In this document: positions 1 through 64,000 of the stretch, piece by piece
Layout of the letters: every line of letters starts with the position of its first letter
Numbering within the stretch: the first letter of the stretch is position 1
Assembly: GCA_965223545.1 (NCBI GenBank)
Contig: OZ245006.1
Span: 4,224,001 to 4,288,000, forward strand
Origin: Planctomycetota bacterium
Lineage (GTDB): Bacteria; Planctomycetota; UBA1135; UBA2386
Direction: 5' to 3'
Length of the DNA stretch: 64,000 nucleotides
Made by a program: the position numbers and the translations under genes
The notes under the pieces: generated by a model
Databases searched by the model: none
What the model was told of the DNA's origin: nothing
The model's input: only the letters and a program-made list of their open reading frames with translations

Positions 1-198
1 CGCGATGCCGAGCTCCGCACGGTCTTGGCGGACATCCTCGATCGCGGCGGGGTGGACTACGTCATCGGTCCGTCGGTCTCCGGGCCGGTCTCGATGCGGC
101 TCACCGGACTGCCGTGGCGGGCCGCGGCCGAGCGGCTGGCTGCCGCTGCTGGCATCCAGCTCGAGGTCGACGACCGCGGGGTCTGGCTGGCGCGGTGA
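1..198 (+). CDS. 3' end of a protein with a C-terminal STN / secretin-N0-like domain (5' truncated by the window)
   Basis: Frame 1 is open from base 1: RDAELRTVLADILDRGGVDYVIGPSVSGPVSMRLTGLPWRAAAERLAAAAGIQLEVDDRGVWLAR*. This resembles the STN/N0 pattern. TGA at 196-198. Confidence 0.55.
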   Translation, partial: RDAELRTVLADILDRGGVDYVIGPSVSGPVSMRLTGLPWRAAAERLAAAAGIQLEVDDRGVWLAR

Positions 199-371
199 GC
201 CTCCGGCGCCTCGAATCTTCGAGCTTCGACAACATTCTCGAGGCGACGTCGCTGCCATGGCGACAACGCCGCCGCGCCGGAGGCTCGGAGAGACAGTGCC
301 TCCTGGCTCAGCGCGGCGGCGGATGGGTCGGACCTTCCAAACCGCGCCGGCAAGAGCGGCATCCGAGTTTG
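190..371 (+). repeat. Family-A hairpin repeat, divergent copy 1, plus linker; interrupted at 371/372 by the IS110
   Basis: gcgcggtgagcc...ggctcagcgcggc ends. The linker ggcggatgggtcggaccttcca...ccggcaagagcggcatccgagtttg resembles 2456-2500 and 3744-3767. Confidence 0.8.
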
Positions 372-386
372 ATATCTCCTAAGTCA

Positions 387-392
387 TGTCAA
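387..392 (-). promoter_or_regulatory. Outward-facing -35 box (TTGACA) in the IS right end; pairs with TATGTG (2309-2304) after circularisation
   Basis: The minus-strand circle junction reads TTGACA-tgacttaggagatat|gg-TATGTG, a 17-nt spacer with TGn directly before the -10. Confidence 0.75.
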
Positions 393-434
393 GGGGTTTT
401 CGCTGGGGCTCGACATCGCGTGTGCACGGCTTGT

Positions 435-1937
435 TCAGGACTCTTCCACAAGACCAGGGAAGTGTTCTTGCATGAGATCACCGATCGGGTGAGGTTGACG
501 TGGGGATTCCACGGCCAGGCCTGTGGCGTCCATTGGGCGGCCACTCAAGTCCCTCGTCGTCGGAGTCCCCACTCGTCCCTGTCGCCGTTGGTCGCGCTCA
601 TGCCGCTGTGGCGCGACGATGCTGCGCGTGAACTTGGCTGCGATGAGCGCGCGCGCGGCAACCTTCGTGAGCTCGTTGCCGTCGGCGTCTCGCAGGACGT
701 AGCGGACTTGCGTCGACGCCGGCTTGTCATCGGCGCGCTGGCTGTCGCGACGCTTCAGGAGGGCGTAGACGCGGCGCGCCATCTTGCCAGCCAATGCGAT
801 GAGGATGAGGTTGTGGTGATCACCTGCGGCGTAGCGGCGAGCGTAGTACGCCGCGAAATCCGGATCCCACTGGCGAGCGACGTCAGCTGCTAGGTAGAGG
901 TACTTCTTGAGTACTCGTTGGCCGGTTTTGGTGATTGGCATCGAGGGGTCGCTCATGCCCGTCTGCTTCCGGCGTGGACACAGTCCGCAGTAGCTCACGA
1001 ACTTCTTGCCGTTCGAGAACCGCGCGATGTCGCCTACCAAGGCTTCGATGGCCGCAGCGATCGTGGGACCGACGCCGCGCAGTTGCTCGAGTGTTCGGTC
1101 AGGATCGACGCCCAGGTAGAGCTTCTTGATCTTTGCGTCGAGCTTGCGAACGTCCGTGTTCTTGCGCTCGATCTCATCCAGCTCGTACACCACATCCTCT
1201 TGGATGGCCTCGTAGTCGAACGGCATCTGCCCCGCAGCTCGCAGCTCAGCGTAGTACTCGGCGGCCTGTCGGCAGGACTCGAGCACGCGGTCGACCAAGC
1301 ACGGGTCATGCGTTCCCTTGGATCGCTTCGTCAAGAAGCGCTCCAAGCGACTCTTCCCAAGGCCGACCGCTTTCACCGGATCGACGTAGCGCCGCAGAAA
1401 CCCCATCTTAGCGGCACTGAACTTCTCTGCCCCCAAGGCCTTCATGAGGCTGGGATTCGCCAGTACCAGTATCGCGTGCACACGACGCTTGTGGTCGCTG
1501 AGCTCGCGCGCCAACCGCTCACGCCGCTTCACGAGTCGACGGATCGTCGTCTCGTCGGCAGTTGGAACACGCAGCTGGTGGACGCCCTTTGGATCCATCT
1601 GCGGCAGACGCGCAGCGGCCTCGGCGTCTACTACGTCGGTTTTGGTGTGCTTGCTATAGAACTTCCGCAGGTCGCTCAGCTTCTGTGGTTTGCTCACGTA
1701 GATCTGGAACCCTGCGGCGTTCACGTGCGCCGCGATGGGCAGCCACGCCAACCCCGTTGGTTCCATCACGAAGCTCACCGGACCCTCGGCACCTTCCTGT
1801 GCACGGCGCAGCAGAAGGTCAATACCCTCACGGCTGTTCTCGACTGAAAACGGTCTGCCCCGAGACTTCGCACCATCCAGAACGACGGCTCGGTGCTTGC
1901 TCCTCAAGCCGAGATCCAATCCAACGAATCGATTCAT
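435..1937 (-). CDS. IS110-family DEDD transposase/recombinase (500 aa)
   Basis: N-terminal RuvC-like motifs FVGLDLG, MEPTG and KTDVVDA. C-terminal Transposase_20 region LRGVGPTIAAAI...FVSYCGLCP...KTGQRVLKKYLYLAA...ALAGKMARRVYALL. GGAGG RBS upstream. Confidence 0.97.
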   Translation of the reverse strand: MNRFVGLDLGLRSKHRAVVLDGAKSRGRPFSVENSREGIDLLLRRAQEGAEGPVSFVMEPTGLAWLPIAAHVNAAGFQIYVSKPQKLSDLRKFYSKHTKTDVVDAEAAARLPQMDPKGVHQLRVPTADETTIRRLVKRRERLARELSDHKRRVHAILVLANPSLMKALGAEKFSAAKMGFLRRYVDPVKAVGLGKSRLERFLTKRSKGTHDPCLVDRVLESCRQAAEYYAELRAAGQMPFDYEAIQEDVVYELDEIERKNTDVRKLDAKIKKLYLGVDPDRTLEQLRGVGPTIAAAIEALVGDIARFSNGKKFVSYCGLCPRRKQTGMSDPSMPITKTGQRVLKKYLYLAADVARQWDPDFAAYYARRYAAGDHHNLILIALAGKMARRVYALLKRRDSQRADDKPASTQVRYVLRDADGNELTKVAARALIAAKFTRSIVAPQRHERDQRRQGRVGTPTTRDLSGRPMDATGLAVESPRQPHPIGDLMQEHFPGLVEES

Positions 1938-2009
1938 GTCCCCTCCATGTTCAACGAGTGAGTGTCGACGAGAGGACTCTCCCTACCCGCGCAGTCCGCC
2001 TGAGGAGGC

Positions 2010-2297
2010 GAGTCGCCAAAACGGTTCGTGTTTCGGGGCCGTGATTTCTCACGCCGCCAATCTCCTAAATCGGGTCCCCCACGCGGGAGGAGAGTCGCAG
2101 AACCAAATGAGGGGCCGCTCGAAGCGCCACCATTGCGGCAGATCGCGAAACCTCTCCGTCGCACGCCGGGGGACCCTAAGCTCTCTTGCGGCCGATGACC
2201 AGACTCCCGACACGACTCCTGCGGCTGCACCATCGCGCGAGTCTTCCACACCGCTACGGCGCGACGGGTGTGGAGAACTCTAGCTTCGCAGATCATG
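2010..2297 (-). ncRNA. Putative IS110 bridge RNA: 5' hairpin, target-binding loop and donor-binding loop (ends approximate)
   Basis: Lies in the 374-nt non-coding left end. Two analogous stem-loops (UGGnGGCG...CGGCCCC) are flanked by segments matching the target (2133-2139, 2101-2107) and the element ends (2060-2068, 2020-2031). Closing stem 2072-2080/2168-2176. 5' hairpin at about 2246-2273. Confidence 0.8.
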
Positions 2298-2311
2298 GAA
2301 CCACACATACC

Positions 2312-2526
2312 GTTGCGGCCCCGGCCGCGCTGAGCCTCGGGGGCCGAGAATGTTCGAGCGGCAACAACCTTTCGGAAGGCCCGTCGTCGCCGGGACTTCG
2401 ATACCGCAACTCCCGGAGGCTCGAAGACAACACTGGCCTCTGGGCTCAGCGCGGCGGCGGATGGGTTCGGCCTTCCAAGCTGCTCCGGCGAGAGCGGTTG
2501 GTTGCGGCCGTGGCCGCGCTGAGCTC
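2312..2526 (+). repeat. Family-A hairpin repeat copy 2 (core 2324-2455), linker and truncated start of the next unit
   Basis: 13-bp terminal IR gccgcgctgagcc/ggctcagcgcggc. Interior close to 3779-3912. Confidence 0.9.
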
Positions 2527-2859
2527 GGTGCCCCCGGCCGCCGCTGGGGCGCGGGCCGCCGCCGGGCGCGCCGCGCTTTGGTCTTCTGACCCCGGGATTG
2601 GACAGCAGCGGGCCCCCTCGCTACTCTCCGACCTTTCGTCTGCCACGAACCCGGAGTGAAACCTGGAGCGCGGCGCCCCTGGTACGCAGGGACCGACCGC
2701 GCTCAGTGCCATCGATCGGGGTTGTGTCGACTCCGGTGAATCGGTCGCCGTCGGCCATGGGCCACGGGGCGAGATCCACCTCCTTTGTTTCACGGCCGGG
2801 CAAGGGCGCTCACTCCTGCGCCGGCCTTCCCGAATGGCACCGCCTGAAATCTCCGAGTC

Positions 2860-3378
2860 ATGAGCAAGCGCATTTTCGTCGGCAACCTGAATTACGACAC
2901 CACCGAGGACAACTTGGCCGCCGCCTTCGAGGGGCAGGGCTACAAGTTGGGCAGCTGTCGGATCGTCTTGGACCGTGATACCGGCCGCTCGCGCGGCTTC
3001 GCCTTCGTCGAGGTCGCCGAGGGCGTCGATGCCGACGCCGCCATGCAGGCGTTGGACGGCCACGAAGTCGACGGTCGTCCGCTCCGCGTCAACGAGGCCA
3101 CCGAACGTCCGCGCCGCGAGCGCCCCGCCTTCGGCGGTGGTGGTGGCGGCGGCGGCGGTTACGGCGGCGGCGGGGGCGGCTACGGCGGCGGCGGGGGTGG
3201 CTACGGCGGCGGCCGGCGCGGTGGTGACCGCGGTCGGCGCGGCGGCGGCCATGGCGACCGCGGTCGTCGTGGCGGCGGCGGTGGCTTCGGCGGCGGCGGT
3301 GGCGGTGGCGGCGGAGGCGGCGGTGGTCGTGGCCGCCGCGGCCGCGACGAGCACTACGACAGCCGCGAGGAGTGGTGA
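2860..3378 (+). CDS. RRM RNA-binding protein with Gly/Arg-rich tail
   Basis: RNP2 IFVGNL, RNP1 RGFAFVEV, LRVNEA, then a GGGGYGGG/RGG tail. Confidence 0.95.
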   Translation: MSKRIFVGNLNYDTTEDNLAAAFEGQGYKLGSCRIVLDRDTGRSRGFAFVEVAEGVDADAAMQALDGHEVDGRPLRVNEATERPRRERPAFGGGGGGGGGYGGGGGGYGGGGGGYGGGRRGGDRGRRGGGHGDRGRRGGGGGFGGGGGGGGGGGGGRGRRGRDEHYDSREEW

Positions 3379-3483
3379 CCTCGCCGCGGCCGTTGTGCCG
3401 CTGGCATCGTGTGATTGGAGCCCCGATCGCTCCCGCTGTCGCCACTCCCCGCCGCCACCGAAACAACACGGAGTCACCCTGAC

Positions 3484-3708
3484 ATGGCAGATTCGTTTCA
3501 GAAGAGAAACCGGGAACGGCGGAAGCAGCAGCGCCGCCGCGACAAGGCGATCCGCAAAGAGGAGCGCAAGTTTCTGGAACCGCCGGAGGAGGGGATGTCG
3601 GCCGCTGAGCTCGAGGAGATGTTCGAGCAGGCGATCCGGCAGCGCGAGGCGGGCGACGAAGAGGAAGAGGGTGGCGAGGGCGAGGACACCGTCGTCGATC
3701 GCACCTGA
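3484..3708 (+). CDS. Small highly charged hypothetical protein
   Basis: MADSFQKRNRERRKQQRRRDKAIRKEERK..., acidic C-terminus, GGAG RBS, host-like codon usage. Confidence 0.7.
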   Translation: MADSFQKRNRERRKQQRRRDKAIRKEERKFLEPPEEGMSAAELEEMFEQAIRQREAGDEEEEGGEGEDTVVDRT

Positions 3709-3758
3709 CGCTAGTCTCCGGCGCCACGAATCGTCGAGCCGCTCCGGCAAGAGCGGCT

Positions 3759-4195
3759 CCGAGTTTGGTTGCGGCCCCGGCCGCGCTGAGCCTCAGGGTC
3801 CGCAAGTCTTCGCGCGGCAACAACCTTTCGGAAGGCTCGATGCCGCTGGAACTTCGACAACGCAGCTCCCGGAGGCTCGAAGACGACACTGGCCTCTGGG
3901 CTCAGCGCGGCCGCCGGCGACCGCGGGACCCGCGACCGACGCTCGGGTCGCGGAATGCTCCGTGTTTGGTTGCGCCCCCGGCCGCGGTGAGCCTCAGGGT
4001 CCGCAAGTCTTCGCGCGGCGACAACCTTTCGGAAGGCTCGATGCCGCTGGAACTTCGATACCGCAGCTCCCGGAGGCTCGAAGACAACACTGGCCTCTGG
4101 GCTCAGCGCGGCCGCCGGCGACCGCGGGATCCGCGACCGACGCTCGGGTCGCGGAATGCTCCGTGTTTGGTTGCGCCCCCGGCCGCGGTGAGCGT
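3759..4195 (+). repeat. Family-A tandem array with a 201-bp period (cores 3779-3912 and 3980-4113, partial third unit)
   Basis: tttggttgcg recurs at 3764, 3965 and 4166. Units are nearly identical. Linker hairpin ccgcgacc...ggtcgcgg. Confidence 0.95.
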
Positions 4196-4348
4196 GCGGT
4201 CGGGGTTCTCGAATTGAGAGCGCGTCGCTCGGCGTCGCGTCTCCGCAGCGGACCTTCCGACGACGCCGCGAGTTGACCGCCCGAGCACGGCGCGGTCCCG
4301 CGCCCGGCAGTGGTTTTTCGGCTCCGCCGTCGGTGCAGGAACCTCCGT

Positions 4349-5647
4349 ATGTGGCCGATCAGCGGGGCACGTGGAGGCGCTGTCTTGCTGTTGATCCTGA
4401 GCCCACATCGCGTCGGCGTGCGTGGCGACCGCTACGCACTGGACGCCGACCTTCATCGAGAGCTTTGTTGCTATGCCGAGCGGCTGGGGGGCGCGGTGGC
4501 GTGCCTCGCCGTCCGGGAGACCGACGATGACGGCGCCACCGACGGTGGCACCATCGTCCTCGCGCCGGCAGAGCTGCCCTACGAGCTCCGTCTCGTCGAC
4601 AGCGAGGCCGGCGGCGGGCGGAGCGAGGCGCTGCGCGCGGAGCTCGCGGGCCAACTCGAGGGTGTGACGCTGGTGGCCGGCGCGGCGACGGACGCGATGG
4701 CCGCGACCGTGTTCGAGATCGCCGGAGAACGCCAAGTGCCGTGCGTGCCGCTGGTGGACGACACGGGTGATGTGTTCGGCGGGGCTGCCGGGGTCGGAAT
4801 CGTCGGCCGCGTGCTGGGTGCGATGCGCAGTCATGCGCAGCAGCGACAAGTGCGCAAACAGCTCCGCGGTGCCGCGGCGGTCCAATGCGTCGGCTTCACC
4901 GCCCATGAGCAGTGCGTCGCTCTCAACCCCGACGCCGTGGTCGTGCTGCACTCTCGCCTGCACGCCGAAGAGGTCGTCTCCGTCGAGCGAGTGCACCGGC
5001 GCGTGGCCTCGCTGCACAACGGCCGGCGCCCGAGGCTGTTCTGGGCGGGCCATCTCGAGGAGGAGCGCGGCGTGTTGGAGATCGTCGGCCTCGCTCTCGA
5101 GCTGCGCCGGTTGGGGCAGGATTTCCGATTGCAGATCTTCGGCCGCGGCTCGCTGCGCGGCGAGATCGAGCGGCGCATCGAGCAGGAAGGCGCCCAGCGT
5201 TTCGTCGAGGTTCACGGGCCGCTGTCCTGGGCGGACCAGCGGCAGGTCATGAACCAGTCGGACCTGTCGCTCAGCTTCGGCTACGCGCCCGGCGTCGTGC
5301 GCCCGGTGCTGGAGGCGATGGGCGCGGGGTTGCCCGTCCTGGGCCCGTCCTGCGGGTCTCTGGGCCTGCTCGCCGACATGTCGTCGGCGTGTGTCGTGGT
5401 CCCGGAGGACAACGTCGCCGCCGCGGCGCGAGCGGCCCGCCGGGTGCTGCGCGACCGCAGCCGACTGCTGTCGCTGTCCCTGGCGGCCCGGCGATTCGCG
5501 GGGGCGCACTGCGCGGAGCGACAGTGGGAGCGCCGCGTGGAGCACTGGCGCCCGTTGTTGGAACGCGTGCCCGCGCCGGCCGGCGCCGGCGAGCCGTCGG
5601 CCGCCACGCCGTCGGCCGCCGCGGAGCCGGTCTCGATCGAGAGCTGA
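4349..5647 (+). CDS. GT-B (GT4-like) glycosyltransferase, divergent
   Basis: LFWAGHLEEERG, LQIFGRGSLR, VLEAMGAGLPVL. ATG at 4349 chosen from the upstream AGGA. Confidence 0.75.
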   Translation: MWPISGARGGAVLLLILSPHRVGVRGDRYALDADLHRELCCYAERLGGAVACLAVRETDDDGATDGGTIVLAPAELPYELRLVDSEAGGGRSEALRAELAGQLEGVTLVAGAATDAMAATVFEIAGERQVPCVPLVDDTGDVFGGAAGVGIVGRVLGAMRSHAQQRQVRKQLRGAAAVQCVGFTAHEQCVALNPDAVVVLHSRLHAEEVVSVERVHRRVASLHNGRRPRLFWAGHLEEERGVLEIVGLALELRRLGQDFRLQIFGRGSLRGEIERRIEQEGAQRFVEVHGPLSWADQRQVMNQSDLSLSFGYAPGVVRPVLEAMGAGLPVLGPSCGSLGLLADMSSACVVVPEDNVAAAARAARRVLRDRSRLLSLSLAARRFAGAHCAERQWERRVEHWRPLLERVPAPAGAGEPSAATPSAAAEPVSIES

Positions 5648-5744
5648 TGGCGCGCGCCCCTTGTGGGCCGCGGCGGAGCGGGTCTATGGTGGCACAGCGG
5701 CCGGCCATGACCCGTCGCCGCGCGAACAAGGAGCACCCGTTGCC

Positions 5745-6176
5745 ATGCCCGCAGAAGACGATCCACGCCAGAAATCGGACGAAGACTGGGCAGCGGAGCT
5801 CTCGAGCCAAGAGTTCCAGGTAACGCGGCGCGGGGGCACGGAGCCCGCCTTCACCGGTCGCTATTGGGACGAGAAGCGGGCCGGCACCTACCTCTGCGTG
5901 TGCTGCCGGACTCCCCTGTTTCGCTCGGAGACCAAGTTCGACTCGGGCACCGGCTGGCCGAGCTTTACCGCGCCGGTGCGGCCGGCGTCGGTGGAGCGCG
6001 TGGCGGACGATAGCCACGGCATGCAGCGGACGGAGGTGACCTGTGCGCGCTGCGCCGCGCACCTCGGCCATGTGTTCCCCGATGGGCCCGCACCGACCGG
6101 CCAGCGCTACTGCATCAACTCGGCGGCCCTGTCCCTCGCCGAGGACGGCGAAGAGTCGGGCGGCGCGGAGAAGTAA
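5745..6176 (+). CDS. msrB: Peptide-methionine (R)-S-oxide reductase
   Basis: GTEPAFTG, CVCC, KFDSGTGWPSF, RTEVTCARCAAHLGHVFPDGP, RYCINS. Confidence 0.97.
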   Translation: MPAEDDPRQKSDEDWAAELSSQEFQVTRRGGTEPAFTGRYWDEKRAGTYLCVCCRTPLFRSETKFDSGTGWPSFTAPVRPASVERVADDSHGMQRTEVTCARCAAHLGHVFPDGPAPTGQRYCINSAALSLAEDGEESGGAEK

Positions 6177-6349
6177 GGGGAGGGCTGCGCGCCGGCGAGC
6201 TCCCCCCTTTCGGGGCCCCGACCGCTGCACGTGGACCGTGCCAGTACGCCGGGTCCGCCCCCGCCTGTTTCTTTTGTTCTCGCCTCACCGCATACTGAGG
6301 CTTCCCCGCTGCGGTCAGGGCGGTCCGCGCCGCCAAGCGGGAGCTTCGG

Positions 6350-7300
6350 ATGGTGCGCTGGGCGGCAAAGAAACACCGGTCGGGTGGTGCAGGGCGATCG
6401 TCGCTCGGGCCCCAAGCCCGCGGGATCTTCGACCGGCTGTTCGGTGCTGCGGCGACGCCGGAGAGCCGGTCGGCCACCGCCGAGGCCCTCAGCGTGGCGA
6501 TTGCCTCGGGCAAGGGCGGCACCGGCAAGTCGTTCTTGGCCACCAATCTGGGCGTGCTGCTGCACCAGGCCGGGCGCCGCGTCTGCATCGTGGATTGTGA
6601 CTTCGGGTTGGCCTGCGACCACCTGCTGCTCGGTGTGTCGCCCCGGTTGACCCTGCAGGACTACGTCTCCGGACGCGCCAACATGGCGGACCTGACGATC
6701 GATACCCCGGCTGGACCGCGGCTGGTGCCCGGTGCGCAGGGGGTGCGCCGCATGGCCAGTCTGACCGACGCGGAGCTGCTGCGCTTGGCGCATGGGCTCG
6801 GCGAGGCGGCCGCCGACCACGACGTGATGATCTTGGACGTCGGGGCGGGGATTTCGCCGCAGACCATGTTGACGATGCTGGCTGCCGACCACCTTGTGCT
6901 GGTCACCGAGCCGGAGATCGCGGCGCTGACCGACGCGTACGCGGTCATCAAGTGCATTGCCCAGCTGCGACAGCAGGTGGAATTCTCGGTGGTCGTCAAC
7001 CGAGTCGCCGCGCCGGGACAGGGCCGCGCGACGTTTGCCAAGCTCGACGACGTCTCACAAAGATACACAGGGGTCACCCTGCGTTATCTGGGAGAGGTCG
7101 GATTCGATCCCGCGGTGACCCACCGCCGGTTGGGGCAACGCCCGCTGTCCGTGTCCGATCCCGCCGGTGCCACCGCGGCGGCGCTGCGGTGTGTGACCGC
7201 TCGGCTAGAGGGTGTCGTGGGGGGTTTTGGTCCAAGATCCGTCGCACCAGATGAAGGCATCGAAAGTCGGTTCCGCTCGCACCGTTTGTTCGTGACCTGA
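6350..7300 (+). CDS. MinD/FlhG-family ATPase
   Basis: ASGKGGTGKS deviant Walker A, VDCDFGLA, ILDVGAGI, TEPEIAALTDAYAVIK. Confidence 0.9.
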   Translation: MVRWAAKKHRSGGAGRSSLGPQARGIFDRLFGAAATPESRSATAEALSVAIASGKGGTGKSFLATNLGVLLHQAGRRVCIVDCDFGLACDHLLLGVSPRLTLQDYVSGRANMADLTIDTPAGPRLVPGAQGVRRMASLTDAELLRLAHGLGEAAADHDVMILDVGAGISPQTMLTMLAADHLVLVTEPEIAALTDAYAVIKCIAQLRQQVEFSVVVNRVAAPGQGRATFAKLDDVSQRYTGVTLRYLGEVGFDPAVTHRRLGQRPLSVSDPAGATAAALRCVTARLEGVVGGFGPRSVAPDEGIESRFRSHRLFVT

Positions 7301-7441
7301 AGCGGAGGAGTCCCCTCTGGTTTTTGCGGGCATCGCGTGCGAAGAACACGTGCTCAGCGCGTGCTATTCTCCCTCGGGGAGGTTGGACCAGGTGGGCCCG
7401 TTGCCAGCCGGTTCTGACTCCCGGACAACTGGGCTAACGCC

Positions 7442-8545
7442 ATGGAAACGAAGCGTGTAATCGTCGTTGGCTGCGGCGGCTTCATCGGGAGCCACCTGGT
7501 CGAGCGGCTTTTGAGTACCGATGGGTACGAGGTGATCGGCTTCGATACCTCGAGCCACAAGATCGCGGCGCACCTCGACAACCCGCGCTTCACGTTCCGC
7601 AACACGTACATCGAGGCCGCCAACGTGGAGGCCGAGATCGGCCCCTACCTGGACGACTGCCATGCGCTGTTCTCCCTGGCGGCGGTCTGCAACCCCGCCG
7701 AGTACGTCGCCAACCCGGTCTACACGATCGAGTCGAACTTCATCGACTCCTACAAGCTGGTCGAGCTGTGCGCGAAGCGCGGCATCTGGCTCATCCACAC
7801 CTCGACCTGCGAGGTGTACGGCCGAACGCTGGCCAGCTACTTGGACGACAACGACTACTCCGATCCGCGACTCTACGAGCAGGTCGAAGACGAGACGCCG
7901 CACGTGATGGGGCCGACGGTCAACCAGCGTTGGTGCTACGCCGCGGCCAAGGCGCTGCTCGAGCGCTACATCTACGCCAACCACACCGAGCGCGGTCTGC
8001 CGTTCACGATCGTCCGGCCGTACAACTGGTTCGGGCCGCGCATGGACTACATCCCCGGCCGCGATGGCGAGGGGACGCCCCGCGTGCTCGCCTGCTTCAT
8101 GAAGGCGCTGCTCGACAACGAGCCGATCCAGCTCGTCGACGGTGGAACCGCGACGCGGACCATCACCTACATCGACGACTGCATCGATGCCTTGATGCGC
8201 ATGCTCGAGCGGCCGGCGAAGGCGCAGAACACTTTCTTCAACATCGGTAATCGCGCCAGCGAAGTCACCGTGGCGGAGCTCGCATCGCTGATGATCGAGC
8301 TCTACGCCGAGATCACCGGTGACGAGGCGCGGCGGAGCCACCCCGTCCTGGAGGTCACCGGGGAGCAGTTCTACGGCAAGGGCTACGAGGACTGCGACCG
8401 CCGAGTCCCGAGTGTCGAGCGCGCCGAGCAGCGGCTCGACTGGTATCCCAAGGCGGACCTGCGCACGACCTTGCGCAGGACGATGGAGTACTTCCACGCC
8501 GCCTACGGCGTCCGTTCGGACGCAGCGGTCGACGGCGGCCGGTGA
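7442..8545 (+). CDS. UDP-glucuronate decarboxylase-family SDR, UDP-apiose/UDP-xylose synthase (UAXS/UAS)-like
   Basis: GCGGFIG, AAVCNPAEY, SNFID, STCEVYG, QRWCYAAAK, VRPYNWFGPRMDYIPG, PRVLACF, FYGKGYED. Confidence 0.85.
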   Translation: METKRVIVVGCGGFIGSHLVERLLSTDGYEVIGFDTSSHKIAAHLDNPRFTFRNTYIEAANVEAEIGPYLDDCHALFSLAAVCNPAEYVANPVYTIESNFIDSYKLVELCAKRGIWLIHTSTCEVYGRTLASYLDDNDYSDPRLYEQVEDETPHVMGPTVNQRWCYAAAKALLERYIYANHTERGLPFTIVRPYNWFGPRMDYIPGRDGEGTPRVLACFMKALLDNEPIQLVDGGTATRTITYIDDCIDALMRMLERPAKAQNTFFNIGNRASEVTVAELASLMIELYAEITGDEARRSHPVLEVTGEQFYGKGYEDCDRRVPSVERAEQRLDWYPKADLRTTLRRTMEYFHAAYGVRSDAAVDGGR

Positions 8546-8549
8546 GTCG

Positions 8550-9308
8550 TCACCCCGGCGGTCCGGGCGTTGCTTCGGCCGCCGTGGGCTTGAAGCGCCC
8601 CAGCTTGTACTTGGCCATCACCTTGAGACAGCGCAGCCCGTAGACCACCGGGTTGAGGTGGGACTCCTCGTCGGCGTAGCGCGTCGGGATGGCCAGCTCG
8701 TCGACGGTGAAGCCGCGTGCTCTTGCCGAAGCGATGACTTCGAGGTCGAAATCGAAGTAGTAGCTCAGGCGTTCGAAAGGGATCTGCTCGACGGCTCGGC
8801 GGCTGTAGAGCATGAACCCCGAGTGGTAATCCGTCATGCGCAGCCCGAAGGTCTTGTTCTCCATCCAAGTCAGGACCTTGCCGGCGACGTACTTGTAGTA
8901 CGGCATCCCCCCGCGCAGGGCGGTGCCGTCCTTGTGTCGTGACCCTTGCAGCACGTCGATGCCGTGCGTGGCCATGTGGTCGATGAACTCGACGACCTTT
9001 TCCGGGGGGTACTGTCCGTCGGCGTGTAGGCACGCGACGTAACCGGCCTCGGCCTCGGCAGCGCACTGCCGCAGGCCCTCGCGCACGGCGGCGCCGTAGC
9101 CGCGGTTCTCTGCGAACCGGACGACGCGGACTTGCTCGTGTGCGGCGGCGATGCGCTCGGCGACCTCTTGGGTGGCGTCGGCGCTGCCGTCGTTGATGAT
9201 GAACGCCGCCGTCAAGCGTCGCCAGAGCTCGTCGGGAAACCGATCGAACACGCCGTCCAAGGTGCCGCTCGCGTTGTACGCGGGGACGAAGACCGCGCAG
9301 CGGTTCAT
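8550..9308 (-). CDS. GT2 glycosyltransferase, polyprenol-phosphate (DPM synthase-like) type
   Basis: VPAYNA, INDGSAD, NRGYGAA, LHADGQY, QGSR, TDYHSGF, IPTRY. Confidence 0.9.
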   Translation of the reverse strand: MNRCAVFVPAYNASGTLDGVFDRFPDELWRRLTAAFIINDGSADATQEVAERIAAAHEQVRVVRFAENRGYGAAVREGLRQCAAEAEAGYVACLHADGQYPPEKVVEFIDHMATHGIDVLQGSRHKDGTALRGGMPYYKYVAGKVLTWMENKTFGLRMTDYHSGFMLYSRRAVEQIPFERLSYYFDFDLEVIASARARGFTVDELAIPTRYADEESHLNPVVYGLRCLKVMAKYKLGRFKPTAAEATPGPPG

Positions 9309-10681
9309 GCTTCACCACCCGTGGGATCCGGCGTCGAGCCACCGCCGCGTCGGCCGGCGAGCAAAGCCAAGCCGGCGGCGATCGCGGTGAACAGCGGTAC
9401 GTCGAGCTCGCTGCGGTAGCGCGGCAGCGCGGTGGTATTGGCCGCGGCTCCAATGATGGCGAGGATGCACAGAGCGAGGCCGATCAACACCACGTGCGCA
9501 CGCCTGCGACGGCGCACGGCCAGCCAGAACCCGCCGACCAGCGCGATCGTCGCCACCGCGGGAATCACCAGGCGGAACAGGACCTTGCCGGCTGCCACCC
9601 CCCAGTGGCCTTCTGCCGTCACTTGGTCGAGGCTGCGGTCGACCCTTCTCTGGTAGTCCTCGTCGAGCCAGGTGAAGTCGTAGCCGCCGAGGACACGGCT
9701 CACCAAGAGGACGCCCTCCATGGCGTAGCGCCCAGGGCGCGCACGCATGCTCTCCCTGGCGACCTCGAGAAACTCCGCATCGATCGCTGCCCGCGGCATG
9801 CCCTGCTGGAGCAGCCGAATGTAGATCTGCCACTGAATCTGCAGCGCCAGCGACGGCCCCAAGTGCGGATGGTCGGGAAAGTCGTCGCGGAGATCTCGGG
9901 CTTGGTCGCGGATGCGGACGCCGTGCTCGCCCTCCGGCGCCAGGTGCCAGGTGCGCAAGAACAGCTGCATTCCCGACAGGCAGGCGGGGGCGAAGAAGCC
10001 GTGCCGCACCTGGTTGCGCACCATCCAAGGCAGCACGATCACGGCAGTCATCAGTACGACCGCGCCGGCGCGACGCCAGCGGTGCAGCCGCTGGCCCTGC
10101 ATGGCGAACAGCGCGGCCGGGAATGCCAGCGCCGCCCAGGCGCCGCGGGTCAGTCCCAACACGCCGAAGCAAAAGCCGGCGAGCGCGCACCACCGCGCGC
10201 TGGCGCGGTCGATGCCGCGGATCAGGGTGGCGATCGCCGCCACTAGCATGATTTGTTGCAGTGGTGAGGAGTAGAGCTCGCGCAAGGTGGCCAGCTGATC
10301 ACCGTCGATCGCCCACAACCAGGTGACGATGGCGGCGGCGACATGGTTGCCGGGCAACAGCCGACGCAGAATCCACAGGCCGATGAGCATCGCCGCGATC
10401 GACGCACAGGCCCAGAAGCGCAGCAACGGCACCAGATCGCGGCCGAGCAGCTCCATGCTGAGCATGAGCGCGAACGGAAACCCCGGTTCGCGCGACTCGT
10501 TGGTGTACACGCCGGTGTCCCGCAGCTTGACCGCCGCGTCGTAGTACTCAGCGGCGTCCCACCGAATGGGGGGGATCTCGAACCACTGGGGACAGAGCCG
10601 GAGCACCGCACCCACCGCAATTCCCGCCACCACCAGCCACAGGACCCACTTCGGCTGCGGACGCTCAGCGCGGGGTTGCAT
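9305..10681 (-). CDS. Polytopic membrane glycosyltransferase (GT-C, ArnT/PMT-like)
   Basis: WDAAEY loop after TM1, REPGFP, many TM helices, PWMVRN, PRY near the C-terminus. Overlaps the GT2 start. Confidence 0.75.
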   Translation of the reverse strand: MQPRAERPQPKWVLWLVVAGIAVGAVLRLCPQWFEIPPIRWDAAEYYDAAVKLRDTGVYTNESREPGFPFALMLSMELLGRDLVPLLRFWACASIAAMLIGLWILRRLLPGNHVAAAIVTWLWAIDGDQLATLRELYSSPLQQIMLVAAIATLIRGIDRASARWCALAGFCFGVLGLTRGAWAALAFPAALFAMQGQRLHRWRRAGAVVLMTAVIVLPWMVRNQVRHGFFAPACLSGMQLFLRTWHLAPEGEHGVRIRDQARDLRDDFPDHPHLGPSLALQIQWQIYIRLLQQGMPRAAIDAEFLEVARESMRARPGRYAMEGVLLVSRVLGGYDFTWLDEDYQRRVDRSLDQVTAEGHWGVAAGKVLFRLVIPAVATIALVGGFWLAVRRRRRAHVVLIGLALCILAIIGAAANTTALPRYRSELDVPLFTAIAAGLALLAGRRGGGSTPDPTGGEA

Positions 10682-12062
10682 GCCAGACCCTGCGCGACAG
10701 GAGCGTGCCGATGAGCGCGACCGGGATCATTGCGATGGGCCACGCCATCCAATTCGCCGGATCCGCCGCCGCCGGCCCGTTGGGCAGCGTGGCCCAGTAG
10801 GTCAGAGACATGACGCCCGTGCCGGCATAGACGAATCCGTCGATGATGCCGACCGCCGTGCCCGCGTTCTTGCGCCCGCCGAAATCCATGCTCGCCGTGC
10901 CCGACAGCATCCCGTGCACGCCGATCACGCACAGGGACATGACGACGACCAGCGGGCCCAACGCCGGAGTTCGATAGAGGAACGCCAGCAGCACCGCGCC
11001 GATCAGCATGGCCGAATACAACAGCGCGGCGACCGGCCCGCGCCGGGACTGGAACACTCGATCGGAGATCACGCCGGCGACCACGCCGCCGAGGATTCCC
11101 GCTGCGCACAGGAGCATGCCCCAGTTGTCGTAGACGAAGCCGCCATCACCCTCGGTCTGTTTGATGAACGTGCGGTACCACTGCATGATCGCCTGGCGGA
11201 GGAACCCGCTGCAGAACTCGATCAGCGCGATGGTCAGGATCACCGGGTTGCGCAGCATCATCGCGAACACCGCCGCCGCTCCGAGCCGGCGGTCGTCTTC
11301 CGGCGAGGCCGCGTCGCCGGTGTCGAAGTCGGTGTGGCCTGCCTGTCCCGGTGTGTTGCGCACCACGATGACGATGACCACCGAGAACACCGCCAGCAGA
11401 ACCGCCGGCACGAAGAACACGGCCTGCAGTGGCCAGACCTCGAGCAGCATCCTGCCGACGTCGAAGGCGAAGTAGATGCCGAGCGAGATCAGGATTCCGA
11501 AGATCGCGCCGAACACGCCCCGCTCGCGGACGTGGAACCACGGTGCGTTGCACTTGACGATGGCGACCGCGCCAAAGCTCTGGAAGTACATGTTGGTGCC
11601 GTACAGCAGCACCAACCAAAGCTGGAGTTGTTCGGCGGACGGCCGGTCGGCGATGTCGCGGCCCAGGATGTCCATCGTCAGCCAGCCGGTCAGCGCGTTG
11701 CAGGCCAGCGAACCGAGTGCTCCGGCCAGGATGGCGGCCTTGCCACCAAAGCGATCGGTGAGCGGCCCGTTGAGCACGAACGCGCAGCCGTAGACGAACG
11801 TGCCGACGCCGAAGATCGTCGCGAAGTGCGCGTTGTCCATGAGCCCCAGATCCTGGAACTCGTCCTTGGCGACGGTCAGGTTGTAGCGCCCCATGTAGAG
11901 GAACGCGTAGGTCAGCCCGAGCGGCAACCAGTTGAGCACTCGCCGTCGCCGATAGCTCGCCGACAGATCGAGCCCTTCGACCCGTGGCAGCCGCGCGATC
12001 ACGACCGCGACGACCGCCAACAGGATCAGGATGGGGAGGAAGTTATCGAGCCAGGTGGGCAT
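10665..12062 (-). CDS. MFS transporter, GlpT/UhpC (organophosphate) type
   Basis: YAFLYMGRYNL, GPLTDRFGG, PWFHVRERG, GVISDRVFQSRRGP, AGTAVGIIDGFVY. Start chosen at MPTWL. Confidence 0.88.
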   Translation of the reverse strand: MPTWLDNFLPILILLAVVAVVIARLPRVEGLDLSASYRRRRVLNWLPLGLTYAFLYMGRYNLTVAKDEFQDLGLMDNAHFATIFGVGTFVYGCAFVLNGPLTDRFGGKAAILAGALGSLACNALTGWLTMDILGRDIADRPSAEQLQLWLVLLYGTNMYFQSFGAVAIVKCNAPWFHVRERGVFGAIFGILISLGIYFAFDVGRMLLEVWPLQAVFFVPAVLLAVFSVVIVIVVRNTPGQAGHTDFDTGDAASPEDDRRLGAAAVFAMMLRNPVILTIALIEFCSGFLRQAIMQWYRTFIKQTEGDGGFVYDNWGMLLCAAGILGGVVAGVISDRVFQSRRGPVAALLYSAMLIGAVLLAFLYRTPALGPLVVVMSLCVIGVHGMLSGTASMDFGGRKNAGTAVGIIDGFVYAGTGVMSLTYWATLPNGPAAADPANWMAWPIAMIPVALIGTLLSRRVWHATPR

Positions 12063-12285
12063 CAGGCGGGACCGCGTCAAAGAGTAGTGGCAACGCCTGG
12101 CATCCCAAGGCCGTGCCATCGAGGTTTCCGCCCCGCCGGCCGCCGCCGCCTCTCTTTCCGGCTGGCCGGCGCAGCCCGGTCCGGCGTGGTCGATCGGCAG
12201 CAACCGAGTCTTGAGCCACCGCTGGCGCCACCTACCATGACCCCTTTTCCCCATTCCGCGGCCGGTCCCCCCCGGGCGCCGTTCC

Positions 12286-13944
12286 ATGACGATTGCGCAA
12301 GAGCTGGCCGACGCCCTCGGCCTCGAGAACGTTCGCTACAAGGAGAACCTCGACAAGGAGGCCCTGTTCCACGAGGCGATCGCCAACGATCGCGGGCGGG
12401 TGGTAAAGGACGGCCCCGACGATGCGCAAAAGGCCTTCCCGACCAAGCTGGGAATCAACGGGCCGCTGGTGTTCTACACCGACCCGAGCTGCACCGGGCG
12501 CCCGGTGCAGGACACTTTCGCGGTGGCGTGGCCGGAGCTGGAAGACGAGGTCTGGTGGAAGAAGGACTTTCAGAAGTTCGACCCCGCCAAGTTCGAGGCG
12601 CTGTTGCGCCGCGTCGTCGAGCACCTCAACGGCAAGGGAGCGAGTCTCTACGTCAAGGATGTGTACTGCGGTACGGACCCCGAGTATGCCGTTCCCTATC
12701 GGTTCGTCGGCGAGTACGCGACGCACGCGCTGTTCGTCCACAACATGTTCCCCAAGGGGATCCAAGGGGTCGGCGACGAGTCCGGCAAGCGTTGGACGTT
12801 GCTCAACGTGCCGACGTTCCACTGCGACCCGGACCGGGATGGCACGCGGTCGGCCCGCGTGGTCGTCGCCGACATGAAGAACCGCATCGCGCTGGTGTGC
12901 GGGCGCGCTGACTACTGCGGCGTGAACAAGAAGATGATGTTCACGGTGATGAACTACATGCTGCCGAAGATGGGGCACTTGTCGATGCACTGCTCCGCCA
13001 ACGTCGGACAGGGCGGCGATGGCGCGATTCTGTTCGGCCTGTCGGGAACCGGCAAGACCACGCTCTCCGCGGATCCCCACCGCGAGCTCATCGGCGACGA
13101 CGAGCACGCGTGGACCGCGAGCGGGGTCAGCAACCTCGAAGACGGTTGCTACGCGAAGCTGATCGACCTGGACAAGGAGGCCGAGCCGATCATCGCCGCG
13201 GCGTTGTCGATGCCCGGCACCCTGGTCGAGAACGTGCCGCCGCTGCCCGGCCGCAAGATGGAGGACACCGATCCACAAGAGCTGGACCTGACCGACTCTT
13301 CGATCACCGAGAACACCCGGTTCTCTTATCCGCTGACCTGCAATCCGAACGTCGCGGCGGGCGCCAAGGGGCCGCACCCGGAGACGATCGTGCTGCTCAC
13401 CGCCGACGCGTTCGGGGTCCTGCCGCCGGTCGCGGTGCTGACTCCGCGCGACGTGATGTACCACTTCGTTTCCGGCTTCACCGCCAAGCTGGCCGGCACC
13501 GAGGTGGGGATCACCGAGCCGGTGGCGGCGTTCAGCGCCTGCTTCGGTGCACCATTCATGGCGCAGAAGCCGCCGGTGTACGCGAAGCTGCTCGCCGACA
13601 AGATGAAGAAGCACGAGACGCGCTGCATCTTGCTCAACACCGGCTGGGGCGGCGGCCCGTACGGGACCGGCAAGCGCATCTCGATCCAGCACACGCGCGC
13701 GCTGCTCGATGCCGCGCTCCGCGGCGATCTCGACGAGGGCAAGGTCGAGTACGAGCAGCACTCCGTGTTCAACCTGTCGATGCCGAAGAGCTGCCCGGGA
13801 GTGCCGGCCGAGATCCTCAATCCGCGCAACACGTGGGCCGACAAGGAGGCCTACGACGCAGCGGCGTCCAAGCTGCGCGACATGTTCCGCGAGAACTTCG
13901 ACAGCAAGGGTTTTGCAGCGCTGGGTCTCGAGCCGGTGATGTAG
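12286..13944 (+). CDS. pckA: Phosphoenolpyruvate carboxykinase (ATP)
   Basis: SMHCSAN, FGLSGTGKTTLS, LIGDDEH, GCYAK, TENTR, LTADAFGVLPP, FSACFGAPF, NTGW. Confidence 0.97.
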   Translation: MTIAQELADALGLENVRYKENLDKEALFHEAIANDRGRVVKDGPDDAQKAFPTKLGINGPLVFYTDPSCTGRPVQDTFAVAWPELEDEVWWKKDFQKFDPAKFEALLRRVVEHLNGKGASLYVKDVYCGTDPEYAVPYRFVGEYATHALFVHNMFPKGIQGVGDESGKRWTLLNVPTFHCDPDRDGTRSARVVVADMKNRIALVCGRADYCGVNKKMMFTVMNYMLPKMGHLSMHCSANVGQGGDGAILFGLSGTGKTTLSADPHRELIGDDEHAWTASGVSNLEDGCYAKLIDLDKEAEPIIAAALSMPGTLVENVPPLPGRKMEDTDPQELDLTDSSITENTRFSYPLTCNPNVAAGAKGPHPETIVLLTADAFGVLPPVAVLTPRDVMYHFVSGFTAKLAGTEVGITEPVAAFSACFGAPFMAQKPPVYAKLLADKMKKHETRCILLNTGWGGGPYGTGKRISIQHTRALLDAALRGDLDEGKVEYEQHSVFNLSMPKSCPGVPAEILNPRNTWADKEAYDAAASKLRDMFRENFDSKGFAALGLEPVM

Positions 13945-13950
13945 GCGCGG

Positions 13951-15027
13951 TCACGCGCACTCGCGGGCGATCTCGAGGAAGCGCGCCGCCGACTGGCTCC
14001 AGCTGTAGCGCGCGGCGCGGACGCGTCCCTTCGCCGCCAGCTCGTCGCGATAGTCGTCGTCGCCGAGCACGCGGCGCAAGGCGGCGGCGATGTCGTCCTC
14101 GTCGTTGGGGTCGACGTAGTGGGCCGCATCGCCGCAGACCTCGGGCAAGCTGGTCACCTTGGAGGTGATGACGGGGCACCCCTGGCTCATCGCCTCGATC
14201 GGGGGGATGCCGAAGCCCTCGTAGTGTGACGGGTAGCAGAACACCCGCGCACCGCGATAGAGCCGGGCGAGTTCGCGGTCGGAGACATAGCCGGCGAGCT
14301 CGACGCGCGGGTCCTCCAACAGTCGGGCCAGCTCGGGCTGGCGGCCGTAGACCGAGCGGTCGGCGGAGCCGACGATGACGAGCCGCACGGTGGGGTCCTC
14401 GATCTGGCGGAAGGCCCGCACCAGGCCGGCGAAGTTCTTGCGCTTCTGCAGAGTGGCGACGCCCAATACGTAGCTGCCGTCTGCCGCTGCATCGCCGCCG
14501 TTGGCCAACCCGGCTTCGTCGTCGTTCGTCAGCAGCGTGGGCGACACCGCGTTGTAGACCACTTCGATCTTGTCGGCGGGGATCCCCAGGTGTCGCACGA
14601 TCTCCGACTTGGAGAACTCGCTCACCGTGACCACGCGCTCGGCCCGTCGACAGAGGCGCGGCACGAGAAAGCCGTAGTAGTGGTAGAAGCCGCGGGATAC
14701 CCAGTCTCGGTGCAGGAAGCACACATCGTGCACCGTCACGATCGTCGGCTGATAGCGGAGTGGCGCGGTGAAGGTGAGGCCAATCAAGAGTGGGTTGCCG
14801 CGGGCGCGCAACGCGCGCGGCAAGTCGAGCTGCTCCCACGCGATCCCGCGCCGGCGACCGACGACCTCGCAGCCGAGCTCGGCGGAGAGTCCGGCGTCGT
14901 GGGTGTCCGCTGAGCCGATCAACCGCACGGCGGGGTCGAGCCGGCGCATCTCGCGCGAGATCTCGACCGCGTAGCGCTGGGCGCCCGTGATGCGGCGGCT
15001 CAGGAAGCGCGCGTTGATGCAGATCAT
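13951..15027 (-). CDS. GT4 glycosyltransferase
   Basis: [37 protein letters not shown]. Confidence 0.95.
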
Positions 15028-15082
15028 GCCGATTTGAGACTAAGCAACCCGTCACGGTGCGCCGATAGACGGGTGCCGTCAA

Positions 15083-15793
15083 GTGCGACACGCCCTCGCC
15101 GAGGGGCGTCGTTCTGTCGGGTCTTTCAACGTCTCTGGGGACAAGGGTTTGGCTGGTTGGTTCGCGGTAATGGCCATCGCAGTGGTAGTTGCGGTGACCA
15201 AGACTCTCATCGACATCTCTCAGGCGGAGATGTCGAGGTTTGCTCCTGCTGAGGAGCCGATCAGCCTCGACACCGACCCGGAGGGGTTTCGCGGGCGCGT
15301 CGAGTTCGACACGTGGGTCGATGGGCGCCAGTGCTTGGTCTTTCAGATCCGCGGCGTGATCCCCGGGGCGCACGGCGACTGGCTCGGCTCGTTCGAGATC
15401 GGCGCGGTCGATCTCAGCGGAGACGAGGCCGTTCCGGTGCGATGCTCGGTCGCGGACTTGCGCGCGCCGGTCAGTGGCGCATTCCGATTCCGCACCGAGC
15501 CGCTGATGCTGGGTGAGATGGCCTGGATCGATGGCTGGACCACGCTGGTGCGGGTGCCGGTCGACTGCTTCCGCTTCCCCGGCAGCGGCGAGCGCCGCGT
15601 CTGCGTGTTCTTCGGCGTCTGCGACTCCTCCGAGGCGGACGCGATCCGTTGCCACGATGAGGTCGAGGTTTCGGTGTCGGCGCCGGACGTGGATGCGCTG
15701 CCGTCGATCGGTGACGTAGACTTGAACGTCATGGACGCCGGCCGGCTCGCGCGGGAGCTGACGGCGCCGCGCGCGACCGGGGCAGCACACTAG
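15083..15793 (+). CDS. Hypothetical protein with an N-terminal TM segment (start uncertain)
   Basis: Fills the gap between GT genes, has host-like codon usage, no recognisable motif. Confidence 0.55.
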   Translation: MRHALAEGRRSVGSFNVSGDKGLAGWFAVMAIAVVVAVTKTLIDISQAEMSRFAPAEEPISLDTDPEGFRGRVEFDTWVDGRQCLVFQIRGVIPGAHGDWLGSFEIGAVDLSGDEAVPVRCSVADLRAPVSGAFRFRTEPLMLGEMAWIDGWTTLVRVPVDCFRFPGSGERRVCVFFGVCDSSEADAIRCHDEVEVSVSAPDVDALPSIGDVDLNVMDAGRLARELTAPRATGAAH

Positions 15794-15846
15794 TCGAGTC
15801 GGCGCGCGCTTGACGGCGCCAGCACCCCCTTCCAACCTAACTGCAC

Positions 15847-17100
15847 GTGTCCACCGCCGACGCAGCCCCGGCCTCGGTCTCGCCGCGCAACGCGGACAAA
15901 CCGTGCATCGTGATCACCTACCCGTATCCGGTCGGGCAGCGGGCGGCGGGTGGTCCGCGGACGCTGAGGGAAGTCGCGTTTCAGCTGACGGCGCAGGGCG
16001 CGGACGTGATCGTGATCTCGGTGTCCACCAACGCGCTCACCCGGCGGTTTCCGCGCAAACCGATGGAGCACAAGTACCTGGGTGAGGAGTGGGACGCGGT
16101 GTTCGCGGCGCACGGCGTCGAGCTGATTCGCGTTCCGCAGGATCGCTGGCTCTATCTCTGGGATGGGCGTCCGGTGCTGCGCGAGATGCGCCGCTTGTTG
16201 GCCCGGCGCCGTGTCGACTTGGTGCTCGGACACTATCACGAAGCGGGCTACCTGCCGGATTTCCTCGCGGCAAGGGGGATTCCGTTCGGCTACTTCGCCA
16301 CCTGGCAGACCTACGCCCCGCTCGCCGCCGAGCCGCGCAGCTGGGCGGGGAGAATGCAGAAGAGCATTCGCGATCGCGTCATCGTCGAAGCGCACCGGAA
16401 GGCGGACATCCACTTTGCCATTTCCGAGTTCACCAAGCGCGAGCTGATCGAGGTGTTGGGGGTCGATCCCGATCGAATCGTGGTCGCACCGCTCGGTGTC
16501 GAGCGCAGCTTCTTGGAGATCCCACGGCAGAGGCCGCAGAAGATCCGCAACCTGCTGTTCTTCGGGCGCATCACCTGGACCAAGGGGTTTCAGGACGCGT
16601 TCGAAGCGCTCGGCCAGCTGCGCCGACAAGGTGTCGAGGACTGGCACCTGCGACTGATCGGCGAGTGCCGCCCGGAGATGGTCGAGGGGCAGGCGAAGAA
16701 GTTCGGCGTGTCGGACAAGATCACCATCGATGGCCCGTTCGACGACGCCGGGTTGCGGCGCGAGCTGCGCGAAGCACACCTCGCCGTGTTGCCTTCGCAC
16801 GCCGAGTCGTTCGGACACGCGATCGTCGAAGCGCAGGCCTCGGGCCTGGCGGTCGTCGCCTATGCCACGGGTTCGGTGACCGAGGTGGTCGCCGATGGCG
16901 AGACCGGTTGGCTGGCGCCGTTCCGCCAACGGGAGGCGCTGGCGACCTGTCTGCAGCAGGCGCTCTCCGATCCGGACCGCTGCTACCGCAGAGGACTCGC
17001 CGCTCGCGAGCGGGTCGCGTCCCTGTATCAATGGGAGCACACCGCCGCCGCGATGCTCGAAGGCCTACGCGATCTCAAACCTGAAAGTACGGAGCCATGA
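15847..17100 (+). CDS. GT4 glycosyltransferase
   Basis: AISEFTK, FFGRITWTKG, LPSHAESFGHAIVEAQASG. Confidence 0.95.
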   Translation: MSTADAAPASVSPRNADKPCIVITYPYPVGQRAAGGPRTLREVAFQLTAQGADVIVISVSTNALTRRFPRKPMEHKYLGEEWDAVFAAHGVELIRVPQDRWLYLWDGRPVLREMRRLLARRRVDLVLGHYHEAGYLPDFLAARGIPFGYFATWQTYAPLAAEPRSWAGRMQKSIRDRVIVEAHRKADIHFAISEFTKRELIEVLGVDPDRIVVAPLGVERSFLEIPRQRPQKIRNLLFFGRITWTKGFQDAFEALGQLRRQGVEDWHLRLIGECRPEMVEGQAKKFGVSDKITIDGPFDDAGLRRELREAHLAVLPSHAESFGHAIVEAQASGLAVVAYATGSVTEVVADGETGWLAPFRQREALATCLQQALSDPDRCYRRGLAARERVASLYQWEHTAAAMLEGLRDLKPESTEP

Positions 17101-17229
17101 GGGTACGGTGAAAGTACGGAGCCAGGCTCCCGTTCATCACTTGGCCAGGCCAGCCGCCCAGGAGGAGGTTGTTGAGCCAAGTGATGAACGGGAGCCTGGC
17201 TCCGTACCCTCATGGCTCCGTACCTTCAG
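17081..17229. repeat. Family-B nested inverted repeat (REP/MITE-like) between convergent genes
   Basis: Perfect 32-bp IR 17114-17145/17176-17207. Outer 28-bp IR 17081-17108/17202-17229 with one mismatch. Confidence 0.92.
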
Positions 17230-19583
17230 TCGTGGGCGACGAGGGCTTCTCGCAGGCGTTCGACGTCGGCTTGGCGCTGCGCCGACGAGAGCAGGCCGAT
17301 TGCGCGGTCGCCCATCTCCCGGGCCTGATCTACGAGCCCGAGTTTGAGCAACACCATCGTCGCCATGTGGCAGGCATCGGCGGAGTCGGGGTGCGCGTCG
17401 AGGTGGGTGGTGAGCACGTCGAGCGCCTCGGTGAACTCGTCGAACTCGAGATGTAGGCGGCATCGCGACAGAGCCGTGCACTCGGCGCCGCCGGGGAAGT
17501 GGCTGGCTTGTTGCAGCAGGATCCGGGCGCGCTCGTGCCGACCCTTGTCCAGGTACGCGTCCGCCATGCCGACGATCGCCGCCCAGGAAGTAGTGCCGGG
17601 TGCGACCTCGGCGCGGAGCACGTCGTCGTCCCAGGCGAGGCATCGGCGGTAGTGCCAGACCGCCTCGTCGGCTCGGCCGATGCGCAGCGCGACGCGCGCG
17701 GCGGCCGCGTGCAGGTTCGGCGTCGCGACGAAGCAGCGCATCGCGGCGCCGATGACTTCACGGGCGCGCCGCGTGCGGCCAGCGCGTTCGTGCTCGAGCG
17801 CCAGCATGGCGCTCACCTCGGCGGCGTACCACACCGCCGTTTGCTCGGCCATCGGCAGCCGCGCGATGCTGCGAGCGGCGCTCTCCAGGCTGTACAGCGC
17901 CTGCCCCGCGGTGTCCGTTCCCGCGGCCAAGAACATCGCGTACTCGTACAGCGTGTAGTGGTCGTCGGCGTTCTCGTCGAGTTGCTGGCGGAACGCTTGC
18001 TCGTCGCGGCTGCGCAGCGGCTCGCTCGCCTCAACCGCAGTCTCGCCGCATTCGACGACGAGGTCGCAGGTCGCGATTCGGGTCGAGTCGCGGGCCGCGA
18101 CGCTCTGTAGTGACGGGGCGATGCGCGGGCGAGCGCGGTTCTCGAAGCGCACTTCCGGATCGCGGCGGAACAAGCGCAAGACGCGCTGCATCCTGGGCTC
18201 TCCATCCCCTGCGCGGCGCAGGACAACATCCGCGCCGGCGACCTGTGGATCGGCGAGCACCGCCTTGAGCTGTGCCGACGCGTTGGCCGGCAGCGACTCG
18301 TTGGCGTTCAGCCACAACACCCAGTCCCCGCTCGCTTGCTCGAGGCCAGCGTTGAACGCGGCCGCGTAGTCCTCATGCCAGCCGTGCGCGACGACGGTGA
18401 CGCCGAGCTCCGCAGCGCGCTCGAGGACCGGGGCGTCGACTCCCAGGTCGACGGCGATCACCTCGGACGCGGTGGCGACGGCGCGAGTCAGCGCGGCTTC
18501 CGGTGTGGGCACGAGGGGATCGAGCAGCGTGCACACGGTCAAACGAGGAGCGCGCTGCTCGGCTTGCCACGGCGCTTCGGGCGAGGGCCGTGCCGAGGCC
18601 GGGCGCGTGGTGGCCTCGAGCAGCGGCGCCCAGCGGGCGCGCATCACTTTGGCTTCGTCGCGCGCTTGCTCGGCGTCCGCGGCGCGGGGCGTATCGGCGG
18701 GCAGCATCAGCGGCGAGGTGCGCGGTGTGCAACCGAGCGCCTCCATTCGGAGGGCGAGCTCCTGCCACGCGACCGGCGCACACGCCCACTCGGTAGACAG
18801 GGGGCCGGCGAGGAGAAGATCGAGCCGGCGCATCATCAGTCCGTTCAAGTCGCCGTTCTTCTCGGCACTGTTGGCGGGGCAGATGGCGCCGCGGGCGACG
18901 CCGCGCAGCAGGTCCTGCAGCAGCTCGTCGGTCGGCTGACTGCCGGCGCGAAGGAGCCAGACAACATCGCCGCGGGCGTTCGCGATTCCGCGGTTCACCG
19001 CTTCGGCCTCGCTCTCGCCGGTGCACCACAACAGCTCCCAGTCACCGGGCAACGCGTTGGTCAGCCAGTGCTGCGTCTCGTCGCGCTGCGCCGGGTCGCC
19101 GAACAGCAGGGCGGTGCCGGCGCGGGCGACGGCCTTGCGCACTCGAGCCCAGTAGCGCGTCGGTGCCGGGCCGCCAGCGAACGCACCGGCCAAGAACCCG
19201 TCGTTGTGGATCGATGTCGCGAAGCTCGCCTGCGTGGCGTCGTCACGCGCCGGTACCGCGAGCAGATCGATCACCTGGAGGCCGGCGGCGTCGGCCGCCT
19301 CGAGTAGGTCGCGCATCAGCACGGCGCGTTCCGGCTCACCGGGTCGGCCGAGCGGGTCGAATGGCCCGGGCTGCCCTTCGATTGCCAGGCGCAGGGCACG
19401 GGGCCCCTGCATGTTCTCGACGTCGAGCAGCACTTCGCCACCCGGCAAGACCCGCGATGCCAGCGACGACAGGAAGCGGGTCAGGTTGCCCATCGACGCG
19501 GTCAGCCCCTCGACGATGGCGGCGTCGAACGGGCCCTCCGGTAGACGCAGGAACGGACCGTCCTGGTAGCCGTCGCGCGGCAT
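17226..19583 (-). CDS. Multi-domain degenerate GT2 / TPR protein
   Basis: EVIAVDLG, WHEDYAAAFNAGLEQASGDWVLWLNANE (degenerate LDADE), RLFRRDPEVRF, C-terminal TPR-like helices. Start uncertain. Confidence 0.75.
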   Translation of the reverse strand: MPRDGYQDGPFLRLPEGPFDAAIVEGLTASMGNLTRFLSSLASRVLPGGEVLLDVENMQGPRALRLAIEGQPGPFDPLGRPGEPERAVLMRDLLEAADAAGLQVIDLLAVPARDDATQASFATSIHNDGFLAGAFAGGPAPTRYWARVRKAVARAGTALLFGDPAQRDETQHWLTNALPGDWELLWCTGESEAEAVNRGIANARGDVVWLLRAGSQPTDELLQDLLRGVARGAICPANSAEKNGDLNGLMMRRLDLLLAGPLSTEWACAPVAWQELALRMEALGCTPRTSPLMLPADTPRAADAEQARDEAKVMRARWAPLLEATTRPASARPSPEAPWQAEQRAPRLTVCTLLDPLVPTPEAALTRAVATASEVIAVDLGVDAPVLERAAELGVTVVAHGWHEDYAAAFNAGLEQASGDWVLWLNANESLPANASAQLKAVLADPQVAGADVVLRRAGDGEPRMQRVLRLFRRDPEVRFENRARPRIAPSLQSVAARDSTRIATCDLVVECGETAVEASEPLRSRDEQAFRQQLDENADDHYTLYEYAMFLAAGTDTAGQALYSLESAARSIARLPMAEQTAVWYAAEVSAMLALEHERAGRTRRAREVIGAAMRCFVATPNLHAAAARVALRIGRADEAVWHYRRCLAWDDDVLRAEVAPGTTSWAAIVGMADAYLDKGRHERARILLQQASHFPGGAECTALSRCRLHLEFDEFTEALDVLTTHLDAHPDSADACHMATMVLLKLGLVDQAREMGDRAIGLLSSAQRQADVERLREALVAHD

Positions 19584-19758
19584 GCAGAGCACGCGGCCCC
19601 GCACTGGCTCGATATCGCATCGCGACGAGACTTCTCCCGAGAAGCCGACTGCCCAACGGCTGCGTGCTTGATCCTGCAAGGTTCGCCTCTCCGAATTCCC
19701 TCTGGCCACGACATCGACCGATGGGCCGGGCCAACTTCACTGGCAACGCGTCACCGCC

Positions 19759-20532
19759 TCACAGGCGTGCGCGCATCTCGCAATCGTTCACCAGGCGAGA
19801 CTCGAACTGCACCACGCGGTTCGGCACCGGCGCCGCGACCAGCTGTTGCAGAAGTCCACGGTCGCCGTCCTCCGGCACCAGTGGCGGATAGCCGTGGTAG
19901 AGCAGATGCGAGGTGAACGCGACGAACCCCATGACCAGATTCAGGTCCGGAAACGGCGAGCAGCGCACCAGACGCCAGAGCAAGCGCGGCGCTTGCCGCA
20001 CGGGGTGCAAGGTGGCGAAGTCCTCGCCTTCGCCGTAGCGCTCGGTGGCCCGGAACGTGTCCAGGTGCACGTGGATCTCGTCACCGGAGGGATAGTCGAT
20101 GCCCGGGATCGCGTCCCAGGGCTCGTCGCGCCGGACGCAGTTGTTGCGGAACCTGGCGATTCCATCGGTGAGCTGGGAGAACAGCTCCGAGCAGCCCCAT
20201 CCGTGCAGCGGCTTGGCTGCCATCGCCCGTTGCCGCAGTCCGGCGAGCACCTGGCCCAAGCCGCGCACCATCTGCAGCTCGTGATGCGGGGTGGCGAAGT
20301 GCCCCGAGCCACCGCTGATGATGTCCGTGGCCTGGTCCGCGTCGATCTTGAGGCCGCGCAGCCCGAGCGTGCGGGCGACCCACAGGCCGTCGTGCACCGG
20401 GTCGGGATCGAGCCAGGGGAGGCGCCACTGCTGCGGGTCATCCAGCGCGTCGAGTTGGCTCGCGGTGAACGCGGCCAGCGCCAGATCGAGCCTCTCGAGC
20501 AGGGTCAGGTGTCGGTTGGATACTCCTCCCAT
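19759..20532 (-). CDS. Fic/Fido-like protein with a degenerate catalytic motif
   Basis: HPVRQAPRLLWRLVRCSPFPDLNLVMG...HLLYHGYPPL resembles the Fic HPFxDGNGR context. Confidence 0.6.
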   Translation of the reverse strand: MGGVSNRHLTLLERLDLALAAFTASQLDALDDPQQWRLPWLDPDPVHDGLWVARTLGLRGLKIDADQATDIISGGSGHFATPHHELQMVRGLGQVLAGLRQRAMAAKPLHGWGCSELFSQLTDGIARFRNNCVRRDEPWDAIPGIDYPSGDEIHVHLDTFRATERYGEGEDFATLHPVRQAPRLLWRLVRCSPFPDLNLVMGFVAFTSHLLYHGYPPLVPEDGDRGLLQQLVAAPVPNRVVQFESRLVNDCEMRARL

Positions 20533-20573
20533 GCCTGCCGGGCCTTTTCGGCATAATCCGTGCTGGCTCCGTG

Positions 20574-22679
20574 ATGGAAAACAAACCCACAGAACGCCGC
20601 CGGCGGCCGCTCGTGCGACTGTTCAAGATCTGCACGGTCCTCGCGCTGGTGCTCGCCGGTATCGTCGCCCTCGTGCCGACCGCGCTGTCGACCGGTGTCG
20701 CGCGCGACAAGCTGCAGCGGGCGCTCACCGATGCGCTCGGCACGCGCGTCGGAATCGCCGACCACAGCATCGGCTGGCTGTCCGGGTTCGCCATGGAGGG
20801 CCTGTCGATCGCCAACCCGAGCGGCTTTGTCGAGGGTGAGTTGCTGTCGGTGCAGCGGGTGGCCGGCGACCTCTCGTTCTGGCCGTTGCTGCGCGGGCGC
20901 GTCGCCTTCGAGGGGTCGGTCGAGGGATTGGACTTGGCCGTGGTGCAGCGCGCCGACGGACGCACCAACCTGCAAGCCCTGGCCGGGGATGTGCAGCCCC
21001 ATCGCGACAAGCAACGCCGCTCGCCCGATCCGCACCCGGGGCCGGCGGTGCCTCGCGCCGGCGGCCTGGATTGGTTGTGGCTCGATCTCGAACTGCGCGA
21101 CAGCCGCGTCGAGCTGGTGCACGAGCGCGAGGGGGTGCTCGAGCGGCTCGAGGATCTGCAGGCCACGGTCGCCAAGAGCTATGGCAGTAGCGATGTGCGC
21201 CTGTCCGTGCAGGCGGCGCTGCGCCGTCCCGGCGCGGAGGTCCCCGGGCGCGTCGATCTGGACGTCGACGTCGACGCCGGGTTCACCCGACCGATCGACG
21301 TGCGCTTCGATGTCTCCAGCCTCGATCTGTCCCGCTACCGCCCATTGCTCAACACGATCTTGGGACCCGAGCAGGTCAGCGCATTCGACGGGATCGTCAG
21401 CGGCAACGGTCAGGCACAGATCGACGCGCGGCAGCGCACGGTGCGCACTACGGGCCTGCTGGAAGTCGATCGGCCGCGAGTCGGCGGCGCGCTGCTGTCC
21501 GGGATGAATGTCGAGGCTCCGCGTTGGTCGGTGCGTCCCAATCTGACCGTCGAGTTGGGCAGCGGCGGAACGGTGCCGCTGATCGCGGCGGAAGGGCTGC
21601 GCGTCGATCTGGGTTTCCTGCAGCTGTCCGGCATGCCGGCGGACAAGGCGGCCGCGGCCAACGCCGGCCGGCCTTCACTGGGGGTGGACGTGGCCCTCGA
21701 TCTCGGCGCGCTCGGCGGCTTTGGCGGTCCCTTCTCGGGCCTCGTCGGCGCCAGCGGTTCGGTGCGCGGCAACGCGGCGCTGGCCGTGGTCGAGGGGTTG
21801 TTCGATGGCAGTGCTTCGGGCGACGACTTGATGGGGTTGGTCGCCGCGCATTTCGATGCCGCGCTCGAGCGGGCCGAGCTCGCGGGACACGTGGTCGCCG
21901 GGCTCACCGGGTCGTTCGACGTCACTGGTGAGGACATCGCGCTGCGGGTGGACGCGACGGTCGCGGGTGGGCCCGCCGAGCTGGCCTTGACCACGCGTTC
22001 CGGCGCCGACGGTTGGCCGGCCACTCTCGACTTCGCCTGGCGGGAGGGCGATGTCCGCGTCGAGGGTGTGGGGTTGCTCCGCTACGCGTTGCCCCTGCTG
22101 GCCGGTCTCGACGACAACGGCGGTCTCGACGTCTTGGGCGAAGTCGACGGCAGTCTGCACCTGGAAGGCCCACTGCTCGCCACCGACGATCAGTCGCGGC
22201 TGGAGTGGCTGGATCAGTGGCGGGGCAGTGGGGATGTGGCGTTACGCGGTGGAGGCTTTCGGCCGAGTGGCGTGTTTCAGCCGTTGGGCGAGCTGCTCGG
22301 CCATCGCGCCGAGTGGAAGTTCGACACGCTGCGGTCGGAGTTCCGATTGGCCGATGGCGTCGTCGAGACCGGGCTCACTCAGCTCGACGGTGGTGCCGCC
22401 AAGCTGGGCCTGCGCGGCAGCACCAAGCTGAGCGGTGAACTCGACTACGAGATCGACCTGAGCGGCGCGTTCGCCGGTCACCGCGACGGCGAGAAGATCT
22501 TGGCCGCGCTGGGCGGGTCGCTGCGGGCGGGGGCGATCCGCGGCACGTTGGACGAGCCGCGACTGGAGCTACCCGACATCGGCAACCAGCTGCAAGAGCT
22601 GCTGCGCAAGTCGGCCGGCGACCTGTTGCAGCGCGAGCTGCAGAAGGGGCTCGGCGAGCTGTTCAAACGCGGGCGTTGA
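20574..22679 (+). CDS. AsmA-like family protein
   Basis: N-terminal TM anchor, LSFWPLLRGR, DGRTNL, beta-rich body, C-terminal FRLADGVV...LSGELDY...IRGTLDEPR. Confidence 0.8.
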   Translation: MENKPTERRRRPLVRLFKICTVLALVLAGIVALVPTALSTGVARDKLQRALTDALGTRVGIADHSIGWLSGFAMEGLSIANPSGFVEGELLSVQRVAGDLSFWPLLRGRVAFEGSVEGLDLAVVQRADGRTNLQALAGDVQPHRDKQRRSPDPHPGPAVPRAGGLDWLWLDLELRDSRVELVHEREGVLERLEDLQATVAKSYGSSDVRLSVQAALRRPGAEVPGRVDLDVDVDAGFTRPIDVRFDVSSLDLSRYRPLLNTILGPEQVSAFDGIVSGNGQAQIDARQRTVRTTGLLEVDRPRVGGALLSGMNVEAPRWSVRPNLTVELGSGGTVPLIAAEGLRVDLGFLQLSGMPADKAAAANAGRPSLGVDVALDLGALGGFGGPFSGLVGASGSVRGNAALAVVEGLFDGSASGDDLMGLVAAHFDAALERAELAGHVVAGLTGSFDVTGEDIALRVDATVAGGPAELALTTRSGADGWPATLDFAWREGDVRVEGVGLLRYALPLLAGLDDNGGLDVLGEVDGSLHLEGPLLATDDQSRLEWLDQWRGSGDVALRGGGFRPSGVFQPLGELLGHRAEWKFDTLRSEFRLADGVVETGLTQLDGGAAKLGLRGSTKLSGELDYEIDLSGAFAGHRDGEKILAALGGSLRAGAIRGTLDEPRLELPDIGNQLQELLRKSAGDLLQRELQKGLGELFKRGR

Positions 22680-22685
22680 CGGCGA

Positions 22686-23339
22686 TCAAGCCGTCGGCAG
22701 TGCTTGTGCCCACTCGCCCAAAGCGGCCTCGGCGTCTTCGTCGAGTGAGAGTCGGGCGTCCTTGCTGTCGCGGCAGTGCTCGACCAATCGATCGAAGCAG
22801 CGGTGGCCCAGCTCGCGTTCGCCGTTGTCGACCAACAGCGTGCCGAGGCCGTAGAGCAGCTCGGCGCGCTGGTTGGCGTCGAGCGGACCGGCGCGCAAGC
22901 GGCGGCCGATCGCGGCCAGCGGCTGCCGGATCTCGGCGGTCGCGCTGCGCGTCGCCGTGACCAACCACGCGCCGCCGCCGGCCGAGGTGGCGGTGGCGTC
23001 GGCGAAACCGCCGAGGCACTGCAGCATCGCGACCACGCCCGCGCCGTCGTCGGCGCTGTGACCGAGAAGGCCGACCTGTCCACCTTCGCGCAGCACCCGG
23101 CGCCATTCGGCGATCTCCGTGACCCAATCGGTGACGCCTTCGATCGGGCCCAGCGCCACGATGGCGTCGGCGCTGGCGTCGGCGAACTCGCCGAACTCAT
23201 GGCTACCACCGCTCCAGGGCCGGGGGATCAGCCTGGTGCCGCTGAGCAGCTCGTGTGAGCCGCCGGGCAGCTCGATGGTCAAGCCGTTGACCATCTCCTG
23301 GAGTGCCGGCGCTTCCGTGCTGAGATCGAGTGTCTGCAT
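22686..23339 (-). CDS. Hypothetical protein (methyltransferase-like fragment plus TPR-like helix)
   Basis: FADASADAIV...EWRRVLREGG resembles a class I MTase C-terminal half; no glycine-rich SAM motif seen. Confidence 0.55.
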   Translation of the reverse strand: MQTLDLSTEAPALQEMVNGLTIELPGGSHELLSGTRLIPRPWSGGSHEFGEFADASADAIVALGPIEGVTDWVTEIAEWRRVLREGGQVGLLGHSADDGAGVVAMLQCLGGFADATATSAGGGAWLVTATRSATAEIRQPLAAIGRRLRAGPLDANQRAELLYGLGTLLVDNGERELGHRCFDRLVEHCRDSKDARLSLDEDAEAALGEWAQALPTA

Positions 23340-23515
23340 GAGTTCCTCTGCGCTGCGGGTCACTGGTGGATATCGGTACGGCGGGGTCTCGTTCTGAACC
23401 GCTACCCCCACTTCTGAGTGGTGGACCTGGCCCCAGGCCGCCATCCGCGCGGAGGGGTGCCGCGCCCGGTCGATTTGTTCAATTTCGGTTCTTCCCTATC
23501 CCGAAAATCCGACGA

Positions 23516-25295
<1,780 letters not shown>

Positions 25296-25309
<14 letters not shown>

Positions 25310-27002
25310 CGGGGGCCTTCGATGAACGCGCGCTCGCGACCCGCGTCGTGGTGCCGCGGTCCGCGAGCAGCGCCCTGACTCCCATGGCCCCGCACGCAGC
25401 GGTCACCAGGGCCCAAATCGCGGCCAGCCAAGCGCCTGGCCAGCCGAAGTGCACGGTGCCGAGCACCATCCACCAGTGGCGAAAGCCCGCGTCTTCCGCC
25501 GCGATCGGCAATCGGGCCACTGCCGGCTCGACCCGCACGCCGAACAACGGCAGCGTCGTGTTCTCCGCTCCGCCCTGCTGCAGGCGGCCCTGTAAGGCGA
25601 GCCCCGCGTAGATCCAGTGGGTGTGCAAGGGACTGAAGCGGGGATCGGTGTTGACGTTGTGATCGATGGCCAGCCCGGCGTCGGGATACACGACCTTGGC
25701 GGCCTCGGTCGCGAGGACCTGTTGGCCCCGGTAGGGAGCCAGCACTCCGCCGAGCGATCCGATGAAGCCGGCGGCGCAGAGCGCGATCGCCATACCGGCG
25801 TGCCTGCGCGACCACCATCGCCAAGGCCGTGCCGAGCCGAGGACCACGCAGATCACCAGCACCGCGCTCGGCGTCACGTAGCGAATGCCCCAGCACTGTC
25901 CAGCCGCCCAGCTACTGGTGTGGCCGAGCAGGCCGACCGGCAGAGCCAGGCAGAGCCATGCGCTCCACACCCACCCGCCGCGGGCACGCCGAGTGATGGT
26001 CAACGCGAGTGCCCAGATCAACGGCAGGCTGAACAACAACACCCCTTTGCCGGGCGCGAGCAGCATCGCTGGGATGCCGAAGAGCGGAGGAAAGCTGGCC
26101 CACGCGTCGTTCATCCCGGGGCCGTAGCCGGTCGCCAGAGCGTCGCCGAAGCGCCAGTGGTTGGCCCACAGCAACAGAGCTGCCCACGGTAGCCCGCCGG
26201 CGACCAGCGCGAGCACGCGTGATGCGCGTCCGGAGCGCCAGGCGTGGAAGGCGAACAGCACCGACAACACCGCTACCAGAGCGCCGTGTGGATAGCGCAC
26301 CAGCACGGCGCAGCCGCCGGCAGTGCCGGCAAGCCACGGCAGCCACCACGAACGAGTGCCGCCGCGGATCGCGTGCGCGACGCCGCATGCCATCGCCAAC
26401 AAGAAGAAGCCGCCGGGCATGTCCGACATGGTCTCCGCCGTACCCGGCCAGAACTGGGTGCACAGCGTGCAGATGATGCCGACGACCAGCGCTTCCGCGC
26501 GGCGGCAGCCGAGCGCCATCGCCAGGGACACGAGCAGCACGAAGCAGCCGGCGGCGAACAGCGCCGGCGACATGCCGACGCAGAAGCGAACCCAGTACTC
26601 GTCGCCCATCACCGGCCCGCGCAGCTCTGCGTAGCGGCGCACCGGTTCCGGCCAACGCTCGCCGAGCCACTGTCCGATCGCGACGAACGGGACGAGGAGG
26701 GCCTGGTGGCCAATGGGATACTGCGCGTAGCCGAGGCCGTTACGACCGAGGATGCCAAGGGTGTCGTCGGCCATCTGTCCGGCGAGCCAACGCTCGGCCG
26801 GCCGCTCCGCATCGGCGCGCATGCCGGGGTCGCCGCGCTCGTACCAGGCGCGCGCCGCGATCATGGTGACGTCGGTGTCGGTGTTCTCGATCGTGCCGTG
26901 GGTGGACCAGCCGAAGCAGCCAAACGCGGCCAGCCAGAGCAGTGGCCAGGCCCACCGAGCGCGGCGGTCACGGTGGTCCGGCGAACGCGATGCGGCCGTC
27001 AT
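25296..27002 (-). CDS. Polytopic membrane protein, GT-C glycosyltransferase-like
   Basis: Acidic loop ENTDTD after TM1, NHWRFG..TGY, PGKGVLLFS, WGIRY. Confidence 0.7.
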
Positions 27003-27038
27003 GTCCGCGCCGTCCGCGGTTGGCCGGCGGCCGACCGA

Positions 27039-28652
27039 TCAGCTGGCGACGCGGCCGACGCGGTCACGCTGTAGTTCGACCATCGCCGGGGTTGCCGTGG
27101 CGCGCGTTGCGCGGCGCCGCAGCAGGGCGTTGAGCCGGTGCTCCAACGAGGTCTCACCTTCGTTCTTGAAGACGTTTCGGATCAGGCGGAAGAAGCGCCA
27201 CGGGCGGATCAGGAACGACAGCGCGAAGAACGAGATCATGCCGAATCCGCGCCAGAGACCCAGCTCGAAAGCGCCGACGTGGTCGCAGTAGTCGATCGAG
27301 CTCAGCAGGTTGCGGTTGCCGGCAAGCGATCGGAAGTAATCGCCGTCGAGGTTGCCGATCTTGTTGCGCGCGCGGAGGTCGTCGAACATCTCGGTGCCGG
27401 GATACGGCGAGAACATGAAGCACGCCAGGTCGTGGACGCCGATCACCGCGAGCTTCCAACAGAACCAAAGGGTCGCCATCAGATGGCGCCGCCGCTCGTG
27501 CGGGAAGCCGAAGATGACGTGCGTCTTGACGATGATCCCCTGACGCAGCGCGGCGCGGATCGAGGACTTGAGCCGCGGCAGCTTGACCTGCTTCTTGATC
27601 AGCTTGAGGGTCTCGACCGAGCCGCTCTCCGGCGCGTAGGTCACGTTGCGACAGCCGGTGCGATACAGCGCGGCGGCGACCTCGTCGTCGATGACCTCGG
27701 AGCGCGTGCCGCCGGGCAGCTGCCACGTGAAGTTCATGCCACGCCGCTCGATGCCCTCGCAGAACTCCAGGATCCACTTCTTCTTGACGACCATCGTCAG
27801 GTCGAAGAAGTCGAAGTTCTCGGCCTGGTACTTGTCCATGTACAGCTGCAGCTCGTCGAGCACGTCATCCGGGTCGCGCATGACGTAGACGGTGCCGTAC
27901 ATCTGTGGGTTGGAGCAGAACGTGCAGCGGTAGGGGCAGCCGCGCGTGGCTAGGATGCCCATGCTGCGGCCGCGGTAGACCCCGAAGCCGTTGCGGGTAT
28001 CGAGGTAGGTCTCGATGGGGAGCAGATCCCACGCCGGGTAGGGCAGTGCGTCGATGGCGCGGATGCGCTGCCGCGGTCCGGTCTTCACCACCTCGCCTTC
28101 GGCCAAGAACGCGGTGCCGGGCACTTCTGCCAACGCGGCGCGGTCCCGGCACTTGGCGACGATGTCGATCAGGGTCTCCTCGCCCTCGCCGAGGACGCAG
28201 ATGTCGATCTCCGGCCGATCGCGCAGGCTGTACTCGGTCAGCGCGGTGATGTGCTCGCCGCCGGTGACGATGAGCACGTCGGGGAGCGCTTCGCGCACGG
28301 CGCGAATCAGCCGCCGGGTCCACGGCCAATCCTGCGTGAACATGCAGCTGATGGCGACGATGTCCGTATTCGGATCGATGCGGGCGACCGTCTGCTCGAT
28401 CGTCAGACCTTGCAGCAGGTAGCCCGATTCTTCGACGATCTGCGTCGGCGCCTCGGCCAACGCGTCGATGATGGCGACCGGGATTTCGTTCTTCCGCAGG
28501 ACGGCGGCCAGGTAGGCGACGCCGAGTGGTGGTGTCAGTGACGACACCCACGCCCCGCCCGAACCGACCATGGTCGGCCGCACCAGGGTGACGTGTGCGG
28601 GCGCGGTTTCGGCGTCGGTCGAGTGCGCCAGCGATGCGAGATCGGCAGTCAT
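27039..28652 (-). CDS. B12-binding-domain radical SAM enzyme (class B)
   Basis: PPLGVAYLAA, GGEH, GEGE, TRGCPYRCTFC, ESGS. Confidence 0.92.
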   Translation of the reverse strand: MTADLASLAHSTDAETAPAHVTLVRPTMVGSGGAWVSSLTPPLGVAYLAAVLRKNEIPVAIIDALAEAPTQIVEESGYLLQGLTIEQTVARIDPNTDIVAISCMFTQDWPWTRRLIRAVREALPDVLIVTGGEHITALTEYSLRDRPEIDICVLGEGEETLIDIVAKCRDRAALAEVPGTAFLAEGEVVKTGPRQRIRAIDALPYPAWDLLPIETYLDTRNGFGVYRGRSMGILATRGCPYRCTFCSNPQMYGTVYVMRDPDDVLDELQLYMDKYQAENFDFFDLTMVVKKKWILEFCEGIERRGMNFTWQLPGGTRSEVIDDEVAAALYRTGCRNVTYAPESGSVETLKLIKKQVKLPRLKSSIRAALRQGIIVKTHVIFGFPHERRRHLMATLWFCWKLAVIGVHDLACFMFSPYPGTEMFDDLRARNKIGNLDGDYFRSLAGNRNLLSSIDYCDHVGAFELGLWRGFGMISFFALSFLIRPWRFFRLIRNVFKNEGETSLEHRLNALLRRRATRATATPAMVELQRDRVGRVAS

Positions 28653-28858
28653 GGACCGTCGAGCGTGACTTGGATGATTCGGTGGCGCCATCGAGCCCGG
28701 GCAGGGGCTCGTCGGTGACCTGGCGCCGGGCGAGAGCGAGCTATTAGAGCCTACACCAATCTCTCCCTCCCGCGATTCCCAGCCGGTGCCGGGACGGTCG
28801 ATCGTATCGAAGCGAGACTCCTCGCCCCCCACTGCGGGAACTCCCGCCGTCGGGGCGC

Positions 28859-30184
28859 TCAACTCGGCGGCCGGGGCATGTGGGACAGCATCCCCGCCGC
28901 CGATGCCGCCGCGCCCTCCAGCGTCGACGGCAGGCGCGTATCGGTCCAATCGCCGCAGACCCAGAGGTTGTGCAGGCCGTGCCAGCGACCTGGCGCCGGG
29001 CGCAGGGCCTCGGCCGCCGGGGTCGCGAGCAGGGTTGCGTTGGCCTCTTTGGTGACCCGCACGCGGGCCGCCTCGGGCACCGCGAAACCGGGGTAGAACG
29101 TCGCGAGCTGCGCGCGGGCCTGCCGTTCGAGGGCGGCGGCGCCCCCCGTCGCGGGCGCGGCGCTGCCGATCAGGGTGAAGCGCCCGGCGGGATCCCCCGG
29201 CCGCCGGTAGACGAACTGGAACGGAGCGCCGTCGACCAGCGCACAGAGCGGACCGTCTTCGACCGGCGGGGCACCCGGCGTGTCGCGCGCGCCGCAGTCG
29301 AACGCGGCGTTGACGATCGCCCGGCCGCGTAGTGCGGGACTGCTGCCCGCGACCTGCCCGGGCAGGACGCGGGCCAGGCGGTGCCACGGCAGCGCCGAGA
29401 CGACGGCGGTGTGGTCGTCCACCGGTCGCTGGCTGCCGTCCCCGAACTGGAGCCCGCCCACCCGGCCGGCCTCGACCCGCACGCCGGTCAACCGCTGTCG
29501 CAGCAGAACCTCGACGCCGGCGGCTGCCAGCGCGCGCCGCGCGGGTTGGTCGAGCAGCTCGGACCATGGTCGGCGTGGGATCCAGATCGCCGCGCGCGCG
29601 GCGCGGCCCGCGAACGCTTGCCGCAGGGTGCCGAGGAACAGCTGTGCCGACACTTGGCTGGGGTGCGCGTTCATCACCGCCAAGCAGAGCGGCTCCCAGA
29701 GCAGGCGTCGCGGCATGCCGTGCTGTCGCTTGGCTTGCAACCACCGCTCGAAATCCCAGTCTGCCGGTGCGCTCCGCGCGGTCGCCACCAGGGCGGCCAA
29801 CGCGCGGCGCCGTTCGCGCACCGACAGGCCGGGCAAAGTGGCCAACGCGGCCGGCATCGCGAGCGGCACGGGTAGGCGCGAGAGCTGCAGCGCGATGCGG
29901 CGTCCGCCGGCAAAGCGGTAGAGCAAGCGCAGTCGGCGGGGCGCCTCGAAGTCCGCCTCGGTGCCGAGCCGGCGCAGCAGCGAGCGGAAGTGGTCGTAGC
30001 AGCCGAGCGCGACGTGGGGTCCGTTGTCGGTCGCGCGGCCCTGGCTCTCGTCGTCGAACGAGAACGCGCGGCCGCCGAGCCAGCCGTGCGCCTCGCACAG
30101 TGTCACCGAATACCCGCGATCGGCGAGTCCGAGCGCGGCGGTGATTCCCGCGACTCCTCCCCCCAGCACCACAGCTTTGCGCAC
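28859..30184 (-). CDS. hpnE: Hydroxysqualene dehydroxylase
   Basis: GGGVAG, LGGRAFSF, DNGPH..LGCY, GDWTDTRLPSTLEGAAAS; follows hpnD. Confidence 0.9.
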   Translation of the reverse strand: MRKAVVLGGGVAGITAALGLADRGYSVTLCEAHGWLGGRAFSFDDESQGRATDNGPHVALGCYDHFRSLLRRLGTEADFEAPRRLRLLYRFAGGRRIALQLSRLPVPLAMPAALATLPGLSVRERRRALAALVATARSAPADWDFERWLQAKRQHGMPRRLLWEPLCLAVMNAHPSQVSAQLFLGTLRQAFAGRAARAAIWIPRRPWSELLDQPARRALAAAGVEVLLRQRLTGVRVEAGRVGGLQFGDGSQRPVDDHTAVVSALPWHRLARVLPGQVAGSSPALRGRAIVNAAFDCGARDTPGAPPVEDGPLCALVDGAPFQFVYRRPGDPAGRFTLIGSAAPATGGAAALERQARAQLATFYPGFAVPEAARVRVTKEANATLLATPAAEALRPAPGRWHGLHNLWVCGDWTDTRLPSTLEGAAASAAGMLSHMPRPPS

Positions 30185-30219
30185 GTGCAGTCCCTGTTCT
30201 CGGTCGATTCCGATCGACC

Positions 30220-31098
30220 TCAGCGCGCGGTGCGAATCTCGCGGCGCACGCGGCGCGCGATGAGCAACTTGCGCCAGCCGGCGACGCGGATGCGCCGCCG
30301 CCGACAGACCTCGCCGCCGAGAGCGGTCGCGCGCTGCAAGACAACGCGATACACCGCGCCCATGACCTCGGCGGGCAACAGCTTCACGCGCAACTCGCCC
30401 TGCGCGTGACGGTCCGCGCCCGCGAATCGCGCCTCGGCTCGGTCGGCCAGCCAACGCGCGACTCCGTCGACGGCGCCGCCGGGCGCGTAATGGCAATCCT
30501 CGCCGTCGCCCCCGAGCCAGCCTGCTTGCGCCCCGTGGGCGCGGAGCACCGAGGCCGGCACGTAGCAGCGGCCGCCGCGCGCGTCCTCCGCCAGGTCGCG
30601 CAGCACGTTGGTGAGCTGCAGGGCGTGGCCGAGCTCGATCGCATAGCCCTCGGCGGCGGGGCCCTCGGCCTCGAACAGGGGCAGGCAGGCGAGCCCGACC
30701 GAGCACGCCACGCGATAGCAGTAGCGCTCGAGGTCCTCCTCCGCGGCGAAGGTCTCGCCGTGCAGGTCGCTGGTCACCCCGTCGATGACGTTCTGCAGAT
30801 GCTGGCGCTGCACGCCGTAGCGCTGCATTGCCGCCGCCAAGCCGCGGCCGACCGGAGTGCGCGCCGCGTCGCGCTCCGCGCGGGCCAGCTCCTCACTCCA
30901 GAACGCGAGCTCTTGTGCGGCAGTCGCGTCGTCCGCGCGATCGTCGACGGCATCGTCCACCAGACGACAAAACGCGTACACCGCGGTGAGGGCCGCGCGG
31001 CGATCCGGCTCGGCGGCCGCGAACGACACCAAGAAGTTGGAGCCGGACCGATACGCAATGCGCTCGGGTGTCAGGGGGGAAGCGGACGGTGGATTCAT
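30220..31098 (-). CDS. hpnD: Presqualene diphosphate synthase
   Basis: SGSNF, YAFCRLVDDAVD, YCYRVA, LQLTNVLRDLAED. Confidence 0.9.
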   Translation of the reverse strand: MNPPSASPLTPERIAYRSGSNFLVSFAAAEPDRRAALTAVYAFCRLVDDAVDDRADDATAAQELAFWSEELARAERDAARTPVGRGLAAAMQRYGVQRQHLQNVIDGVTSDLHGETFAAEEDLERYCYRVACSVGLACLPLFEAEGPAAEGYAIELGHALQLTNVLRDLAEDARGGRCYVPASVLRAHGAQAGWLGGDGEDCHYAPGGAVDGVARWLADRAEARFAGADRHAQGELRVKLLPAEVMGAVYRVVLQRATALGGEVCRRRRIRVAGWRKLLIARRVRREIRTAR

Positions 31099-31940
31099 CG
31101 CAGCTCGACTGGAGCGCGCCGGCGAAACAGCGCGCGGGCGACGACGGCGATTTTCTCGCGGCGCGTCAGACGGACATGCGTTTTGAGCACATCGTAGTCG
31201 ATGGCCGCCAGGCTGCGCAGCACGGCGCCGGCGCCGCCGAGGATGGCCCGCAGCTCGGCGGCCAGGCGGCCACGCACCATGCCGGTGAGGGCGTGGCCAT
31301 CGCGCAGCATGGCGCGGGTCTCGTCGGCCCAGCCGCGCAGGAGATCGCGCAAGCCCGCCGGTGTGCTCGTGCCGGCGAGCGCTTCGAGGGCGACGCCGTG
31401 GCGGGCGAAGTCTTCGACCGGGAAGTAGACGCGGTCTCGCTCCAGCCAGTCCTCGCGCACGTCCTGCAGGTGGTTGACCAGCTGCAGGCCGGTGCAGACG
31501 AGATCCGACAATCGGTCCATCTCGTCGTCGCGGTGGCCGAAGACGCGCAGCACGAGCCGGCCGACGGGATCCGCCGACTTGGTGCAGTAGGCGAGCAGAC
31601 TCTGTCGGTCGTGCCGGCTCTGGCGCAGGTCGAGGGCGAAGGCGTCGAGTAGGTCGAAGAACAAGGCGGAGGGGAGCTCGCGTTCGACAATGCTGTCGCA
31701 CAGGTCACGCAACAGCGGCGTGGACCGCGTGCTCGGGTCCGTCAGGTGGCGCTCGAAGTCGGCACGGAAATCCGCCAGGGCGGGGGCGCTGCGCAGCTCG
31801 TCCGCCAAGTCGTCGGCGGTGCGCGCAAACGCGTAGATGCGATGCAGGTGGCGGCGCTCGGCGCGCGGCAGCAGCCAGGACCCGACCGGGAAGTTCTCGT
31901 AGTGGGTGGCGGCGAGCCGGAGGTGAGGGGCGGCGGACAC
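31095..31940 (-). CDS. hpnC: Hydroxysqualene synthase
   Basis: HYENFPVGSWLLP, YAFARTADDLADE, SADPVGRLVL, LQLVNHLQDV. Confidence 0.93.
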   Translation of the reverse strand: MSAAPHLRLAATHYENFPVGSWLLPRAERRHLHRIYAFARTADDLADELRSAPALADFRADFERHLTDPSTRSTPLLRDLCDSIVERELPSALFFDLLDAFALDLRQSRHDRQSLLAYCTKSADPVGRLVLRVFGHRDDEMDRLSDLVCTGLQLVNHLQDVREDWLERDRVYFPVEDFARHGVALEALAGTSTPAGLRDLLRGWADETRAMLRDGHALTGMVRGRLAAELRAILGGAGAVLRSLAAIDYDVLKTHVRLTRREKIAVVARALFRRRAPVELR

Positions 31941-32029
31941 GGGGCGGCCGTGGTTCTACCCGACGCGCCGGGCCGCGCGCGAGCCGTGGGGCTGGCGGGG
32001 TACGCGCCGGCTGGCCAGAATCACGAGAG

Positions 32030-34279
32030 ATGCGCCGGTTTCTCTCGATCGCAGCCGCCGCCGCGCTGTCGGTGTCGGGCGGCATGGCGCAATCGAGCCT
32101 CAACGTCGATCTGTTGGGGCGGCTCGACGGCCACCGGCGCTACAGCGATGTGTGGGGCCATGTCGGACCGAACGGTGCCGAGTACGCGCTGTTGGCGACC
32201 GACACCGGCACGTCGGTCATCGACTGTTCGGTGCCGACCGCGCCGGTGGAGCGCGGCTTCTTCGCCGGACCGGTGTCGGACCTGCGCGACATCAAGGTCT
32301 ACCGCAACACGGCGTACGTGGTGTCGGAGCGCGGCGGCGGCATGCAGATCATCGATCTCACCGATCCCGCCAAACCCGTCCTGGTGGGTGTGTGGGGCAC
32401 GGCTTGGTTCAACCGGGCCCACAACGTCGCCGTCGATGCGGCGACCGGTTGGATCTACGCGGTGGGAACGGATGTCGGCACCGTGGTGATGGACGGCTCC
32501 GCCAACCCCCGGGCGCCACTCCTGGTCGGCGTGTACGGCAGTGCTTCGGTGACCGACTACATCCACGACCTGACGTTGCACAACGGTGTCGGCCACGCGG
32601 CGATGATCTGGAACGGGGTCTACCGCCTGCTCGATGTGAGCCGATGGCCGTTCTCGGTGCTGTCCGAACAGCGCACTGCCGCGGCCTTCACCCACAACTG
32701 CGCGCCGCGCTCGGACGGTCGTCTGGCGGTGACCACGGACGAGCAGGAAGGCGGCCTGATTCAGCTGTGGGATGTCTCCGATCCGCGCGCGCCGGTGGCG
32801 CTGTCGGTGTTCTCGCCCAACACCGCCGCGATCCCACACAACGCCTACCTGGTCGGCGATCTGTGCCACGTGTCGTGGTTCACGGAGGGCTACCGGCTCA
32901 TCGATGTGTCCGATCCCACCGCGCCGCAGGAGATCGGCTTCTACGATGCGCACTCGGGCCCCAGCGGGACCTCCGAGGGCGCCTTCGGCTGCTACCCGCT
33001 GCAGCCATCGGGGTTGGTGTACGTCTCCGACCGGGACGACGGTCTCTTGGTGTTGCGGCCGCACGCGCTGCGCATCACCCACGATGCCCTGTCCGACTCC
33101 GACGACGAGGACGGCCCCTACGTCGTGCAAGCGGTGGTGCGCTCGCCGGATCCGGTCACTGCCGTGGACCTGCACTGGTCGGCGGGCGGGGTGACGGGGA
33201 CGGTCGCGGCGCAGCCGACGGGAGTGCCCGATACCTGGGCGGCGGCGATTCCCGGGCAGCGCGCTCCCGCTCGGGTCAGCTACTTCTTGACGGCCGCCGA
33301 CGGCGCGGGGGGGCAGGCTCGGTTTCCGCCGCCGCCGGCGCAGCTCGCCTTCGACGTCGGCCGGCAGATCGTGGTGTATGTCGACGACTTCGAGGGGCCG
33401 GACCGGTGGAGCCACGGCGCCACCGGCATCGACGACTGGGAGCGCGGCGCGCCGGCGGGGCTCGGCGGCACCGCGCACGTCGCCTGGTTGGATGCGGGGG
33501 CCGCGCATTCGGGCGCGTCGGCCTGGGGCACCGATCTCGGCTTGGCGGCCGGCGCCGACGGGGCACACCCCGACCGGACCAGTAGCTGGTTGCAGTCACC
33601 GCCGATCGCGACCGGCGGTGAGGCGGGCCTGCGCTTGTCGCTGTGGCGCTGGCTGAACGTCGAAGCCGCGGACCGCGCGCGGATCACCGTCAACGGGCAG
33701 GTCGTCTGGCAGAGCCCGGCGACCGCGCACACCCAGGACTTTCGCTGGCGCGAGCTCGAGCTCGACGTGAGCTCGGTGCTCGATGGCGCGACCGCCGCGA
33801 CGTTGCGGTTCGAGCTGCAAGCCGGCGCCGGCATCGAGCTCGGCGGTTGGAACTTGGACGACGTCGCGCTGTCCGCGCTCGGCGACTGCGTTCCGCCGCG
33901 GCGCTACGGCACCGCCACCGCGGGGTCGGGGGGAGTGTTGCCGCGCATCGACCTGAGTGGCTCGCCGCGGGTCGGGGCCGGCTTCTCCGTCGACGGCCTG
34001 GCCATGCGCGGCGGGGCGAACGCGGCACTGGTACTGTCGCCGCGGCCGGCCGCGCTGGCGGTGCTCGGCGCCACGCTGCTGGTCGATCCGGTCGGCGCGA
34101 CGGTCGTGCCGCGCACCGTCGCCGGCGCCGGCACCGCGCGCGTTCCGCTTTCGGTGCCCAACGATCCGCGCCTGGACGACGCCGACCTGTTCGGCCAGTG
34201 GATCGTGCTCGATGCCGGCGCTCCGGGCGGCGTTCTCGCCGCCAGCGAGGGCCTGCGCATCCGCGTCTGCCAGCGGTGA
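32030..34279 (+). CDS. Secreted LVIVD-repeat / choice-of-anchor-B-like beta-propeller protein
   Basis: Signal peptide, YSDVWG, RDIKVY, AHN, YIHD, THN, PHN, GWNLDDV; C-terminal QWIVLD...ASEGL domain. Confidence 0.8.
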   Translation: MRRFLSIAAAAALSVSGGMAQSSLNVDLLGRLDGHRRYSDVWGHVGPNGAEYALLATDTGTSVIDCSVPTAPVERGFFAGPVSDLRDIKVYRNTAYVVSERGGGMQIIDLTDPAKPVLVGVWGTAWFNRAHNVAVDAATGWIYAVGTDVGTVVMDGSANPRAPLLVGVYGSASVTDYIHDLTLHNGVGHAAMIWNGVYRLLDVSRWPFSVLSEQRTAAAFTHNCAPRSDGRLAVTTDEQEGGLIQLWDVSDPRAPVALSVFSPNTAAIPHNAYLVGDLCHVSWFTEGYRLIDVSDPTAPQEIGFYDAHSGPSGTSEGAFGCYPLQPSGLVYVSDRDDGLLVLRPHALRITHDALSDSDDEDGPYVVQAVVRSPDPVTAVDLHWSAGGVTGTVAAQPTGVPDTWAAAIPGQRAPARVSYFLTAADGAGGQARFPPPPAQLAFDVGRQIVVYVDDFEGPDRWSHGATGIDDWERGAPAGLGGTAHVAWLDAGAAHSGASAWGTDLGLAAGADGAHPDRTSSWLQSPPIATGGEAGLRLSLWRWLNVEAADRARITVNGQVVWQSPATAHTQDFRWRELELDVSSVLDGATAATLRFELQAGAGIELGGWNLDDVALSALGDCVPPRRYGTATAGSGGVLPRIDLSGSPRVGAGFSVDGLAMRGGANAALVLSPRPAALAVLGATLLVDPVGATVVPRTVAGAGTARVPLSVPNDPRLDDADLFGQWIVLDAGAPGGVLAASEGLRIRVCQR

Positions 34280-34354
34280 TCGGCTGGTAACCGTGGGCGA
34301 CCCGCGGGCCACTGAGAAGTGAGCGCTCGATGTCGAGCCGAAGGAGAACCGCGC

Positions 34355-34885
34355 ATGAGAATCGACCTTTCCGATGGCCCGCAGACCCACGACTACACTT
34401 CGGTGCCCGCGGGCACCTACGTCTGTCAGGTCGCCGACGTGCGCGCAGGGACGACCCGCGCCGGAGATCCGCGTTGGGGGCTCCGGCTGGTGGTCGCCGA
34501 GGGCGAGTTCGTCGGACGGCATGCGGCGTGGGATGGTCTGGTGTTTTCCGCGCGCGGGCGCACCCGTGTGCGGCTCGTGCTGGCTGCCTTGGGCCTGCCG
34601 AACACCGGCACGATCGACCTGGAAGTGGGGCAACTGATCGGCCGTCGCGCCCTGGTGCAAGTGCGCCCGAGTGAGTTCGAGAATCCAGCCGGCGATGTGA
34701 TCCGGCGCAACGAGGTGCCGTACGACGGGTACCGCCCCCTGCCGGAGGAGGCGTCGCCCGAAGGGGCATCGACCGGATCCGAGGAGTCGGCGGTGTCGTC
34801 GGACGCGGTGTCGCAGGCTGGAAGTCGCGATCCCGGGCAGCGCGGCGGCGACGAAGACGTCGACCCGAACGAGATCCCGTTCTGA
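34355..34885 (+). CDS. DUF669-like OB-fold protein with SSB-type acidic tail
   Basis: VPAGTYVCQV, GEFVGRHAWDGL, C-terminus DEDVDPNEIPF; AAGGAG RBS. Confidence 0.8.
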   Translation: MRIDLSDGPQTHDYTSVPAGTYVCQVADVRAGTTRAGDPRWGLRLVVAEGEFVGRHAAWDGLVFSARGRTRVRLVLAALGLPNTGTIDLEVGQLIGRRALVQVRPSEFENPAGDVIRRNEVPYDGYRPLPEEASPEGASTGSEESAVSSDAVSQAGSRDPGQRGGDEDVDPNEIPF

Positions 34886-34905
34886 GCCGAAGCTACGATG
34901 CGCGC

Positions 34906-36963
34906 GTGGATGTCCGCCGTCGCATGCGACAGCTCGCCGCGCAGATCGAGCGCGCCAACGAGCAGTACTACAACGAGGCCGCTCCCGAGCTGACGGATGC
35001 CGAGTTCGATGCTCTGTTCGCCGAGCTGCGCGCGCTCGAGGTCGAGCACCCGGAGCTCGCGCAAGAGGATTCGCCGACCCGGCGTGTCGGTGCGCCGTTG
35101 CCCAAGGGGTCGCGCTTCGAGACCGGTGCCCACCTGATGCCGATGCTGTCCATCGAATCGCTGCAGAGCGAGGAACAGGTCGCCGAGTTCGACGCGCGCG
35201 TCCGCAAGTTCTTGGAGCTCGCCGAGGACGGGCCGCCGGTGCGCTACGCGGTGGAGCCGAAGCTCGATGGGGTCAGCGCAAACTTGTTGTACGAGAACGG
35301 CGTGCTCGTCCGCGGATTGTCGCGTGGCGATGGGAGTCGCGGCGAGGACGTGACCCGCAACCTGCGCACCGTCGGCAACATCCCTTTGGCCCTGGGCGGC
35401 GAGCGCTGGCCGGCGCGCATCGAGGTGCGCGGCGAAGTGATCTTGTCGAGAGCCGCCTTCGACCGGCTGCGCGATCGGCAGGAGACGACGACGGACACGC
35501 CCTTTCGCAACGCGCGCAACTCGGTCGCCGGCACGCTCAAGTTGCTCGATCCGGCGGTGGTGGCCCGGCGCCAGCTCGACTTCATCGCCTGGGGCACGGG
35601 TCATGTCGAGGGCTTGCCGGCGGAGTCCTACGAGGAGGTGCGTGCCGCGCTGCTCGAGTACGGCTTCACGGCCGCGGACCCGTTCGCGGTGGTCGATGGG
35701 GTCGACGGTGTGGTCGCCTACCACCATGAGCTCGAGGAGCAGCGCGAGCAGTTCGACTACGAGATGGACGGCATCGTGGCGAAGGTCGCGCGCCTCGATT
35801 GGCAGCGGCAGCTCGGCCGGACGGCGCGCACTCCGCGATGGGTCTTGGCGTACAAGTTCGCCGCTCGCCAGGGCGACACGGTTGTCGTGGCGATCCGCGC
35901 CCAGGTCGGGCGGACCGGCGCGATCACTCCGGTCGCCGAGTTCGAGCCGCTGGAGCTGGCCGGGGTGACGGTGCAGCGCGCGAGCCTGCACAACTGGGGA
36001 TTGCTCGCCGAGCGCGACGTGCGGGTCGGCGATCACGTCGTGCTACAGCGCGCTGGTGACGTGATTCCGGAAGTCGTGCGCGTGCATCTCGACCGGCGTC
36101 CGGCGACGGCGGTGCGTCCCGAGCCACCCGGAGAGTGCCCGAGCTGTGGGGCGAAGCCCGAGCTCGACGGCGCGCATCTCTACTGCGTCAACCTCGACTG
36201 TCCGGCCCAGCTCAAGGGCCGCATCGTCCACCTGGCTGGTCGGCGCGCGCTCGACATCGACCGGCTGGGGCCGAAGTACGTCGATCAGCTCATGGAGGCG
36301 GGATTGCTTTCGACGTTGGAGGACGTGTTCGTCCTGCCGGGGCGGCGCGACGAGCTCCTGGCCCTGGAGCGGTGGGGAGAGCGCAGCTTTGATCGGTTGG
36401 CGGCCGAGATCGAGAAGGCCAAGCGGCCGACCTTGGCGCGCTTCCTCAACGCGCTGGGCATTCGCCGCGTCGGTGAGCAAACCGCGAAGGACTTGGCGAA
36501 TGCGCTGGAGACGCTCGACGCGGTGCGGGCCGCCGACGAGGACGATCTACTCGCGGTGGATGGAGTGGGGCCCGAGGTGGCGAAATCGATCCGCGCCTTC
36601 TTCGCGTTGCCGGCCAACCAGCGGTTCTTGGCCGAGGCCCTGGCCGCGGGCTTGCAAGTACGGGGCGCCGCCGCGCCATCCGGCGAAGGCGTGCTCACCG
36701 GTCGGGTGATCTGCTTCACCGGCGGCCTGGCGACGATGAGTCGAGACGAGGCGCGCGCGCGGGTCGAAGCGATGGGCGCGAGCACGGCCACGTCGGTCAC
36801 CAAGAAGGTGACCGACGTGGTGATCGGCGGCAAGGCGGGGTCCAAGGTCGAGAAGGCGCGCAAGCTCGGCATTCGGGTGCTCGACGAGGAGCAATTCAAA
36901 GCACTGCTCGCCGGCCGCCTGGACGTGTCCGACGCCGACCCAGCGGAGGCGCAAGGATCGTGA
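34906..36963 (+). CDS. ligA: NAD-dependent DNA ligase
   Basis: PMLS, EPKLDG, SRGDG, EVRGE, DGIVAK, YKF, QVGRTG, RAGDVIP, Zn finger, HhH, BRCT. Confidence 0.98.
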   Translation: MDVRRRMRQLAAQIERANEQYYNEAAPELTDAEFDALFAELRALEVEHPELAQEDSPTRRVGAPLPKGSRFETGAHLMPMLSIESLQSEEQVAEFDARVRKFLELAEDGPPVRYAVEPKLDGVSANLLYENGVLVRGLSRGDGSRGEDVTRNLRTVGNIPLALGGERWPARIEVRGEVILSRAAFDRLRDRQETTTDTPFRNARNSVAGTLKLLDPAVVARRQLDFIAWGTGHVEGLPAESYEEVRAALLEYGFTAADPFAVVDGVDGVVAYHHELEEQREQFDYEMDGIVAKVARLDWQRQLGRTARTPRWVLAYKFAARQGDTVVVAIRAQVGRTGAITPVAEFEPLELAGVTVQRASLHNWGLLAERDVRVGDHVVLQRAGDVIPEVVRVHLDRRPATAVRPEPPGECPSCGAKPELDGAHLYCVNLDCPAQLKGRIVHLAGRRALDIDRLGPKYVDQLMEAGLLSTLEDVFVLPGRRDELLALERWGERSFDRLAAEIEKAKRPTLARFLNALGIRRVGEQTAKDLANALETLDAVRAADEDDLLAVDGVGPEVAKSIRAFFALPANQRFLAEALAAGLQVRGAAAPSGEGVLTGRVICFTGGLATMSRDEARARVEAMGASTATSVTKKVTDVVIGGKAGSKVEKARKLGIRVLDEEQFKALLAGRLDVSDADPAEAQGS

Positions 36964-37076
36964 GCGACCCGGCCCGCCGCTGGTTGGGGGACGTGCTCCG
37001 CGTCCTGCTGCTCGGCCTGGCCTGCGGCGTGCTCCTCTTCCTGGCCCAACTCGCCTGGGCCATCCTCCAATCCTGA
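36960..37076 (+). CDS. Putative 38-aa single-TM small protein
   Basis: GTG overlaps the ligA stop. MSDPARRWLGDVLRVLLLGLACGVLLFLAQLAWAILQS; GC3-rich codons. Below the ORF-track cutoff. Confidence 0.55.
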   Translation: MSDPARRWLGDVLRVLLLGLACGVLLFLAQLAWAILQS

Positions 37077-37105
37077 ACGTACGGAGCCAGGCTCCGATTC
37101 ATCAG
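37073..37105. repeat. Family-B repeat, single arm
   Basis: ctgaacgtacggagccaggctccgattcatcag closely matches 17109-17140. Confidence 0.85.
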
Positions 37106-37143
37106 TTCGCCCCGCGCGACCGCGAAGCCAAGCGAGCGCCACC

Positions 37144-37866
37144 TCAAAGCTCCGCGATCTGCCGCGGGTCGGCGCCCGGCAGTCGGAGCAGGAACGCGCG
37201 CAGGTCTTCGGCGAGGGGGGCGCGCAGCGCGGTGTACTCGCCCGTGAACGGGTGGAAGAACTCGAGGTGCCATGCGTGCAGGGCCAAGCGGGGCAGGCCG
37301 AAGTGCTCGCGCAGGTAGGCGTTGATGCGGCCCTTGCCGTGCGTCGTGTCGCCGAGGACGTGGTGCGCGATGCCCTTGAGGTGTCGCCGGATCTGGTGGC
37401 GCCGGCCCGTGCGGATGCGGATCTCGACGAGCGAGTGGCGGTCGACGCGGGCGAGTCGCCGGAGCTCCGTCGTGGCTGGCTGCGGTTGACCGGACTTGCC
37501 CTTGAGCGGCCGATCGATTCGCAGCTGCTCGGGGGCGACGTCGCGCACGACGGCGAGGTAGATCTTGGCGCTGGTCGGCGAGCGCAGGGCGGAGTGGAGC
37601 GTGCGCGCGGCCTCGGCGCTGCGGCCGAAGACGAGCACGCCCGAGGCGCCCCGATCGAGGCGGTGGACCCCGAACAGTCGCTCACCGAGTTGCGCGGCCA
37701 GCAGCTGGTGCAAGGCGATGCGGTCACCGCTCATCGGCGTGCGGTGGACCAAGAGGCCCGCGGGCTTGTCGACCGCGACCAGATCGGCGTCTTGAAACAG
37801 AACCGGGATGGCCGGTGGGGGCAGCGGCTCCGGTAGAGGGGTGCTGGCATGCTGCCGGGAGTTCAT
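37144..37866 (-). CDS. truC: RluA-family pseudouridine synthase, TruC-like
   Basis: VDKPAGLLVHRT, VHRLDRGASG, TGRRHQIRRHL, GDTTHG, RLALHA. Confidence 0.8.
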   Translation of the reverse strand: MNSRQHASTPLPEPLPPPAIPVLFQDADLVAVDKPAGLLVHRTPMSGDRIALHQLLAAQLGERLFGVHRLDRGASGVLVFGRSAEAARTLHSALRSPTSAKIYLAVVRDVAPEQLRIDRPLKGKSGQPQPATTELRRLARVDRHSLVEIRIRTGRRHQIRRHLKGIAHHVLGDTTHGKGRINAYLREHFGLPRLALHAWHLEFFHPFTGEYTALRAPLAEDLRAFLLRLPGADPRQIAEL

Positions 37867-37962
37867 CTGCGCTGCCGCGGCCGCCGAGCCGTCGGCGTCG
37901 CCCGGCAGGTCCGCAGTATAGCGGCCGCTGGATCGGTCGGGCCGGCCGGATAGAACGGCGGC

Positions 37963-38787
37963 ATGGGATCCGCGCTCGCCAACCAAGTTGCCATCGTCAC
38001 CGGTGGGGGATGGAACGTCGGTCGCGCGGTCGCCGAGCGGTTTGCCGCGGAGGGGGCGGCGGTCGTGGTGGCGTCGCGCACGGCGGCGCGGTTGGCCGAG
38101 ACGGTGACCGCGATCGAGACGGCAGGCGGCCGGGCGTTGGCTGTGCCGACCGACGTGACCAAGGAGGAGCAGGTCGCCGCCCTGGTCGACACCACGGTGC
38201 GGCACTTCGGCACGGTGGACGTCTTGGCCGCCTTGGCCGGCGGCGGTCTCGAGCACCGACCACTCGAAGAGGTGTCGCTCGCGCTGTGGGAGCACGTCTT
38301 CGCCGTCAACGTGCGCTCGACGTTTCTGTGTGCGCGCGCAGTGTTGCCGATTCTGCGGGCGAAGAACCGCGGCAGCATCCTCACCTGTGCCGGGGGTGGC
38401 GCCTTCTTTCCAATGCTGGGTCCAGAGTACAACGCCTACGCGTGCGCCAAGGCCGCGGTGTGCCGGTTCACCGACCAGCTGACGGCCGAGCTGTGGGAGA
38501 CGGGGATCCGCGTCAACGGGCTGACGCCAGGGAAGGTGTTGAACGCCGATCGCCTGCGGGAGATCGAGGCGGAAGAGCAGCGCACGGGCGTTGTCCATCC
38601 GGAGCGCCAGGGCAACCGTCCGCCCCACGATGCGGCCGAGCTCGCGCTGTGGCTGGTGTCGGAGCAGAGTGCACCTTTGCGCGGTCGCATCGTCTCTGTC
38701 GACGATGATTGGTGGCGCGACCCCGACGCGGTCGCACGCGTCGACGCCACCGTGCACGCCTATCGGCTGCGTCGGGCCGATCTCTGA
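37963..38787 (+). CDS. Short-chain dehydrogenase/reductase
   Basis: VTGGGWNVG, YACAK, GIRVNGLTPG. Confidence 0.93.
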   Translation: MGSALANQVAIVTGGGWNVGRAVAERFAAEGAAVVVASRTAARLAETVTAIETAGGRALAVPTDVTKEEQVAALVDTTVRHFGTVDVLAALAGGGLEHRPLEEVSLALWEHVFAVNVRSTFLCARAVLPILRAKNRGSILTCAGGGAFFPMLGPEYNAYACAKAAVCRFTDQLTAELWETGIRVNGLTPGKVLNADRLREIEAEEQRTGVVHPERQGNRPPHDAAELALWLVSEQSAPLRGRIVSVDDDWWRDPDAVARVDATVHAYRLRRADL

Positions 38788-38830
38788 CGATCGTCCGCGC
38801 GCAGCGCCGGTCGACTACCGGCGTGCCGGG

Positions 38831-41479
38831 TTACGGCCGGACCACCGTGCGCTGGTCGGCCTGCAGCGCGATCGGCAGGCGCCGGACTTCGGCGCCGTCC
38901 TGCAGCAACACCAGCGTGCGGGCCGCGTCACTGACGGCGAGCGGATTGGAACGTCCCCTGACGATGTCGTGCTCGAAGCTCTCGAATCGGCTCGTCCCCC
39001 TGAACTCGCTCACCTCGAGCGGCTCGTCCTGCGCGTCGAGAATCCGCAACGCGTCCGCCTCCGCCGGGTCGTTCAGCTCGACTTGGAAGTGGCACCGCCG
39101 GCCGACGACGATGCGCACGGCGTCGGCCGCGCTGATCAGTGCCGCGAGCCCGCCCTCGACATGGCGGCCCCACTCGAGCGGAACCGTGCCAGCGCCATCC
39201 AGGCGCAGGTAGGCCAGGGTGCGCGGCACATCGTGCAAGACGAATGAACCGTCCTCTTCGGTCACGGTCCCGTCGGCGCCCCAGTGGTAGGTGCCGGCGA
39301 CCTGCTCTTGTACGCGGGTGACGAACGCGTCGCACATCGGTGCGACCGACACACCGGGCACCGGTTCTCCGCGGTGGTCGACGACGGTGCCGCGCAGCTC
39401 GGCAAACAGGCCGGCCGAGGACAGCACGATGCGCGCGTTGTCGCGGCCCGCCTCGACGTCGCCGAGCTCGCTGCGCAGAAGCGTCGAAGGGTCCATCGCC
39501 TGCACGCGATAGGAGCGCGCCAGCAGCCCTTCCAGCCGAAAGCGTCCGTCGGCATCGGCTTCTACCGAACGCCAGCCCGGCTCGGCACCGGCGATCAAGT
39601 TCTCGCAGTGCATGAGCCGTGGAAACCGACCGGTGCTCGGATCGCCGAGGCCGCCGAAGAACAGTGGGTCGGCGACCCACACCATCGCACCGGGGCGCGG
39701 CTCGCCCCGCTCGTCGACAACCCGACCGGCGATCGACAGCGGGGGACCGCCGAGCCGTAGCACGATGCTGTCCGGCCAGATCGGCTTGCCGTCCGCATCG
39801 CGCCCGGCAGCCGGCAGGTGCGCGGGCAAGTGCCCGGGCTTGATCGCGCGCAACTCGCCCGCATCGACTTCGAGGTAGCGACGCGCCATTCGGTTGAATG
39901 ACTGTTCGGCGTCGAGCGCAAAGGAGAACCTTCCTTGTGTGTCGGTGGTTGTGGTGTCGATGCCCATCGCGACCGTGGCCCCGTCGACCGGCGTGCCGGC
40001 AGCGTCGACGACAAGGCCGCGCAGAGTGTCCTCGCTCCGCGCCGGATCGCCGAGCTCGAGCAGGAGGTCGCTGCGGTCGGAGGTCGGTGCCACCATGCGG
40101 TGTGGTTCGAGCCCCTCGACGCTTCCGATCAGCGTCGCGCCGTCGACCGCGGGGGCGATCAGCTCGAACGATCCATCCACGCCTGATGTGGTCCGCCACG
40201 ACAACGTGGTGGAGTCGTCGAGCACAGTGCCGATGCGCGCCCGCAGATCGCTCGGCAGAGTGATCTCGACGCTTGCACCTTCGCGGGGCGTCGCATCCGG
40301 TGCCACGACCAAGCCCGCGAGCAGCACCCGCGGCGCGGCGACGACCACCGGGGTCGCGCCGCTGTCGGCGGCGACCGGCCGCGCACCGAGCACGGTGACG
40401 TAGTCGGCGTCGTCGACGTGCAGCGCTCCGGCCGCCCCCGTCGCGAACTCGAACCACCCCTCGGCGTCGGTGGTGGCAACTGCGATGCCCGTGTCCTCGC
40501 CGGCGTCGGACTCGGCGGCGACCGGGTTGGCCCCGCTGCCACTGCGCGGTCGCACCGCGACCCCGGCGAGGGGGCGGCCCCGAACGTCGAGGACGCGGCC
40601 GCGGACCGCCGGCGAAGTCCTGGTCGCGATCGCGGCCGGCTGGTCCACGGCGGCACGCGGGGCGGACTCGACCGGGCGCCGGCCGGCAGCGCTGGCATCG
40701 GTGGGCTGGAGCGCCGCGGGTACACCGTCCTCGGATTGTGGCGGCGAGCCCGACGTGGTCCGGTCGGCGGGCGTCGAGTTGGTCGCCAATGCGAGCCAGG
40801 TGACGCCGGTGGCGGCGACCGCCAGAAAAGCGACGATGACTTTGGTGTTCATGGCGAGGATGCCGAGCGTCAACGGTGAAGCGAGACCGGGTGCAGCGAG
40901 GCACGTCGAGCCAACGGCGGGGCCGGCCGCAGCCGTGCCCAAGTCGGGGCGGAGCAGCGGGGCGAGCGCCAGCAGCCACGGCGTGTCGCGACCGTGCTGA
41001 CGCTTCAGTTGGTCGCGCAGCCGCTGCAGGCCGCGCGCCAGCCGAGTCTTGACCGTCGCCACCGGCACTCCCTGTCGGTCGGCGATCTCGGCGGGGCCGC
41101 AGCTCTCGAAGTAGCGCAGGACGATCGTCGTGCGGTAGGGCTCGTCGAGCGCCAACACGAGGGCGGCGATCGCGCGCTGGGCTTCGATGCGTTCCAGCAG
41201 GTCGTGGTCACCGCGGTCGGGGCGGGCGGCACACCGCTCGTGGTGAAGACGCCGCTGCTCGGCGCGCCGGCGGTGTGCCTGCCGGTTTCGCATCACCGTC
41301 GCGAGCCAGCCACGCACCGGCTGGCCGCCGCGCGGCGGCCGCGCCAGGGCTCGCAGCCACGTATCCTGCTCGAGGTCGTCGGCGCCGGCGGCGTCGCCGG
41401 CCAACTGCAGGGCCAGCCGGCGAACCCAGCTGGACTCGCGCAGGAGCTGTTCGGGGGGGACAGGAGTCGGATTCGCCAT
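38831..41479 (-). CDS. ECF sigma factor fused to a TM helix and carboxypeptidase-regulatory-like repeats
   Basis: ADDLEQDTWLRAL, GWLATVMRN, LDEPYR..IVLRYF, TVKTRLARG, a TM segment, then repeated GRVVD..G.P...A.V and TD..G.F motifs. Confidence 0.9.
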   Translation of the reverse strand: MANPTPVPPEQLLRESSWVRRLALQLAGDAAGADDLEQDTWLRALARPPRGGQPVRGWLATVMRNRQAHRRRAEQRRLHHERCAARPDRGDHDLLERIEAQRAIAALVLALDEPYRTTIVLRYFESCGPAEIADRQGVPVATVKTRLARGLQRLRDQLKRQHGRDTPWLLALAPLLRPDLGTAAAGPAVGSTCLAAPGLASPLTLGILAMNTKVIVAFLAVAATGVTWLALATNSTPADRTTSGSPPQSEDGVPAALQPTDASAAGRRPVESAPRAAVDQPAAIATRTSPAVRGRVLDVRGRPLAGVAVRPRSGSGANPVAAESDAGEDTGIAVATTDAEGWFEFATGAAGALHVDDADYVTVLGARPVAADSGATPVVVAAPRVLLAGLVVAPDATPREGASVEITLPSDLRARIGTVLDDSTTLSWRTTSGVDGSFELIAPAVDGATLIGSVEGLEPHRMVAPTSDRSDLLLELGDPARSEDTLRGLVVDAAGTPVDGATVAMGIDTTTTDTQGRFSFALDAEQSFNRMARRYLEVDAGELRAIKPGHLPAHLPAAGRDADGKPIWPDSIVLRLGGPPLSIAGRVVDERGEPRPGAMVWVADPLFFGGLGDPSTGRFPRLMHCENLIAGAEPGWRSVEADADGRFRLEGLLARSYRVQAMDPSTLLRSELGDVEAGRDNARIVLSSAGLFAELRGTVVDHRGEPVPGVSVAPMCDAFVTRVQEQVAGTYHWGADGTVTEEDGSFVLHDVPRTLAYLRLDGAGTVPLEWGRHVEGGLAALISAADAVRIVVGRRCHFQVELNDPAEADALRILDAQDEPLEVSEFRGTSRFESFEHDIVRGRSNPLAVSDAARTLVLLQDGAEVRRLPIALQADQRTVVRP

Positions 41480-41603
41480 CGGTACGGCCAGCGGGTGGCA
41501 CACCGGCCCTTGCGCAGAGGATTCACGAAAACGCCAAAAACGTCACCCGGCCCCGGCCGGGGTCCATCTCCGCGGCAGCCGCCATAGACTGCGCGCCCGA
41601 CCG

Positions 41604-42842
41604 ATGATCGTCCGGTTCAGTCTCTACGGCTTCCTCAAGAACCAGCGCTACTTCGAGCCGTTCTTGGTGCTCGCGCTGCTCGACCGCGGCCTGTCGTTCT
41701 TCGCAATCGGTGTGCTGGTCGCCCTGCGCGAGCTCACCGTCCACTTGCTAGAGATTCCGTCGGGGGCGATCGCCGACCTGTTCGGCCGCAGCCGGGCGAT
41801 GATCGTCTCGTTCGCCGCTTACATCGCCAGCTTCGTGGTGTTCGCCCAGGCGCGCAGCTTCGCGGGTTTCGTCCCGGCGATGCTGCTCTTCGCGGTCGGC
41901 GAGGCGTTCCGCACGGGCACGCACAAGGCGATCATCTTCGCGTGGTTGCGGCAGCAAGGCAGGGAAGACGAGCGCACCAAGGTCTACGGCTACACACGAT
42001 CGTGGAGCAAGCTCGGCTCGGCGACCTCCGCTCTGCTCGGGGCGGGTTTCGTCTTCTACGCGGAGAGCTACGTCGACGTGTTCTACTTCGCGATCGTTCC
42101 CTACCTGCTCTGCATGGTGAGCTTGGCGACCTACCCGCGCGCACTCGACTACGGCGAACGCCAGCGGCTCCCGGCGCGCGGCATTTGGGCCAACGTGCGC
42201 ACGGTGCTCGCCTCGGCAGTGCGCGAGCCTCGACTCCGGCGGCTGTTGCTCGAGGCGATGGGGTTCGAGGGCCTGTTCAAGGTCGTCAAGGACTACCTCC
42301 AACCGGTGCTGTTGTTGGCCGCGACGGCATACTTCGCCGGCGCCGTCGAGGGCCTCGGTGACGAGCAACGCACGGCGCTCTGGTCCGGCGCCGTCTACAG
42401 CGCGTTGTTCTTCGCCGCCGCCTACGCCAGCCGCAAGGCGCACGTGTTCGCGCACCATGCCGGCAGTGACGCCGCGGCAGCGCATCGTCTCTGGGTCGGC
42501 AACGCCGGCGCCTATGCGGCGATCGTTGCGGCCGCGTGGATCGGGTCGGTGGCTCTGGCGGTCGCTGGCTTCGTCCTCCTGCACGTGCTGCAAAACCTGT
42601 GGCGGCCGATCCTCATTGGCCGCGTCGATGCCGTCGCCGACAGCTCTCTCGGCGCGACGACTCTGTCGGTGGAAAGCCAAGCCCAACGCCTGGCGACGAT
42701 GGTGCTCGCGCCGCTCCTTGGTTGGGTGATCGACAGCGGTCCCACCGGTGTCGCGCGGTTCTGGCCGATCGGCGCCGTCGGCCTGCTGATCGCGGTGTGC
42801 GCCCTGTGGCGGGCTCCACGTGCGGCGCCGGGCGAACCGTAA
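41604..42842 (+). CDS. MFS transporter
   Basis: LEIPSGAIADLFGR, GEAFRTGT, about 12 TM helices. Confidence 0.9.
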   Translation: MIVRFSLYGFLKNQRYFEPFLVLALLDRGLSFFAIGVLVALRELTVHLLEIPSGAIADLFGRSRAMIVSFAAYIASFVVFAQARSFAGFVPAMLLFAVGEAFRTGTHKAIIFAWLRQQGREDERTKVYGYTRSWSKLGSATSALLGAGFVFYAESYVDVFYFAIVPYLLCMVSLATYPRALDYGERQRLPARGIWANVRTVLASAVREPRLRRLLLEAMGFEGLFKVVKDYLQPVLLLAATAYFAGAVEGLGDEQRTALWSGAVYSALFFAAAYASRKAHVFAHHAGSDAAAAHRLWVGNAGAYAAIVAAAWIGSVALAVAGFVLLHVLQNLWRPILIGRVDAVADSSLGATTLSVESQAQRLATMVLAPLLGWVIDSGPTGVARFWPIGAVGLLIAVCALWRAPRAAPGEP

Positions 42843-42913
42843 GCCGCCAGCTCGTGGGGGGTGGCGACTGCATCGGGCTTGACGATGCATTGCGCCGGCG
42901 GAGGATCGCGCGC

Positions 42914-43342
42914 ATGGATGCGGAGCCCGCCGCCGACGAATTCCACGAGCTGTTCCACGAGATCTTCGTGCGCTTCCACGTGCGCGATACCGGCGCCGAC
43001 CGCGGTGTCTCGCGCGAGGCGTGGGCGGTGATGGAACACCTCAGCGAAGCGGGCCCGTTGACGGTGACCGAGGCCGCGCGCCATTTTGCGCGCAGCCAGG
43101 CTGCGATGAGCGAGATCGTGACCCGCTTGGAGCGCCGCGGCCTGCTGACGCGATTCACCGACGAGCGGGACCGGCGGCGGACGCTGGTGTGGCTGAGCCG
43201 AGATGGCGTCGCCGCCTGGCGCCGCGCGCAGCGCCCGCTCGACCGAGGGCAGCTGGTGAGTGCGTTCACCGCGTTGTCCGCTCACCAACGCCAACAAACG
43301 CTCGTCGCGCTGCGCCGCCTGTTGCGGCGGAAGCTGCGATGA
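42914..43342 (+). CDS. MarR-family transcriptional regulator
   Basis: GPLTVTEAA, SEIVTRLERRGLL, DERDRR...LS..G. Confidence 0.9.
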   Translation: MDAEPAADEFHELFHEIFVRFHVRDTGADRGVSREAWAVMEHLSEAGPLTVTEAARHFARSQAAMSEIVTRLERRGLLTRFTDERDRRRTLVWLSRDGVAAWRRAQRPLDRGQLVSAFTALSAHQRQQTLVALRRLLRRKLR

Positions 43343-43362
43343 CTGGACCTCAGGAGTTCGAC

Positions 43363-43611
43363 ATGACCGAGACCCATCCCTGTGAGAGCTGCACGATGCC
43401 GATCGAATCCGGGGCTCTCTGCCAGCACTGCGCGGGCGCCGACGGCGCCCTGCGCCCCTTCGAAGAGCTGTTTCCGCGCATGGTGCAGTGGGCGATGCAC
43501 AACGACGGCGCGCTCACCCGCGAGCAGGCCGAGCAACAGACCGTGCAGTTCATGGCGACCATGCCGGCCTGGCGGGCGCACCCAGAGGTCGTCCGCCGCG
43601 GGCGGGGCTGA
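43363..43611 (+). CDS. Zinc-ribbon domain protein
   Basis: CESCTMP...CQHC...MPAW; AGGAG RBS. Confidence 0.8.
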   Translation: MTETHPCESCTMPIESGALCQHCAGADGALRPFEELFPRMVQWAMHNDGALTREQAEQQTVQFMATMPAWRAHPEVVRRGRG

Positions 43612-43682
43612 TCACTTCGAATCCGCCTTGCCAGCGGCGTCAAGTCGAGCGCGGTCGGCTCCCGATAGCGGAAGCAGCAGGC

Positions 43683-45317
43683 ATGCTGACTTCCGCCCAC
43701 ACGCAGTGGCACGGCGGCCGCCGAGAGTGCGATCTGGCGATTGTCGGTGCCGGCCCCGCCGGTCTGACCCTGGCCAGGGAGCTGCGGTCGGCGGGCCTCG
43801 ACATCGTCGTGCTCGAGGCGGGCGGCCTCGAGGCGCGCCATCCGCGAGAGGCGGGGCGCCAACCGGCTCCGACCGGCACGTACGACGTCGATCATGCGCG
43901 CGCCCGCGGATTCGGTGGCACGTCCAACACCTTCGTGCCGACGGGTTGGCGCGCCCGCCCGCTCGATCCGAGTGACTTCGAGGTGACCGACGGCGACCCT
44001 TGGACGGGCTGGCCGCTGTCCTATGCGGACTTGCTTCCGTTCTACCGGCGGGCGCAGGAGGTCTGCGGTCTGGGAACCTTCGAGTACCGGGGTGAGCCTT
44101 GGGCGGCCGCCGCTGGTCGGCCGTCCCTGTGGGTCGAGGACGACGAGCTACAGACCAGCGTGTTCCAGCTGGGACCGCCCAAGCACTTTCGGCGCATGGC
44201 CGACGATGTCGCGAACTGGGGCTCGGTCGACGTCGTGCTCGGAGCTCGCGTGGTCGAGATCCGGTTGGCGCCGGACGGTACGGTGGAGGCGCTGCGCGTT
44301 CGCGTCCGCGGTGGAGCAGAGACCGAGCTGCACGCGCGGGCTTACGTGTTGGCGTGCGGTGGGATCGACAACGCGAGGCTGCTGTTGGCCTCGGGAGACG
44401 GTGGCGTCGGCAACCACCATGATCTGGTTGGCCGGACCTTCATGGAGCACCTGCACGCCGATACCGGCGTCTTTCGGCCCGCGGACCCCGCGGTCCTTCG
44501 CGACATGTGCTACTACCTGCCGCAGGGCGCCCCCGGGGCTGGGGGATTCCAGGGCGCGCTGAGCTTTCGCGACGACGTCCGGCGGGAAGCGGGGTTGCAC
44601 AACTGCATCTTCTGGCTCTACCCGGTGCCGGAGTTCTGGGCGACGGAGGTCGGTCGGTCGGTGGGAGCGCTGCGCAACGCGCTGCGCGAGCGGCATTGGC
44701 CGGAAGCCGGTGGCACGCATCTGCGCCGGTGTCTGCGCAACGTGCCGGCGTGCGCGTCGACGGTGGCGAGAAGGGTGGCACGCCGGCCGCGCCCGCCGGC
44801 CGCCGCGCGACTCGCGATCGAGGCCGAGCAACGGCCGGCCGTCGAGTCACGCGTCGTGTTGACGGCGAAGTGCGATTCTTTCGGTGTGCCGGTGCCCGCC
44901 CTCGATTGGCGAGTGACCGCGGCGGACTTGACGTCGCTGCGAGCGACCCAGGAGCGGCTCGATGCCCTGTTGCGCCGGCAAGGCCTCGGCCGGATCGAGT
45001 GCATGTTCGGTGACGAGTACCCGAGGGCACACCTGGGGGGTGGCCACCACCACATGGGAACGACGCGCATGAGTGCCGACGCGCGCTACGGGGTAGTCGA
45101 CGGCGACTGTCGCGTGCACGGGGTCGGCAATCTGTTCGTCGCGGGGAGCTCGGTGTTCCCGACCTCGGGCGCCGCCAATCCGACCCTGACGATCGTCGCG
45201 CTCGCGCTGCGCCTGGCAGACCGGTTGCGTGTGGATCTCGACGGTCATCGAGGAGGCGAGGTGGTCGAGGGCCGCGCCGCCGGTGCAACGACCCACCGAG
45301 CGCGGGTCAGCCCTTGA
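43683..45317 (+). CDS. GMC-family oxidoreductase
   Basis: GAGPAG, GGTS, GGIDNARLLL, GRTFMEH, HHMGTTRM, ANPTLT. Confidence 0.93.
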   Translation: MLTSAHTQWHGGRRECDLAIVGAGPAGLTLARELRSAGLDIVVLEAGGLEARHPREAGRQPAPTGTYDVDHARARGFGGTSNTFVPTGWRARPLDPSDFEVTDGDPWTGWPLSYADLLPFYRRAQEVCGLGTFEYRGEPWAAAAGRPSLWVEDDELQTSVFQLGPPKHFRRMADDVANWGSVDVVLGARVVEIRLAPDGTVEALRVRVRGGAETELHARAYVLACGGIDNARLLLASGDGGVGNHHDLVGRTFMEHLHADTGVFRPADPAVLRDMCYYLPQGAPGAGGFQGALSFRDDVRREAGLHNCIFWLYPVPEFWATEVGRSVGALRNALRERHWPEAGGTHLRRCLRNVPACASTVARRVARRPRPPAAARLAIEAEQRPAVESRVVLTAKCDSFGVPVPALDWRVTAADLTSLRATQERLDALLRRQGLGRIECMFGDEYPRAHLGGGHHHMGTTRMSADARYGVVDGDCRVHGVGNLFVAGSSVFPTSGAANPTLTIVALALRLADRLRVDLDGHRGGEVVEGRAAGATTHRARVSP

Positions 45318-46335
45318 TCAGCGGGAGCAGCAGCTCGGCCACTTCGGCACTGAGCTCGGGGTTCGGATGGTTGTCGAGCGGGCCGACGACCATGGTGGCA
45401 GGATCACGGCCGCGCAAGTGGCGGGCGAGGTCGATCACGGTCACTCCCAAGCCTTCGAGATGCCGGACAACCCGGTCCACATAGGGCAAGCTGCGATCGA
45501 TCTCGCGCAGCTGGGGAAACACCGTTGCCAACACGCGCGCCCCACGCGACCGCGCCGTCGTCACCAGGGCCGTCAACTCGTCGCGGTGTGTTGCCCAGAC
45601 ATCGTCACGCAGCCAGACTCGTTCGAAGAACTCCCACGCCTGACGATCGATCTCGCCTCCCTTGGCGAAGCGAAACACCTGCCAATACACGAAGTCGGCG
45701 AGGTGTGAGCGACGCAACAAGGCCTGCAGCCAGGGCGGGGGTAGATCGAAGCGCGGAGCTTCGCCGAGCCCGTGCGCGCGGACCGCATTCTCGATGTCGT
45801 TGAAGTAGTACGACAAGACCACCACTTCCGGGTCGGCGGGGTGGTTGGCGATCGCGTCGCGCTGATCCACCGTGTGCCATCCGTTGCGCGCCAGGACGAC
45901 CACCGACCAGTCGGGTCCGAGTGCCTGTCCGAGTCGGTTGCTGGCGCGATCCGCGATGTCGCGAATCCCGTGGCCGGCGACCAGAGAATCGCCGACGTGG
46001 AACACGACCCGCTTGGCCGCGAGCTGCGCGGGGTCGTGCTCGAGGTCGCGGATGCCCAGCGAATTGATGGGTCGCCAGTAGCGGGCGAACCACCGCTTGC
46101 TGGCCAGCGTGTAGCCGAAGCTATCCGAGCGATCGAGCAAGCCGTAAACGGCGAGCTCCAGCGTCGCCGTCGTGAGGATCAGGGCACTCGACGCGATGCC
46201 GATCTGCGCCAGGCGCCGGCGCGTGCCGGATGCGGGCCAATACCGGCGTCCGAGCCAGAATGCGGCTCCGGTCGCCGCCAAGACCATGACGATGAGCAGG
46301 AGAACACGGGTGGGGTGAGCGCCGAGACACAGCAT
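45307..46335 (-). CDS. Membrane-anchored SGNH/GDSL hydrolase or acyltransferase
   Basis: INSLGIRD, GDS, YYFND, DNHPN. Confidence 0.88.
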   Translation of the reverse strand: MLCLGAHPTRVLLLIVMVLAATGAAFWLGRRYWPASGTRRRLAQIGIASSALILTTATLELAVYGLLDRSDSFGYTLASKRWFARYWRPINSLGIRDLEHDPAQLAAKRVVFHVGDSLVAGHGIRDIADRASNRLGQALGPDWSVVVLARNGWHTVDQRDAIANHPADPEVVVLSYYFNDIENAVRAHGLGEAPRFDLPPPWLQALLRRSHLADFVYWQVFRFAKGGEIDRQAWEFFERVWLRDDVWATHRDELTALVTTARSRGARVLATVFPQLREIDRSLPYVDRVVRHLEGLGVTVIDLARHLRGRDPATMVVGPLDNHPNPELSAEVAELLLPLIKG

Positions 46336-46350
46336 CCGCGGCTGCCAAGC

Positions 46351-48162
46351 CTACCGGGGGACGAGAGCGGAGACCCATTCGCGCCAAGATCCGCGCAGGG
46401 CTCCCAGCAGCCGCGAAGTGCGCACGCTGCGGCCGCCGGTGCGCTCGTTGATCAGTTCGCCGAGTCGCTCCGCCAATCGGGCGTAGACCCAGCGCTGGTA
46501 GTGCCGGATGTTGTCGACGACCGCCGCGGTCGAGGTGACGAGCGGTCGGACATCGCAGATCACCGTGCTGGGCATGCCGTCGACGGCTTCTCCGAGTGCG
46601 CGGTTGAGCTCCGCATGGTGGGTGCCGCGTCCTCTCTCCACCGGGTGCGGCAGATCGAGCTCCGCGCCGTTGACCAGCACCAGGAGTTGATCGTCGCGCA
46701 GGTGGTGGCGAAGCCAGCGGACGTTGTTGGCAAGCCGAGCCCCGTCGGTCTTGCCCACGAAAGTGAACTCGGCCGCGAACCAGTCGAGGAACCCCTCGGC
46801 GTAGGGCTTGGCAGACTCGACGTGGTTTCGGTGGCGTTGGTCGGTGACGTCGATGAAGTAGTCGCCGAAGGGCACGACCCAGTCACTGTCGCGATAGCGG
46901 TAGAGCCCCTGGTCGTAGTCCATCAAGACGCTGTAGACCACGACGTCGATGTCGGCGTCGAAGGCCTGGGTCCGGTAGGCCGCCGCATCCAGGAACGGCA
47001 AACGGTCCAGGGCATCGGCAAAGCGCTCGGCGATGCCGTGGTCGTGACGGCGCAGGATCTCGAGGTGATCGGTCCTCACCGAATGCCCGGCGTCACCCGG
47101 GTAGTTGAACTCGGTGCGGATCCGTTCGCTGGCGCGGAAGAAGTGCACGACTTGATCGAGGTCGCAGCCTCCCTTCAGCAGGATGTTCGCGGACGCATCA
47201 TCTCCGCTCGCCGGGGCGTCATCGCCGATGGCGCTCTCCCGGATCCAGTCGACCGCGCCGCCGGAGCTCAGGTCCGTGGCGACCTCGCCGACGACGTCGA
47301 GCGCGGGGCGGTCGAGACGTTGGTACAGCCAACGCTCGATGCCCATGTTCAAAACCCGGCAAGAGAACAAGAAGTGCTCCAGCCGATCGTCGCGGATGGC
47401 GTAGAAGCCACAGATCCCGTAGTCGCCGTAGCGGTCGATGGCCCGGATGAAGCCCGCGTCGACGTTGGCCGCCGCCAGCAGTGCATCGAGCGCTGGGCCG
47501 TCGATGCGTTCTTTGGTGTAGTTCAGCTGATTCGTGCGCTCGATCAGCTCCAGCACGCGGTCGCGATGGCGCGCCACGTCGTGGCCGACCTCGACGCAGA
47601 TCTCGGACTCGCGCAAGAACGCGTCGTGGTCGATGTTCAAGGCGGCGCGGGCCTTGGCCTTCGCGGCCAGCACTTCGTAGTGCGCCAAGCGTCGGAGCTC
47701 GGGGTCGGCGCGACCGCGCAGCGCCCGGTGGTCGGCGATGGCCTCGATCGCCTCGGCTGGAGCGACCTGCAGGCCGGGGCAGAAGTGCTCCGCTTCACGC
47801 AGGTTGCTCAACCTGTCATCGATGAACAGCACGTTCTCCGCCCGCAGCTGCATCTGGTCGATGAGCGCGCGCAGCATCGGCCCCTTGGGTTGCCACGCGA
47901 TCTGCGGCATGACGAAGTAGCGCCACAGCCCGCGCTCCTGCAGGACGCGCTGGACCGACTCGAAGTCGTTCTTCGAGCAGATGGACGACACGATGCCGCG
48001 CTCCGCCAGGGCGATCACCAGGTCGTGGTGCGCGGGAACGTAGGCGATGCCTTCTTCGCTGAGCGTGCCGCGCCAGAAGGTCTCGTCGAGATCCCACACC
48101 ACCAGCTTGACCGTTCCGCGCAGGGATAGAGTCTCGGTGGAGGCCATCGTTGCCGGTGTCAT
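46351..48162 (-). CDS. FkbH-like HAD-IIIC phosphatase/acyltransferase domain protein
   Basis: KLVVWDLDETFW, SICSKN, LFIDD, RTNQLN, DRYGDYG, FSCRVL. Confidence 0.9.
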   Translation of the reverse strand: MTPATMASTETLSLRGTVKLVVWDLDETFWRGTLSEEGIAYVPAHHDLVIALAERGIVSSICSKNDFESVQRVLQERGLWRYFVMPQIAWQPKGPMLRALIDQMQLRAENVLFIDDRLSNLREAEHFCPGLQVAPAEAIEAIADHRALRGRADPELRRLAHYEVLAAKAKARAALNIDHDAFLRESEICVEVGHDVARHRDRVLELIERTNQLNYTKERIDGPALDALLAAANVDAGFIRAIDRYGDYGICGFYAIRDDRLEHFLFSCRVLNMGIERWLYQRLDRPALDVVGEVATDLSSGGAVDWIRESAIGDDAPASGDDASANILLKGGCDLDQVVHFFRASERIRTEFNYPGDAGHSVRTDHLEILRRHDHGIAERFADALDRLPFLDAAAYRTQAFDADIDVVVYSVLMDYDQGLYRYRDSDWVVPFGDYFIDVTDQRHRNHVESAKPYAEGFLDWFAAEFTFVGKTDGARLANNVRWLRHHLRDDQLLVLVNGAELDLPHPVERGRGTHHAELNRALGEAVDGMPSTVICDVRPLVTSTAAVVDNIRHYQRWVYARLAERLGELINERTGGRSVRTSRLLGALRGSWREWVSALVPR

Positions 48163-48227
48163 CGGCCAAACGGGGTCCGTCGCAGTAGCCTTCGGGGGGC
48201 CCGCTACGGCGGGAGCCAGCGACCGCG

Positions 48228-49298
48228 TCAGCGCTCGGCGCGAGGCGCGCTGGACGCGCTGGCCGGCACCCGCAGATTGCTCCAACCCTCACTCGGTCTC
48301 CACGAGTAGCGTCCGTCGCCGAGAATGAGGTCGCCGCCGTCACGACCGGTGAACGGATGCCGCGCGAACACGCGCCAGGCGTGGTGTTCGGCCGTTCCGC
48401 GGGCGGCCTCGATGCCCGGGTCGTCCATGTTGCGCGGCAGTCGATAGATCTCCTCGACGGCCCCGGTCCAGGCGTCGGCATCGACGTAGTGGAGATTGGT
48501 TTCTGTCTGCAGAAAGACCCGAAACCGCCAGGGCACGCCGGGGCGCGCCGCCGCGCTGCGACGGTCGACGGCCTCGCCGGCGGTGAGTGCTGCTTCGGCA
48601 TCGCGCACCAGCTGATGAGAGCGGTGCTGGAACCCGGCGAGAACCGCCAGATAGGCCGCCGCCACGACGACACCCGCGACGCACCACAGCCGCCGCCGCC
48701 GCTGGTCCGACCGCGTGAATCGCGCGGCGCACACGCCGATCGCCGCAGCGCTGAACAGCGCGGCCACCGGCCAGCCGACGCGGTGCGAGGACCACAGGGC
48801 CGACGCCGCCACCGCGTAGAACACCAACCAGGGCCAGCCGCGGCCTCGGCCCGGCGAGCCGAGACAGGCCGCGGCGCCGAGGGTGATCCACAGCCACGGG
48901 TCGACGATGTAGACCAAGTCGCCGTAGTACCAGGTGCCATCGAACGGCAGCCACGGGCGCACGCCGTAGTTGTTGAGTGCGTCCATCCCGAGGTGCAGCA
49001 GCAAACCTGCCCACGAGACCGCGACCAGCACCGGCAAGCTGCTGCCGAAGCGGCGGCGGGTGCACCACCAGACGAGCACGCCGAGCAGCACGCCCTCGAT
49101 GGCGATGCCGGCCAACGCGTGGGTGACGCCGCGGTGGTGGCACAGATACCACGGCTGTCCGCCCCAGGTGTAGCCGACGATGTCGATATCGGGCAGGTTG
49201 GACGCCGCGACCGCGGCGATGGTGGCCGGTGGGCCGTAGCGATCCAGCCCGAGTCGCGCCAGCGCGAGCCCCGCCAACGTGTGTGCGGCGTTTTCCAC
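48228..49298 (-). CDS. YdjM-like membrane metal-dependent hydrolase
   Basis: HTLAG, NLPDID, HHRGVTH, HLGMD..NNYGVRPW, IVDP. Confidence 0.9.
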   Translation of the reverse strand: MENAAHTLAGLALARLGLDRYGPPATIAAVAASNLPDIDIVGYTWGGQPWYLCHHRGVTHALAGIAIEGVLLGVLVWWCTRRRFGSSLPVLVAVSWAGLLLHLGMDALNNYGVRPWLPFDGTWYYGDLVYIVDPWLWITLGAAACLGSPGRGRGWPWLVFYAVAASALWSSHRVGWPVAALFSAAAIGVCAARFTRSDQRRRRLWCVAGVVVAAAYLAVLAGFQHRSHQLVRDAEAALTAGEAVDRRSAAARPGVPWRFRVFLQTETNLHYVDADAWTGAVEEIYRLPRNMDDPGIEAARGTAEHHAWRVFARHPFTGRDGGDLILGDGRYSWRPSEGWSNLRVPASASSAPRAER

Positions 49299-49324
49299 GT
49301 CTTACCGGGTGAGCAGCGGGCGGA

Positions 49325-50635
49325 TCAGTCGATCTCGTACGGCAGTGCGCCTGCCTTCTGCAGGTACGGGCACTTGCGACAGTAGTCGGTGAGCTCACCG
49401 GTGTAGAGCCCAACCCGCAGGCGCTGGTACTCGGGCCCGTTCCAGATGTCTTCGAACTCCTGCTCGAACGCGTTGCCGAGGATCGGGCGGTCGGGCGCGC
49501 AGCAGGGAAACACCTCGCCGTTGAGGCCGACGAAGACCCGGCGCCACGGCATGTCGCAGTAGTACTTGCCGCCGTAGTCCGCGGGCTGCGCCATCGGCAA
49601 CGTCGTCTCGGACGGCTCGTGGGATGCCGCCGCGCCGCACTCCTTTGGTTCGGGGGTCTGCGCGGCGGACGCGACGGTGGGAACCGGGCTGCCGGCGGCT
49701 GGCGCGGACGGAGCCGCCGCCAGCTGCTCGGGTGCTTGCGCTGTCGGCGTTTGCTCGGCAGTGCTCTCTTGGTGCGCGTCCGGTGGCGGTCCGTCGCTCG
49801 TGCTCTCGGCGGCCGCGGCGGCGAGCCGCGCGGCCGCATCCGGTGGCAATGGCTCCGGAAACTCGATCTCGATGCCGTGCGAGGCGGCAATGGCGCGGGC
49901 CTCATCGAGGGCGCGGTTGGTCACCTCCGGACAGTGCATCGGCGATGACGCGCGGATCCGCTCGCTGGTGATGATGACGTAACAGGCGGAGACGAAGTCG
50001 ACGTCGTTGGCGGCGGCGATCTCCATGATCCGCGGCAACTCGTGGACGTTCTCCCGCATCAGGACGACGTTGAAGCAGAACTTGATGTCGTGCCGGAGGC
50101 CGAGGTGTCGGCGCGCTCGAGCGAACGCGCGCACGTTGGTCATTACGGTGTCGAAGTCGCCGCCGGTGCGCACGTGCTCGAAGGTCGCCTTACTGGCCCC
50201 GTCGAACGACACGGTCAGGCGCTGCAAGTGCGGCATCATGTGCTCCATGCGATCGCCGCACAGCAGCATACCGTTGGTGAACATCTCCAGCTTGCAGCCG
50301 AAGCGTGCGACCGTGTCGATGAACTCCTCGAAGTAGGGCAGCACGAACGGTTCGCCGCTCAGCGTCGGGTTGATCGTGCGCATGTGCGGGAACGCGCGCT
50401 CGGCAACCATGCGGAACGTCTCCAACGGCATCGTGAACCGCGGCCGGCCCGCGGCGCGCAGGTCGTCGCGCAGCATCTCGTAGCCGCACATGAAGCAGTG
50501 CAGATTGCAGGCGCCGGTGAACTCGAAGACGCCGTGCATCGGCCAGCCGTCCACAGTGCCGCTGCCGTGCCGCTCTGCTGCCAGGACGCGTTGGTCATTG
50601 ACGCGTTTGGCGTCTTCGAATGGCGGCGCGCTCAT
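49325..50635 (-). CDS. Radical SAM enzyme with SPASM/twitch domain
   Basis: CNLHCFMC, SGEP, TNG, SFDG; C-terminal CDMPW...GEVFPCC...CRKC after a Pro/Ala-rich linker. Confidence 0.93.
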   Translation of the reverse strand: MSAPPFEDAKRVNDQRVLAAERHGSGTVDGWPMHGVFEFTGACNLHCFMCGYEMLRDDLRAAGRPRFTMPLETFRMVAERAFPHMRTINPTLSGEPFVLPYFEEFIDTVARFGCKLEMFTNGMLLCGDRMEHMMPHLQRLTVSFDGASKATFEHVRTGGDFDTVMTNVRAFARARRHLGLRHDIKFCFNVVLMRENVHELPRIMEIAAANDVDFVSACYVIITSERIRASSPMHCPEVTNRALDEARAIAASHGIEIEFPEPLPPDAAARLAAAAAESTSDGPPPDAHQESTAEQTPTAQAPEQLAAAPSAPAAGSPVPTVASAAQTPEPKECGAAASHEPSETTLPMAQPADYGGKYYCDMPWRRVFVGLNGEVFPCCAPDRPILGNAFEQEFEDIWNGPEYQRLRVGLYTGELTDYCRKCPYLQKAGALPYEID

Positions 50636-50696
50636 CTCGGCGATGGTAGTTGTCGGCCCGGGACGCGCAACCTGCCCAGCCCTGAGCGGCCCGCCA

Positions 50697-51968
50697 TCAG
50701 GGCGCCCCCGCGCCGGTGCGCGAGGCCCACGCCGCGAAGTGATGCGCCTCGGCACGGGGCTCGTGGGCGAGCATCGGCGTGTCGCGGTGGTAGTCGCGGA
50801 AAGCCCGGCTGAAGCCCTTCGGGTCGCGGTCCCACCAGCGTCGGGCGAGCATCGATCCGTGCTGCAGTCGCTCGAAGCGGAGCTTGGCGACGAGGAGGGT
50901 GGCGATCCGGAGGCCGTCCGAGTGCACGCCGGCCATCGGCGGAGGCGGCGGCGGGGCGGAGTCGGGGTCCCGCAAGGCGCCCGCCAGCCAGTGCGCGGCC
51001 TCACCGAGGGAGTCCGTGTCGACGTCGGTGCGCCACTCGCCGTCGACCAGGTGGGGCGGCGTGGTCTCGAGCGCAGCGGGTATCTCGCGGCCGCAGCGAT
51101 CCGCGATCGCCCGCACGCGGTCCAGCTCGCGGAGCAGCGGGTCGACGTCGCCTGCGGCCACCGTGCCTTCCATGCGTTCGAGGGTGATCCCGCGCAGCCG
51201 GCGGCAACGGGGTGCCCAAGTCTCGCACAGGGCCCAGACCGGTTCGGGGACCGCGGCGTCGTGGCTGTCGAGGCGCAGGGTGCGGCCGTTCGGCAACCAC
51301 GCCGGGTCGCTGCGGCGGCCACCCGAGACGTGGATCTCGATCACGGAGTCGAGATCGACGCGCTGCAGGTAGTCCTCCGCCTCGATGCCGAGGTTGATCG
51401 CCATGGTGTAGACGTTGTGCAGATCCAGGACCAAGTGCGTCCGGGGCGCGCTCAACACCGAGGCGAGAAACGCCGGCTCATGCAGCCAATCACCGGGGCT
51501 GCAGTAGTGCACGGTGGTCTCCACGCCGACGTCGGCCACGATGCGCTGCAAGGCCGCCAAGTTGTCGCGCAAGGCCCGCGCCCATGCGTCGCACATCGGC
51601 AGTGCCATCGGCAACGCGACGTTCTCGCCGGCGACGACGGAGGCGCCGAGATGGTCGGTGTACCAGGCGTAGCGGAGCATGCGATGGTCCTCCGCGATGC
51701 GCTCCAGCCACTGCTCACGCCGGACGCGATCGGCCGAATCGATCGACCCGAGGCTGAGCCCGACGCCGTGTGCGACGATGGTCTTGCCGCGCTCTGCGTG
51801 ACGCTGCACTTGGCGGTGGAAGCCGTTGGGACGCAGCCCGGCGCCGTCTGCGACCCAGAGGGTCTCCGGCGCGACTTCGAGATAGTCGGCGCGTTCCAGC
51901 GCGGGCGCCAGCAGCTGCAGGTACTGCGCGTCGGGCTGGAAGGTGATGCCGGTGGCGGCGCCGCTCAC
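50697..51968 (-). CDS. DUF692 / MNIO (MbnB/TglH/ChrH superfamily) enzyme with C-terminal helical extension
   Basis: EVAPE, HGVGLSLGS, YTDHL, LDLHNVY, EIHVSGG, LDSHDAAVPEPVW, TLER. GTG overlaps the upstream stop. Confidence 0.9.
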   Translation of the reverse strand: MSGAATGITFQPDAQYLQLLAPALERADYLEVAPETLWVADGAGLRPNGFHRQVQRHAERGKTIVAHGVGLSLGSIDSADRVRREQWLERIAEDHRMLRYAWYTDHLGASVVAGENVALPMALPMCDAWARALRDNLAALQRIVADVGVETTVHYCSPGDWLHEPAFLASVLSAPRTHLVLDLHNVYTMAINLGIEAEDYLQRVDLDSVIEIHVSGGRRSDPAWLPNGRTLRLDSHDAAVPEPVWALCETWAPRCRRLRGITLERMEGTVAAGDVDPLLRELDRVRAIADRCGREIPAALETTPPHLVDGEWRTDVDTDSLGEAAHWLAGALRDPDSAPPPPPPMAGVHSDGLRIATLLVAKLRFERLQHGSMLARRWWDRDPKGFSRAFRDYHRDTPMLAHEPRAEAHHFAAWASRTGAGAP

Positions 51969-52867
51969 TCGCTGTAGAAGAAGAGGAAGCGCTGGGCGAG
52001 TTCGGGGACGTGCCCCATGCCGCAGCCGACGGCGACGTTGTCGCGCTCGCCCTCGATGCGCATGCCGCAACCGCCGCTGTGCGCCCACTTGGCGCCGGGC
52101 AGGTGCGGCTGGACGATCTCCTGCCGGCTGGCGTCCGCCAAAGCGGCCAGCAGGCGCTCGCCGTCGCCCGCGCGGCGTGGTGCGGCGGCGGCGATGCGCA
52201 CTACGGCCGCGGCCCGCACCAGCAGGCCTGGATCGGCGGTGCCCGAGTTCATCGCCCGATCGAGTGCTTCGCGCTCGTCCTCGGCCAGCGTGGCCCGCTG
52301 TCGGTCGGCGCGCTCCGCCAGCCAGCCGAGGTTCGGCGCGACGGCTCGCCGGACGGCGGCGCTGAGCCTGGCCACGCAATCCCGGTAGTAGCGCTCCTCC
52401 GCGCCGTCTCGGGGGCTCCGCATCGGTGCGCGGGGCGGGGCTTCCGCCAGCTCAGGCGCGATTGGGACGACCTCGTCTCGAGCCGGGTCCACGAGCAGCA
52501 TCAGGGGGTCGCCATCGATCTTGACGGCGAGGTGGCTGCGCAGCTCGCCCGCGGTCGCGCAGGCGGGAACGCACAGGGCCAGGTCGCGCAGGGCTTCGTC
52601 ATCGGCGTGGTTGAGCCACGCGCCGAACAGCTCTCCCCGTTGCCAGCGGGCGGATTGGTCCTCGGGAAACAGCAGCACGAGCAAGGGTTTGCCGTGAGCC
52701 CGGGCGCGGCGCGTCGCCGCGACGAGGGCGGCGGTGCGCGCCGATCCGTCCGTGCCATCGGCCGGATCCTGGGCGCCCAGCGCTGCCGCCAACCAACTCG
52801 GCAGCGCGATCGCGCCTGCGGTAGCGGTGGATCGGACAAGGAACTGGCGGCGGTTCACGTCGGTCAT
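51965..52867 (-). CDS. Tat-signal secreted protein with C-terminal GCGM...GCGMGH motifs
   Basis: MTDVNRRQFL...ALGA twin-arginine leader, GKPLLVL thioredoxin-like start, C-terminus HSGGCGMRIEGERDNVAVGCGMGHVPELAQRFLFFYSE. Confidence 0.85.
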   Translation of the reverse strand: MTDVNRRQFLVRSTATAGAIALPSWLAAALGAQDPADGTDGSARTAALVAATRRARAHGKPLLVLLFPEDQSARWQRGELFGAWLNHADDEALRDLALCVPACATAGELRSHLAVKIDGDPLMLLVDPARDEVVPIAPELAEAPPRAPMRSPRDGAEERYYRDCVARLSAAVRRAVAPNLGWLAERADRQRATLAEDEREALDRAMNSGTADPGLLVRAAAVVRIAAAAPRRAGDGERLLAALADASRQEIVQPHLPGAKWAHSGGCGMRIEGERDNVAVGCGMGHVPELAQRFLFFYSE

Positions 52868-53166
52868 TCTAGGCGCTCTCGATGGGTCGAATCCGGGGCG
52901 GCACACCAGCTGCAACGTCAGACCAGCCGGGAAGTTCCGGAGGGTTGATCGGCCGGGGCCGTGGCCGGCTTGACGGCGGGGTCGCGCCCGGGGCCCAAGG
53001 GCAGGTCGAGTTGGCTCAGGTTCGGACTCGGCTCCAGCCGATCCACCGGTATCCGCCTTGTGATCGAAGGAGCCGGATGTCGCTGTCGGCGAGCCGGTCG
53101 AACCGTTCCCAAATGGATGACTCTCATTCCATCCGCACTGTCTCGGATTCCACAGAGGGTTGATCG

Positions 53167-54876
53167 ATGCGTCTACATGGGTTGGCCCCGTTTCTGATTC
53201 TGTTCGCCGGCTGCAGCAGCGACGGCGGTTCCGACTTGATGACCCCGACGATCGCGTCGGCGTCCTTCGTCGGTGCCGGAGCGTCTCCCGCGGCCGGGGA
53301 TGTCATCCACCTACTGATGTCGCGCGACGTCGAGTTGACGGCACAGACGCTCGATGACGACGACCTGCAGCTCTCCGACGGAAGCGTCGGGACGATCGTC
53401 GGCACCGCGCTGCAGCTCGATTCGCGGACGGTCCAAGTGCGTCTTGGCGCTGGCACGACGTTCACCCCGGGTACGACGACGGTGGTGTTCACCGGGCGCA
53501 ACGACGCCGTCGTCAGTCGCAGTGGGCTTCCGGCTCAGGGCGGCACCCCCCGCGTTGTCGAGGTCGGTGACGGTGATCGTCCCACGATCCTGGGAGTGAC
53601 ACTCAACGGCGTCTCGGACACGTTCAATGGCCGTGGTGCCGCCGGCGGCGTTCTGATGGTGCCGCGCAACGGTTTCTCGGTCGACATTCAGCACACCGAC
53701 GGGACGTCGGGTGTCGATCGAGCGCGGACGCAGATCACCACCAACACCGTCGTCGAGACCCCGCTGGGGGCGCTGCCCGCGGGCACCGACATCACGGGTT
53801 GGACCACGATGAGCACGGCGGGCAACGTCACCTCGTTCCGGATCGACCCGGAGATCGTGTTCCCCGACGGCTTCGCCTCCATCACCGGCGTGGTCGTCGA
53901 TCAGACGGGGATGAGCTCCGAGCCCCAGTCGTTCGTCTTCAAGGTCACCGACGCGACGTCCGCCCTGCGGCCGACCGAGCGGACGCAGGTGTGGTATCTC
54001 GACACGACCCGCGACCTGGAGTCCTACGACGTCGACGGCAACGGCGTCAACGTGATCGGAGGCGCCAACGGCCGTTCGGACCTGGAGGATCTCTTCGAGG
54101 TCGTCGGCCTGTATGGGGGCGGAGGTCTCAACCGGATGGTGATGTCGGGCGTGGAGAACGCGATCCTCGAACGCCTGCAGCAGTACTGCTTCGGCGTCGA
54201 CGCGGTGTTCACGTTCGATCGCCCCGGACCGCCGTTCCCGAGCGAGGAGAGCGTCGGCTACCCGACGTTCCCGTACTCGCAGATCTGCATCGCGGGGGCG
54301 GCCGACTACAAGGGCACCAGCAGCCTTCTCGGCCTGGCGATCTTCGACCCGAACAACACGACGCAGGACAACGACTGTCTGGCGGATGTTCTCGGCGAGC
54401 GGCTCGGCGTGTTCGTGCACACCCTGGTGCATGGCTACATGACCGCCGGTTCGACGACGACCTACCGGCTGACCTTCGACCCGCTCACCCCGTGGTTTGG
54501 CGGAACGCCGATCGGCAACGATTCGCTCGACATCCAGCGGATGACAGGACAGCTGAACGACGCCCGCACGGTGGTGATCGAGAACGCGATCGACCGCATG
54601 GGCTACTTCATCGCGTCCGTGGTCGCTCACGAGTGCGGCCACTCGATGGGACTGGTTCAGGATGGCGCGATGCCGGTCGGCTTGTTCGGCGGTGACGCCA
54701 CCAATTTCCCCGGCTCGACTTCGGGCCACATCGACACGAGCTTCCAGTACACGGGATTCGCGATGAACCTGATGAGTCCGTTCATCGACTTCGACGGTGC
54801 CATCGACCCGGGGTCGAGCTTCAACCACCTCAATCTCACGTACCTGCGCGAGCAGGTCCTGTACGGCAACAAGTGA
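53167..54876 (+). CDS. Lipoprotein with Ig-like region and zincin-type metallopeptidase motif
   Basis: Lipobox LFAGC; VAHECGHSMGL with downstream NLMSP (Met-turn-like). Confidence 0.8.
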   Translation: MRLHGLAPFLILFAGCSSDGGSDLMTPTIASASFVGAGASPAAGDVIHLLMSRDVELTAQTLDDDDLQLSDGSVGTIVGTALQLDSRTVQVRLGAGTTFTPGTTTVVFTGRNDAVVSRSGLPAQGGTPRVVEVGDGDRPTILGVTLNGVSDTFNGRGAAGGVLMVPRNGFSVDIQHTDGTSGVDRARTQITTNTVVETPLGALPAGTDITGWTTMSTAGNVTSFRIDPEIVFPDGFASITGVVVDQTGMSSEPQSFVFKVTDATSALRPTERTQVWYLDTTRDLESYDVDGNGVNVIGGANGRSDLEDLFEVVGLYGGGGLNRMVMSGVENAILERLQQYCFGVDAVFTFDRPGPPFPSEESVGYPTFPYSQICIAGAADYKGTSSLLGLAIFDPNNTTQDNDCLADVLGERLGVFVHTLVHGYMTAGSTTTYRLTFDPLTPWFGGTPIGNDSLDIQRMTGQLNDARTVVIENAIDRMGYFIASVVAHECGHSMGLVQDGAMPVGLFGGDATNFPGSTSGHIDTSFQYTGFAMNLMSPFIDFDGAIDPGSSFNHLNLTYLREQVLYGNK

Positions 54877-54886
54877 GGCGCTCGTC

Positions 54887-55855
54887 ATGAAGATCCAGAT
54901 CAGTGCTCTGAGTGTGCTGTTGGTGGCCTCGGCGGGCGCGCAACAGCTTCCGTTGGCGGTGTCCGACGCCGATCTCGTCGTCGTCGCCACCGACACTGGT
55001 GTGCGGCCGCTCGGCAAGGACTTCATCCTGCACACGCTGACGGTCGAGGCGGTGCTGAGCGGTCAGGCGCCGGAGCGGGTGACGGTGGTCGAGCACAAGC
55101 GGTTCGCTGCCGCGGTGCGGCCGACCCCGGGCCAGCGGCGCCTCTACTGCTTGCGCGGCTACGACGAGCAAGCGCGCCGGCTGTCGCTGCCGACGCGGAG
55201 GGCGCCGTACTACAAGATGGTCGCCCACGCCGGCAGCAACCCGCCCGTCGGCGAGATCGAGTCGGATCCCGCGGTGACCCTGGTGCGGGCGGTCGTTGCA
55301 GCGGAGGACGAGCTCCCCGAGAAGACGGCACAGGTGCTGCTCGGGGTGATCTTTGGCGATGCGGTCACCGTGCGCAGAGACGCCGTCGAGGCGTTGATCC
55401 GGCACCGGCGTGCGCTGGCCTCGCTGGACGAGTCCCAGCACCAGCGCCTGCTGGTCGGCATGCTGGCCGAGCGGGAGGACATTCCATTCAAGCTGGCCTT
55501 GGCGCATCTGTGCGCCGAGCTGCGGCTGGACGGCATCGTGCCGGCCATGTGCGAGGCGGTGGCGCAGACGACCGACTTGCGGGTGCCGCAGGTGGCCGGC
55601 CGCATCGCGCGCGCCCTGCATGGCGAGCAGGCTCACGAAGAGCTGCTCGGAGCGTTGCGCGCGGCGCGGCGCCCCGCACTGCGGGCACGCATGCTGATCG
55701 CGGTCGGCGCGACGTCCACCGTGGGCGCCCTCGATTACCTCTTGGCGCAGCGAGACCGCGCGGGCGAGGGCCGTGCCGACATCGACGCGGCGCTGCGCTT
55801 GCACGGATCGCGACGGGCCAAGGCCATTCTGCGAGGAAACGGAAACCAGCGATGA
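54887..55855 (+). CDS. Secreted hypothetical protein (beta N-domain plus HEAT-like helices)
   Basis: Signal peptide, ADLVVVA motif, helical repeat-like C-terminal half. Confidence 0.7.
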   Translation: MKIQISALSVLLVASAGAQQLPLAVSDADLVVVATDTGVRPLGKDFILHTLTVEAVLSGQAPERVTVVEHKRFAAAVRPTPGQRRLYCLRGYDEQARRLSLPTRRAPYYKMVAHAGSNPPVGEIESDPAVTLVRAVVAAEDELPEKTAQVLLGVIFGDAVTVRRDAVEALIRHRRALASLDESQHQRLLVGMLAEREDIPFKLALAHLCAELRLDGIVPAMCEAVAQTTDLRVPQVAGRIARALHGEQAHEELLGALRAARRPALRARMLIAVGATSTVGALDYLLAQRDRAGEGRADIDAALRLHGSRRAKAILRGNGNQR

Positions 55856-56460
55856 CAGCCTTCGAGAAGATCGCCCGCAGCTCAGCGGTGGGCCTCGTCG
55901 CCTTGCTCGCAGGGTGCGAGTCGATGCAGGGAGTGCGAGTTGCCGGCAGTGTCGTCGGCGGCCCGATCACCAGCTACGACGTCAATACCAATGACAGCGA
56001 CGGCGAGGCGCTCGGTGGTCGCCTGCAGATCAGCCAGACGGTGCGCGACCTGCCCGAGATCGAGATGGGCATCCGCGTCGACGGCATGGTCAAGGAGGCC
56101 GACGACAGCAGCGGTGGGTTGACCACCGACATGGAAGGTGCCGAGCTCAACGTGGCGCCGACTCTGCGGTGGAGGCCGTTTGCCGAGGGTGGCGCGGTGC
56201 AGCCGTTCGTCGAGGGCTTCGTCGGCTACAACCACAGCTGGTTCGACATCACGCGTACCAGCGGATCGTTGTCGATCGCCGACGACGGCAGCGCTGGCGG
56301 CCTGGTCTACGGCGTCGGCGGCGGGCTCGAGTTCGGCTCAGCCGGCAGCGCATTCCAGGTCGGCATCGAGTTCTTGCGCATCGACTCAGAGTTGAACGGC
56401 AGCACGGACGTCGACGAGACCCGATTTCAAGGCTTCGCCGGCCTGATCTTCTCATTCTGA
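55852..56460 (+). CDS. Outer-membrane beta-barrel (OmpA-like) protein with lipobox
   Basis: LLAGC, amphipathic strands, QPFVEGFVGY, YGVGGGLEF, terminal FAGLIFSF. Confidence 0.85.
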   Translation: MTAFEKIARSSAVGLVALLAGCESMQGVRVAGSVVGGPITSYDVNTNDSDGEALGGRLQISQTVRDLPEIEMGIRVDGMVKEADDSSGGLTTDMEGAELNVAPTLRWRPFAEGGAVQPFVEGFVGYNHSWFDITRTSGSLSIADDGSAGGLVYGVGGGLEFGSAGSAFQVGIEFLRIDSELNGSTDVDETRFQGFAGLIFSF

Positions 56461-58212
56461 CGCGTTCTCCAGGCCGGAGAGCGCGTAGACCCGCGTCAGG
56501 TCGACCTGCGGCAGCGCGGCAACCAGCCGGCGGAAGGCGTTGACCGCGCGCAGGCTGGCCGGATCGGTTGGCAGCGCGGCGAACGCACCGCGCGAGGCCA
56601 CCAGGACCACCTTGCGCCGGGCGCGCGACAGCGCGACGTTGAGCCGATTGACCGAGAAGAAGAAGGCGGCGCGGTGATCCAGGCTGTCGGCGTCGCCCAC
56701 AGCCATCGAGATCAGGACGACGTCGCGCTCCTGGCCCTGGATCCGCTCGACGGTGTCGACGGTCAGTGCCGCGACGTCCGGCAGTGCCTTCTTTTCGATG
56801 GCGGTGCGAATCAGGCGGACCTGCGCGCGGAACGGTGCGACGACGGCGATCTCGCCGGGCCCGAAGCCGTGGTGCCGCACCAGCTCGTCGATCAGATCGG
56901 CGATGAGGTTGGCTTCCTCCGGTGATCGCTTGCCCGGTTGCAGGTGGTCGATCCGCGCCAAGACCGCGCCCCGGTCCGGCCGGAGCACGTCGTCGAAGGT
57001 ACCGCCGGGGCGCACGGGAAGCCGTCGATCGGCGGCGCTGTCGGCAGAGGTCAGCGCGTCCCCGTAGAACGCGCGGCTGACGACGTCACAGATGTCGCGG
57101 TTCATCCGGTAGGTGACGTCGAGAAGGTGCGGTGGATAGTGGTCGGCAAAGTGCGCGAAGATCGAGCGCGTGACTTCGCCGTCCGTGTGGTGGGCCTTGA
57201 CCACCGGAGGCAGCTGGCAGTGGTCGCCAAGCAGGATCCACCGTTGTGAGAGCAGCATGCCGGCGATCGCATGCGGAATCGGCAGCTGGGCGGCTTCGTC
57301 GAAGAACGTGTAGTGGAACGTGCGCTGGCTCGGCAGCTTCGCCAGCGCGAAGCACGTGCCGGCGATGACCGCGGAGGTCGTCGGCAGGCGATGGCCATGG
57401 CGGGGATTGACCAGGCGAATGCCGGCGCGAAGCAGCTCGCGGTCCGTGCCGCGGGGGTAACCGAGCTTGATGAGCTGGAGATCGGGGTCGATGCGGCGCA
57501 GGGCGAGCAGAGCGTTGTCGACCGCCCGGTGGGTGAACGCACTGAGCGCGATGCGGCAGCCGCGGGCGCACAGGGCGGCGACGACCTCGGCGAGGAGGCG
57601 GGTCTTGCCGGTCCCCGGTGGTCCCTGCACCAACGTCAGCTGGTCGCAGGCGATCGCCTCGGCACCGGCGACCACCTGCGAGGGGTTGAGGCCCTGCCCG
57701 GTCAGCAGCGCGGTGGCGCGGTCGTAGCGACCCGTGTCCTTGGTCAGAGAGAGCTCGCCCCGCAGCGCGGCCGAGACGTCGGTGTCGGCGAAGCCGGCAC
57801 GCACGACGTCGTGCAGCCTACCGCGCGCACCCACTGTCCGCCGGTCGATGCAGTAGATGTGGTTGGCCCGCAACCGGAGATCGCTGGCGCGGGCAAAGCG
57901 GTCGCGCTGCAGTCGCAGCCGCCTGTTCTGCGGCTCGTAACCCCCGTAGATCATCGACAGGCCGGTGCCGAGGTCGAGGCCGTCGCTGACCGTCAGCCGG
58001 TCGCCAGCACGGAACTTGCTGACGTTCTCGTCGACCTCGAACTCGAGCACGTCGTTGCCCTGCGCGCGCAACAGGACAGCATCCTTGATGCACTCACCCT
58101 CGAGAACTCGATCGTCGATCGAAAGCGCGCGCAGATCCTCGTTGCTGCGCAGCTCGTCGTCTTCTTCTCGATCGAGAAAGCGGATCAGCCGTTGCTCGAG
58201 CGAGACATCCAT
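56452..58212 (-). CDS. SF1 DNA2/Upf1-like helicase
   Basis: QGPPGTGKT, AFTHRAVDN, DEAAQ, GDHCQLPPV, TYRM, APFRAQ, TVERIQGQE, RLNVALSRAR. Confidence 0.95.
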   Translation of the reverse strand: MDVSLEQRLIRFLDREEDDELRSNEDLRALSIDDRVLEGECIKDAVLLRAQGNDVLEFEVDENVSKFRAGDRLTVSDGLDLGTGLSMIYGGYEPQNRRLRLQRDRFARASDLRLRANHIYCIDRRTVGARGRLHDVVRAGFADTDVSAALRGELSLTKDTGRYDRATALLTGQGLNPSQVVAGAEAIACDQLTLVQGPPGTGKTRLLAEVVAALCARGCRIALSAFTHRAVDNALLALRRIDPDLQLIKLGYPRGTDRELLRAGIRLVNPRHGHRLPTTSAVIAGTCFALAKLPSQRTFHYTFFDEAAQLPIPHAIAGMLLSQRWILLGDHCQLPPVVKAHHTDGEVTRSIFAHFADHYPPHLLDVTYRMNRDICDVVSRAFYGDALTSADSAADRRLPVRPGGTFDDVLRPDRGAVLARIDHLQPGKRSPEEANLIADLIDELVRHHGFGPGEIAVVAPFRAQVRLIRTAIEKKALPDVAALTVDTVERIQGQERDVVLISMAVGDADSLDHRAAFFFSVNRLNVALSRARRKVVLVASRGAFAALPTDPASLRAVNAFRRLVAALPQVDLTRVYALSGLENASE

Positions 58213-58270
58213 CGACGCGACCCAGCAGACAACACCGGCGCCGCTCCCGCGAGCAGAAGTGCGTTCGCGG

Positions 58271-58323
58271 CCCCGAAATTTCCTGCGGTGTGTACTCCGT
58301 ACACACCGCAGGAAATTTCGGGG
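58271..58323. repeat. Perfect 25-bp inverted repeat with a 3-nt loop
   Basis: ccccgaaatttcctgcggtgtgtac-tcc-gtacacaccgcaggaaatttcgggg. Confidence 0.95.
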
Positions 58324-58335
58324 GATTGAGCTCAC

Positions 58336-59739
58336 TCAGCCACGCTGTGGGACGGCGTCGGCGAGGAGGGCGACGAGGGCGCAGAGGTCGTCGAGGTCGC
58401 TTTCGCCCTTGCGCGCCAGGTGCAGTGCTGCGTCGCCCCGATCGACCCACAGGCCGACGGCGGCGGCATCGCCTGCGCGGTGTGGATCGCGCTCCAGCAG
58501 GGCGCGGACGTGGTCGTCGAGGCCAAACACGGGGGTGGGGCAGCTGGCGATGCCGCGCAGCCGCGGGCGCAGATCGACCAGCCGGCGTTCGATTGCTCGA
58601 CCCTCGCGTTGCCGCCAAGAGATCTCTTCGATCCATCGGCGGGCGGAGGATCCGTAGTGCCACAGGGGCGTGCGGGCGGGCAGCTGCTCGAGCAGCCGAT
58701 GGAGACTGGCGAGCTCGTCGGCGCGCTGCGCGGGCCGCGCCGAGAGCAACGTGCCCGTCGGCGTCGCCGGATGGCGGAGGCCGATCCAGTGCACCCGGTC
58801 GGCGAACGGGTCGCCCAGGAGGTGCAGCACGGCGATGTCTTCGGGTCGCACCTGGGTGGCGCTGGGCTCGAGCGTCGGGCGTCCCGCCGCGCGCGCGGTG
58901 GCGGCTCCCCGCAGGCGGCGGAGCGCAGCGCTCTCGATGTGCGTGCGGCGCGATACGGATTCGACCGAGCGCAGCCCGTGCAGGCTCTCGCAGGTGCGCA
59001 GGCCGGCGGTCTCGAGCGTGGTGCGCAGGCCGCGCGTCATTCCCTGCAGCAGCGACAGATCGTCGGCCGCCTGCAGTGCGGGCACGCAGACGTCCGACCA
59101 TCGACAAGAACGGCAGGCCGGGCCGTAGAACGGGCGCGTGCGCGAAGGCTCGAGACGGCTGGCCTGGATCTGTTTCAGCAGGTCGTCGAGCACGGTGTCG
59201 TAGTCGCTGCATGCAAACCGCTCTTCGTTGCCGTTGCGCAGCACGAGGTAGCCGTACGCCGGCGCGCGGCCTTGCACCACGGCCAACAATCGGCTGTAGA
59301 ACATCACCTGCAGCACCTGATCGCCGCGCGCTCTGCGCGACGATTTGATGTCGCCGACCACGTAGTGGTGCGGCCCCAGCATCGACTCGCCGGCTTCGAT
59401 GCGGAGCAGGTCGGCGATGCCGAGGGCGTTCTCGCCGAGCAGCACCGCCTGCAGCAGCCCCGGTGCGCCGGCGCGCATCAGCTCGAGCGTCGCGGCCGCG
59501 CCGGCCTCGAAGTCGCGGTCCGGATAGCGGGGCTCGGTGTAGCCGAGGTCCGCGGTGAGGACTTCTTCGAGCTCCCGGCCGCGGCGCAAGACGAACTCCT
59601 CGATCTCGGTCGGCGGCCGCCGGCGCGCGCGATCTTCGTGGAAGTCGAGCGTCACCGCATGCGGACACTTCGAGTAGGAATAGACGTGGGTGCCGGTGAC
59701 GCGTCCGGGTTCGGGCGAATCGGCCGCGCTGCGGCTCAT
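58336..59739 (-). CDS. TM0106-family RecB/Cas4-like nuclease with degenerate RNase H-like C-domain
   Basis: CPH, GIADLL, YVVGDIKSS, QVMFY, CRSCRWSDVC, DDLSLLQG HhH. Confidence 0.88.
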   Translation of the reverse strand: MSRSAADSPEPGRVTGTHVYSYSKCPHAVTLDFHEDRARRRPPTEIEEFVLRRGRELEEVLTADLGYTEPRYPDRDFEAGAAATLELMRAGAPGLLQAVLLGENALGIADLLRIEAGESMLGPHHYVVGDIKSSRRARGDQVLQVMFYSRLLAVVQGRAPAYGYLVLRNGNEERFACSDYDTVLDDLLKQIQASRLEPSRTRPFYGPACRSCRWSDVCVPALQAADDLSLLQGMTRGLRTTLETAGLRTCESLHGLRSVESVSRRTHIESAALRRLRGAATARAAGRPTLEPSATQVRPEDIAVLHLLGDPFADRVHWIGLRHPATPTGTLLSARPAQRADELASLHRLLEQLPARTPLWHYGSSARRWIEEISWRQREGRAIERRLVDLRPRLRGIASCPTPVFGLDDHVRALLERDPHRAGDAAAVGLWVDRGDAALHLARKGESDLDDLCALVALLADAVPQRG

Positions 59740-61655
59740 ACGATTCTCACCCGACAGTCGAGATACGCCGCGCCCAACCCGAGATCGGTGGGGCGTGCCT
59801 CGATCAGCACGTTGGCGCTGTGCCCGCGATCGTAGTGTCCCCCTTTCGGCATCAGCGCAACGTCGGCGCGCAAGCGCTCGTCGAGCTCGAGGCGCGCGCG
59901 CAGCCGACCGTTCGAGCTCTCGACGGTGACGATCTCGCCGGCGGCCCGCCCGGGCGCGGCGTCGGGATGCACGCGGACCCACGTGTGCTCGCCGAGGTCG
60001 CGGCCAACCCACTGCGACGCCTGGCTCTTCACCGTCGAGTTGCTGAACAACCACAGCGGAAACTCGGGGTCGTCGGCCGCCGGTGTCGGCAGCGCATCGA
60101 GCAGGCGCACCCGGCCCGACGGCGTGCGCACTCGGCCGTCGCCGAACAAGACCTGGCGGCGCATCGGGTCCCGCACCGCGCCGTCGCGCAACTGCTGCAG
60201 GTCGACGCCGTGTGGCTGGAGCTTGCGCAGCAATCGCTGCTTGTAGTCGGTCACGCCGCCCGCCATCGCCGCGCCCAGACCGACGCGGCCGGCGAGTGCG
60301 GTGAACAGCTCGACCTCGTGCAATACGCCGGCCGGTGGCGGCACCACGGGCCGTGACGATGCCAGCCAGTCGTGGCCGTACGCGCCGAGCAGATCCTCAT
60401 CCTCGAGAAGGGTCGGCACGGGGAGGACCAGGTCGGCGCGGCGGCCGGTATCGGTCAAGAACGGGTCGACGACGACGACGAAGTCCCGCGTCTCGAACGC
60501 GCGCGCGACGGTGGCGGAGTCGGGCAACATCGCCACCGGGTTGCCGGCGGTGACCCAGATGGCGCGCACCGGTGGGTCGGAAGCGGCCAAGATGTCGGCA
60601 CCCAGCAGGGGTTCGCGAATGCGACGCGGCGCCTGCTCCGGGTCGCTACCGACCGCGTCGACATCGAACGACGCGCGCCTGGCGAAGTAGAACGAGCACC
60701 CACCGCCGGGCCGGTGCAAGTTGCCCGAGATCGCACTCAGTGCGTCCAGTCCACGCACGATGGCCGCACCGGTCGAGCGGCGTTGCATGCCCCAACCGAC
60801 CAGGATCGCGGTCGGCCCGTTTCGCAGCTGGTCGGCCAGCGCGCGCGCCGCTTCGAGGGAGACTTCGGCGGCGGCGGCCCATTCGGCCGCTGAGCGGCGC
60901 TGCACCAGCGCGCCGTACTCTTCGAGGTTCTCGACTTGGGTCGAGACCTCGGCGGGCAGCCCGCGGTCCCAGAGCAAGCGACCGACAGCCATCGCCAGCT
61001 CGAGATCGCCACCCGGACGCGGCGCCAGCACCACATCGGCGAGACTCACCCCCTTGTGGTGCACCGGATCGATCAGCGTGATGTGAGTGCCGCGCCGCCG
61101 GGCCTCCTTGAGGATCGGCACCAAGTGCACGTTGCTGACGAACGGGTTCTTGCCCCACAGGATGATCGAGCGGCTGTGCTCCAGATCGTGCAGCGCGTTG
61201 CTGTCGCTGACCCCGAAGTCCTGCATTTGCGCCGCCTCGCCAGCGCCGCTGCAGATGTCACCGATCTTCGTCGCGCACGGTCCGAACAGGGCGAAGAAGC
61301 GATCGGCCACCGACTTCAGCAGGCCGAGGCTGCCGCCGGAGCGATAGTGGAGGATCGAGGCGGGCCCCGACTCCGCGCGGATCGCTGTCAGCCGCTCCGC
61401 CGCGTGATCCAGCGCCTGGTCCATCGAGACCGGCACCAACTTGCCGTCGACCCGCAGCAGTGGCTGGCGGAGACGGTCGGGCGCATTCTGCGCCTCGACG
61501 AATCTGGAAGTCCGGTAACAAAGGAAGCCGCGGGTGACGGGGTGGTCCGGGTCACCGGTCAATCCGGTGACGCGGCCATTCTCCACGGTGGCGAGGATTC
61601 CACAGGCATCGGGGCAATCCCGGTTGCAGGTCGTGCGGTGAACGGTCGGCGCCAT
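59736..61655 (-). CDS. Molybdopterin (DMSO reductase family) oxidoreductase
   Basis: CNRDCPDAC, GDPDHPVTRGFLC, WGKNP, IDP, DPFLTDT..ADLVLP. Confidence 0.93.
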   Translation of the reverse strand: MAPTVHRTTCNRDCPDACGILATVENGRVTGLTGDPDHPVTRGFLCYRTSRFVEAQNAPDRLRQPLLRVDGKLVPVSMDQALDHAAERLTAIRAESGPASILHYRSGGSLGLLKSVADRFFALFGPCATKIGDICSGAGEAAQMQDFGVSDSNALHDLEHSRSIILWGKNPFVSNVHLVPILKEARRRGTHITLIDPVHHKGVSLADVVLAPRPGGDLELAMAVGRLLWDRGLPAEVSTQVENLEEYGALVQRRSAAEWAAAAEVSLEAARALADQLRNGPTAILVGWGMQRRSTGAAIVRGLDALSAISGNLHRPGGGCSFYFARRASFDVDAVGSDPEQAPRRIREPLLGADILAASDPPVRAIWVTAGNPVAMLPDSATVARAFETRDFVVVVDPFLTDTGRRADLVLPVPTLLEDEDLLGAYGHDWLASSRPVVPPPAGVLHEVELFTALAGRVGLGAAMAGGVTDYKQRLLRKLQPHGVDLQQLRDGAVRDPMRRQVLFGDGRVRTPSGRVRLLDALPTPAADDPEFPLWLFSNSTVKSQASQWVGRDLGEHTWVRVHPDAAPGRAAGEIVTVESSNGRLRARLELDERLRADVALMPKGGHYDRGHSANVLIEARPTDLGLGAAYLDCRVRIV

Positions 61656-61776
61656 GGTCGTTGTCGTCGTATCGCGGTGATCTTCGCGCACGCGTGTGGA
61701 TAAGCAAAGGCCGTGCAGCCCCCGATCTCCCCGGTATCGAGCTGGCGTGTCCTGACGGTATAACAGCGGATCTCGC

Positions 61777-63609
61777 ATGGAGACCCGTTTTCAGCTCGCA
61801 CCGCTGCTGCGTCGATTCCGTCGGGTGCGCATTGGGGCGTCGTGGTCCGGCGCGCTGTTGCTCGCGGTTGCGATCGCGGTGGAGATCGTCGGCCGGCACA
61901 CGACGTCGGACTTGCAGGACTGCTTCGCGCTGGTCTTGCTCGGTGGGTCGATCGCGGTGGTCTACGTGGTGCGCGGTCGCGAGCGCGTACTGCGTAGCCC
62001 GGTGCTGCTCGGTGCGCGCAGTCGGTTGCGGGCATGGCTCCACGCGCATCGGCTGGAAGTCGGGGTCGACCTGCGCGGTGCGCCGCCCATCCAGCGCGGG
62101 GTCCCGCCTTTGATCGACGAGGTGCTGAGCATCACGGCGGTGGTCGCCGCGGTCTTCGTTATCGCGCTGCTCGCCATCGAGGTCGATGACCGCGCCGTGC
62201 TGGTACGGGTGTTCTATCTCGGTTATCTGTTGGCGTTGGGCGCGCTGTGGGTGTTGCTGTCGATCGTCATCCTCGCGGCTCTGTTCTTGCCGGCGGCGTG
62301 CATCAACGATGCGTTCGCGGTGCGGCACCGAGGCAGCGCGCCGCGGCGGCGACGGCCGGAGGCACCGGTGTTGATCGGTTACTTCGGCGCGGTGCTGCTG
62401 GCAGGCTCGTTGCTGCCGCAGTGGGTTGCCAGCGTGATCGCCGGCAGCGCCCTGTTGCTGTTCTACTTGGTGCTGCGCCGCCCGACCGGTCCCGCGGTGA
62501 CGTTGCTCTGGCGGTTGCGCAACGGATTCGAAGTGCACTCGCTGGACTGGCGCGCGTACGAGCTGCGGTTCGGCACGATTCTGGTCTTGGGTCTCGTGGT
62601 CTTGGTGCTCGCGTCGACCGGCAAACAAGCGCTGGGCCTGCCGCTCGGCGATGACGCCGAATCGATGCCGATTACGATGACCCTGGGGACTCTGGCCGCG
62701 TGGCTCGGTGCCGCTGGCTTGCTGTTCGGTGCGCTCTTCGCGGGGAACTGGTTCCTGCAGCACCGCCGGCGCGACCCGGCACGGCCCTGTGCACCGCGTG
62801 CCCATGTCGGTGGCGACAGCCCGCACCGCGAAGCCGTCGCGGCGGTCTTGCAACGCCGAGGCTGGGAGGTCGTCTTCGCGCCGGAGTCCGCGCGCGCGTG
62901 CGACGTCCAGCTGCGGGCGGTGCCGTCGCCGATGCCCCCGCTGGCGGACCCCGTGCAGTGGCCCGCAGCGGTCAGCGCCAAGGCCGTCGAGGTGCCCGAG
63001 CTGCAAGACAAGCTGCAGCGGCGAGCCGAGATCCAACGGCGACGCCAGCTGATGCGCGGGCTACAGCTGTTGTTCAAACACGCCAGCCGCCGGTCGTTTC
63101 GCCGCGGATCGGGCTTCTGGATCGCGCCGCACTACTGGTACATCGCCGGTATGACCCGGGACGTCGACGAGGACGACCTCGATTCGCAGGGCGGGACGAT
63201 CGTGAGTGGCATCATCGGGCCCGCCTACCACGTCCTGTTCTCGCGCGCCGCACGCAACCACTTCCACGTGGTCTTGGCTGCCCTCGATGTCGATCTGTTG
63301 TTCGTCGAGGACGGCGTCGATTTCAAGCGTCTGCGCGCCGTGTTGGCCGCGATGTTCGAGCACTTCGATATCCACGGCGACCGACAGCGACTGGAGGATC
63401 GCCACCTGGTGGGACTCCCCGGCACGCGCGTCATCGTGCACGACTTCGAGTTCGGCGAACCGCTCCGCCGCAAGGGCTATCCCGAGCCGGACTACGACAC
63501 GCTCGGCCGCGCGCGCATCCTGCACGTGTTTCGCGACCGCGGCGAGCACGAGGATCCGGTGCTGGACCCGGTCGACATCCGCGACATGCCGGTGCCGATG
63601 GCGAACTGA
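61777..63609 (+). CDS. Polytopic membrane hypothetical protein with a soluble C-terminal domain
   Basis: About 8 hydrophobic segments, then a soluble region; TATAAC upstream. Confidence 0.75.
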   Translation: METRFQLAPLLRRFRRVRIGASWSGALLLAVAIAVEIVGRHTTSDLQDCFALVLLGGSIAVVYVVRGRERVLRSPVLLGARSRLRAWLHAHRLEVGVDLRGAPPIQRGVPPLIDEVLSITAVVAAVFVIALLAIEVDDRAVLVRVFYLGYLLALGALWVLLSIVILAALFLPAACINDAFAVRHRGSAPRRRRPEAPVLIGYFGAVLLAGSLLPQWVASVIAGSALLLFYLVLRRPTGPAVTLLWRLRNGFEVHSLDWRAYELRFGTILVLGLVVLVLASTGKQALGLPLGDDAESMPITMTLGTLAAWLGAAGLLFGALFAGNWFLQHRRRDPARPCAPRAHVGGDSPHREAVAAVLQRRGWEVVFAPESARACDVQLRAVPSPMPPLADPVQWPAAVSAKAVEVPELQDKLQRRAEIQRRRQLMRGLQLLFKHASRRSFRRGSGFWIAPHYWYIAGMTRDVDEDDLDSQGGTIVSGIIGPAYHVLFSRAARNHFHVVLAALDVDLLFVEDGVDFKRLRAVLAAMFEHFDIHGDRQRLEDRHLVGLPGTRVIVHDFEFGEPLRRKGYPEPDYDTLGRARILHVFRDRGEHEDPVLDPVDIRDMPVPMAN

Positions 63610-63620
63610 TCGCCCGGTTT

Positions 63621-63901
63621 CTCAGCGCGGCCACGAGTCCTGACGACAGTGGGCCTTCGGAAGTGTCGTCGCCGCGCGAAGACTTGCGGCCCCGGACGCT
63701 CAGCGCGGCCGGGGGCCGCAAAGGACGAGCCCGCGGCGACAATAGCGGAGCCCGCGAACCCAACGGTGCCGGACGGCCGCGCCGAGCGCAGACGCCAGTG
63801 TTGCTTTCGAGCGTCCGGGAGTTGCGCTACGGAAGTCCTGACGACAACGGGCCTTTCGGAAGTGTGTCGCCGCGCGAAGACTTGCGGCCCCGGACGCTCA
63901 G
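63621..63901 (-). repeat. Family-A repeats in reverse orientation (near-full copy 63775-63901, deleted copy 63621-63721)
   Basis: Reverse complement reads ctgagcgtccggggccgcaagtcttcgcgcggcgac...gcaactcccggacgctcgaaagcaacactggcgtctgcgctcggcgcggcc, which aligns with 2330-2455. Confidence 0.9.
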
Positions 63902-64000
63902 GACGATCTGTGGGCCTTGTCGGCGTGGAACTGCGCTTCTTCGGTCGAGCCGGTGAGCGCGGTCGTCGACGACTTGCCGCCGGCGCACGCGTTCGCCACC

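Follow-up and report, generated by a model that had tools for sequence, protein, structure and literature searches.

The IS110 element that occupies positions 372..2311 of the window, i.e., of the whole 64,000-nt stretch of DNA analysed here, has been inserted at a target with which its own donor end has no base in common at the crossover. Numbered as in IS621, the target has C6 A7 A8 C9|C10 at this point, where the donor has A6 T7 A8 T9|G10; AC and AT are the respective core dinucleotides, and the same holds for each of the 11 copies of the element in the host genome. As the target and the donor differ at position 9, no core is duplicated. Insertion without duplication is in itself already stated for IS110/IS1111 elements generally, and insertion into a REP-like repeat is by itself known biology. 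Results of our sequence comparisons make it likely that this intact, recently active IS110-group element performs bridge recombination with a relaxed core, the outcome of which is dictated by the top strands. That it is an active RNA-guided IS110 element is close to certain. It belongs to the IS110 group and works like IS621, yet it fails to show the matched core and the catalytic serine that are features of the IS621/ISCro4 type. Both deviations were missed in the initial sequence-only reading, which took the element for an IS621-like one, left its guides unread, and was right in recognizing an intact bridge-recombinase element.

The boundaries of the element (1,940 bp; this and all other features given below are on the minus strand, except for the host repeat module, to which no strand is assigned) can be placed exactly. 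Excision of 372..2311 leaves a 36-nt sequence that is the same as that at 3759-3794, the identity reaching 10 nt to the left and 27 nt to the right of the join, which upholds both the ends and the empty target site that had been proposed for the element. BLASTN comparison with the host genome (8.1 Mb, 70% GC) revealed 11 full-length copies at 100% identity, all on a single contig (C1), and the check that the earlier reading had suggested, namely, the constancy of flanks, gave GCCGCAAC as the left and CAAA as the right flank of 11/11 copies. Judged by their identity, these copies mark the element as recently active. In the best-matching sequencing run, which possibly represents the source sample, the element was assembled as a single piece at a depth of 301 vs. 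21-25 for adjacent unique sequence. In a run from a second study, the right junction is crossed at the same base, and all 8 differences fall in the repeat flank. A joint of 371 to 2312 in the set X6 was not used as evidence, as one of its sides has only 23 nt and any vacant repeat copy could yield it. The element has a 374-nt left non-coding end (1938..2311), which encodes the predicted bridge RNA, and a 63-nt right non-coding end (372..434), which terminates in donor positions 1-9. Unlike in IS1111, there are no terminal or long sub-terminal inverted repeats, the longest inverted match between the 40-nt ends being 5 nt.

The target comprises a left half of positions 2-9, GCCGCAAC (2312..2319), and a right half of positions 10-13, CAAA (368..371). 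It is a part of a REP-like repeat module of the host, 88 bp long and with an inverted arm at either terminus, read from the sequence at 307..2334 and interrupted by the element (307-371 and 2312-2334). We found 134 uninterrupted modules of this repeat in 94 clusters; they are mostly of 88 or 91 bp, with a tandem period of 195 or 201 bp. The pre-insertion genome would contain 106 sites identical to the target 12-mer (95 vacant and 11 occupied), as compared to ~1.4 expected under a second-order Markov model; 102 of them are in the head of the REP-like repeat and 4 are outside. The vacant perfect target 1.4 kb away (3764..3775, with the crossover between 3768 and 3767) does exist, as had been claimed, but was given too much weight: being one of 95, it is ordinary. 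Among repeat heads, 9/100 with the perfect 12-mer are occupied vs. 0/61 with an imperfect one (Fisher p=0.014, in a test that ignores kinship). Target positions 2-13 are invariant across the 11 occupied sites, and positions 1 and 14, which are unmatched by guides, vary. The upstream arm of the repeat is missing at 2/11 copies, which indicates that the address is the 12-mer and not the whole repeat. Hence, a target stem-loop, which according to the available text on ISPpu10 (10.64898/2026.03.19.712850) serves that element as an extra gate, can be at most a partial gate here. The idea of a RAYT-like gene beside the repeat family was dropped: there are 14 Y1_Tnp matches, the nearest of them 6.8 kb from a repeat head. 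A hidden one-base C core was also considered and rejected: a target with one C occurs once vs. 95 targets with two, and the right target guide spells both C's.

The recombinase (500 aa, 435..1937, with a Shine-Dalgarno-like GGAGG upstream of its start at 1942..1946) comprises a DEDD RuvC domain (residues 5-162; D8, E59, D101, D104), a Tnp domain (281-366), and a C-terminal extension of ~100 aa (397-500). Residues 5-162 match PF01548 (E=1.9e-24), the C-terminal part of the protein matches PF02371 (Tnp; E=4e-21), and the whole protein scores 208.7 bits against NF033542, the cut-off of which is 140. This score, the uniform flanks and the target-matching guides in the left end agree with the original proposal of an intact IS110 element programmed against a host repeat. 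The AF2 model of the recombinase has a mean pLDDT of 89.3, and its best Foldseek matches are ISCro4 and IS621, which are also the solved structures nearest to it in both sequence and fold. In the C-terminal extension, residues 410-436 are both conserved and well modelled; a search of the Atlas gave no named match or named cluster for this extension. No close relative was found at E<=1e-40 in 400 other genomes of the host's phylum, and the plasmid matches listed (15 of 18) are 27-31% identical.

At the position of the catalytic Ser241 of IS621, the recombinase has a threonine, Thr326 (codon 960..962), as indicated by an alignment of QTG with ESG in which the residue number was counted by eye. 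A homologue search gave 107 proteins among 8,000 scored candidates, 96 of which could be aligned over nearly their full length. D101 and D104 are invariant in this set, D8 is present in 92/96 and E59 in 88/96 proteins (D in 7), and the column equivalent to Ser241 contains Ser in 53/96, Thr in 43/96, and no third residue, with 11 Ser/Thr switches in a FastTree tree. Seventeen of the 43 Thr-type proteins are without any Ser within -4 to +6 of this position. Thr-type motifs occur in other long IS110 proteins. The covalent intermediate of the recombinase is probably a phosphothreonine at Thr326. The protein also has Ser329, three residues past Thr326, and the loop that contains both is poorly modelled (pLDDT 59-74). 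We found no description of a threonine nucleophile in IS110 in the literature searched, i.e., the main texts of mostly open-access papers, and the word 'threonine' occurs 0 times in the available parts of PMC11208160, 10.64898/2026.08.14.744561, 10.64898/2026.04.29.721476, and 10.1101/2024.06.21.599552. A link between the threonine and the mismatched core is not supported: the Ser-type relatives L017-L019 are mismatched, and the Thr-type relatives L012, L020, L022, and L029 are matched.

Comparison with the loci of relatives (8 genome and 79 metagenome loci; best 80 of 161 relatives) by an iterated profile revealed a left-end scaffold common to 67/88 sequences, including this element, in which it covers 2000..2180. 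The consensus fold has two internal loops, and 19/29 of its pairs show compensatory change among 17 close sequences. Rfam gave nothing significant for the left end, and folding of the 374-nt end alone gave an uninformative z = -0.98. Four guides can be assigned in this scaffold. The left target guide (2132..2140) equals target positions 2-8, and at position 9 it has a U that would form a wobble pair with G of the bottom strand. The right target guide, together with the handshake bases (2100..2108), is complementary to target positions 7-13, with a G opposite the target C9. The left donor guide (2058..2066) equals donor positions 1-7 (AGGAGAT of the right end), with positions 8-9 unmatched. The right donor guide (2019..2026) pairs with donor positions 10-12; its core part is Watson-Crick complementary to A7-A8-C9 of the target and can form only a G-T wobble with the donor T9. 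A donor-perfect version of this guide has 0 occurrences in the left end, and the four guide words were jointly present in 0/20,000 shuffles of that end. A second GCCGCAA word, at 2192-2186, was rejected as the left target guide, as the family alignment puts the guide at 2140-2132.

The ends of related elements were chosen from end motifs only, without the use of guides, which yielded both ends for 30 loci and a total of 25 distinct guide sets; most of the relatives are single metagenomic contigs without an empty site. Over the 25 guide sets, the left target guide matches 5.36 of 7 positions vs. 2.81 for shuffled pairs and the right target guide 3.6 of 4 vs. 1.18, and the fit of each of the four guides to its own DNA was reached in 0/5,000 permutations (kinship was ignored). 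The margins on the donor side are small, because the element ends are conserved. At the level of sequence, these comparisons show covariation of the guides with the respective targets and donors across the 25 relatives. At position 7, the guide of the target loop tracks the donor in 14/18 cases and that of the donor loop tracks the target in 11/18. Positions 6-7 follow the handshake pattern of IS621, where covariation at these positions is described in the available text of PMC11208158, and this supports the register of our numbering.

The behaviour of position 9 was analysed in 23 elements, after L078 and L090 had been dropped from the 25 as having mis-picked ends and L017 had been shifted by one base. 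Base 9 is common to the target and the donor in 14/23 elements (CT, GT, AT, or AC cores) and different in 9/23. Both right-hand guides are Watson-Crick complementary to base 9 of the target in 23/23 elements; in the discordant ones, they track the target in 9/9 cases (7 C-targets with G and 2 G-targets with C) and the donor in 0/9, while the discordant count before the removal and the shift was 9/10. In L001 and L013, which have G9 targets and C in both guides, this results in a true C-T mismatch to the T donor. No bases are shared at 8/9 discordant junctions, and the two shared bases of L023 are to the right of the cut. At position 8, in contrast, the guides track the donor (4/4) and not the target. 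GC, GG, and TG targets are used by relatives. The nine discordant elements are in one clade, with left ends starting with GG (11 rows, SH-aLRT 100 in a quick tree, in which L001 is misplaced, its protein having been taken from a wrong reading frame), and for this reason they represent only ~2-3 independent changes. The mismatch is kept in 9/12 members of this clade, at 41-56% protein identity to the element studied here; the matched cores inside the clade are AC in L012 and L022 and AT in L020. A natural system that is discordant at position 9, or whose guides track the target there, was not found described in the main texts, mostly of open-access papers, that were searched.

When the ends of the element are joined in silico, TTGACA (392-387) and TATGTG (2309-2304) become separated by 17 nt and, with a TGn motif, form a promoter that points into the 374-nt left end. 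The junction promoter claimed in the sequence-only reading could thus be rebuilt, with the reservation that its -10 hexamer (2304..2309) agrees with TATAAT at only 3/6 positions and is without the last T. The -35 hexamer (387..392) is contributed by the right end, and TGn arises only in the circle, from T9 (372) and G10 (2311); in the linear window, 0 promoter-like sites were found. The spacing of the -35 to the -10 of the far end is 17 nt in 24/25 elements, with 16-18 allowed by the search pattern. The patterns used for picking the ends had promoter-like letters, and therefore this conservation is partly built in. Left ends starting with GG (n=12) form TGn with T9 in 10 cases and keep the last T of the -10 in only 2, and those starting with TG (n=11) form TGn in 0 and have the last T in 11. 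The donor T9 is probably kept for its role as the T of the extended -10 motif, with the target base released. L012 and L022, which have a matched AC core, lose TGn, which indicates that T9 is not essential. No end-to-start joint of the circle was present in three contig sets, which as contigs drop rare variants, and no read of the one raw RNA run that was mapped fell on the stretch.

A further feature of the left end is an inverted pair of DnaA-box-like 9-mers at fixed offsets in its 5' part (2242..2277; 2277-2269 and 2250-2242, one mismatch each), and a third such 9-mer is at 450-442. Among 18 close relatives, selected when the motif was already known, there are 9 perfect boxes vs. 0.1 in shuffles, and more boxes are near the right end at multiples of ~11 nt. 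The basal unwinding system of oriC consists, as given in the accessible part of PMC8287927, of a DnaA-box (<=2 mismatches), a 0-16 nt spacer, and >=3 NAN trios; this pattern was not found in our element. In a strict form, with >=2 TAG trios, the pattern is present in 5/50 distinct related left ends vs. 0.02 expected, and the loose rule of that paper gives 6/50 vs. 2.0 expected (maximum 6). It seems distinctly unlikely that the DnaA-box/trio-like module of the left end and the phased boxes of the right end recruit host DnaA to the circle junction, for circle replication or the timing of transcription; the two 9-mers may just as well fold into an RNA hairpin or be bound by the recombinase. Nothing relevant to IS110 elements with DnaA boxes was among the records that a literature search listed.

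Like IS621 of E. coli and ISCro4/IS622, the element combines the DEDD and Tnp fold with a long left end that encodes a two-loop bridge RNA (here predicted), a junction promoter (here formed in silico), crossover after position 9, handshake covariation at positions 6-7, and a REP-like target (for IS621 and ISCro4/IS622, see the available texts of PMC11208160, PMC11208158, PMC13626964, and 10.1101/2025.05.14.653916). Unlike in these systems, the recombinase, ~20% identical to theirs, has 500 aa vs. about 326. In IS621 the cores are CT and CT, as opposed to AC and AT here; moreover, the left donor guide of our element ends at position 7 and Thr replaces Ser241. In the consulted portions of the IS621 papers, T9 is called 'almost invariant' (PMC11208158), and reprogramming concerned the first core base only, which was changed in the donor and the target together (PMC11208160). 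For the Durrant database (10.1101/2024.01.24.577089), element boundaries were set by a step that took repeats at the ends as cores and retained the concordant ones. ISPpu10 and ISPpu9 of Pseudomonas putida, also IS110-group elements, insert into REP repeats as well and form junction circles, but their cores, CT and AG, respectively, are matched, according to what is available of 10.64898/2026.03.19.712850 and PMC12288879. The ISEc21 seekRNA system resembles our element in its upstream non-coding region, junction promoter, and insertion reported without duplication. In the accessible text of PMC11187229, compared here by its description and not by ISEc21 sequences, duplications are put down to how the ends are drawn, and neither non-identical crossover bases nor guides that track the target at position 9 are described. 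CazIS110-1 has ~10 genomic copies, and its top-strand-dominant copy-out/paste-in would yield junctions as uniform as those observed here; the part of 10.1101/2025.10.25.684509 at hand is without the word 'core', and the comparison concerns copy number and the uniformity of junctions. The top-strand outcome at positions 6-9 in 11/11 copies is in line with the top-strand-dominant integration described there, and it could also stem from biased repair. In the IS621 structure, the bottom-strand cut is placed so that positions 6-9 are mismatched and left to repair (available text of PMC11208158).

By analogy with IS621 and CazIS110, the element would be copied or excised to give a circle, the joined ends of which would form a sigma-70-type promoter that would drive the two-loop bridge RNA from the left end. 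The recombinase and the RNA would then pair the donor (AGGAGATAT|GGT) with the target (GCCGCAAC|CAAA), and the top strands would be joined after position 9. Because both right-hand guides complement base 9 of the target, position 9 of the donor loop may act as a third handshake base, with weak or wobble pairing before the exchange and Watson-Crick pairing after it. In its extended form, to which we give an even chance, this explanation concerns a whole clade of long IS110 elements that would be freed from the requirement for a matched core: their donor, with its fixed terminal T, would be inserted behind a target base 9 that can be T, C, or G, guide-donor mismatch included, only the top strands would be joined, position 9 of the donor loop would be a handshake base, and many of them would use phosphothreonine. 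It is unlikely, in turn, that we deal with an ordinary IS621-like element, in which a G-T wobble is tolerated after a target shift, matched cores are as good or better, and the threonine and the mismatch are neutral. Such tolerance would be in keeping with the G of our element, which pairs with both C9 and T9, with the matched L012, L022 (AC), and L020 (AT) within the same clade, and with the statement in the available text of PMC11187229 that IS110/IS1111 elements are not characterized by target duplication, ISEc21 inserting without one; however, the C-T mismatch of L001 and L013 is beyond any wobble, and the persistence of the mismatch in 9/12 clade members at 41-56% identity also speaks against it.

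Somewhat less probable still is the spread of the element mainly by direct top-strand transfer, in which both junctions would pass to a new target and the circle would be little used. Such a pathway is reported for CazIS110 in the available text of 10.1101/2025.10.25.684509 and would account for the right donor guide tracking the target and for the same junctions in 11 copies, but the fixed 17-nt spacing of the -35 and -10 (24/25; 16-18 searched) implies selection on the joined form. Direct transfer is compatible with the best explanation, from which it differs only in the intermediate. We regard it as very unlikely that the recombinase is dead or weakened by the Ser-to-Thr change and that a different IS110 enzyme of the genome mobilized the copies in trans, or that Ser329 is the nucleophile. 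The genome has two further IS110 families, with 23 and 4 Pfam matches, IS621 cannot do without S241 (PMC11208158, available text), and Ser329 is close to Thr326; nevertheless, the 4-copy family gave just four weak tblastn matches (70 aa at 34%), no match came from the 23-copy family, and threonine is found in 43/96 homologues, with no third residue at this position and with 17/43 lacking a nearby Ser. The least probable alternative, to which we attach very little weight, is that the real circle is not a simple join of the ends and that its position 9 (or 8-9) derives from the left, target-derived junction, in which case the mismatch would be only apparent. While the Watson-Crick match of the right donor guide to the target-derived base in 23/23 elements would fit such a circle, its reinsertion should yield a right junction with C as base 9, where T is present in 11/11 copies, and the TGn motif would be destroyed.

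Top-strand-dictated, core-relaxed recombination, which we prefer as an explanation, is of importance for the way in which bridge systems are understood and used. In the available texts, positions 8-9 are treated by Hiraizumi 2026 as invariant and always paired (PMC13626964), sites were filtered by Perry et al. for identical CT or GT cores (10.1101/2025.05.14.653916), and orthogonal cores serve to block cross-reaction in bridge editing (10.64898/2026.04.29.721476); as far as those texts go, the published bridge-editing designs need a donor and a target that share a core ending in T. A natural multi-copy element with an AC target and an AT donor could readily be used to test whether identical cores are demanded by the chemistry or are a habit of IS621. 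It also bears on the question of Holliday-junction vs. top-strand-only transposition, as raised in the accessible parts of 10.64898/2026.08.31.748434 and 10.1101/2025.10.25.684509. If our explanation is true, the element would be a natural bridge system without the need for donor-target homology, the range of targetable sites would be wider, and the threonine nucleophile would be a new detail of chemistry for the IS110 family.

While nine of the 102 occurrences of the target 12-mer in heads of the REP-like host repeat are occupied by the IS110 element, the same is true of two of the four occurrences outside the repeat (p=0.053). These two copies of the element, at positions 5,137,697 and 7,273,463 of the host contig (G000:C1), lack the upstream arm of the host repeat. 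One of them is intergenic and flanked by no repeat, while its counterpart comes right after an apparent stop codon. Within the window, three further repeat heads (2508-2497, 3976-3965, and 4177-4166) differ from the target 12-mer by one mismatch each, and all three are vacant.

The GCCGCAAC|C word targeted by the studied element is also targeted by two Ser-type relatives from other samples, at the approximate positions L017:1152-1160 and L018:193-201, the proteins of which are 54-55% identical to that of the studied element. The flank of L018 looks like the same REP-like hairpin. In the distant relatives L044 and L052, the left junction ends in CC and the right donor guide contains G. The right ends of these two elements were searched for and not found. 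In these two relatives, a base other than T at position 9, the last position before the crossover, may have arisen a second time.

The host genome contains other IS110 families as well. Three copies of a second family, of about 1.5 kb (G000:C1 about 614,400; 5,087,200; and 6,849,550), were compared, and a fourth Pfam match is located at 7,064,730. All three compared copies are inserted into arrays of the same REP-like host repeat, in the spacer part, and the core at these sites, as judged by eye, is apparently a matched AG. One copy of this family immediately adjoins a copy of the studied element. Another 23 places on the same contig are occupied by copies of a third IS110 family, which fall into two or more sequence variants. 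A multi-copy family of weak similarity to Y1_Tnp (26-27 bits) is present in 12 places of this contig, none of which is near the repeats. Two repeat arrays in the window flank a gene (2860-3378, plus strand) whose product has an RRM domain and a long tail rich in glycine and arginine.

The studied element contains a pair of DnaA-box-like motifs (window 2277-2242) and a third such motif at 450-442. Pairs are also present in the left ends of five relatives (L014, L017, L026, L030, and L032), where they are accompanied by TAG repeats in a layout like that of the oriC unwinding module. One box in the host dnaA-dnaN gap (G000:C1 4,017,033-4,017,519) agrees at 8/9 positions with a DnaA-box-like site of the studied element. 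This gap, next to the point (4,016,777) at which the cumulative GC skew is lowest, is probably the replication origin of the host.

Follow-up and report, generated by a model that had tools for sequence, protein, structure and literature searches.

A bridge RNA from a divergent IS110 element whose target and donor sites probably need no common core

Introduction

Does the non-coding stretch upstream of a recombinase gene in a member of the Planctomycetota encode a bridge RNA, and if so, by what rules does it pair with its target and with the ends of its own element? In IS621, cleavage is reported after position 9, the dinucleotide CT at positions 8-9 is common to target and donor, and the guides are described as pairing in a handshake (PMC11208160, PMC11208158). 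The stretch lies on the minus strand of a 64,000-nucleotide segment of contig OZ245006.1 (positions 4,224,001 to 4,288,000), referred to here as the window. A first-pass annotation had read positions 2010-2297 as a reprogrammable bridge RNA of a divergent IS110 lineage, with two guide loops whose likeness suggested duplication. The results presented here indicate that the stretch very probably encodes the bridge RNA of an IS110 element that is active and in which target and donor do not need a common core. The absent core, a pair of competing helices and a putative internal promoter were overlooked in the first-pass annotation.

Methods

The protein search returned 107 matches, 103 of them strong, and the locus scans gave 8 and 80 loci. 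Left ends were aligned for 41 loci, one of which is a genomic copy; L061 was removed as misaligned, and the remaining 40 contained 32 distinct RNAs. Homolog junctions were placed by end motifs, not by guides or empty sites, with four left-guide anchors and one right junction set by hand. The left-guide score was the best of three registers, in the permutations likewise. For the helix analysis L037 was removed as truncated. Helix pairs were picked by energy, which biases column tables toward pairing, and permutation served as the control. The distant set comprised 23 loci after removal of 9 of 32 rows (the window and 8 partial rows). Single-sequence folding hides the guides and was left out of the evidence. 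The DnaA-box, SD and promoter motifs follow the general consensus. Literature beyond that cited below included 10.64898/2026.08.31.748434, 10.64898/2026.10.21.760802 and 10.64898/2026.08.14.744561, each drawn on in part.

Results

The genome contains 11 identical 1940-bp copies of the element (Table 1), and a genome-wide search for partial elements and orphan RNA copies found none. All 11 copies are inserted at GCCGCAAC / CAAA. Unoccupied, the 12-mer is found at 95 places where 0.9 would be expected, nearly always within one dispersed repeat, which bears out the target proposed in the first-pass annotation. A joint bypassing the element was also present in a sequencing run. Comparison of the 11 junctions with the 95 empty sites reveals IS110-type insertion, site-specific and without target duplication, the latter a feature already described in the literature. 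The two termini are not complementary as read. The left end, which holds the RNA, is 374 bp and the right end 63 bp, which fits the IS110 group and not IS1111, since a long RNA-bearing left end and a short right end are reported to distinguish the former (PMC11208160). On sequence grounds, 11 identical copies imply that the element was recently active.

The dispersed repeat is palindromic, ~195 bp long (window 201-371, 2312-2525 and 3764-4190) and often tandem. It matches the genome at well over 100 places, and of 106 exact target sites 11 are occupied. The neighbors of the element, a glycine-rich RRM protein (window 2860-3378) and a group 1 glycosyltransferase (4310-5647), are without link to it. 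No relative was matched at E 1e-40 among 90 other genomes of the same family, many of them incomplete. Four weak Tnp-domain matches (34% over 70 aa; near 615170, 5086472, 6850307 and 7064540 of G000 C1) probably belong to a second IS110-type element.

Table 1. Features of the element and its RNA (window coordinates)
Feature	Position	Strand	Basis and remarks
Target, right half CAAA, positions 10-13	368..371	-	11/11 copies
IS110 element	372..2311	-	1940 bp; junctions without duplicated bases; 11 identical copies, no partial copies
Left donor, positions 1-9, last bases AT	372..380	-	copies and homologs
-35 half of predicted circle-junction promoter, TTGACA	387..392	-	17 nt from -10 half once ends are joined
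500-aa recombinase	435..1937	-	D8/E59/D101/D104; Thr326 at catalytic-serine position; helical insert in coiled coil; C-terminal extension of ~100 aa
Arm A', 3' strand able to close donor loop by taking B	1975..1992	-	permutation tests and folds
Right donor guide ACC + GUU	2020..2025	-	G pairs target C; donor T by wobble only
Inner stem-loop, donor loop	2033..2059	-	compensatory changes
Left donor guide AGGAGAU, positions 1-7	2060..2066	-	homologs
Central strand B, complementary to A and A'	2072..2099	-	30 nt between loops
Right target guide, positions 13-7	2101..2107	-	homolog covariation
Inner stem-loop, target loop	2108..2132	-	compensatory changes
Left target guide GCCGCAA + U (wobble at position 9)	2132..2139	-	homolog covariation
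Arm A, 5' strand closing target loop	2144..2176	-	overlaps internal -10 box; permutation tests
Putative internal promoter TGGTCA, 17 nt, TAGGGT	2173..2201	-	predicted start near 2166
Inverted pair of DnaA-box-like 9-mers (2277-2269, 2250-2242)	2242..2277	-	third copy 450-442
-10 half of predicted circle-junction promoter	2304..2309	-	joined ends
Right donor GGT, positions 10-12	2304..2311	-	homologs; also holds -10 half of junction promoter (2309-2304)
Target, left half GCCGCAAC, positions 2-9	2312..2319	-	11/11 copies

The recombinase carries both IS110 Pfam domains (PF01548 and PF02371) and scores 208.7 bits with NCBIfam NF033542 (cut-off 140). Its DEDD motif is intact, and D8, E59, D101 and D104 are conserved among homologs. 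Thr326 aligns with S241 of IS621; of 65 aligned homologs, 45 have S here and 20 have T. The loss of the catalytic Ser speaks against the reading as an active element. The predicted structure (pLDDT 86.7) is best matched by ISCro4 and IS621, at an identity of ~20%. For the C-terminal extension and the helical insert (window 438-749 and 1188-1460, minus strand), no Pfam family passed the cut-off, and the matches were confined to unnamed Atlas clusters. Both are conserved in the clade.

The motifs on which the first-pass annotation was built are all present on the minus strand: GCCGCAA at 2139-2133, TTTGGTT at 2107-2101, and TTAGGAGAT at both 2068-2060 and 382-374. The inner stems were located at 2132-2108 and 2059-2033, and 10 of the 12 positions of 2031-2020 match the left junction, as claimed. 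The matches to the donor exist, but the length of both donor guides had been overstated, the homologs supporting the shorter 2066-2060 and 2025-2020. The base upstream of 2066-2060 agrees in only 7 of 28 homologs. The part of the 12-nt donor match past position 12 is unsupported: the distal ACAC has no or weak covariation; position 16 is invariant in the DNA, 17 and 18 are at chance and 15 is weak (110/5000 permutations).

A single 7-mer is weak by itself, with a second GCCGCAA at 2192-2186. Among 20000 dinucleotide shuffles of the left end, 1 produced the ordered pair of target guides and 8 produced the 9-nt donor match. It could be argued that the guide matches are chance or relics and that the protein alone picks the repeat, given that 7-mers recur by chance in the GC-rich left end and that repeat sequence flanks both sides of 9 of the 11 insertions. 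This is scarcely credible. One copy with unique flanks on both sides, outside the repeat, is nevertheless inserted at the same 12-mer, and in a second copy the left flank is weakly repeated; the insertion determinant is therefore the 12-mer and not the repeat. Moreover, the guides shift with the targets across 27-29 elements.

This covariation between guides and flanks, named as a check in the first-pass annotation, is observed for both target guides. The left target guide matches its own flank at 6.17 of 7 positions against 3.2 when permuted (n = 29), and the right target guide at 4.26 of 5 against 1.55 (n = 27), each with 0/20000 permutations reaching the observed value. When one element per subclade was used, both guides still gave 0/50000 (n = 12 and 10). 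The donor guides are conserved; they covary at positions 5 and 10, more weakly at 4 and 15, and this probably reflects few events. An RNA model built on the two inner stems of the alignment fold described below had a match, at E up to 1, upstream of the recombinase gene in 39 of another 49 loci, and the guides again track the flanks, as read by eye, in 23 full-length distant loci held out from the alignment. Four plasmid IS110 relatives of ~30% identity were not matched by the model, and an Rfam search found nothing near the cut-off of any family. With the recombinase passing the family-model cut-off at ~20% identity to IS621 and ISCro4, and guides that covary with the flanks, the assignment to a divergent IS110 lineage is well supported: the stretch very probably encodes a genuine bridge RNA that belongs to the IS110 family but falls outside the IS621 type. 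The term reprogrammable finds its support in natural retargeting.

Several homologs deserve separate mention. L020 (58% identity) has an intact right end and, upstream of 1182, no RNA match; its left end seems to have been replaced by other sequence, and it was excluded from use. L022, L023 and L028 (54-55% identity, from other records) have the same target, GCCGCAAC followed by CAAA or CGAA, with a different guide register. The left target guide (2139-2132 in the window) stops at position 7, 8 or 9 before a conserved UGG/UGA, varying by subclade, while the left donor guide stops at 7 in all homologs. An inverted repeat of ~20 bp between left and right end, well inside the termini, was seen by eye in L075, L065, L067, L071 and relatives, which belong to the distant CT-core group.

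The fold of the RNA depends on how it is computed. In single-sequence folding the loops are absent (z = -2.0) and the guides are 21-69% unpaired, whereas the fold of 31 aligned RNAs contains the two inner stems, with the same bulge geometry and double-sided changes in 14 of 18 pairs.

The stems of the target and donor loops are alike at 11.6 of 18 positions against 6.2 after shuffling (one donor strand was extracted empty). The first-pass annotation took this likeness as a sign of loop duplication, which is plausible and probably old but supported only in part. The common stem geometry supports it, with identical bulges in both stems, as do the sequence likeness at freely covarying positions and a guide-to-UGG register that is the same in many subclades. 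The likeness may instead reflect the fit of both loops to the same recombinase dimer, with no duplication in this lineage, for which the chances fall somewhat short of even. The two loops of IS621 likewise have common conserved features (PMC11208160, PMC11208158), and loops of the same element are barely more alike than loops of different elements (11.6 versus 10.9 of 18, a slight excess; 87/20000).

In all 11 copies the target has AC where the element end has AT, and the identical core dinucleotide of the IS621 type is not found. The difference is not a boundary slip because the empty site leaves no ambiguity. At the level of sequence, the missing core is established. Position 9 is discordant in 13 of the 25 elements with both ends, and 8 of those 13 are discordant at position 8 as well. 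The core is thus identical in 12 of 25 near homologs, compared to 15 of 15 distant relatives (12 CT, 2 GT, 1 CC). The donor has T at position 9 in 26 of 28 elements. In 28 of 29 elements the base 9 of the target is fitted by both right guides, that of the target loop and that of the donor loop, and in 31 of 32 these two guides have the same base at this position; L031 is the one element that breaks the rule. In 13 of 13 discordant elements the donor guide fits the target base (with one element per subclade, 11 of 12; 4/50000 permutations). A donor guide that follows target base 9 would explain why the match recorded in the first-pass annotation is to the left junction.

The agreement of the two right guides at position 9 is also what a common core predicts. 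It is conceivable that the core is common after all, with the circle taking base 9 from the left junction, so that the donor is AC and the T of the right junction has another origin; the spacing of the junction promoter would be blind to T versus C. However, all 11 right junctions have T and all empty targets C, an AC donor would leave AC, and there is no known source for the right-junction T. A hidden common core is therefore improbable, and sites that differ at the core are the preferred reading.

Joining of the element ends would create a promoter, the spacing of which is 17 nt in 25 of 26 elements, the right ends having been chosen partly by a -35-like motif. At the right end of L022, a one-base deletion in the left donor is compensated upstream, and the spacing is still 17. 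The circle joint was not seen in three contig sets, which drop rare forms, and this counts neither for nor against it. A second, internal promoter is suggested by a TANNNT / -10-like hexamer at the 5' tip of arm A in 23 of 31 elements, versus 6.7% of flank windows. A promoter scan of the window found no site, the internal site scoring below threshold. Of the 23 distant loci, 14 fit a promoter pattern at this place, and 7 have TTGAC at a distance of 17 nt, as raw counts with no background control. Native promoters inside IS110 elements are already known (PMC12288879, 10.64898/2026.03.19.712850).

The two ends are also rich in DnaA-box-like 9-mers, at 12.4 and 9.9 per kb versus 1.6 in the flanks (about 6-8x). 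They stand in both ends of near homologs, among them L027, L030 and L054-L058, in several as perfect TTATCCACA, and are absent from most of two subclades. These 9-mers could bind DnaA or the extra domain of the recombinase.

Strand B can pair with either arm, at -46.8 kcal/mol for A:B and -37.1 kcal/mol for B:A' in the window. Cognate pairing exceeds permuted pairing for both helices (0/20000 with 31 elements; 0/50000 with 13 subclade representatives), and the B bases used by both number 16.7 on average and at least 10. B:A' is strictly better than pairing with shuffled A' in only 11 of 31 elements. When the guides were forced to be single-stranded, A:B was dominant in 23 of 27 folds of the long RNA starting at the junction promoter, and B:A' in 26 of 27 folds of the short RNA starting at the internal promoter, counts that leave out 3 of 30 elements without a hexamer and include 5 weak hexamers and one mis-picked. 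As the start of the RNA was moved from 12 nt before the end of the -10 box to 6 nt past it, B:A' dominance rose from 3 to 22 of 22 (4 to 20 unconstrained). Shortening A must tilt the balance; the informative part is that the crossover falls inside the internal promoter region.

These folds are the basis of a tentative proposal, itself doubtful as a whole, of a two-state bridge RNA switch that is set by the start site and writes directionality into RNA folding, combined with a recombinase that joins sites with different core bases. In the integrated element, transcription from the internal promoter would shorten arm A, allow B:A' to form and present mainly the donor loop, leading to donor-donor copy-out. 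In the circle, the junction promoter would supply the full arm A, which would take B and give a target-loop RNA for insertion. The tie to excision is drawn because donor-donor complexes are reported to excise. The fold switch is a supported hypothesis.

There is about an even chance that the same bridge RNA uses B:A' for mRNA control or for processing into target-only and donor-only RNAs, while both protein-bound loops close on short stems. Arm A' lies just upstream of the ribosome-binding site and is followed in most homologs by an anti-SD-like CCUCC. Translation control by a 5'-UTR is known in ISPpu9 (PMC12288879), and separate loop RNAs in CazIS110-1 (10.1101/2025.10.25.684509). In addition, the two helices coexist in 7 of 27 short transcripts, each reaching 5 pairs, and in the held-out test of 23 distant relatives the long B:A' helix is unsupported (7097/20000). 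Short B:A' matches of 5-8 bp are visible there by eye, after the fact, and short separate stems may close the target and donor loops. Bound protein or co-transcriptional folding may also override the predicted fold energies. Against this explanation, the same B bases are used by both helices, the crossover between folds sits within the internal promoter region, and the predicted coupling to SD access was not found. Indeed, a translation switch with the SD open in the target state was rejected as unsupported and weakly opposite to the data (4 for, 11 against).

Discussion

The evidence is best explained by a bridge RNA that lets a recombinase join sites whose core bases differ. On loop 1, a dimer of the recombinase would locate the 12-mer GCCGCAACCAAA in the dispersed genomic repeat, while a dimer on loop 2 would hold the joined element ends. 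The top strands would be cut after position 9 and swapped, each junction retaining its own top-strand positions 1-9. RNA binding, the cut position and top-strand transfer are taken by analogy from IS621 and from CazIS110-1, for which top-strand transfer is reported as shown (10.1101/2025.10.25.684509). If the top strands carry positions 1-9 into each junction, identity of target and donor is unneeded, and such inheritance would explain the junctions without a common core. The donor would keep T9, and on retargeting both right guides would change to base 9 of the target. If the donor guide follows the target, exchange would leave the count of base pairs unchanged, which carries the handshake logic of IS621 on to position 9; with one good pair made ahead of strand exchange and another following it, a locked complex would be avoided. 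The promoters, the circle and the reason for the position-9 rule are what we infer from these patterns.

The closest described systems are IS621 and ISCro4/IS622, which likewise have a DEDD + Tnp recombinase, an RNA in the long left end with the target loop before the donor loop, four guides, a junction promoter, here a predicted one, insertion into dispersed repeats and a right donor guide that fits the left junction (PMC11208160, PMC11208158, PMC13626964, 10.1101/2025.05.14.653916). As those sources describe them, identical cores are used and programmed there, whereas none is common here. The recombinase described here shares only ~20% identity with theirs, has 500 aa versus about 326 and has Thr at the serine position; in addition, long closing helices compete for one strand and there is a putative second promoter. 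CazIS110-1 is also a multi-copy IS110 element, in which top-strand transfer of the kind that would explain the present junctions operates and separate target-only and donor-only RNAs exist (10.1101/2025.10.25.684509). Its available main text does not contain the word "core", and a competing helix or promoter-linked fold is not described there.

The ISEc21 seekRNA resembles what is predicted for the present RNA in that an upstream non-coding RNA guides insertion, abutted ends form a promoter and the target is not duplicated (PMC11187229). It differs in an apparent duplication, one copy of which is placed inside the element, whereas here the crossover base differs between target and end. ISPpu9 and ISPpu10 are like the present element, with its putative promoters, in that they target repeats (REP) and carry native promoters within their own sequence; in ISPpu10 a junction promoter exists besides the native one (PMC12288879, 10.64898/2026.03.19.712850). 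Their cores are common (AG, CT), and promoter-dependent refolding of guide loops is not described in the parts of these sources that were available. TIGR-Tas and box C/D (Nop5) systems share a related RNA-binding fold and paired short guides (10.1101/2024.06.21.599552). TIGR-Tas was rejected as an identity for the locus, whose protein scores 31.6 bits against a cut-off of 100 and which has one RNA match per element and no repeat array, and behaves as a mobile element. TIGR-Tas reportedly consists of a Tas protein with a tandem guide array.

In the IS110 literature, covered mostly at the level of titles and abstracts and in part of the main texts, no description was found of cores that differ in nature, of a switch between folds, of a promoter for the bridge RNA inside the element, of DnaA boxes at the ends of IS110 elements or of duplicated loops; this clade could be among the 86 RNA models or in Fig. 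S12 of the Evo-PIN preprint, or in Fig. 6d of PMC11208160. Core-less elements may be under-counted because one recent survey, according to the part of it available, imposes a common core or drops elements without precise ends.

Bridge recombinases are being made into genome-writing tools, and current designs are reported to need identical donor and target cores. With a natural clade that accepts unlike bases at positions 8 and 9, the choice of site pairs open to joining would become wider. The fold switch, if real, would be a new answer to how IS110 elements choose between excision and insertion and would guide the choice by engineers of the 5' and 3' ends of the RNA. Finally, the clade offers a way to probe if the mechanism itself requires a core or if the core simply follows from the pairing of the guides.

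Follow-up and report, generated by a model that had tools for sequence, protein, structure and literature searches.

The question raised by this locus is which sugar nucleotide its SDR enzyme supplies, and whether the two glycosyltransferases encoded beside it (Table 1) carry that sugar onward on a lipid. The locus lies in a window of 64,000 nucleotides, the whole stretch of DNA analysed, from a Planctomycetota bacterium. In the reading that we prefer, UDP-apiose would be converted to polyprenyl-P-apiose and used by the GT-C, that is, a lipid-carrier glycosylation with apiose as cargo; judging from the sequences, we give it an even chance.

Table 1. Coordinates and assignments of the three genes of the locus within the window.
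Feature	Position	Strand	Length
SDR, predicted UDP-apiose/UDP-xylose synthase (bacterial UAS), extended SDR	7442..8545	+	367 aa
Soluble DPM1-like GT2, HAD replacing DxD; candidate polyprenyl-phosphate apiosyltransferase	8550..9308	-	252 aa
PMT_2/ArnT-like GT-C membrane glycosyltransferase; candidate final transferase	9305..10681	-	458 aa

An ORF check bore out the three reading frames of the original prediction at these coordinates, as well as the tail-to-tail arrangement of the SDR and GT2 genes, with stop codons 4 bp apart. The GT-C and GT2 genes lie on the same strand and overlap by 4 bp at the GT2 start. The neighbours of the SDR gene are MinD-like, GT2, GT-C and MFS genes; no sigma-70-like site was seen in 7200-14200, and no RNA holder is listed. 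The MFS gene, which lies upstream of the GT-C gene and overlaps it in the same manner, was considered as a part of the pathway and rejected: it matched 0 of 30 UAS loci, and its sole close homologue among 80 relatives adjoins a sulfatase-like gene.

The five motifs first quoted for the SDR (AAVCNPAEY, SNFID, STCEVYG, GPRMDYIPG and PRVLACF) are all present, starting at residues 80, 98, 121, 198 and 213, and the plant UAXS motifs set beside them (AAICTPADY, STCEVYG and PRVLACF) agree with PDB 6h0n. The statement that ArnA and UXS have Ser at the place of UAXS Cys140 is true for ArnA and human UXS. The SDR scores 328 bits against Arabidopsis UAXS, compared with 212 against ArnA and 108 against UXS, and its top PDB match is Arabidopsis UAXS 6h0n (E 9e-97; ArnA, E 1e-61). 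Ten signature residues have been described for UAXS, namely the Thr-Tyr-Lys triad, Cys100, Tyr105, Cys140, Glu141, Arg182, Asn214 and Arg341 (PMC12820599, Table 3), and the SDR keeps all ten (C83, Y88, T122, C123, E124, R163, Y166, K170, N195 and R321). Both cysteines are retained in 13 of the 13 closest SDR relatives. The phylogeny proposed as a check, with UAXS, ArnA and UXS, places the SDR in the UAXS/bacterial UAS clade and not with ArnA or UXS; it groups with plant and algal enzymes and that of Alloyangia (Yangia) pacifica, among the bearers of Cys100 (FastTree support 0.77 for the clade and 0.99 one node below). Cys140 is unsafe as a marker of this clade, the A. pacifica homologue having Cys100 together with Ser140. 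No viral UAS was found, the best among the 80 loci kept reaching 32%. From its sequence, the SDR is thus assigned as a bacterial UDP-apiose/xylose synthase.

An ArnA/U4kpxs-like enzyme making only UDP-4-keto-pentose or UDP-xylose would accord with the NCBIfam results, in which the top match is PRK11908 (U4kpxs; 284.7 bits, below the cut-off of 294) and no UAS-named model is among the matches. However, plant UAXS exceeds ArnA by 116 bits, both cysteines are present and the tree clade is a separate one, and we consider such an enzyme very improbable. A place for the SDR as ArnA, or in an Arn pathway, was also rejected: it is a single-domain protein of 367 aa with Cys at the places of ArnA Ala393 and Ser433, and it scores 240.9 against PRK08125, whose cut-off is 777. 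Neither a formyltransferase part nor ArnB or ArnD was found in the locus.

A second finding of this work is the association of the UAS with the GT2. A GT2 of the same subfamily lies at most 7 kb from 53 of 100 non-redundant SDR loci, directly downstream in 45 of these 53, and 49 of the 77 Cys100-bearing UAS loci have a neighbouring GT2 (13 contigs were too short). In a sample of 225 genomes from a single class, UAS was found in 15. All of these also carry the GT2 clade (63-68%), which is present in 16 genomes in total; in the remaining one the UAS beside the GT2 is broken up over three frames. No other GT2 match in this class exceeds 45%. In the family to which the window's genome belongs, 2 of 91 genomes carry the tight GT2 clade, and they are the two where the class sample showed UAS. 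The UAS and GT2 trees mirror each other: r is 0.916 for 46 pairs, with no value above 0.234 in 999 permutations. A RecA tree of 15 genomes, made to see whether the UAS-positive ones share a single lineage, has UAS-positive and UAS-negative genomes interleaved, with supports mostly below 70. The closest UAS locus (77%) carries the GT2 and an acyltransferase-3 gene, without a GT-C on its 5.8 kb contig. A UAS-GT2 fusion was found neither among 150 SDR matches nor among 6 longer GT2 matches, which is weak evidence. The co-occurrence and the mirrored trees support the GT2 as a dedicated partner of UAS, in a link that recurs far beyond its own genome. In the literature searched, bacterial UAS is known and this DPM1-like GT2 partner of it was not found described.

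The same pairings bear on the identity of the sugar. Of the SDRs that pair with the GT2, 4 lack Cys100 and 11 carry Ser or Ala in place of Cys140; the former suggest that the GT2 need not be apiose-specific. The lipid route could be real with another cargo, either xylose or a 4-keto-pentose that a second SDR would then reduce, and UDP-apiose would be a by-product. UAS enzymes do form both products, and the GT2 of the Xanthomonas pisi UAS operon uses UDP-xylose, though it belongs to another GT2 subfamily (PMC6193724); moreover, many loci with the UAS-GT2 pair also have an atypical second SDR, which in one case (P0153) forms a fusion with the GT2. Nevertheless, nothing close to this second SDR was found in the window's own genome (best 28-30%), the 13 closest relatives keep both cysteines, and a separate UXS-like enzyme is encoded in the own genome and in 4 of 4 other UAS genomes tested, so that xylose could be supplied in all five without need of UAS. 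We regard xylose as an unlikely cargo.

The GT2 belongs to Pfam Glycos_transf_2 (PF00535). Its best NCBIfam matches are PpgS, PgfS and a Dol-P hexose transferase, with all family scores below cut-off, and its best PDB match is Pyrococcus DPMS (E 9e-12), with GtrB and ArnC also among the weak matches. The DPMS metal ligands Asp91 and Gln93 and the acceptor-phosphate Arg117 are kept in 48 of 48 members of the GT2 family (D97, Q99 and R124 in the window). DPMS Asp89 is replaced by His in all 48, giving the HAD motif, Arg131 by Lys in 46 of 48 and Ser135 by Gly or Asn; GtrB likewise lacks clear counterparts of Arg131 and Ser135. The GT2 also differs from DPMS at both positions that bind the donor O2/O3. 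It has no transmembrane helix, and in a helical-moment scan of its sequence the two amphipathic interface helices expected of a DPMS-like GT2 did not come up among the top ten windows.

These features could also fit an ordinary cytoplasmic transferase that uses UDP-apiose to modify its acceptor directly, be it a glycolipid, a lipid-PP-linked repeat unit or some small molecule, no polyprenyl-P-apiose being formed. The missing membrane anchor and the loss of Ser135 are in line with it, and so is the result that a GtrA-type flippase had no match in the own genome (91% complete) nor in three of four other UAS genomes. Seventeen of the 37 pair loci of at least 8 kb have no GT-C with the queries used, many pair loci lie within MBOAT/AlgX acetylation or Wzc-type clusters, two proteins are fusions of the GT2 to an AlgX-like domain, and the only bacterial apiosyltransferase published so far, a GT90 enzyme, transfers directly (PMC6193724). 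On the other hand, the named proteins that best match the GT2 are all polyprenyl- or dolichyl-phosphate transferases, human DPM1 has no transmembrane helices and Pyrococcus DPMS is active without its membrane domain (PMC5526996), and the GT2 gene is coupled to or beside a GT-C gene in the window and in two further loci (L106 and L140). Direct transfer appears unlikely to us.

The GT-C of the window matches Pfam PMT_2 below the cut-off (E 3e-4; 21.4 bits against 26.1), and its in-genome paralogue (51%) passes it. Its ESM Atlas features match PMT_2/ArnT clusters at 0.99, at least six hydrophobic helices were found with a strict window, and an Asp follows shortly after helix 1 both here and in the paralogue; from these features it is predicted to be a multi-pass PMT_2/ArnT-like protein. 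The expectation that all three genes would co-occur elsewhere held for the UAS-GT2 pair, which recurs, but not for this GT-C, which has no orthologue at other UAS loci. The only other members of its family to be found were the paralogue and homologues from two relatives, in neither of which a UAS was detected; in one of them (G001, 82% complete) a 37% homologue stands alone, neither UAS nor GT2 being found. A GT-C-like gene is present in 12 of the 37 long pair loci (the window's and 11 others), from unrelated, at least five mutually unmatched families, and in 8 there is only a TM-TPR protein, not assigned to GT-C. For points chosen at random in the own genome, a GT-C-like gene lies within 8 kb in 3% of cases, a comparison in which the enrichment is inflated by the general clustering of glycosylation genes. 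In one class of uncultured bacteria, a GT-C family has grown to at least five copies per genome.

It is conceivable that UAS and GT2 make polyprenyl-P-apiose and that the adjoining GT-C is a bystander with another donor, apiose being passed on by another GT-C of the genome. The genome has 17 PMT_2 matches, the paralogue adjoins a polyprenyl-phosphoribose-synthase-like gene, the GT-C family occurs without UAS in G001, and the unrelated MFS gene overlaps the GT-C gene likewise. Against this stand the 4-bp overlap of GT-C and GT2 on the same strand, the presence of a PMT_2 match within 2 kb of a random point only 0.8% of the time, and the ability of a characterised pentofuranose GT-C to take more than one pentose (PMC11127046); we judge a bystander GT-C decidedly improbable. 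Membership of the window's GT-C in another GT-C family, family A, was rejected (hhalign probability 5%), and PDB sequence searches with alignments of both families gave nothing meaningful. Each family has members beside a polyprenyl-phosphoribose-synthase-like gene and members beside UAS-GT2, and the former hint at a furanose cargo. Two genomes in which neither UAS nor GT2 was found carry family A as well; as this family tracks the phosphoribose-synthase-like gene equally well, its donor may be of the ribose or arabinose type.

In our preferred reading, then, UAS and GT2 would form a conserved donor module, and the GT-C would be lineage-specific and exchangeable. In the first step, for which the sequence evidence is strong, UAS would convert UDP-glucuronate to UDP-apiose and some UDP-xylose; bacterial UAS enzymes yield the two at about 1.7:1 (PMC5607165). 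The soluble GT2, at the inner membrane face, would then load apiofuranose from the short-lived UDP-apiose onto polyprenyl phosphate, as its family, residues and co-inheritance suggest. The glycolipid would be flipped across the membrane, although the locus encodes no flippase and the own genome gave no GtrA match, and the adjacent GT-C, in view of the gene coupling, would pass the apiose on, outside the cytoplasm, to a glycan, lipid or protein of the envelope. Two inversions starting from UDP-alpha-D-apiose would give an alpha-linked apiofuranoside. Tentatively, and with less than an even chance, we extend this to a widespread bacterial route, absent from the papers searched, in which a dedicated HAD-motif GT2 makes polyprenyl-P-apiose and several unrelated GT-C families use it interchangeably with PRPP-derived polyprenyl-P-pentofuranoses, leading to alpha-linked surface apiose.

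The papers of 2017 (PMC5607165) and 2018 (PMC6193724) left open the use of UDP-apiose by bacteria and saw no conserved operon, as reported for the surroundings of the four bacterial UAS genes (PMC5607165). With the co-inherited GT2, two soluble proteins and undecaprenyl phosphate would suffice to test directly what becomes of bacterial UDP-apiose. If the proposed route is true, bacteria would have an apiose donor more durable than UDP-apiose, which decays within hours, and apiose, instead of being special to plants, would be a regular component of the envelope in several phyla. The predicted linkage would be opposite to that of plant apiose, which is beta. Lipid-linked pentofuranose delivery would gain a further entry, a UDP-sugar via GT2, beside the PRPP and methylthioadenosine routes.

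Previous studies with related systems help to place this proposal. GrUAS, XpUAS, CeUAS and YpUAS belong to the same enzyme family as the SDR (Smith and Bar-Peled, 2017, PMC5607165). The A. pacifica homologue is 55% identical to it and belongs to the group that is sister to the window's clade; unlike in the window, its gene has no GT2 beside it. In X. pisi, the operon UAS-ApiT(GT90)-XylT(GT2) likewise couples UAS to glycosyltransferases using its products; there, however, the apiosyltransferase is a soluble GT90, the GT2 is of the pfam13704 type and uses UDP-xylose, and no lipid carrier or GT-C is described (PMC6193724), whereas the window has a DPM1-like GT2 (PF00535) with an adjacent GT-C. 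The Citrobacter O1/O2 systems combine a polyprenyl-phosphoribose synthase, a MATE flippase and a GT136 GT-C (Kelly et al., 2024, PMC11127046), and resemble the proposed route in carrying a pentofuranose via a polyprenyl monophosphate to a donor-promiscuous GT-C, with an optional SDR epimerase; their donor derives from PRPP via a UbiA-fold enzyme and not from a UDP-sugar via GT2, and the word apiose is absent from the main text on them (PMC11127046). In mycobacterial methylthioxylose capping by MtxS and MtxT, too, a GT-C attaches a pentofuranose outside the cytoplasm, taking it from a decaprenyl-P donor (PMC11127046). Its donor derives from methylthioadenosine, unlike the UDP-sugar route proposed here. 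MtxS itself is a DPM-like GT2. In the GtrB/GtrA/Gtr*, ArnC/ArnEF/ArnT and DPMS-type systems, an NDP-sugar is likewise converted to polyprenyl-P-sugar by a DPMS-like GT2 and then used by a PMT_2/ArnT-like GT-C, with Glc and Man among the cargoes. Other known cargoes are further hexoses, N-acetylhexosamines and Ara4N. The ArnA/ArnC/ArnT parallel drawn in the original prediction may serve as an analogy only. The architecture from GT2 to lipid to GT-C is already textbook; compared with these systems, the GT2 of the window has HAD in place of DxD and dispenses with a membrane anchor, and its proposed cargo would be apiose.

The three-gene locus described in the original prediction is real. Re-examination of the sequence recovered the three ORFs, all five SDR motifs and the 4 bp that separate the SDR gene from the convergent GT2 gene; the GT-C and GT2 genes overlap by 4 bp. 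At 65-69% GC, these genes are in line with their neighbours in this 8.1-Mb genome (G000; window at C1:4224001-4288000). A 16S probe for Planctomycetes has exact matches at two sites in the genome, which makes a planctomycete host probable. A homologue of the adjacent MFS transporter occurred in 1 of 80 relatives, where glycosylation neighbours are absent, and the flanking GT4 and GT2-TPR genes may build the acceptor glycan.

Features of the locus and its flanks, in window positions
Feature	Position	Strand	Remark
SDR (UDP-apiose/xylose synthase, UAS)	7442-8545	+	
GT2	8550-9308	-	
GT-C	9305-10681	-	PMT_2/ArnT-like
GlpT/PgtP-like MFS transporter	10665-12287	-	17-bp overlap with GT-C start
Three GT4 genes and one GT2-TPR gene	4310-5647, 13951-15027, 15847-17100, 17226-19709		flanking the locus
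500-aa ORF	435-1937	-	resembles an IS110-type transposase
Repeated intergenic elements	about 2450-4220		visible as repeated peptides in shadow ORFs

The best solved relative of the SDR is Arabidopsis UAXS (E 9e-97; 328 bits, with 212 for ArnA and 108 for human UXS), and the protein carries all ten UAXS catalytic and signature residues tabulated in the available text of PMC12820599. In a 120-sequence tree it fell on the UAXS/bacterial UAS side, as had been proposed, apart from ArnA/U4kpxs and among Cys100-bearing enzymes that include the Mesostigma and Hevea UAXS and an Alloyangia pacifica homologue (FastTree support 0.77 for this clade, several deep nodes being weak). Bacterial UAS enzymes are already known: three were assayed, with a UDP-Api:UDP-Xyl ratio of about 1.7:1 for one, and the available text reports no conserved operon (PMC5607165). 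UDP-apiose decays within 4 h (PMC6193724). Three matches over the cut-off to the UDP-sugar dehydrogenase family in the same genome could supply UDP-GlcA, and a separate UXS-like enzyme is also encoded (E 2e-108 to human UXS). Elsewhere, a haloarchaeal UAS-like SDR (42%) lies inside a glycosylation cluster of Halomarina plasmid NZ_CP100449.1 (L176:7001-8020), with Ala at the Cys100 position and Cys140 kept, and in protein P0001 (746 aa) a Polysacc_synt_2 dehydratase domain precedes a UAS-like domain in a single fused chain.

UAS and the GT2 form a fixed pair, and the expected synteny of the two genes recurred well beyond the window. In 11 of 13 close UAS loci of the genome collection (62-77%), an orthologous GT2 stands tail to tail with UAS, though at one locus it is cut and carries a frameshift; the two remaining loci hold second UAS copies in genomes that carry the pair elsewhere. 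In the class of G042, 15 of 225 genomes carry UAS; the GT2 clade occurs in all of these and additionally in G224, the genes lying within 2 kb in 14 of 16 genomes and on separate contigs in two. The UAS adjoining the GT2 in G224 is broken into three frames (L173:11743-12440), a pseudogene or an assembly error. In a metagenome scan (best 80 of 584 stretches), SDRs with 37-57% identity were likewise paired with the GT2, usually in a same-strand operon. When redundancy was removed from the locus SDRs and 290 or more aligned residues were required, 100 were left, two own-genome outgroups included; a GT2 lay within 7 kb in 53, 17 loci ended too soon and 30 had none; the corresponding values for the 77 Cys100-bearing loci were 49, 13 and 15. 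The trees of UAS and GT2 mirror each other, with r 0.916 over 46 pairs whose GT2 is nearly complete, a value inflated by shared host ancestry; the paired GT2s separate from 15 unpaired HxD-type GT2s in a midpoint-rooted tree. The pair is patchy in the window's own class, since a search of 251 genomes detected UAS in 2, which are also the two that hold the tight GT2 clade among 91 genomes of the family, and its sequences there are nested among those of other groups, a distribution that would be consistent with transfer. One contig (L001/G454:C80) is labelled both Luminiphilus sp. and the window's own family, a label or binning conflict.

Named relatives of the GT2 are polyprenyl- or dolichyl-phosphate transferases, every match being weak and below the cut-off. 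Compared with the Pyrococcus DPMS residues described in the available text of PMC5526996, the metal ligands and Arg117 are kept, Arg131 is replaced by Lys and Ser135 by Gly, and His and Tyr occupy two positions that touch donor O2 and O3. No transmembrane helix was found in the GT2, as in human DPM1. These features fit a candidate lipid-phosphate transferase with an altered sugar pocket. The subfamily is also paired with four SDRs that lack Cys100, which argues against strict apiose specificity. Longer UAS-linked GT2s (P0153, P0154, P0155) are fused to an atypical SDR or an AlgX-like domain; the former fusion forms a cluster of five members, two of them full-length, and the latter could be read-through artefacts. 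The atypical second SDR is present at many distant pair loci, and no close homologue was found in the own genome. A conserved set at L123:142-11825, L118, L125, L127, L129 and L130 comprises a TM-TPR protein, an acetylesterase-like protein, MBOAT, AlgX-like, atypical SDR, UAS, GT2 and a long AlgX-like protein, and possibly makes an acetylated, apiose-bearing glycan.

We propose that UAS very probably converts UDP-GlcA to UDP-apiose, from which the GT2 would, somewhat more likely than not, form polyprenyl-P-apiose; some protein would flip this lipid, and there is an even chance that a GT-C then moves apiose onto an envelope acceptor. Assigning this last step to the adjacent GT-C is more tentative. 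These gradings are estimates, the observations being gene content and conservation alone. The three genes are not conserved together as a literal unit, because homologues of the window GT-C outside its genome (37% in G001, a weak one in G404) lie in genomes where UAS was not found; a 51% paralogue accompanies it in its own genome. GT-C-like genes do recur at pair loci, but from other families: queries built from Pfam and NCBIfam matches detected them in 12 of 37 pair loci of at least 8 kb (window included), an unassigned TM-TPR protein alone in 8 and neither in 17. The background of about 3% is that of the own genome, not of other glycosylation loci; five other genomes hold 12-28 PMT_2 matches each. 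In the G042 class, 18 of 225 genomes each hold from 2 to at least 5 matches of the unrelated GT-C family A (WWDE-type motif, e.g., L012:10844-12733), which was not found in the other 207; it covers all 16 pair genomes and two in which no pair was found.

The spread of a polyprenyl-phosphoribose-synthase-like UbiA gene nearly equals that of family A (17 of 18 genomes at 60% or more, with eight weaker matches outside them). Such a gene is close to UAS at two loci (L011, L086) and close to family-A genes in three genomes. Another stands immediately upstream of the 51% GT-C paralogue (G000:C1:2586805-2589767, L032:8806-11768) and is the only close gene of its kind in the own genome; a DprE1-like gene lies away from it (L035:9526-10929). 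This arrangement points to a lipid route for ribo- or arabinofuranose running in parallel. Because of these neighbourhoods, two unrelated GT-C families each border PRPP-type and UAS-type donor genes, which hints at a pentofuranose cargo and favours apiose over xylopyranose; equally allowed is that both families serve only the PRPP route.

Neither lipid-linked apiose nor a DPM-like GT2 associated with UAS turned up in the literature searched, from which subscription journals were largely missing. In Xanthomonas pisi, the apiosyltransferase is a GT90 and the GT2 uses xylose (PMC6193724). The three-component pentofuranose systems work alike, but start from PRPP, and apiose is unmentioned in the available text (PMC11127046); they include a flippase, and GtrA was not found in G000. 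As for the suggested ArnA/ArnC/ArnT parallel, the window locus is not an Arn locus, but the proposed apiose route would work like GtrB/ArnC-to-GT-C systems.

Follow-up and report, generated by a model that had tools for sequence, protein, structure and literature searches.

The motif CPACGMG is a proven substrate motif of the MNIO enzyme ChrH (PMC10214503). The ChrH-type reaction removes 4 Da and yields a hydantoin and a macrocycle, with a helical domain that is either fused to the enzyme or separate, and MNIO modification has been described both for an embedded motif (ArlA) and for a 34-kDa secreted protein (MelA1) (PMC13056109). The same source states that the function of the ChrH-type product is unknown; in its available text, the sole reference to Planctomycetota is to a small network cluster. 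In the DybH-type reaction, oxidation begins at the second Cys and ring closure comes last, a step that even glutathione can carry out; DybH oxidizes the motif even without the first Cys, and glutathione then adds instead (10.64898/2026.10.27.762324).

We analyzed a stretch of 64,000 nucleotides of planctomycetotal DNA, referred to as the window, in which an MNIO (DUF692) gene directly follows a gene for a 300-aa protein (Table 1). The coupling of an MNIO with a Cys-motif protein at this locus is real. As originally predicted, a GTGA overlap at 51968-51965 couples the two genes, and the upstream protein (52867-51965, minus strand, N-terminus MTDVNRRQFL) carries the sequence GGCGM-x11-GCGMGH, which holds Cys267 and Cys282. 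The fused helical tail of ~100 aa foreseen on the DUF692 protein is likewise found, modeled as five helices. In one study, possibly the source of the assembly, contigs of two samples span the stretch with no differences and no indels, and given this match nothing obvious marks the gene fusion as an assembly error; together with the fused state in 20 of 53 loci, the match ruled out a frameshift artifact as the origin of the fusion. A promoter scan found no promoter. As a whole, the interpretation put forward in the original prediction is partly supported.

TABLE 1 Coordinates of the features of the gene pair within the window
Feature	Position	Strand	Basis or remark
Putative MNIO substrate protein, 300 aa	51965..52867	-	Belongs to an unnamed family; twin-arginine signal followed by thioredoxin-like and helical domains and a split Cys motif
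Twin-arginine signal-like N-terminus	52775..52867	-	Residues 1 to ~31, with RRQFL; cleavage site guessed
Thioredoxin-like domain	52337..52750	-	Residues 40-177, without CxxC; Cys103 95%, Pro121 87%
Cys267, GCG motif	52067..52069	-	100% in 162 homologues; ring-closing thiol proposed from the DybH mechanism
CGMG (Cys282-Gly285)	52013..52024	-	Second half of ChrA-type CPACGMG; proposed oxidation site
Conserved post-motif segment (HVPELAQRFLFF)	51977..52012	-	Model strand 293-296 and covariation; predicted to dock back on thioredoxin-like domain
GTGA stop-start overlap	51965..51968	-	Translational coupling; GTG start over upstream TGA
MNIO (DUF692) catalytic domain	51102..51950	-	Residues 7-289 of 423-aa ORF 51968-50697; Pfam, NCBIfam, alignment, tree
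Fused helical MNIO partner domain	50697..51008	-	Residues 321-423; fused/separate counts and fold matches

Across 162 homologues of the 300-aa protein, Cys267, Gly283, Trp261 and Arg293 are conserved at 100% and Cys282 at 99%, so the Cys motif is more than chance. Met284 (94%) and Gly285 (88%) are also kept, and Met269 is found in only 7%. The first motif is thus conserved as GCG only, the two motifs are not true twins, and the family pattern is GCG-x-CGMG; of the proposed "twin GCGM" arrangement the second half stands, as a conserved CGMG, and the first does not beyond its GCG, the likeness of the two in the present copy being partly chance. The two cysteines have a spacer of 14 residues here and of 13 to 19 in 133 of 137 members, with CGMG present in 114 of the 137 two-Cys members and ACGMG or GCGMG in 99 of the 137. 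The CPxCGxG pattern of ChrH/DybH precursors is therefore absent from the present protein with its spacer of 14, and the xCGMG half is present. The motif was also thought to end the protein, which it does not: 14 residues follow the His of GCGMGH and contain a conserved VPxxxxRFLxF segment, and at least 14 residues follow the motif in every family member examined.

The model of the 300-aa protein (pLDDT 91) has a thioredoxin-like domain, then a helical domain, short strands around both cysteines and a last strand at residues 293-296. The thioredoxin-like domain best matched 3fk8_A (Z 6.1, rmsd 2.9, 104 aligned), and almost all rows of the fold search were thioredoxin folds, with consistent but modest scores (Z 5-6.1 over 102-122 residues). 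The Atlas lead for a thioredoxin fold was 0.82, all Atlas leads being below 0.9, and a Foldseek search of the 300-aa protein against the PDB gave no match at an E value of 0.001. A CxxC after the first strand is absent, the sequence there being LFPEDQSARW, without a conserved Cys. Covariation in 262 sequences paired A83 with A291 (rank 3), R74 with Y298 (rank 10) and M123 with F297 (rank 24), with R162-L290 also among the top 24 pairs, and these pairs, taken with the model strand, place the post-motif segment on the thioredoxin-like domain. The pair G273-G281 (rank 51) weakly supports a hairpin between Cys267 and Cys282, and the two cysteines may thus lie close together.

The twin-Arg leader seen in the original prediction is a family trait, with RR shared by 134 of 138 members and the fuller RRxFL by 81. 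PF10518 matched 25 of the 138 at an E value of 0.05 or less, TIGR01409 reached 14.4 bits on the present copy, below its cut-off of 16.7, and TatC is encoded in the genome; by signal and Tat system, the 300-aa protein is a predicted Tat substrate. Other than Tat signal models, no Pfam or NCBIfam family was consistent over the 138 members, and none of them matched DUF2282, Buf2 or EGKCG with a Sec signal, the N-terminus being of the twin-arginine type. A full-library search placed the family at 723 clusters at 50% identity. Of 61 related genomes, 16 carry it, and named records with the family come from Planctomycetota and Myxococcota, among them complete genomes of Sorangium.

To follow the pair across genomes, we kept those candidate loci that matched the family, dropping 32 of 137 as chance; the scan favors intact motifs. 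Among the loci listed, 101 are distinct: the MNIO gene lies directly downstream in 79, the sequence ends too soon in 18 and 4 are without an MNIO, which amounts to 79 of 83 scorable loci and agrees with the proposal of a conserved pair. The gap between the two genes is at most 70 bases in 73 of these 79. Of the 65 long loci among those listed, 39 hold a single substrate copy and the others between two and nine; frameshifts account for one count of three. In the reciprocal direction, the MNIO clade was found in 16 of 60 relatives chosen by kinship, with the scaffold gene directly upstream in 15 of the 16 and the 16th cut by a contig end; kin genomes are not independent, and these figures are therefore counts and not a test. 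The reciprocal count rests on genome searches because a metagenome search with the MNIO domain gave no confirmed relative. Frameshifts break MNIO or substrate genes in two loci (L039 and L099), reflecting decay or assembly error.

Neighbor clustering in the 53 loci listed (ORFs of at least 30 aa) revealed no conserved short Cys-rich precursor, as the original prediction had noted for the window itself. A small precursor hidden in gaps of 290-316 bases was considered and rejected, the five loci concerned having no shared ORF. These results bear on whether the 300-aa protein is a substrate at all, or an exported thioredoxin-fold dithiol protein or receptor that acts alongside whatever the MNIO makes from some other peptide not seen here. 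The thioredoxin-like fold would fit that role, and so would the orphan copies described below and an Rdx-family CxxU gene inserted in one cassette; the motif, however, corresponds to one that an MNIO is proven to modify, coupling between the genes is tight, with expansion in tandem, and no small precursor for such a peptide product is conserved among ORFs of at least 30 aa in the 53 loci listed, and we regard a nonsubstrate role as quite unlikely. Judging from its sequence and its linkage, the 300-aa protein is probably the substrate of the MNIO.

Several neighboring genes deserve mention in their own right. The inserted gene (L041:746-1003, plus strand) lies between the substrate gene and the MNIO gene, belongs to the Rdx/SelW family and has an in-frame TGA at CxxU; it probably encodes a selenoprotein and gives a faint hint of a redox role. 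At L235:394-1446, a gene for a SAM-dependent methyltransferase, possibly relevant to S-methylation, directly precedes the MNIO gene, the substrate copies being on another contig. Beyond the cassette, a single gene family recurs in more than 3 of the 53 loci listed. Its members encode an uncharacterized exported protein of ~300 aa, often lipoprotein-like, and immediately precede the substrate gene in 13 of the 53 (L054:3349-4368 and 12 other loci, mostly labeled Myxococcota), and a Pfam scan of five of these gave no match. In the window, radical SAM/SPASM, YdjM-like, FkbH-like and SGNH/GDSL genes form a run at 45307-50635 (minus strand) that is not conserved with the cassette; we do not count the radical SAM/SPASM gene just downstream (50635-49325) as part of the system, since it has no relative in 19 regions and forms no recurring cluster in the 53 loci listed. 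On the other side, a divergent 569-aa lipoprotein-like ORF (53167-54876, plus strand) contains HECGHSMGLVQ, which we take to be a zincin-like motif, and gives a weak match to Reprolysin_3 (E 0.089). The same genome holds a second MNIO cluster outside the window (C1:5502400-5504430, minus strand), with its own short Cys-rich precursor bearing HACKG-type repeats and a full-length partner-like gene downstream.

The substrate gene is amplified in some loci. In L106 with L167, L078 and L212, five to nine or more divergent copies precede a single MNIO gene, with Cys lost or moved in some copies. The split-motif array of L078, which stands before a split-clade MNIO, also holds a copy with a compact CPxCGM motif, as does the array of L214. 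Compact CPxCGM proteins matched the profile of the present scaffold at an E value of 2.8e-15, or 6.4e-08 once signal and motif were removed; after trimming, the twin-arginine group accounts for the 6.4e-08 and the Sec-signal group is weaker, at 1.8e-04. By these profile matches, the CPxCGM proteins are homologous to the present scaffold beyond the motif. That compact and split motifs interchange on one scaffold suggests a common role for the upstream Cys in the two forms.

In the sister MNIO clades of related genomes, the upstream protein ends in CPxCGM in six of eight loci. The sister family with a compact CPxCGM on the same scaffold (L237, L239-L241, L244, L245, L048, L049 and L215) has Sec-type N-termini in five loci and twin-arginine N-termini in four; itself apparently undescribed, it is the closest bridge to ChrH. 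Two more distant MNIOs (L246 and L247) fall within the ChrH/DybH clade and have Pro-rich precursors ending in DPCPxCGRG, and two CPxC-clade MNIOs (L238 and L243) are without a scaffold gene directly upstream. Motif-less copies are kept inside the MNIO arrays of L076, L125, L106 and L212, and copies with the Cys motif stand without an adjacent MNIO in L060, L100, L048, L049 and L215. Two genomes (G035 and G331) have scaffold homologues without CGMG and no MNIO match, an anecdotal observation given that they are about 90% complete.

PF05114 matched residues 7-289 of the 423-aa ORF with an E value of 1.1e-36 (126.9 bits against a gathering threshold of 25). The DUF692 metal-binding motifs are retained, as anticipated: eight ligand-type residues (H67, H106, E150, D182, H213, D234, H236 and E264) show no variation across 52 clade sequences and line up with the corresponding residues of ChrH-type enzymes, including a ChrH orthologue, when compared with the iron-ligand list given for DybH (10.64898/2026.10.27.762324). 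Residue 151 is Thr in the present enzyme and Asn in 86% of the clade. Identity to ChrH/DybH-type enzymes is 23-28%, and NF050165 scored 101 bits, under its cut-off of 600, below which DybH-type enzymes also fall (311-382 bits). In a tree of 41 rows, with 23 left out, limited outgroups and warnings for base composition and long branches, the present clade and ChrH/DybH were joined against 11 other MNIOs with support of 100/99. Within that joint group the split-motif clade (99/98) is distinct from the ChrH/DybH clade (100/100), which sits on a long stem and does not include the present enzyme, and the internal order is not settled. By sequence, the present MNIO groups with the ChrH/DybH subfamily as kin outside its clade, and because of this position, the low identity and the 101 of 600 bits, its chemistry may differ.

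The ChrH, BufB and HvfB models of NCBIfam came out in a near tie on the present MNIO (99.5-101 bits), which would also suit a different outcome on the same substrate, in which each Cys-Gly separately becomes a group of the kind present in bufferins and oxazolins, a thiooxazole or oxazolone-thioamide, to form a two-armed copper site on the exported protein. Gly follows both conserved cysteines (93% after the first and 100% after the second in the 162 homologues), and Cys-Gly is the modification site in EGKCG oxazolins (PMC12452194). Against such a copper site, the tree groups the present enzyme with ChrH/DybH, and in four myxobacterial genomes the cassette MNIOs scored 85-118 bits on the ChrH model and the other MNIOs 58 or less. 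Chemistry of the ChrH type would require Met284, which is 94% conserved, and neighbor clustering in the 53 loci listed found no recurring DoxX, sigma or copper gene. We hold this copper site to be unlikely, and the copper framing of the original prediction gives way to an enzyme that groups with the hydantoin- and macrocycle-forming ChrH/DybH, apart from the 11 remaining MNIOs of the tree.

The tail of the enzyme, modeled with a pLDDT of 90 over about 100 aa, was compared with 48,161 chains, among which MbnC ranked 1 (Z 6.6, rmsd 3.4, 85 aligned), NGO1945/DUF2063 ranked 2 (Z 6.3, 2.5, 67) and TglI ranked 5 (Z 5.0, 3.8, 102), all modest scores. An equivalent is encoded by a separate downstream gene in 33 of the 53 loci listed and is fused to the MNIO in 20. 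On these fold matches, the tail is an MNIO partner domain without an RRE, in line with the proposal that the partner had been fused to the enzyme. An hhalign comparison with the ChrH bundle gave an E value of 0.24, within the range of shuffles and with only four ChrH-type tails, and the partner HMM misses the ChrH tails. The locus is thus most likely a three-part cassette of substrate gene(s), MNIO and partner domain, part of a wider ChrH-like group.

With moderate confidence, we propose that the MNIO and its fused partner domain oxidize Cys282 of xCGMG in the cytoplasm by chemistry of the ChrH/DybH type. Cys282 would pass through a thioaldehyde to a hydantoin formed with the following Gly-Met, with a net loss of 4 H, and Cys267, held near by the hairpin, would supply the ring-closing thiol to give a DTT-stable cross-link; the Tat system would then export the folded, modified 300-aa protein. 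The cross-linked ring would span ~16 residues instead of 4, and since known substrates have a far shorter distance between their cysteines, this may be a new, long-range cross-link. Linkage in 79 of 83 loci among those listed, arrays of up to nine copies, the CGMG itself, the interchange of compact and split motifs and kinship with ChrH/DybH speak for this proposal; the motif-less copies in arrays, the orphan copies, Thr151 and the position of the enzyme outside the ChrH/DybH clade speak against it. Access to the active site is unexplained, because model and covariation clamp the motif into the fold at both ends.

Cys282 could also be oxidized in the ChrH manner with the ring left unclosed by Cys267, the electrophile being trapped by Cys103, another thiol or a protein and Cys267 serving a separate redox or metal role. 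DybH does oxidize its motif without the first Cys, with addition of glutathione (10.64898/2026.10.27.762324), and Cys103 is 95% conserved and shows a weak covariation with A262 (rank 59), but the exchange of compact CPxCGM and split forms on one scaffold argues for closure by Cys267, and we find the unclosed form quite unlikely. Returning to the closed cross-link, we would guess that the product equips a redox or ligand-binding scaffold, now devoid of CxxC, with a thiol site derived from the protein itself. A doubtful extension is that the long-range Cys267-Cys282 hydantoin/thioaminal cross-link, with one free thiol, constitutes a new protein-derived cofactor replacing the lost CxxC, the arrays of up to nine copies then forming a repertoire.

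A ChrH-type motif inside a folded domain offers a handle on product function that short peptides do not give, and the split motif lets a mechanism with late, loosely controlled ring closure be tested on a natural variant. If the 16-residue ring forms, the enzyme would be a candidate tool for stapling large protein loops. Cultured Sorangium strains carry the cassette, and the native product and knockouts are therefore within reach.

Protein-scale MNIO substrates and fused partners are already known and are not new here; novelty is lower than the original prediction implied because a 34-kDa substrate and a helical partner, fused or separate, have been published (PMC13056109). No account of an MNIO substrate that is thioredoxin-like, has a twin-arginine signal and bears a split motif turned up in the literature searched, including the available parts of PMC12452194, PMC13056109 and PMC12636315; that search covered few subscription papers, and the supplements of PMC13056109 or PMC12452194 could list the clade. 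The words "Tat" and "thioredoxin" are absent from the available text of PMC13056109. In the literature searched we saw no CxxC-free thioredoxin-like scaffold that combines a twin-arginine signal with a split motif whose first Cys is distant.

Bufferins, oxazolins and TIGR04222 proteins, the last being proposed protein-sized MNIO substrates, resemble the present pair as MNIO cassettes with exported Cys-containing substrates, whereas the present pair differs in enzyme group, motif and partner and its substrate matches no family model. The partners of PME-types 1 and 2 (DUF2063/NGO1945, TglI and MbnC; PMC12452194) are, like the present tail, helical, placed right after the MNIO and the top fold matches; the tail differs from them in having no RRE domain and no Pfam DUF2063 match and in being fused in 20 of the 53 loci listed. 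MelA1/MelH/MelHc (PMC13056109) share with the present pair a secreted substrate of more than 30 kDa and a small helical partner, separate or fused. MelA1, however, belongs to the TPR proteins, carries an SPI signal and has a terminal CPACGMG, whereas the present protein is thioredoxin-like, with a motif that is split, internal and apparently docked into the fold. With the ChrH/DybH systems (ChrA, DybA and ArlA; PMC10214503 and PMC13056109) the pair shares the CGMG target, the upstream precursor gene, the iron-ligand positions, a helical extra domain and a joint tree clade, and an embedded motif is known in ArlA. It departs from them in the first Cys, which lies 13-19 residues upstream of the second in the present family and 2 in ChrH/DybH precursors, in the substrate, a folded 300-aa protein with a twin-arginine signal as opposed to a Sec or lipoprotein signal, and in the tail, which is longer than the ChrH bundle and without detectable sequence similarity to it. 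The split-motif substrate is thus a variant of known protein-scale MNIO modification with a fused partner, to which it adds a specific and testable twist.
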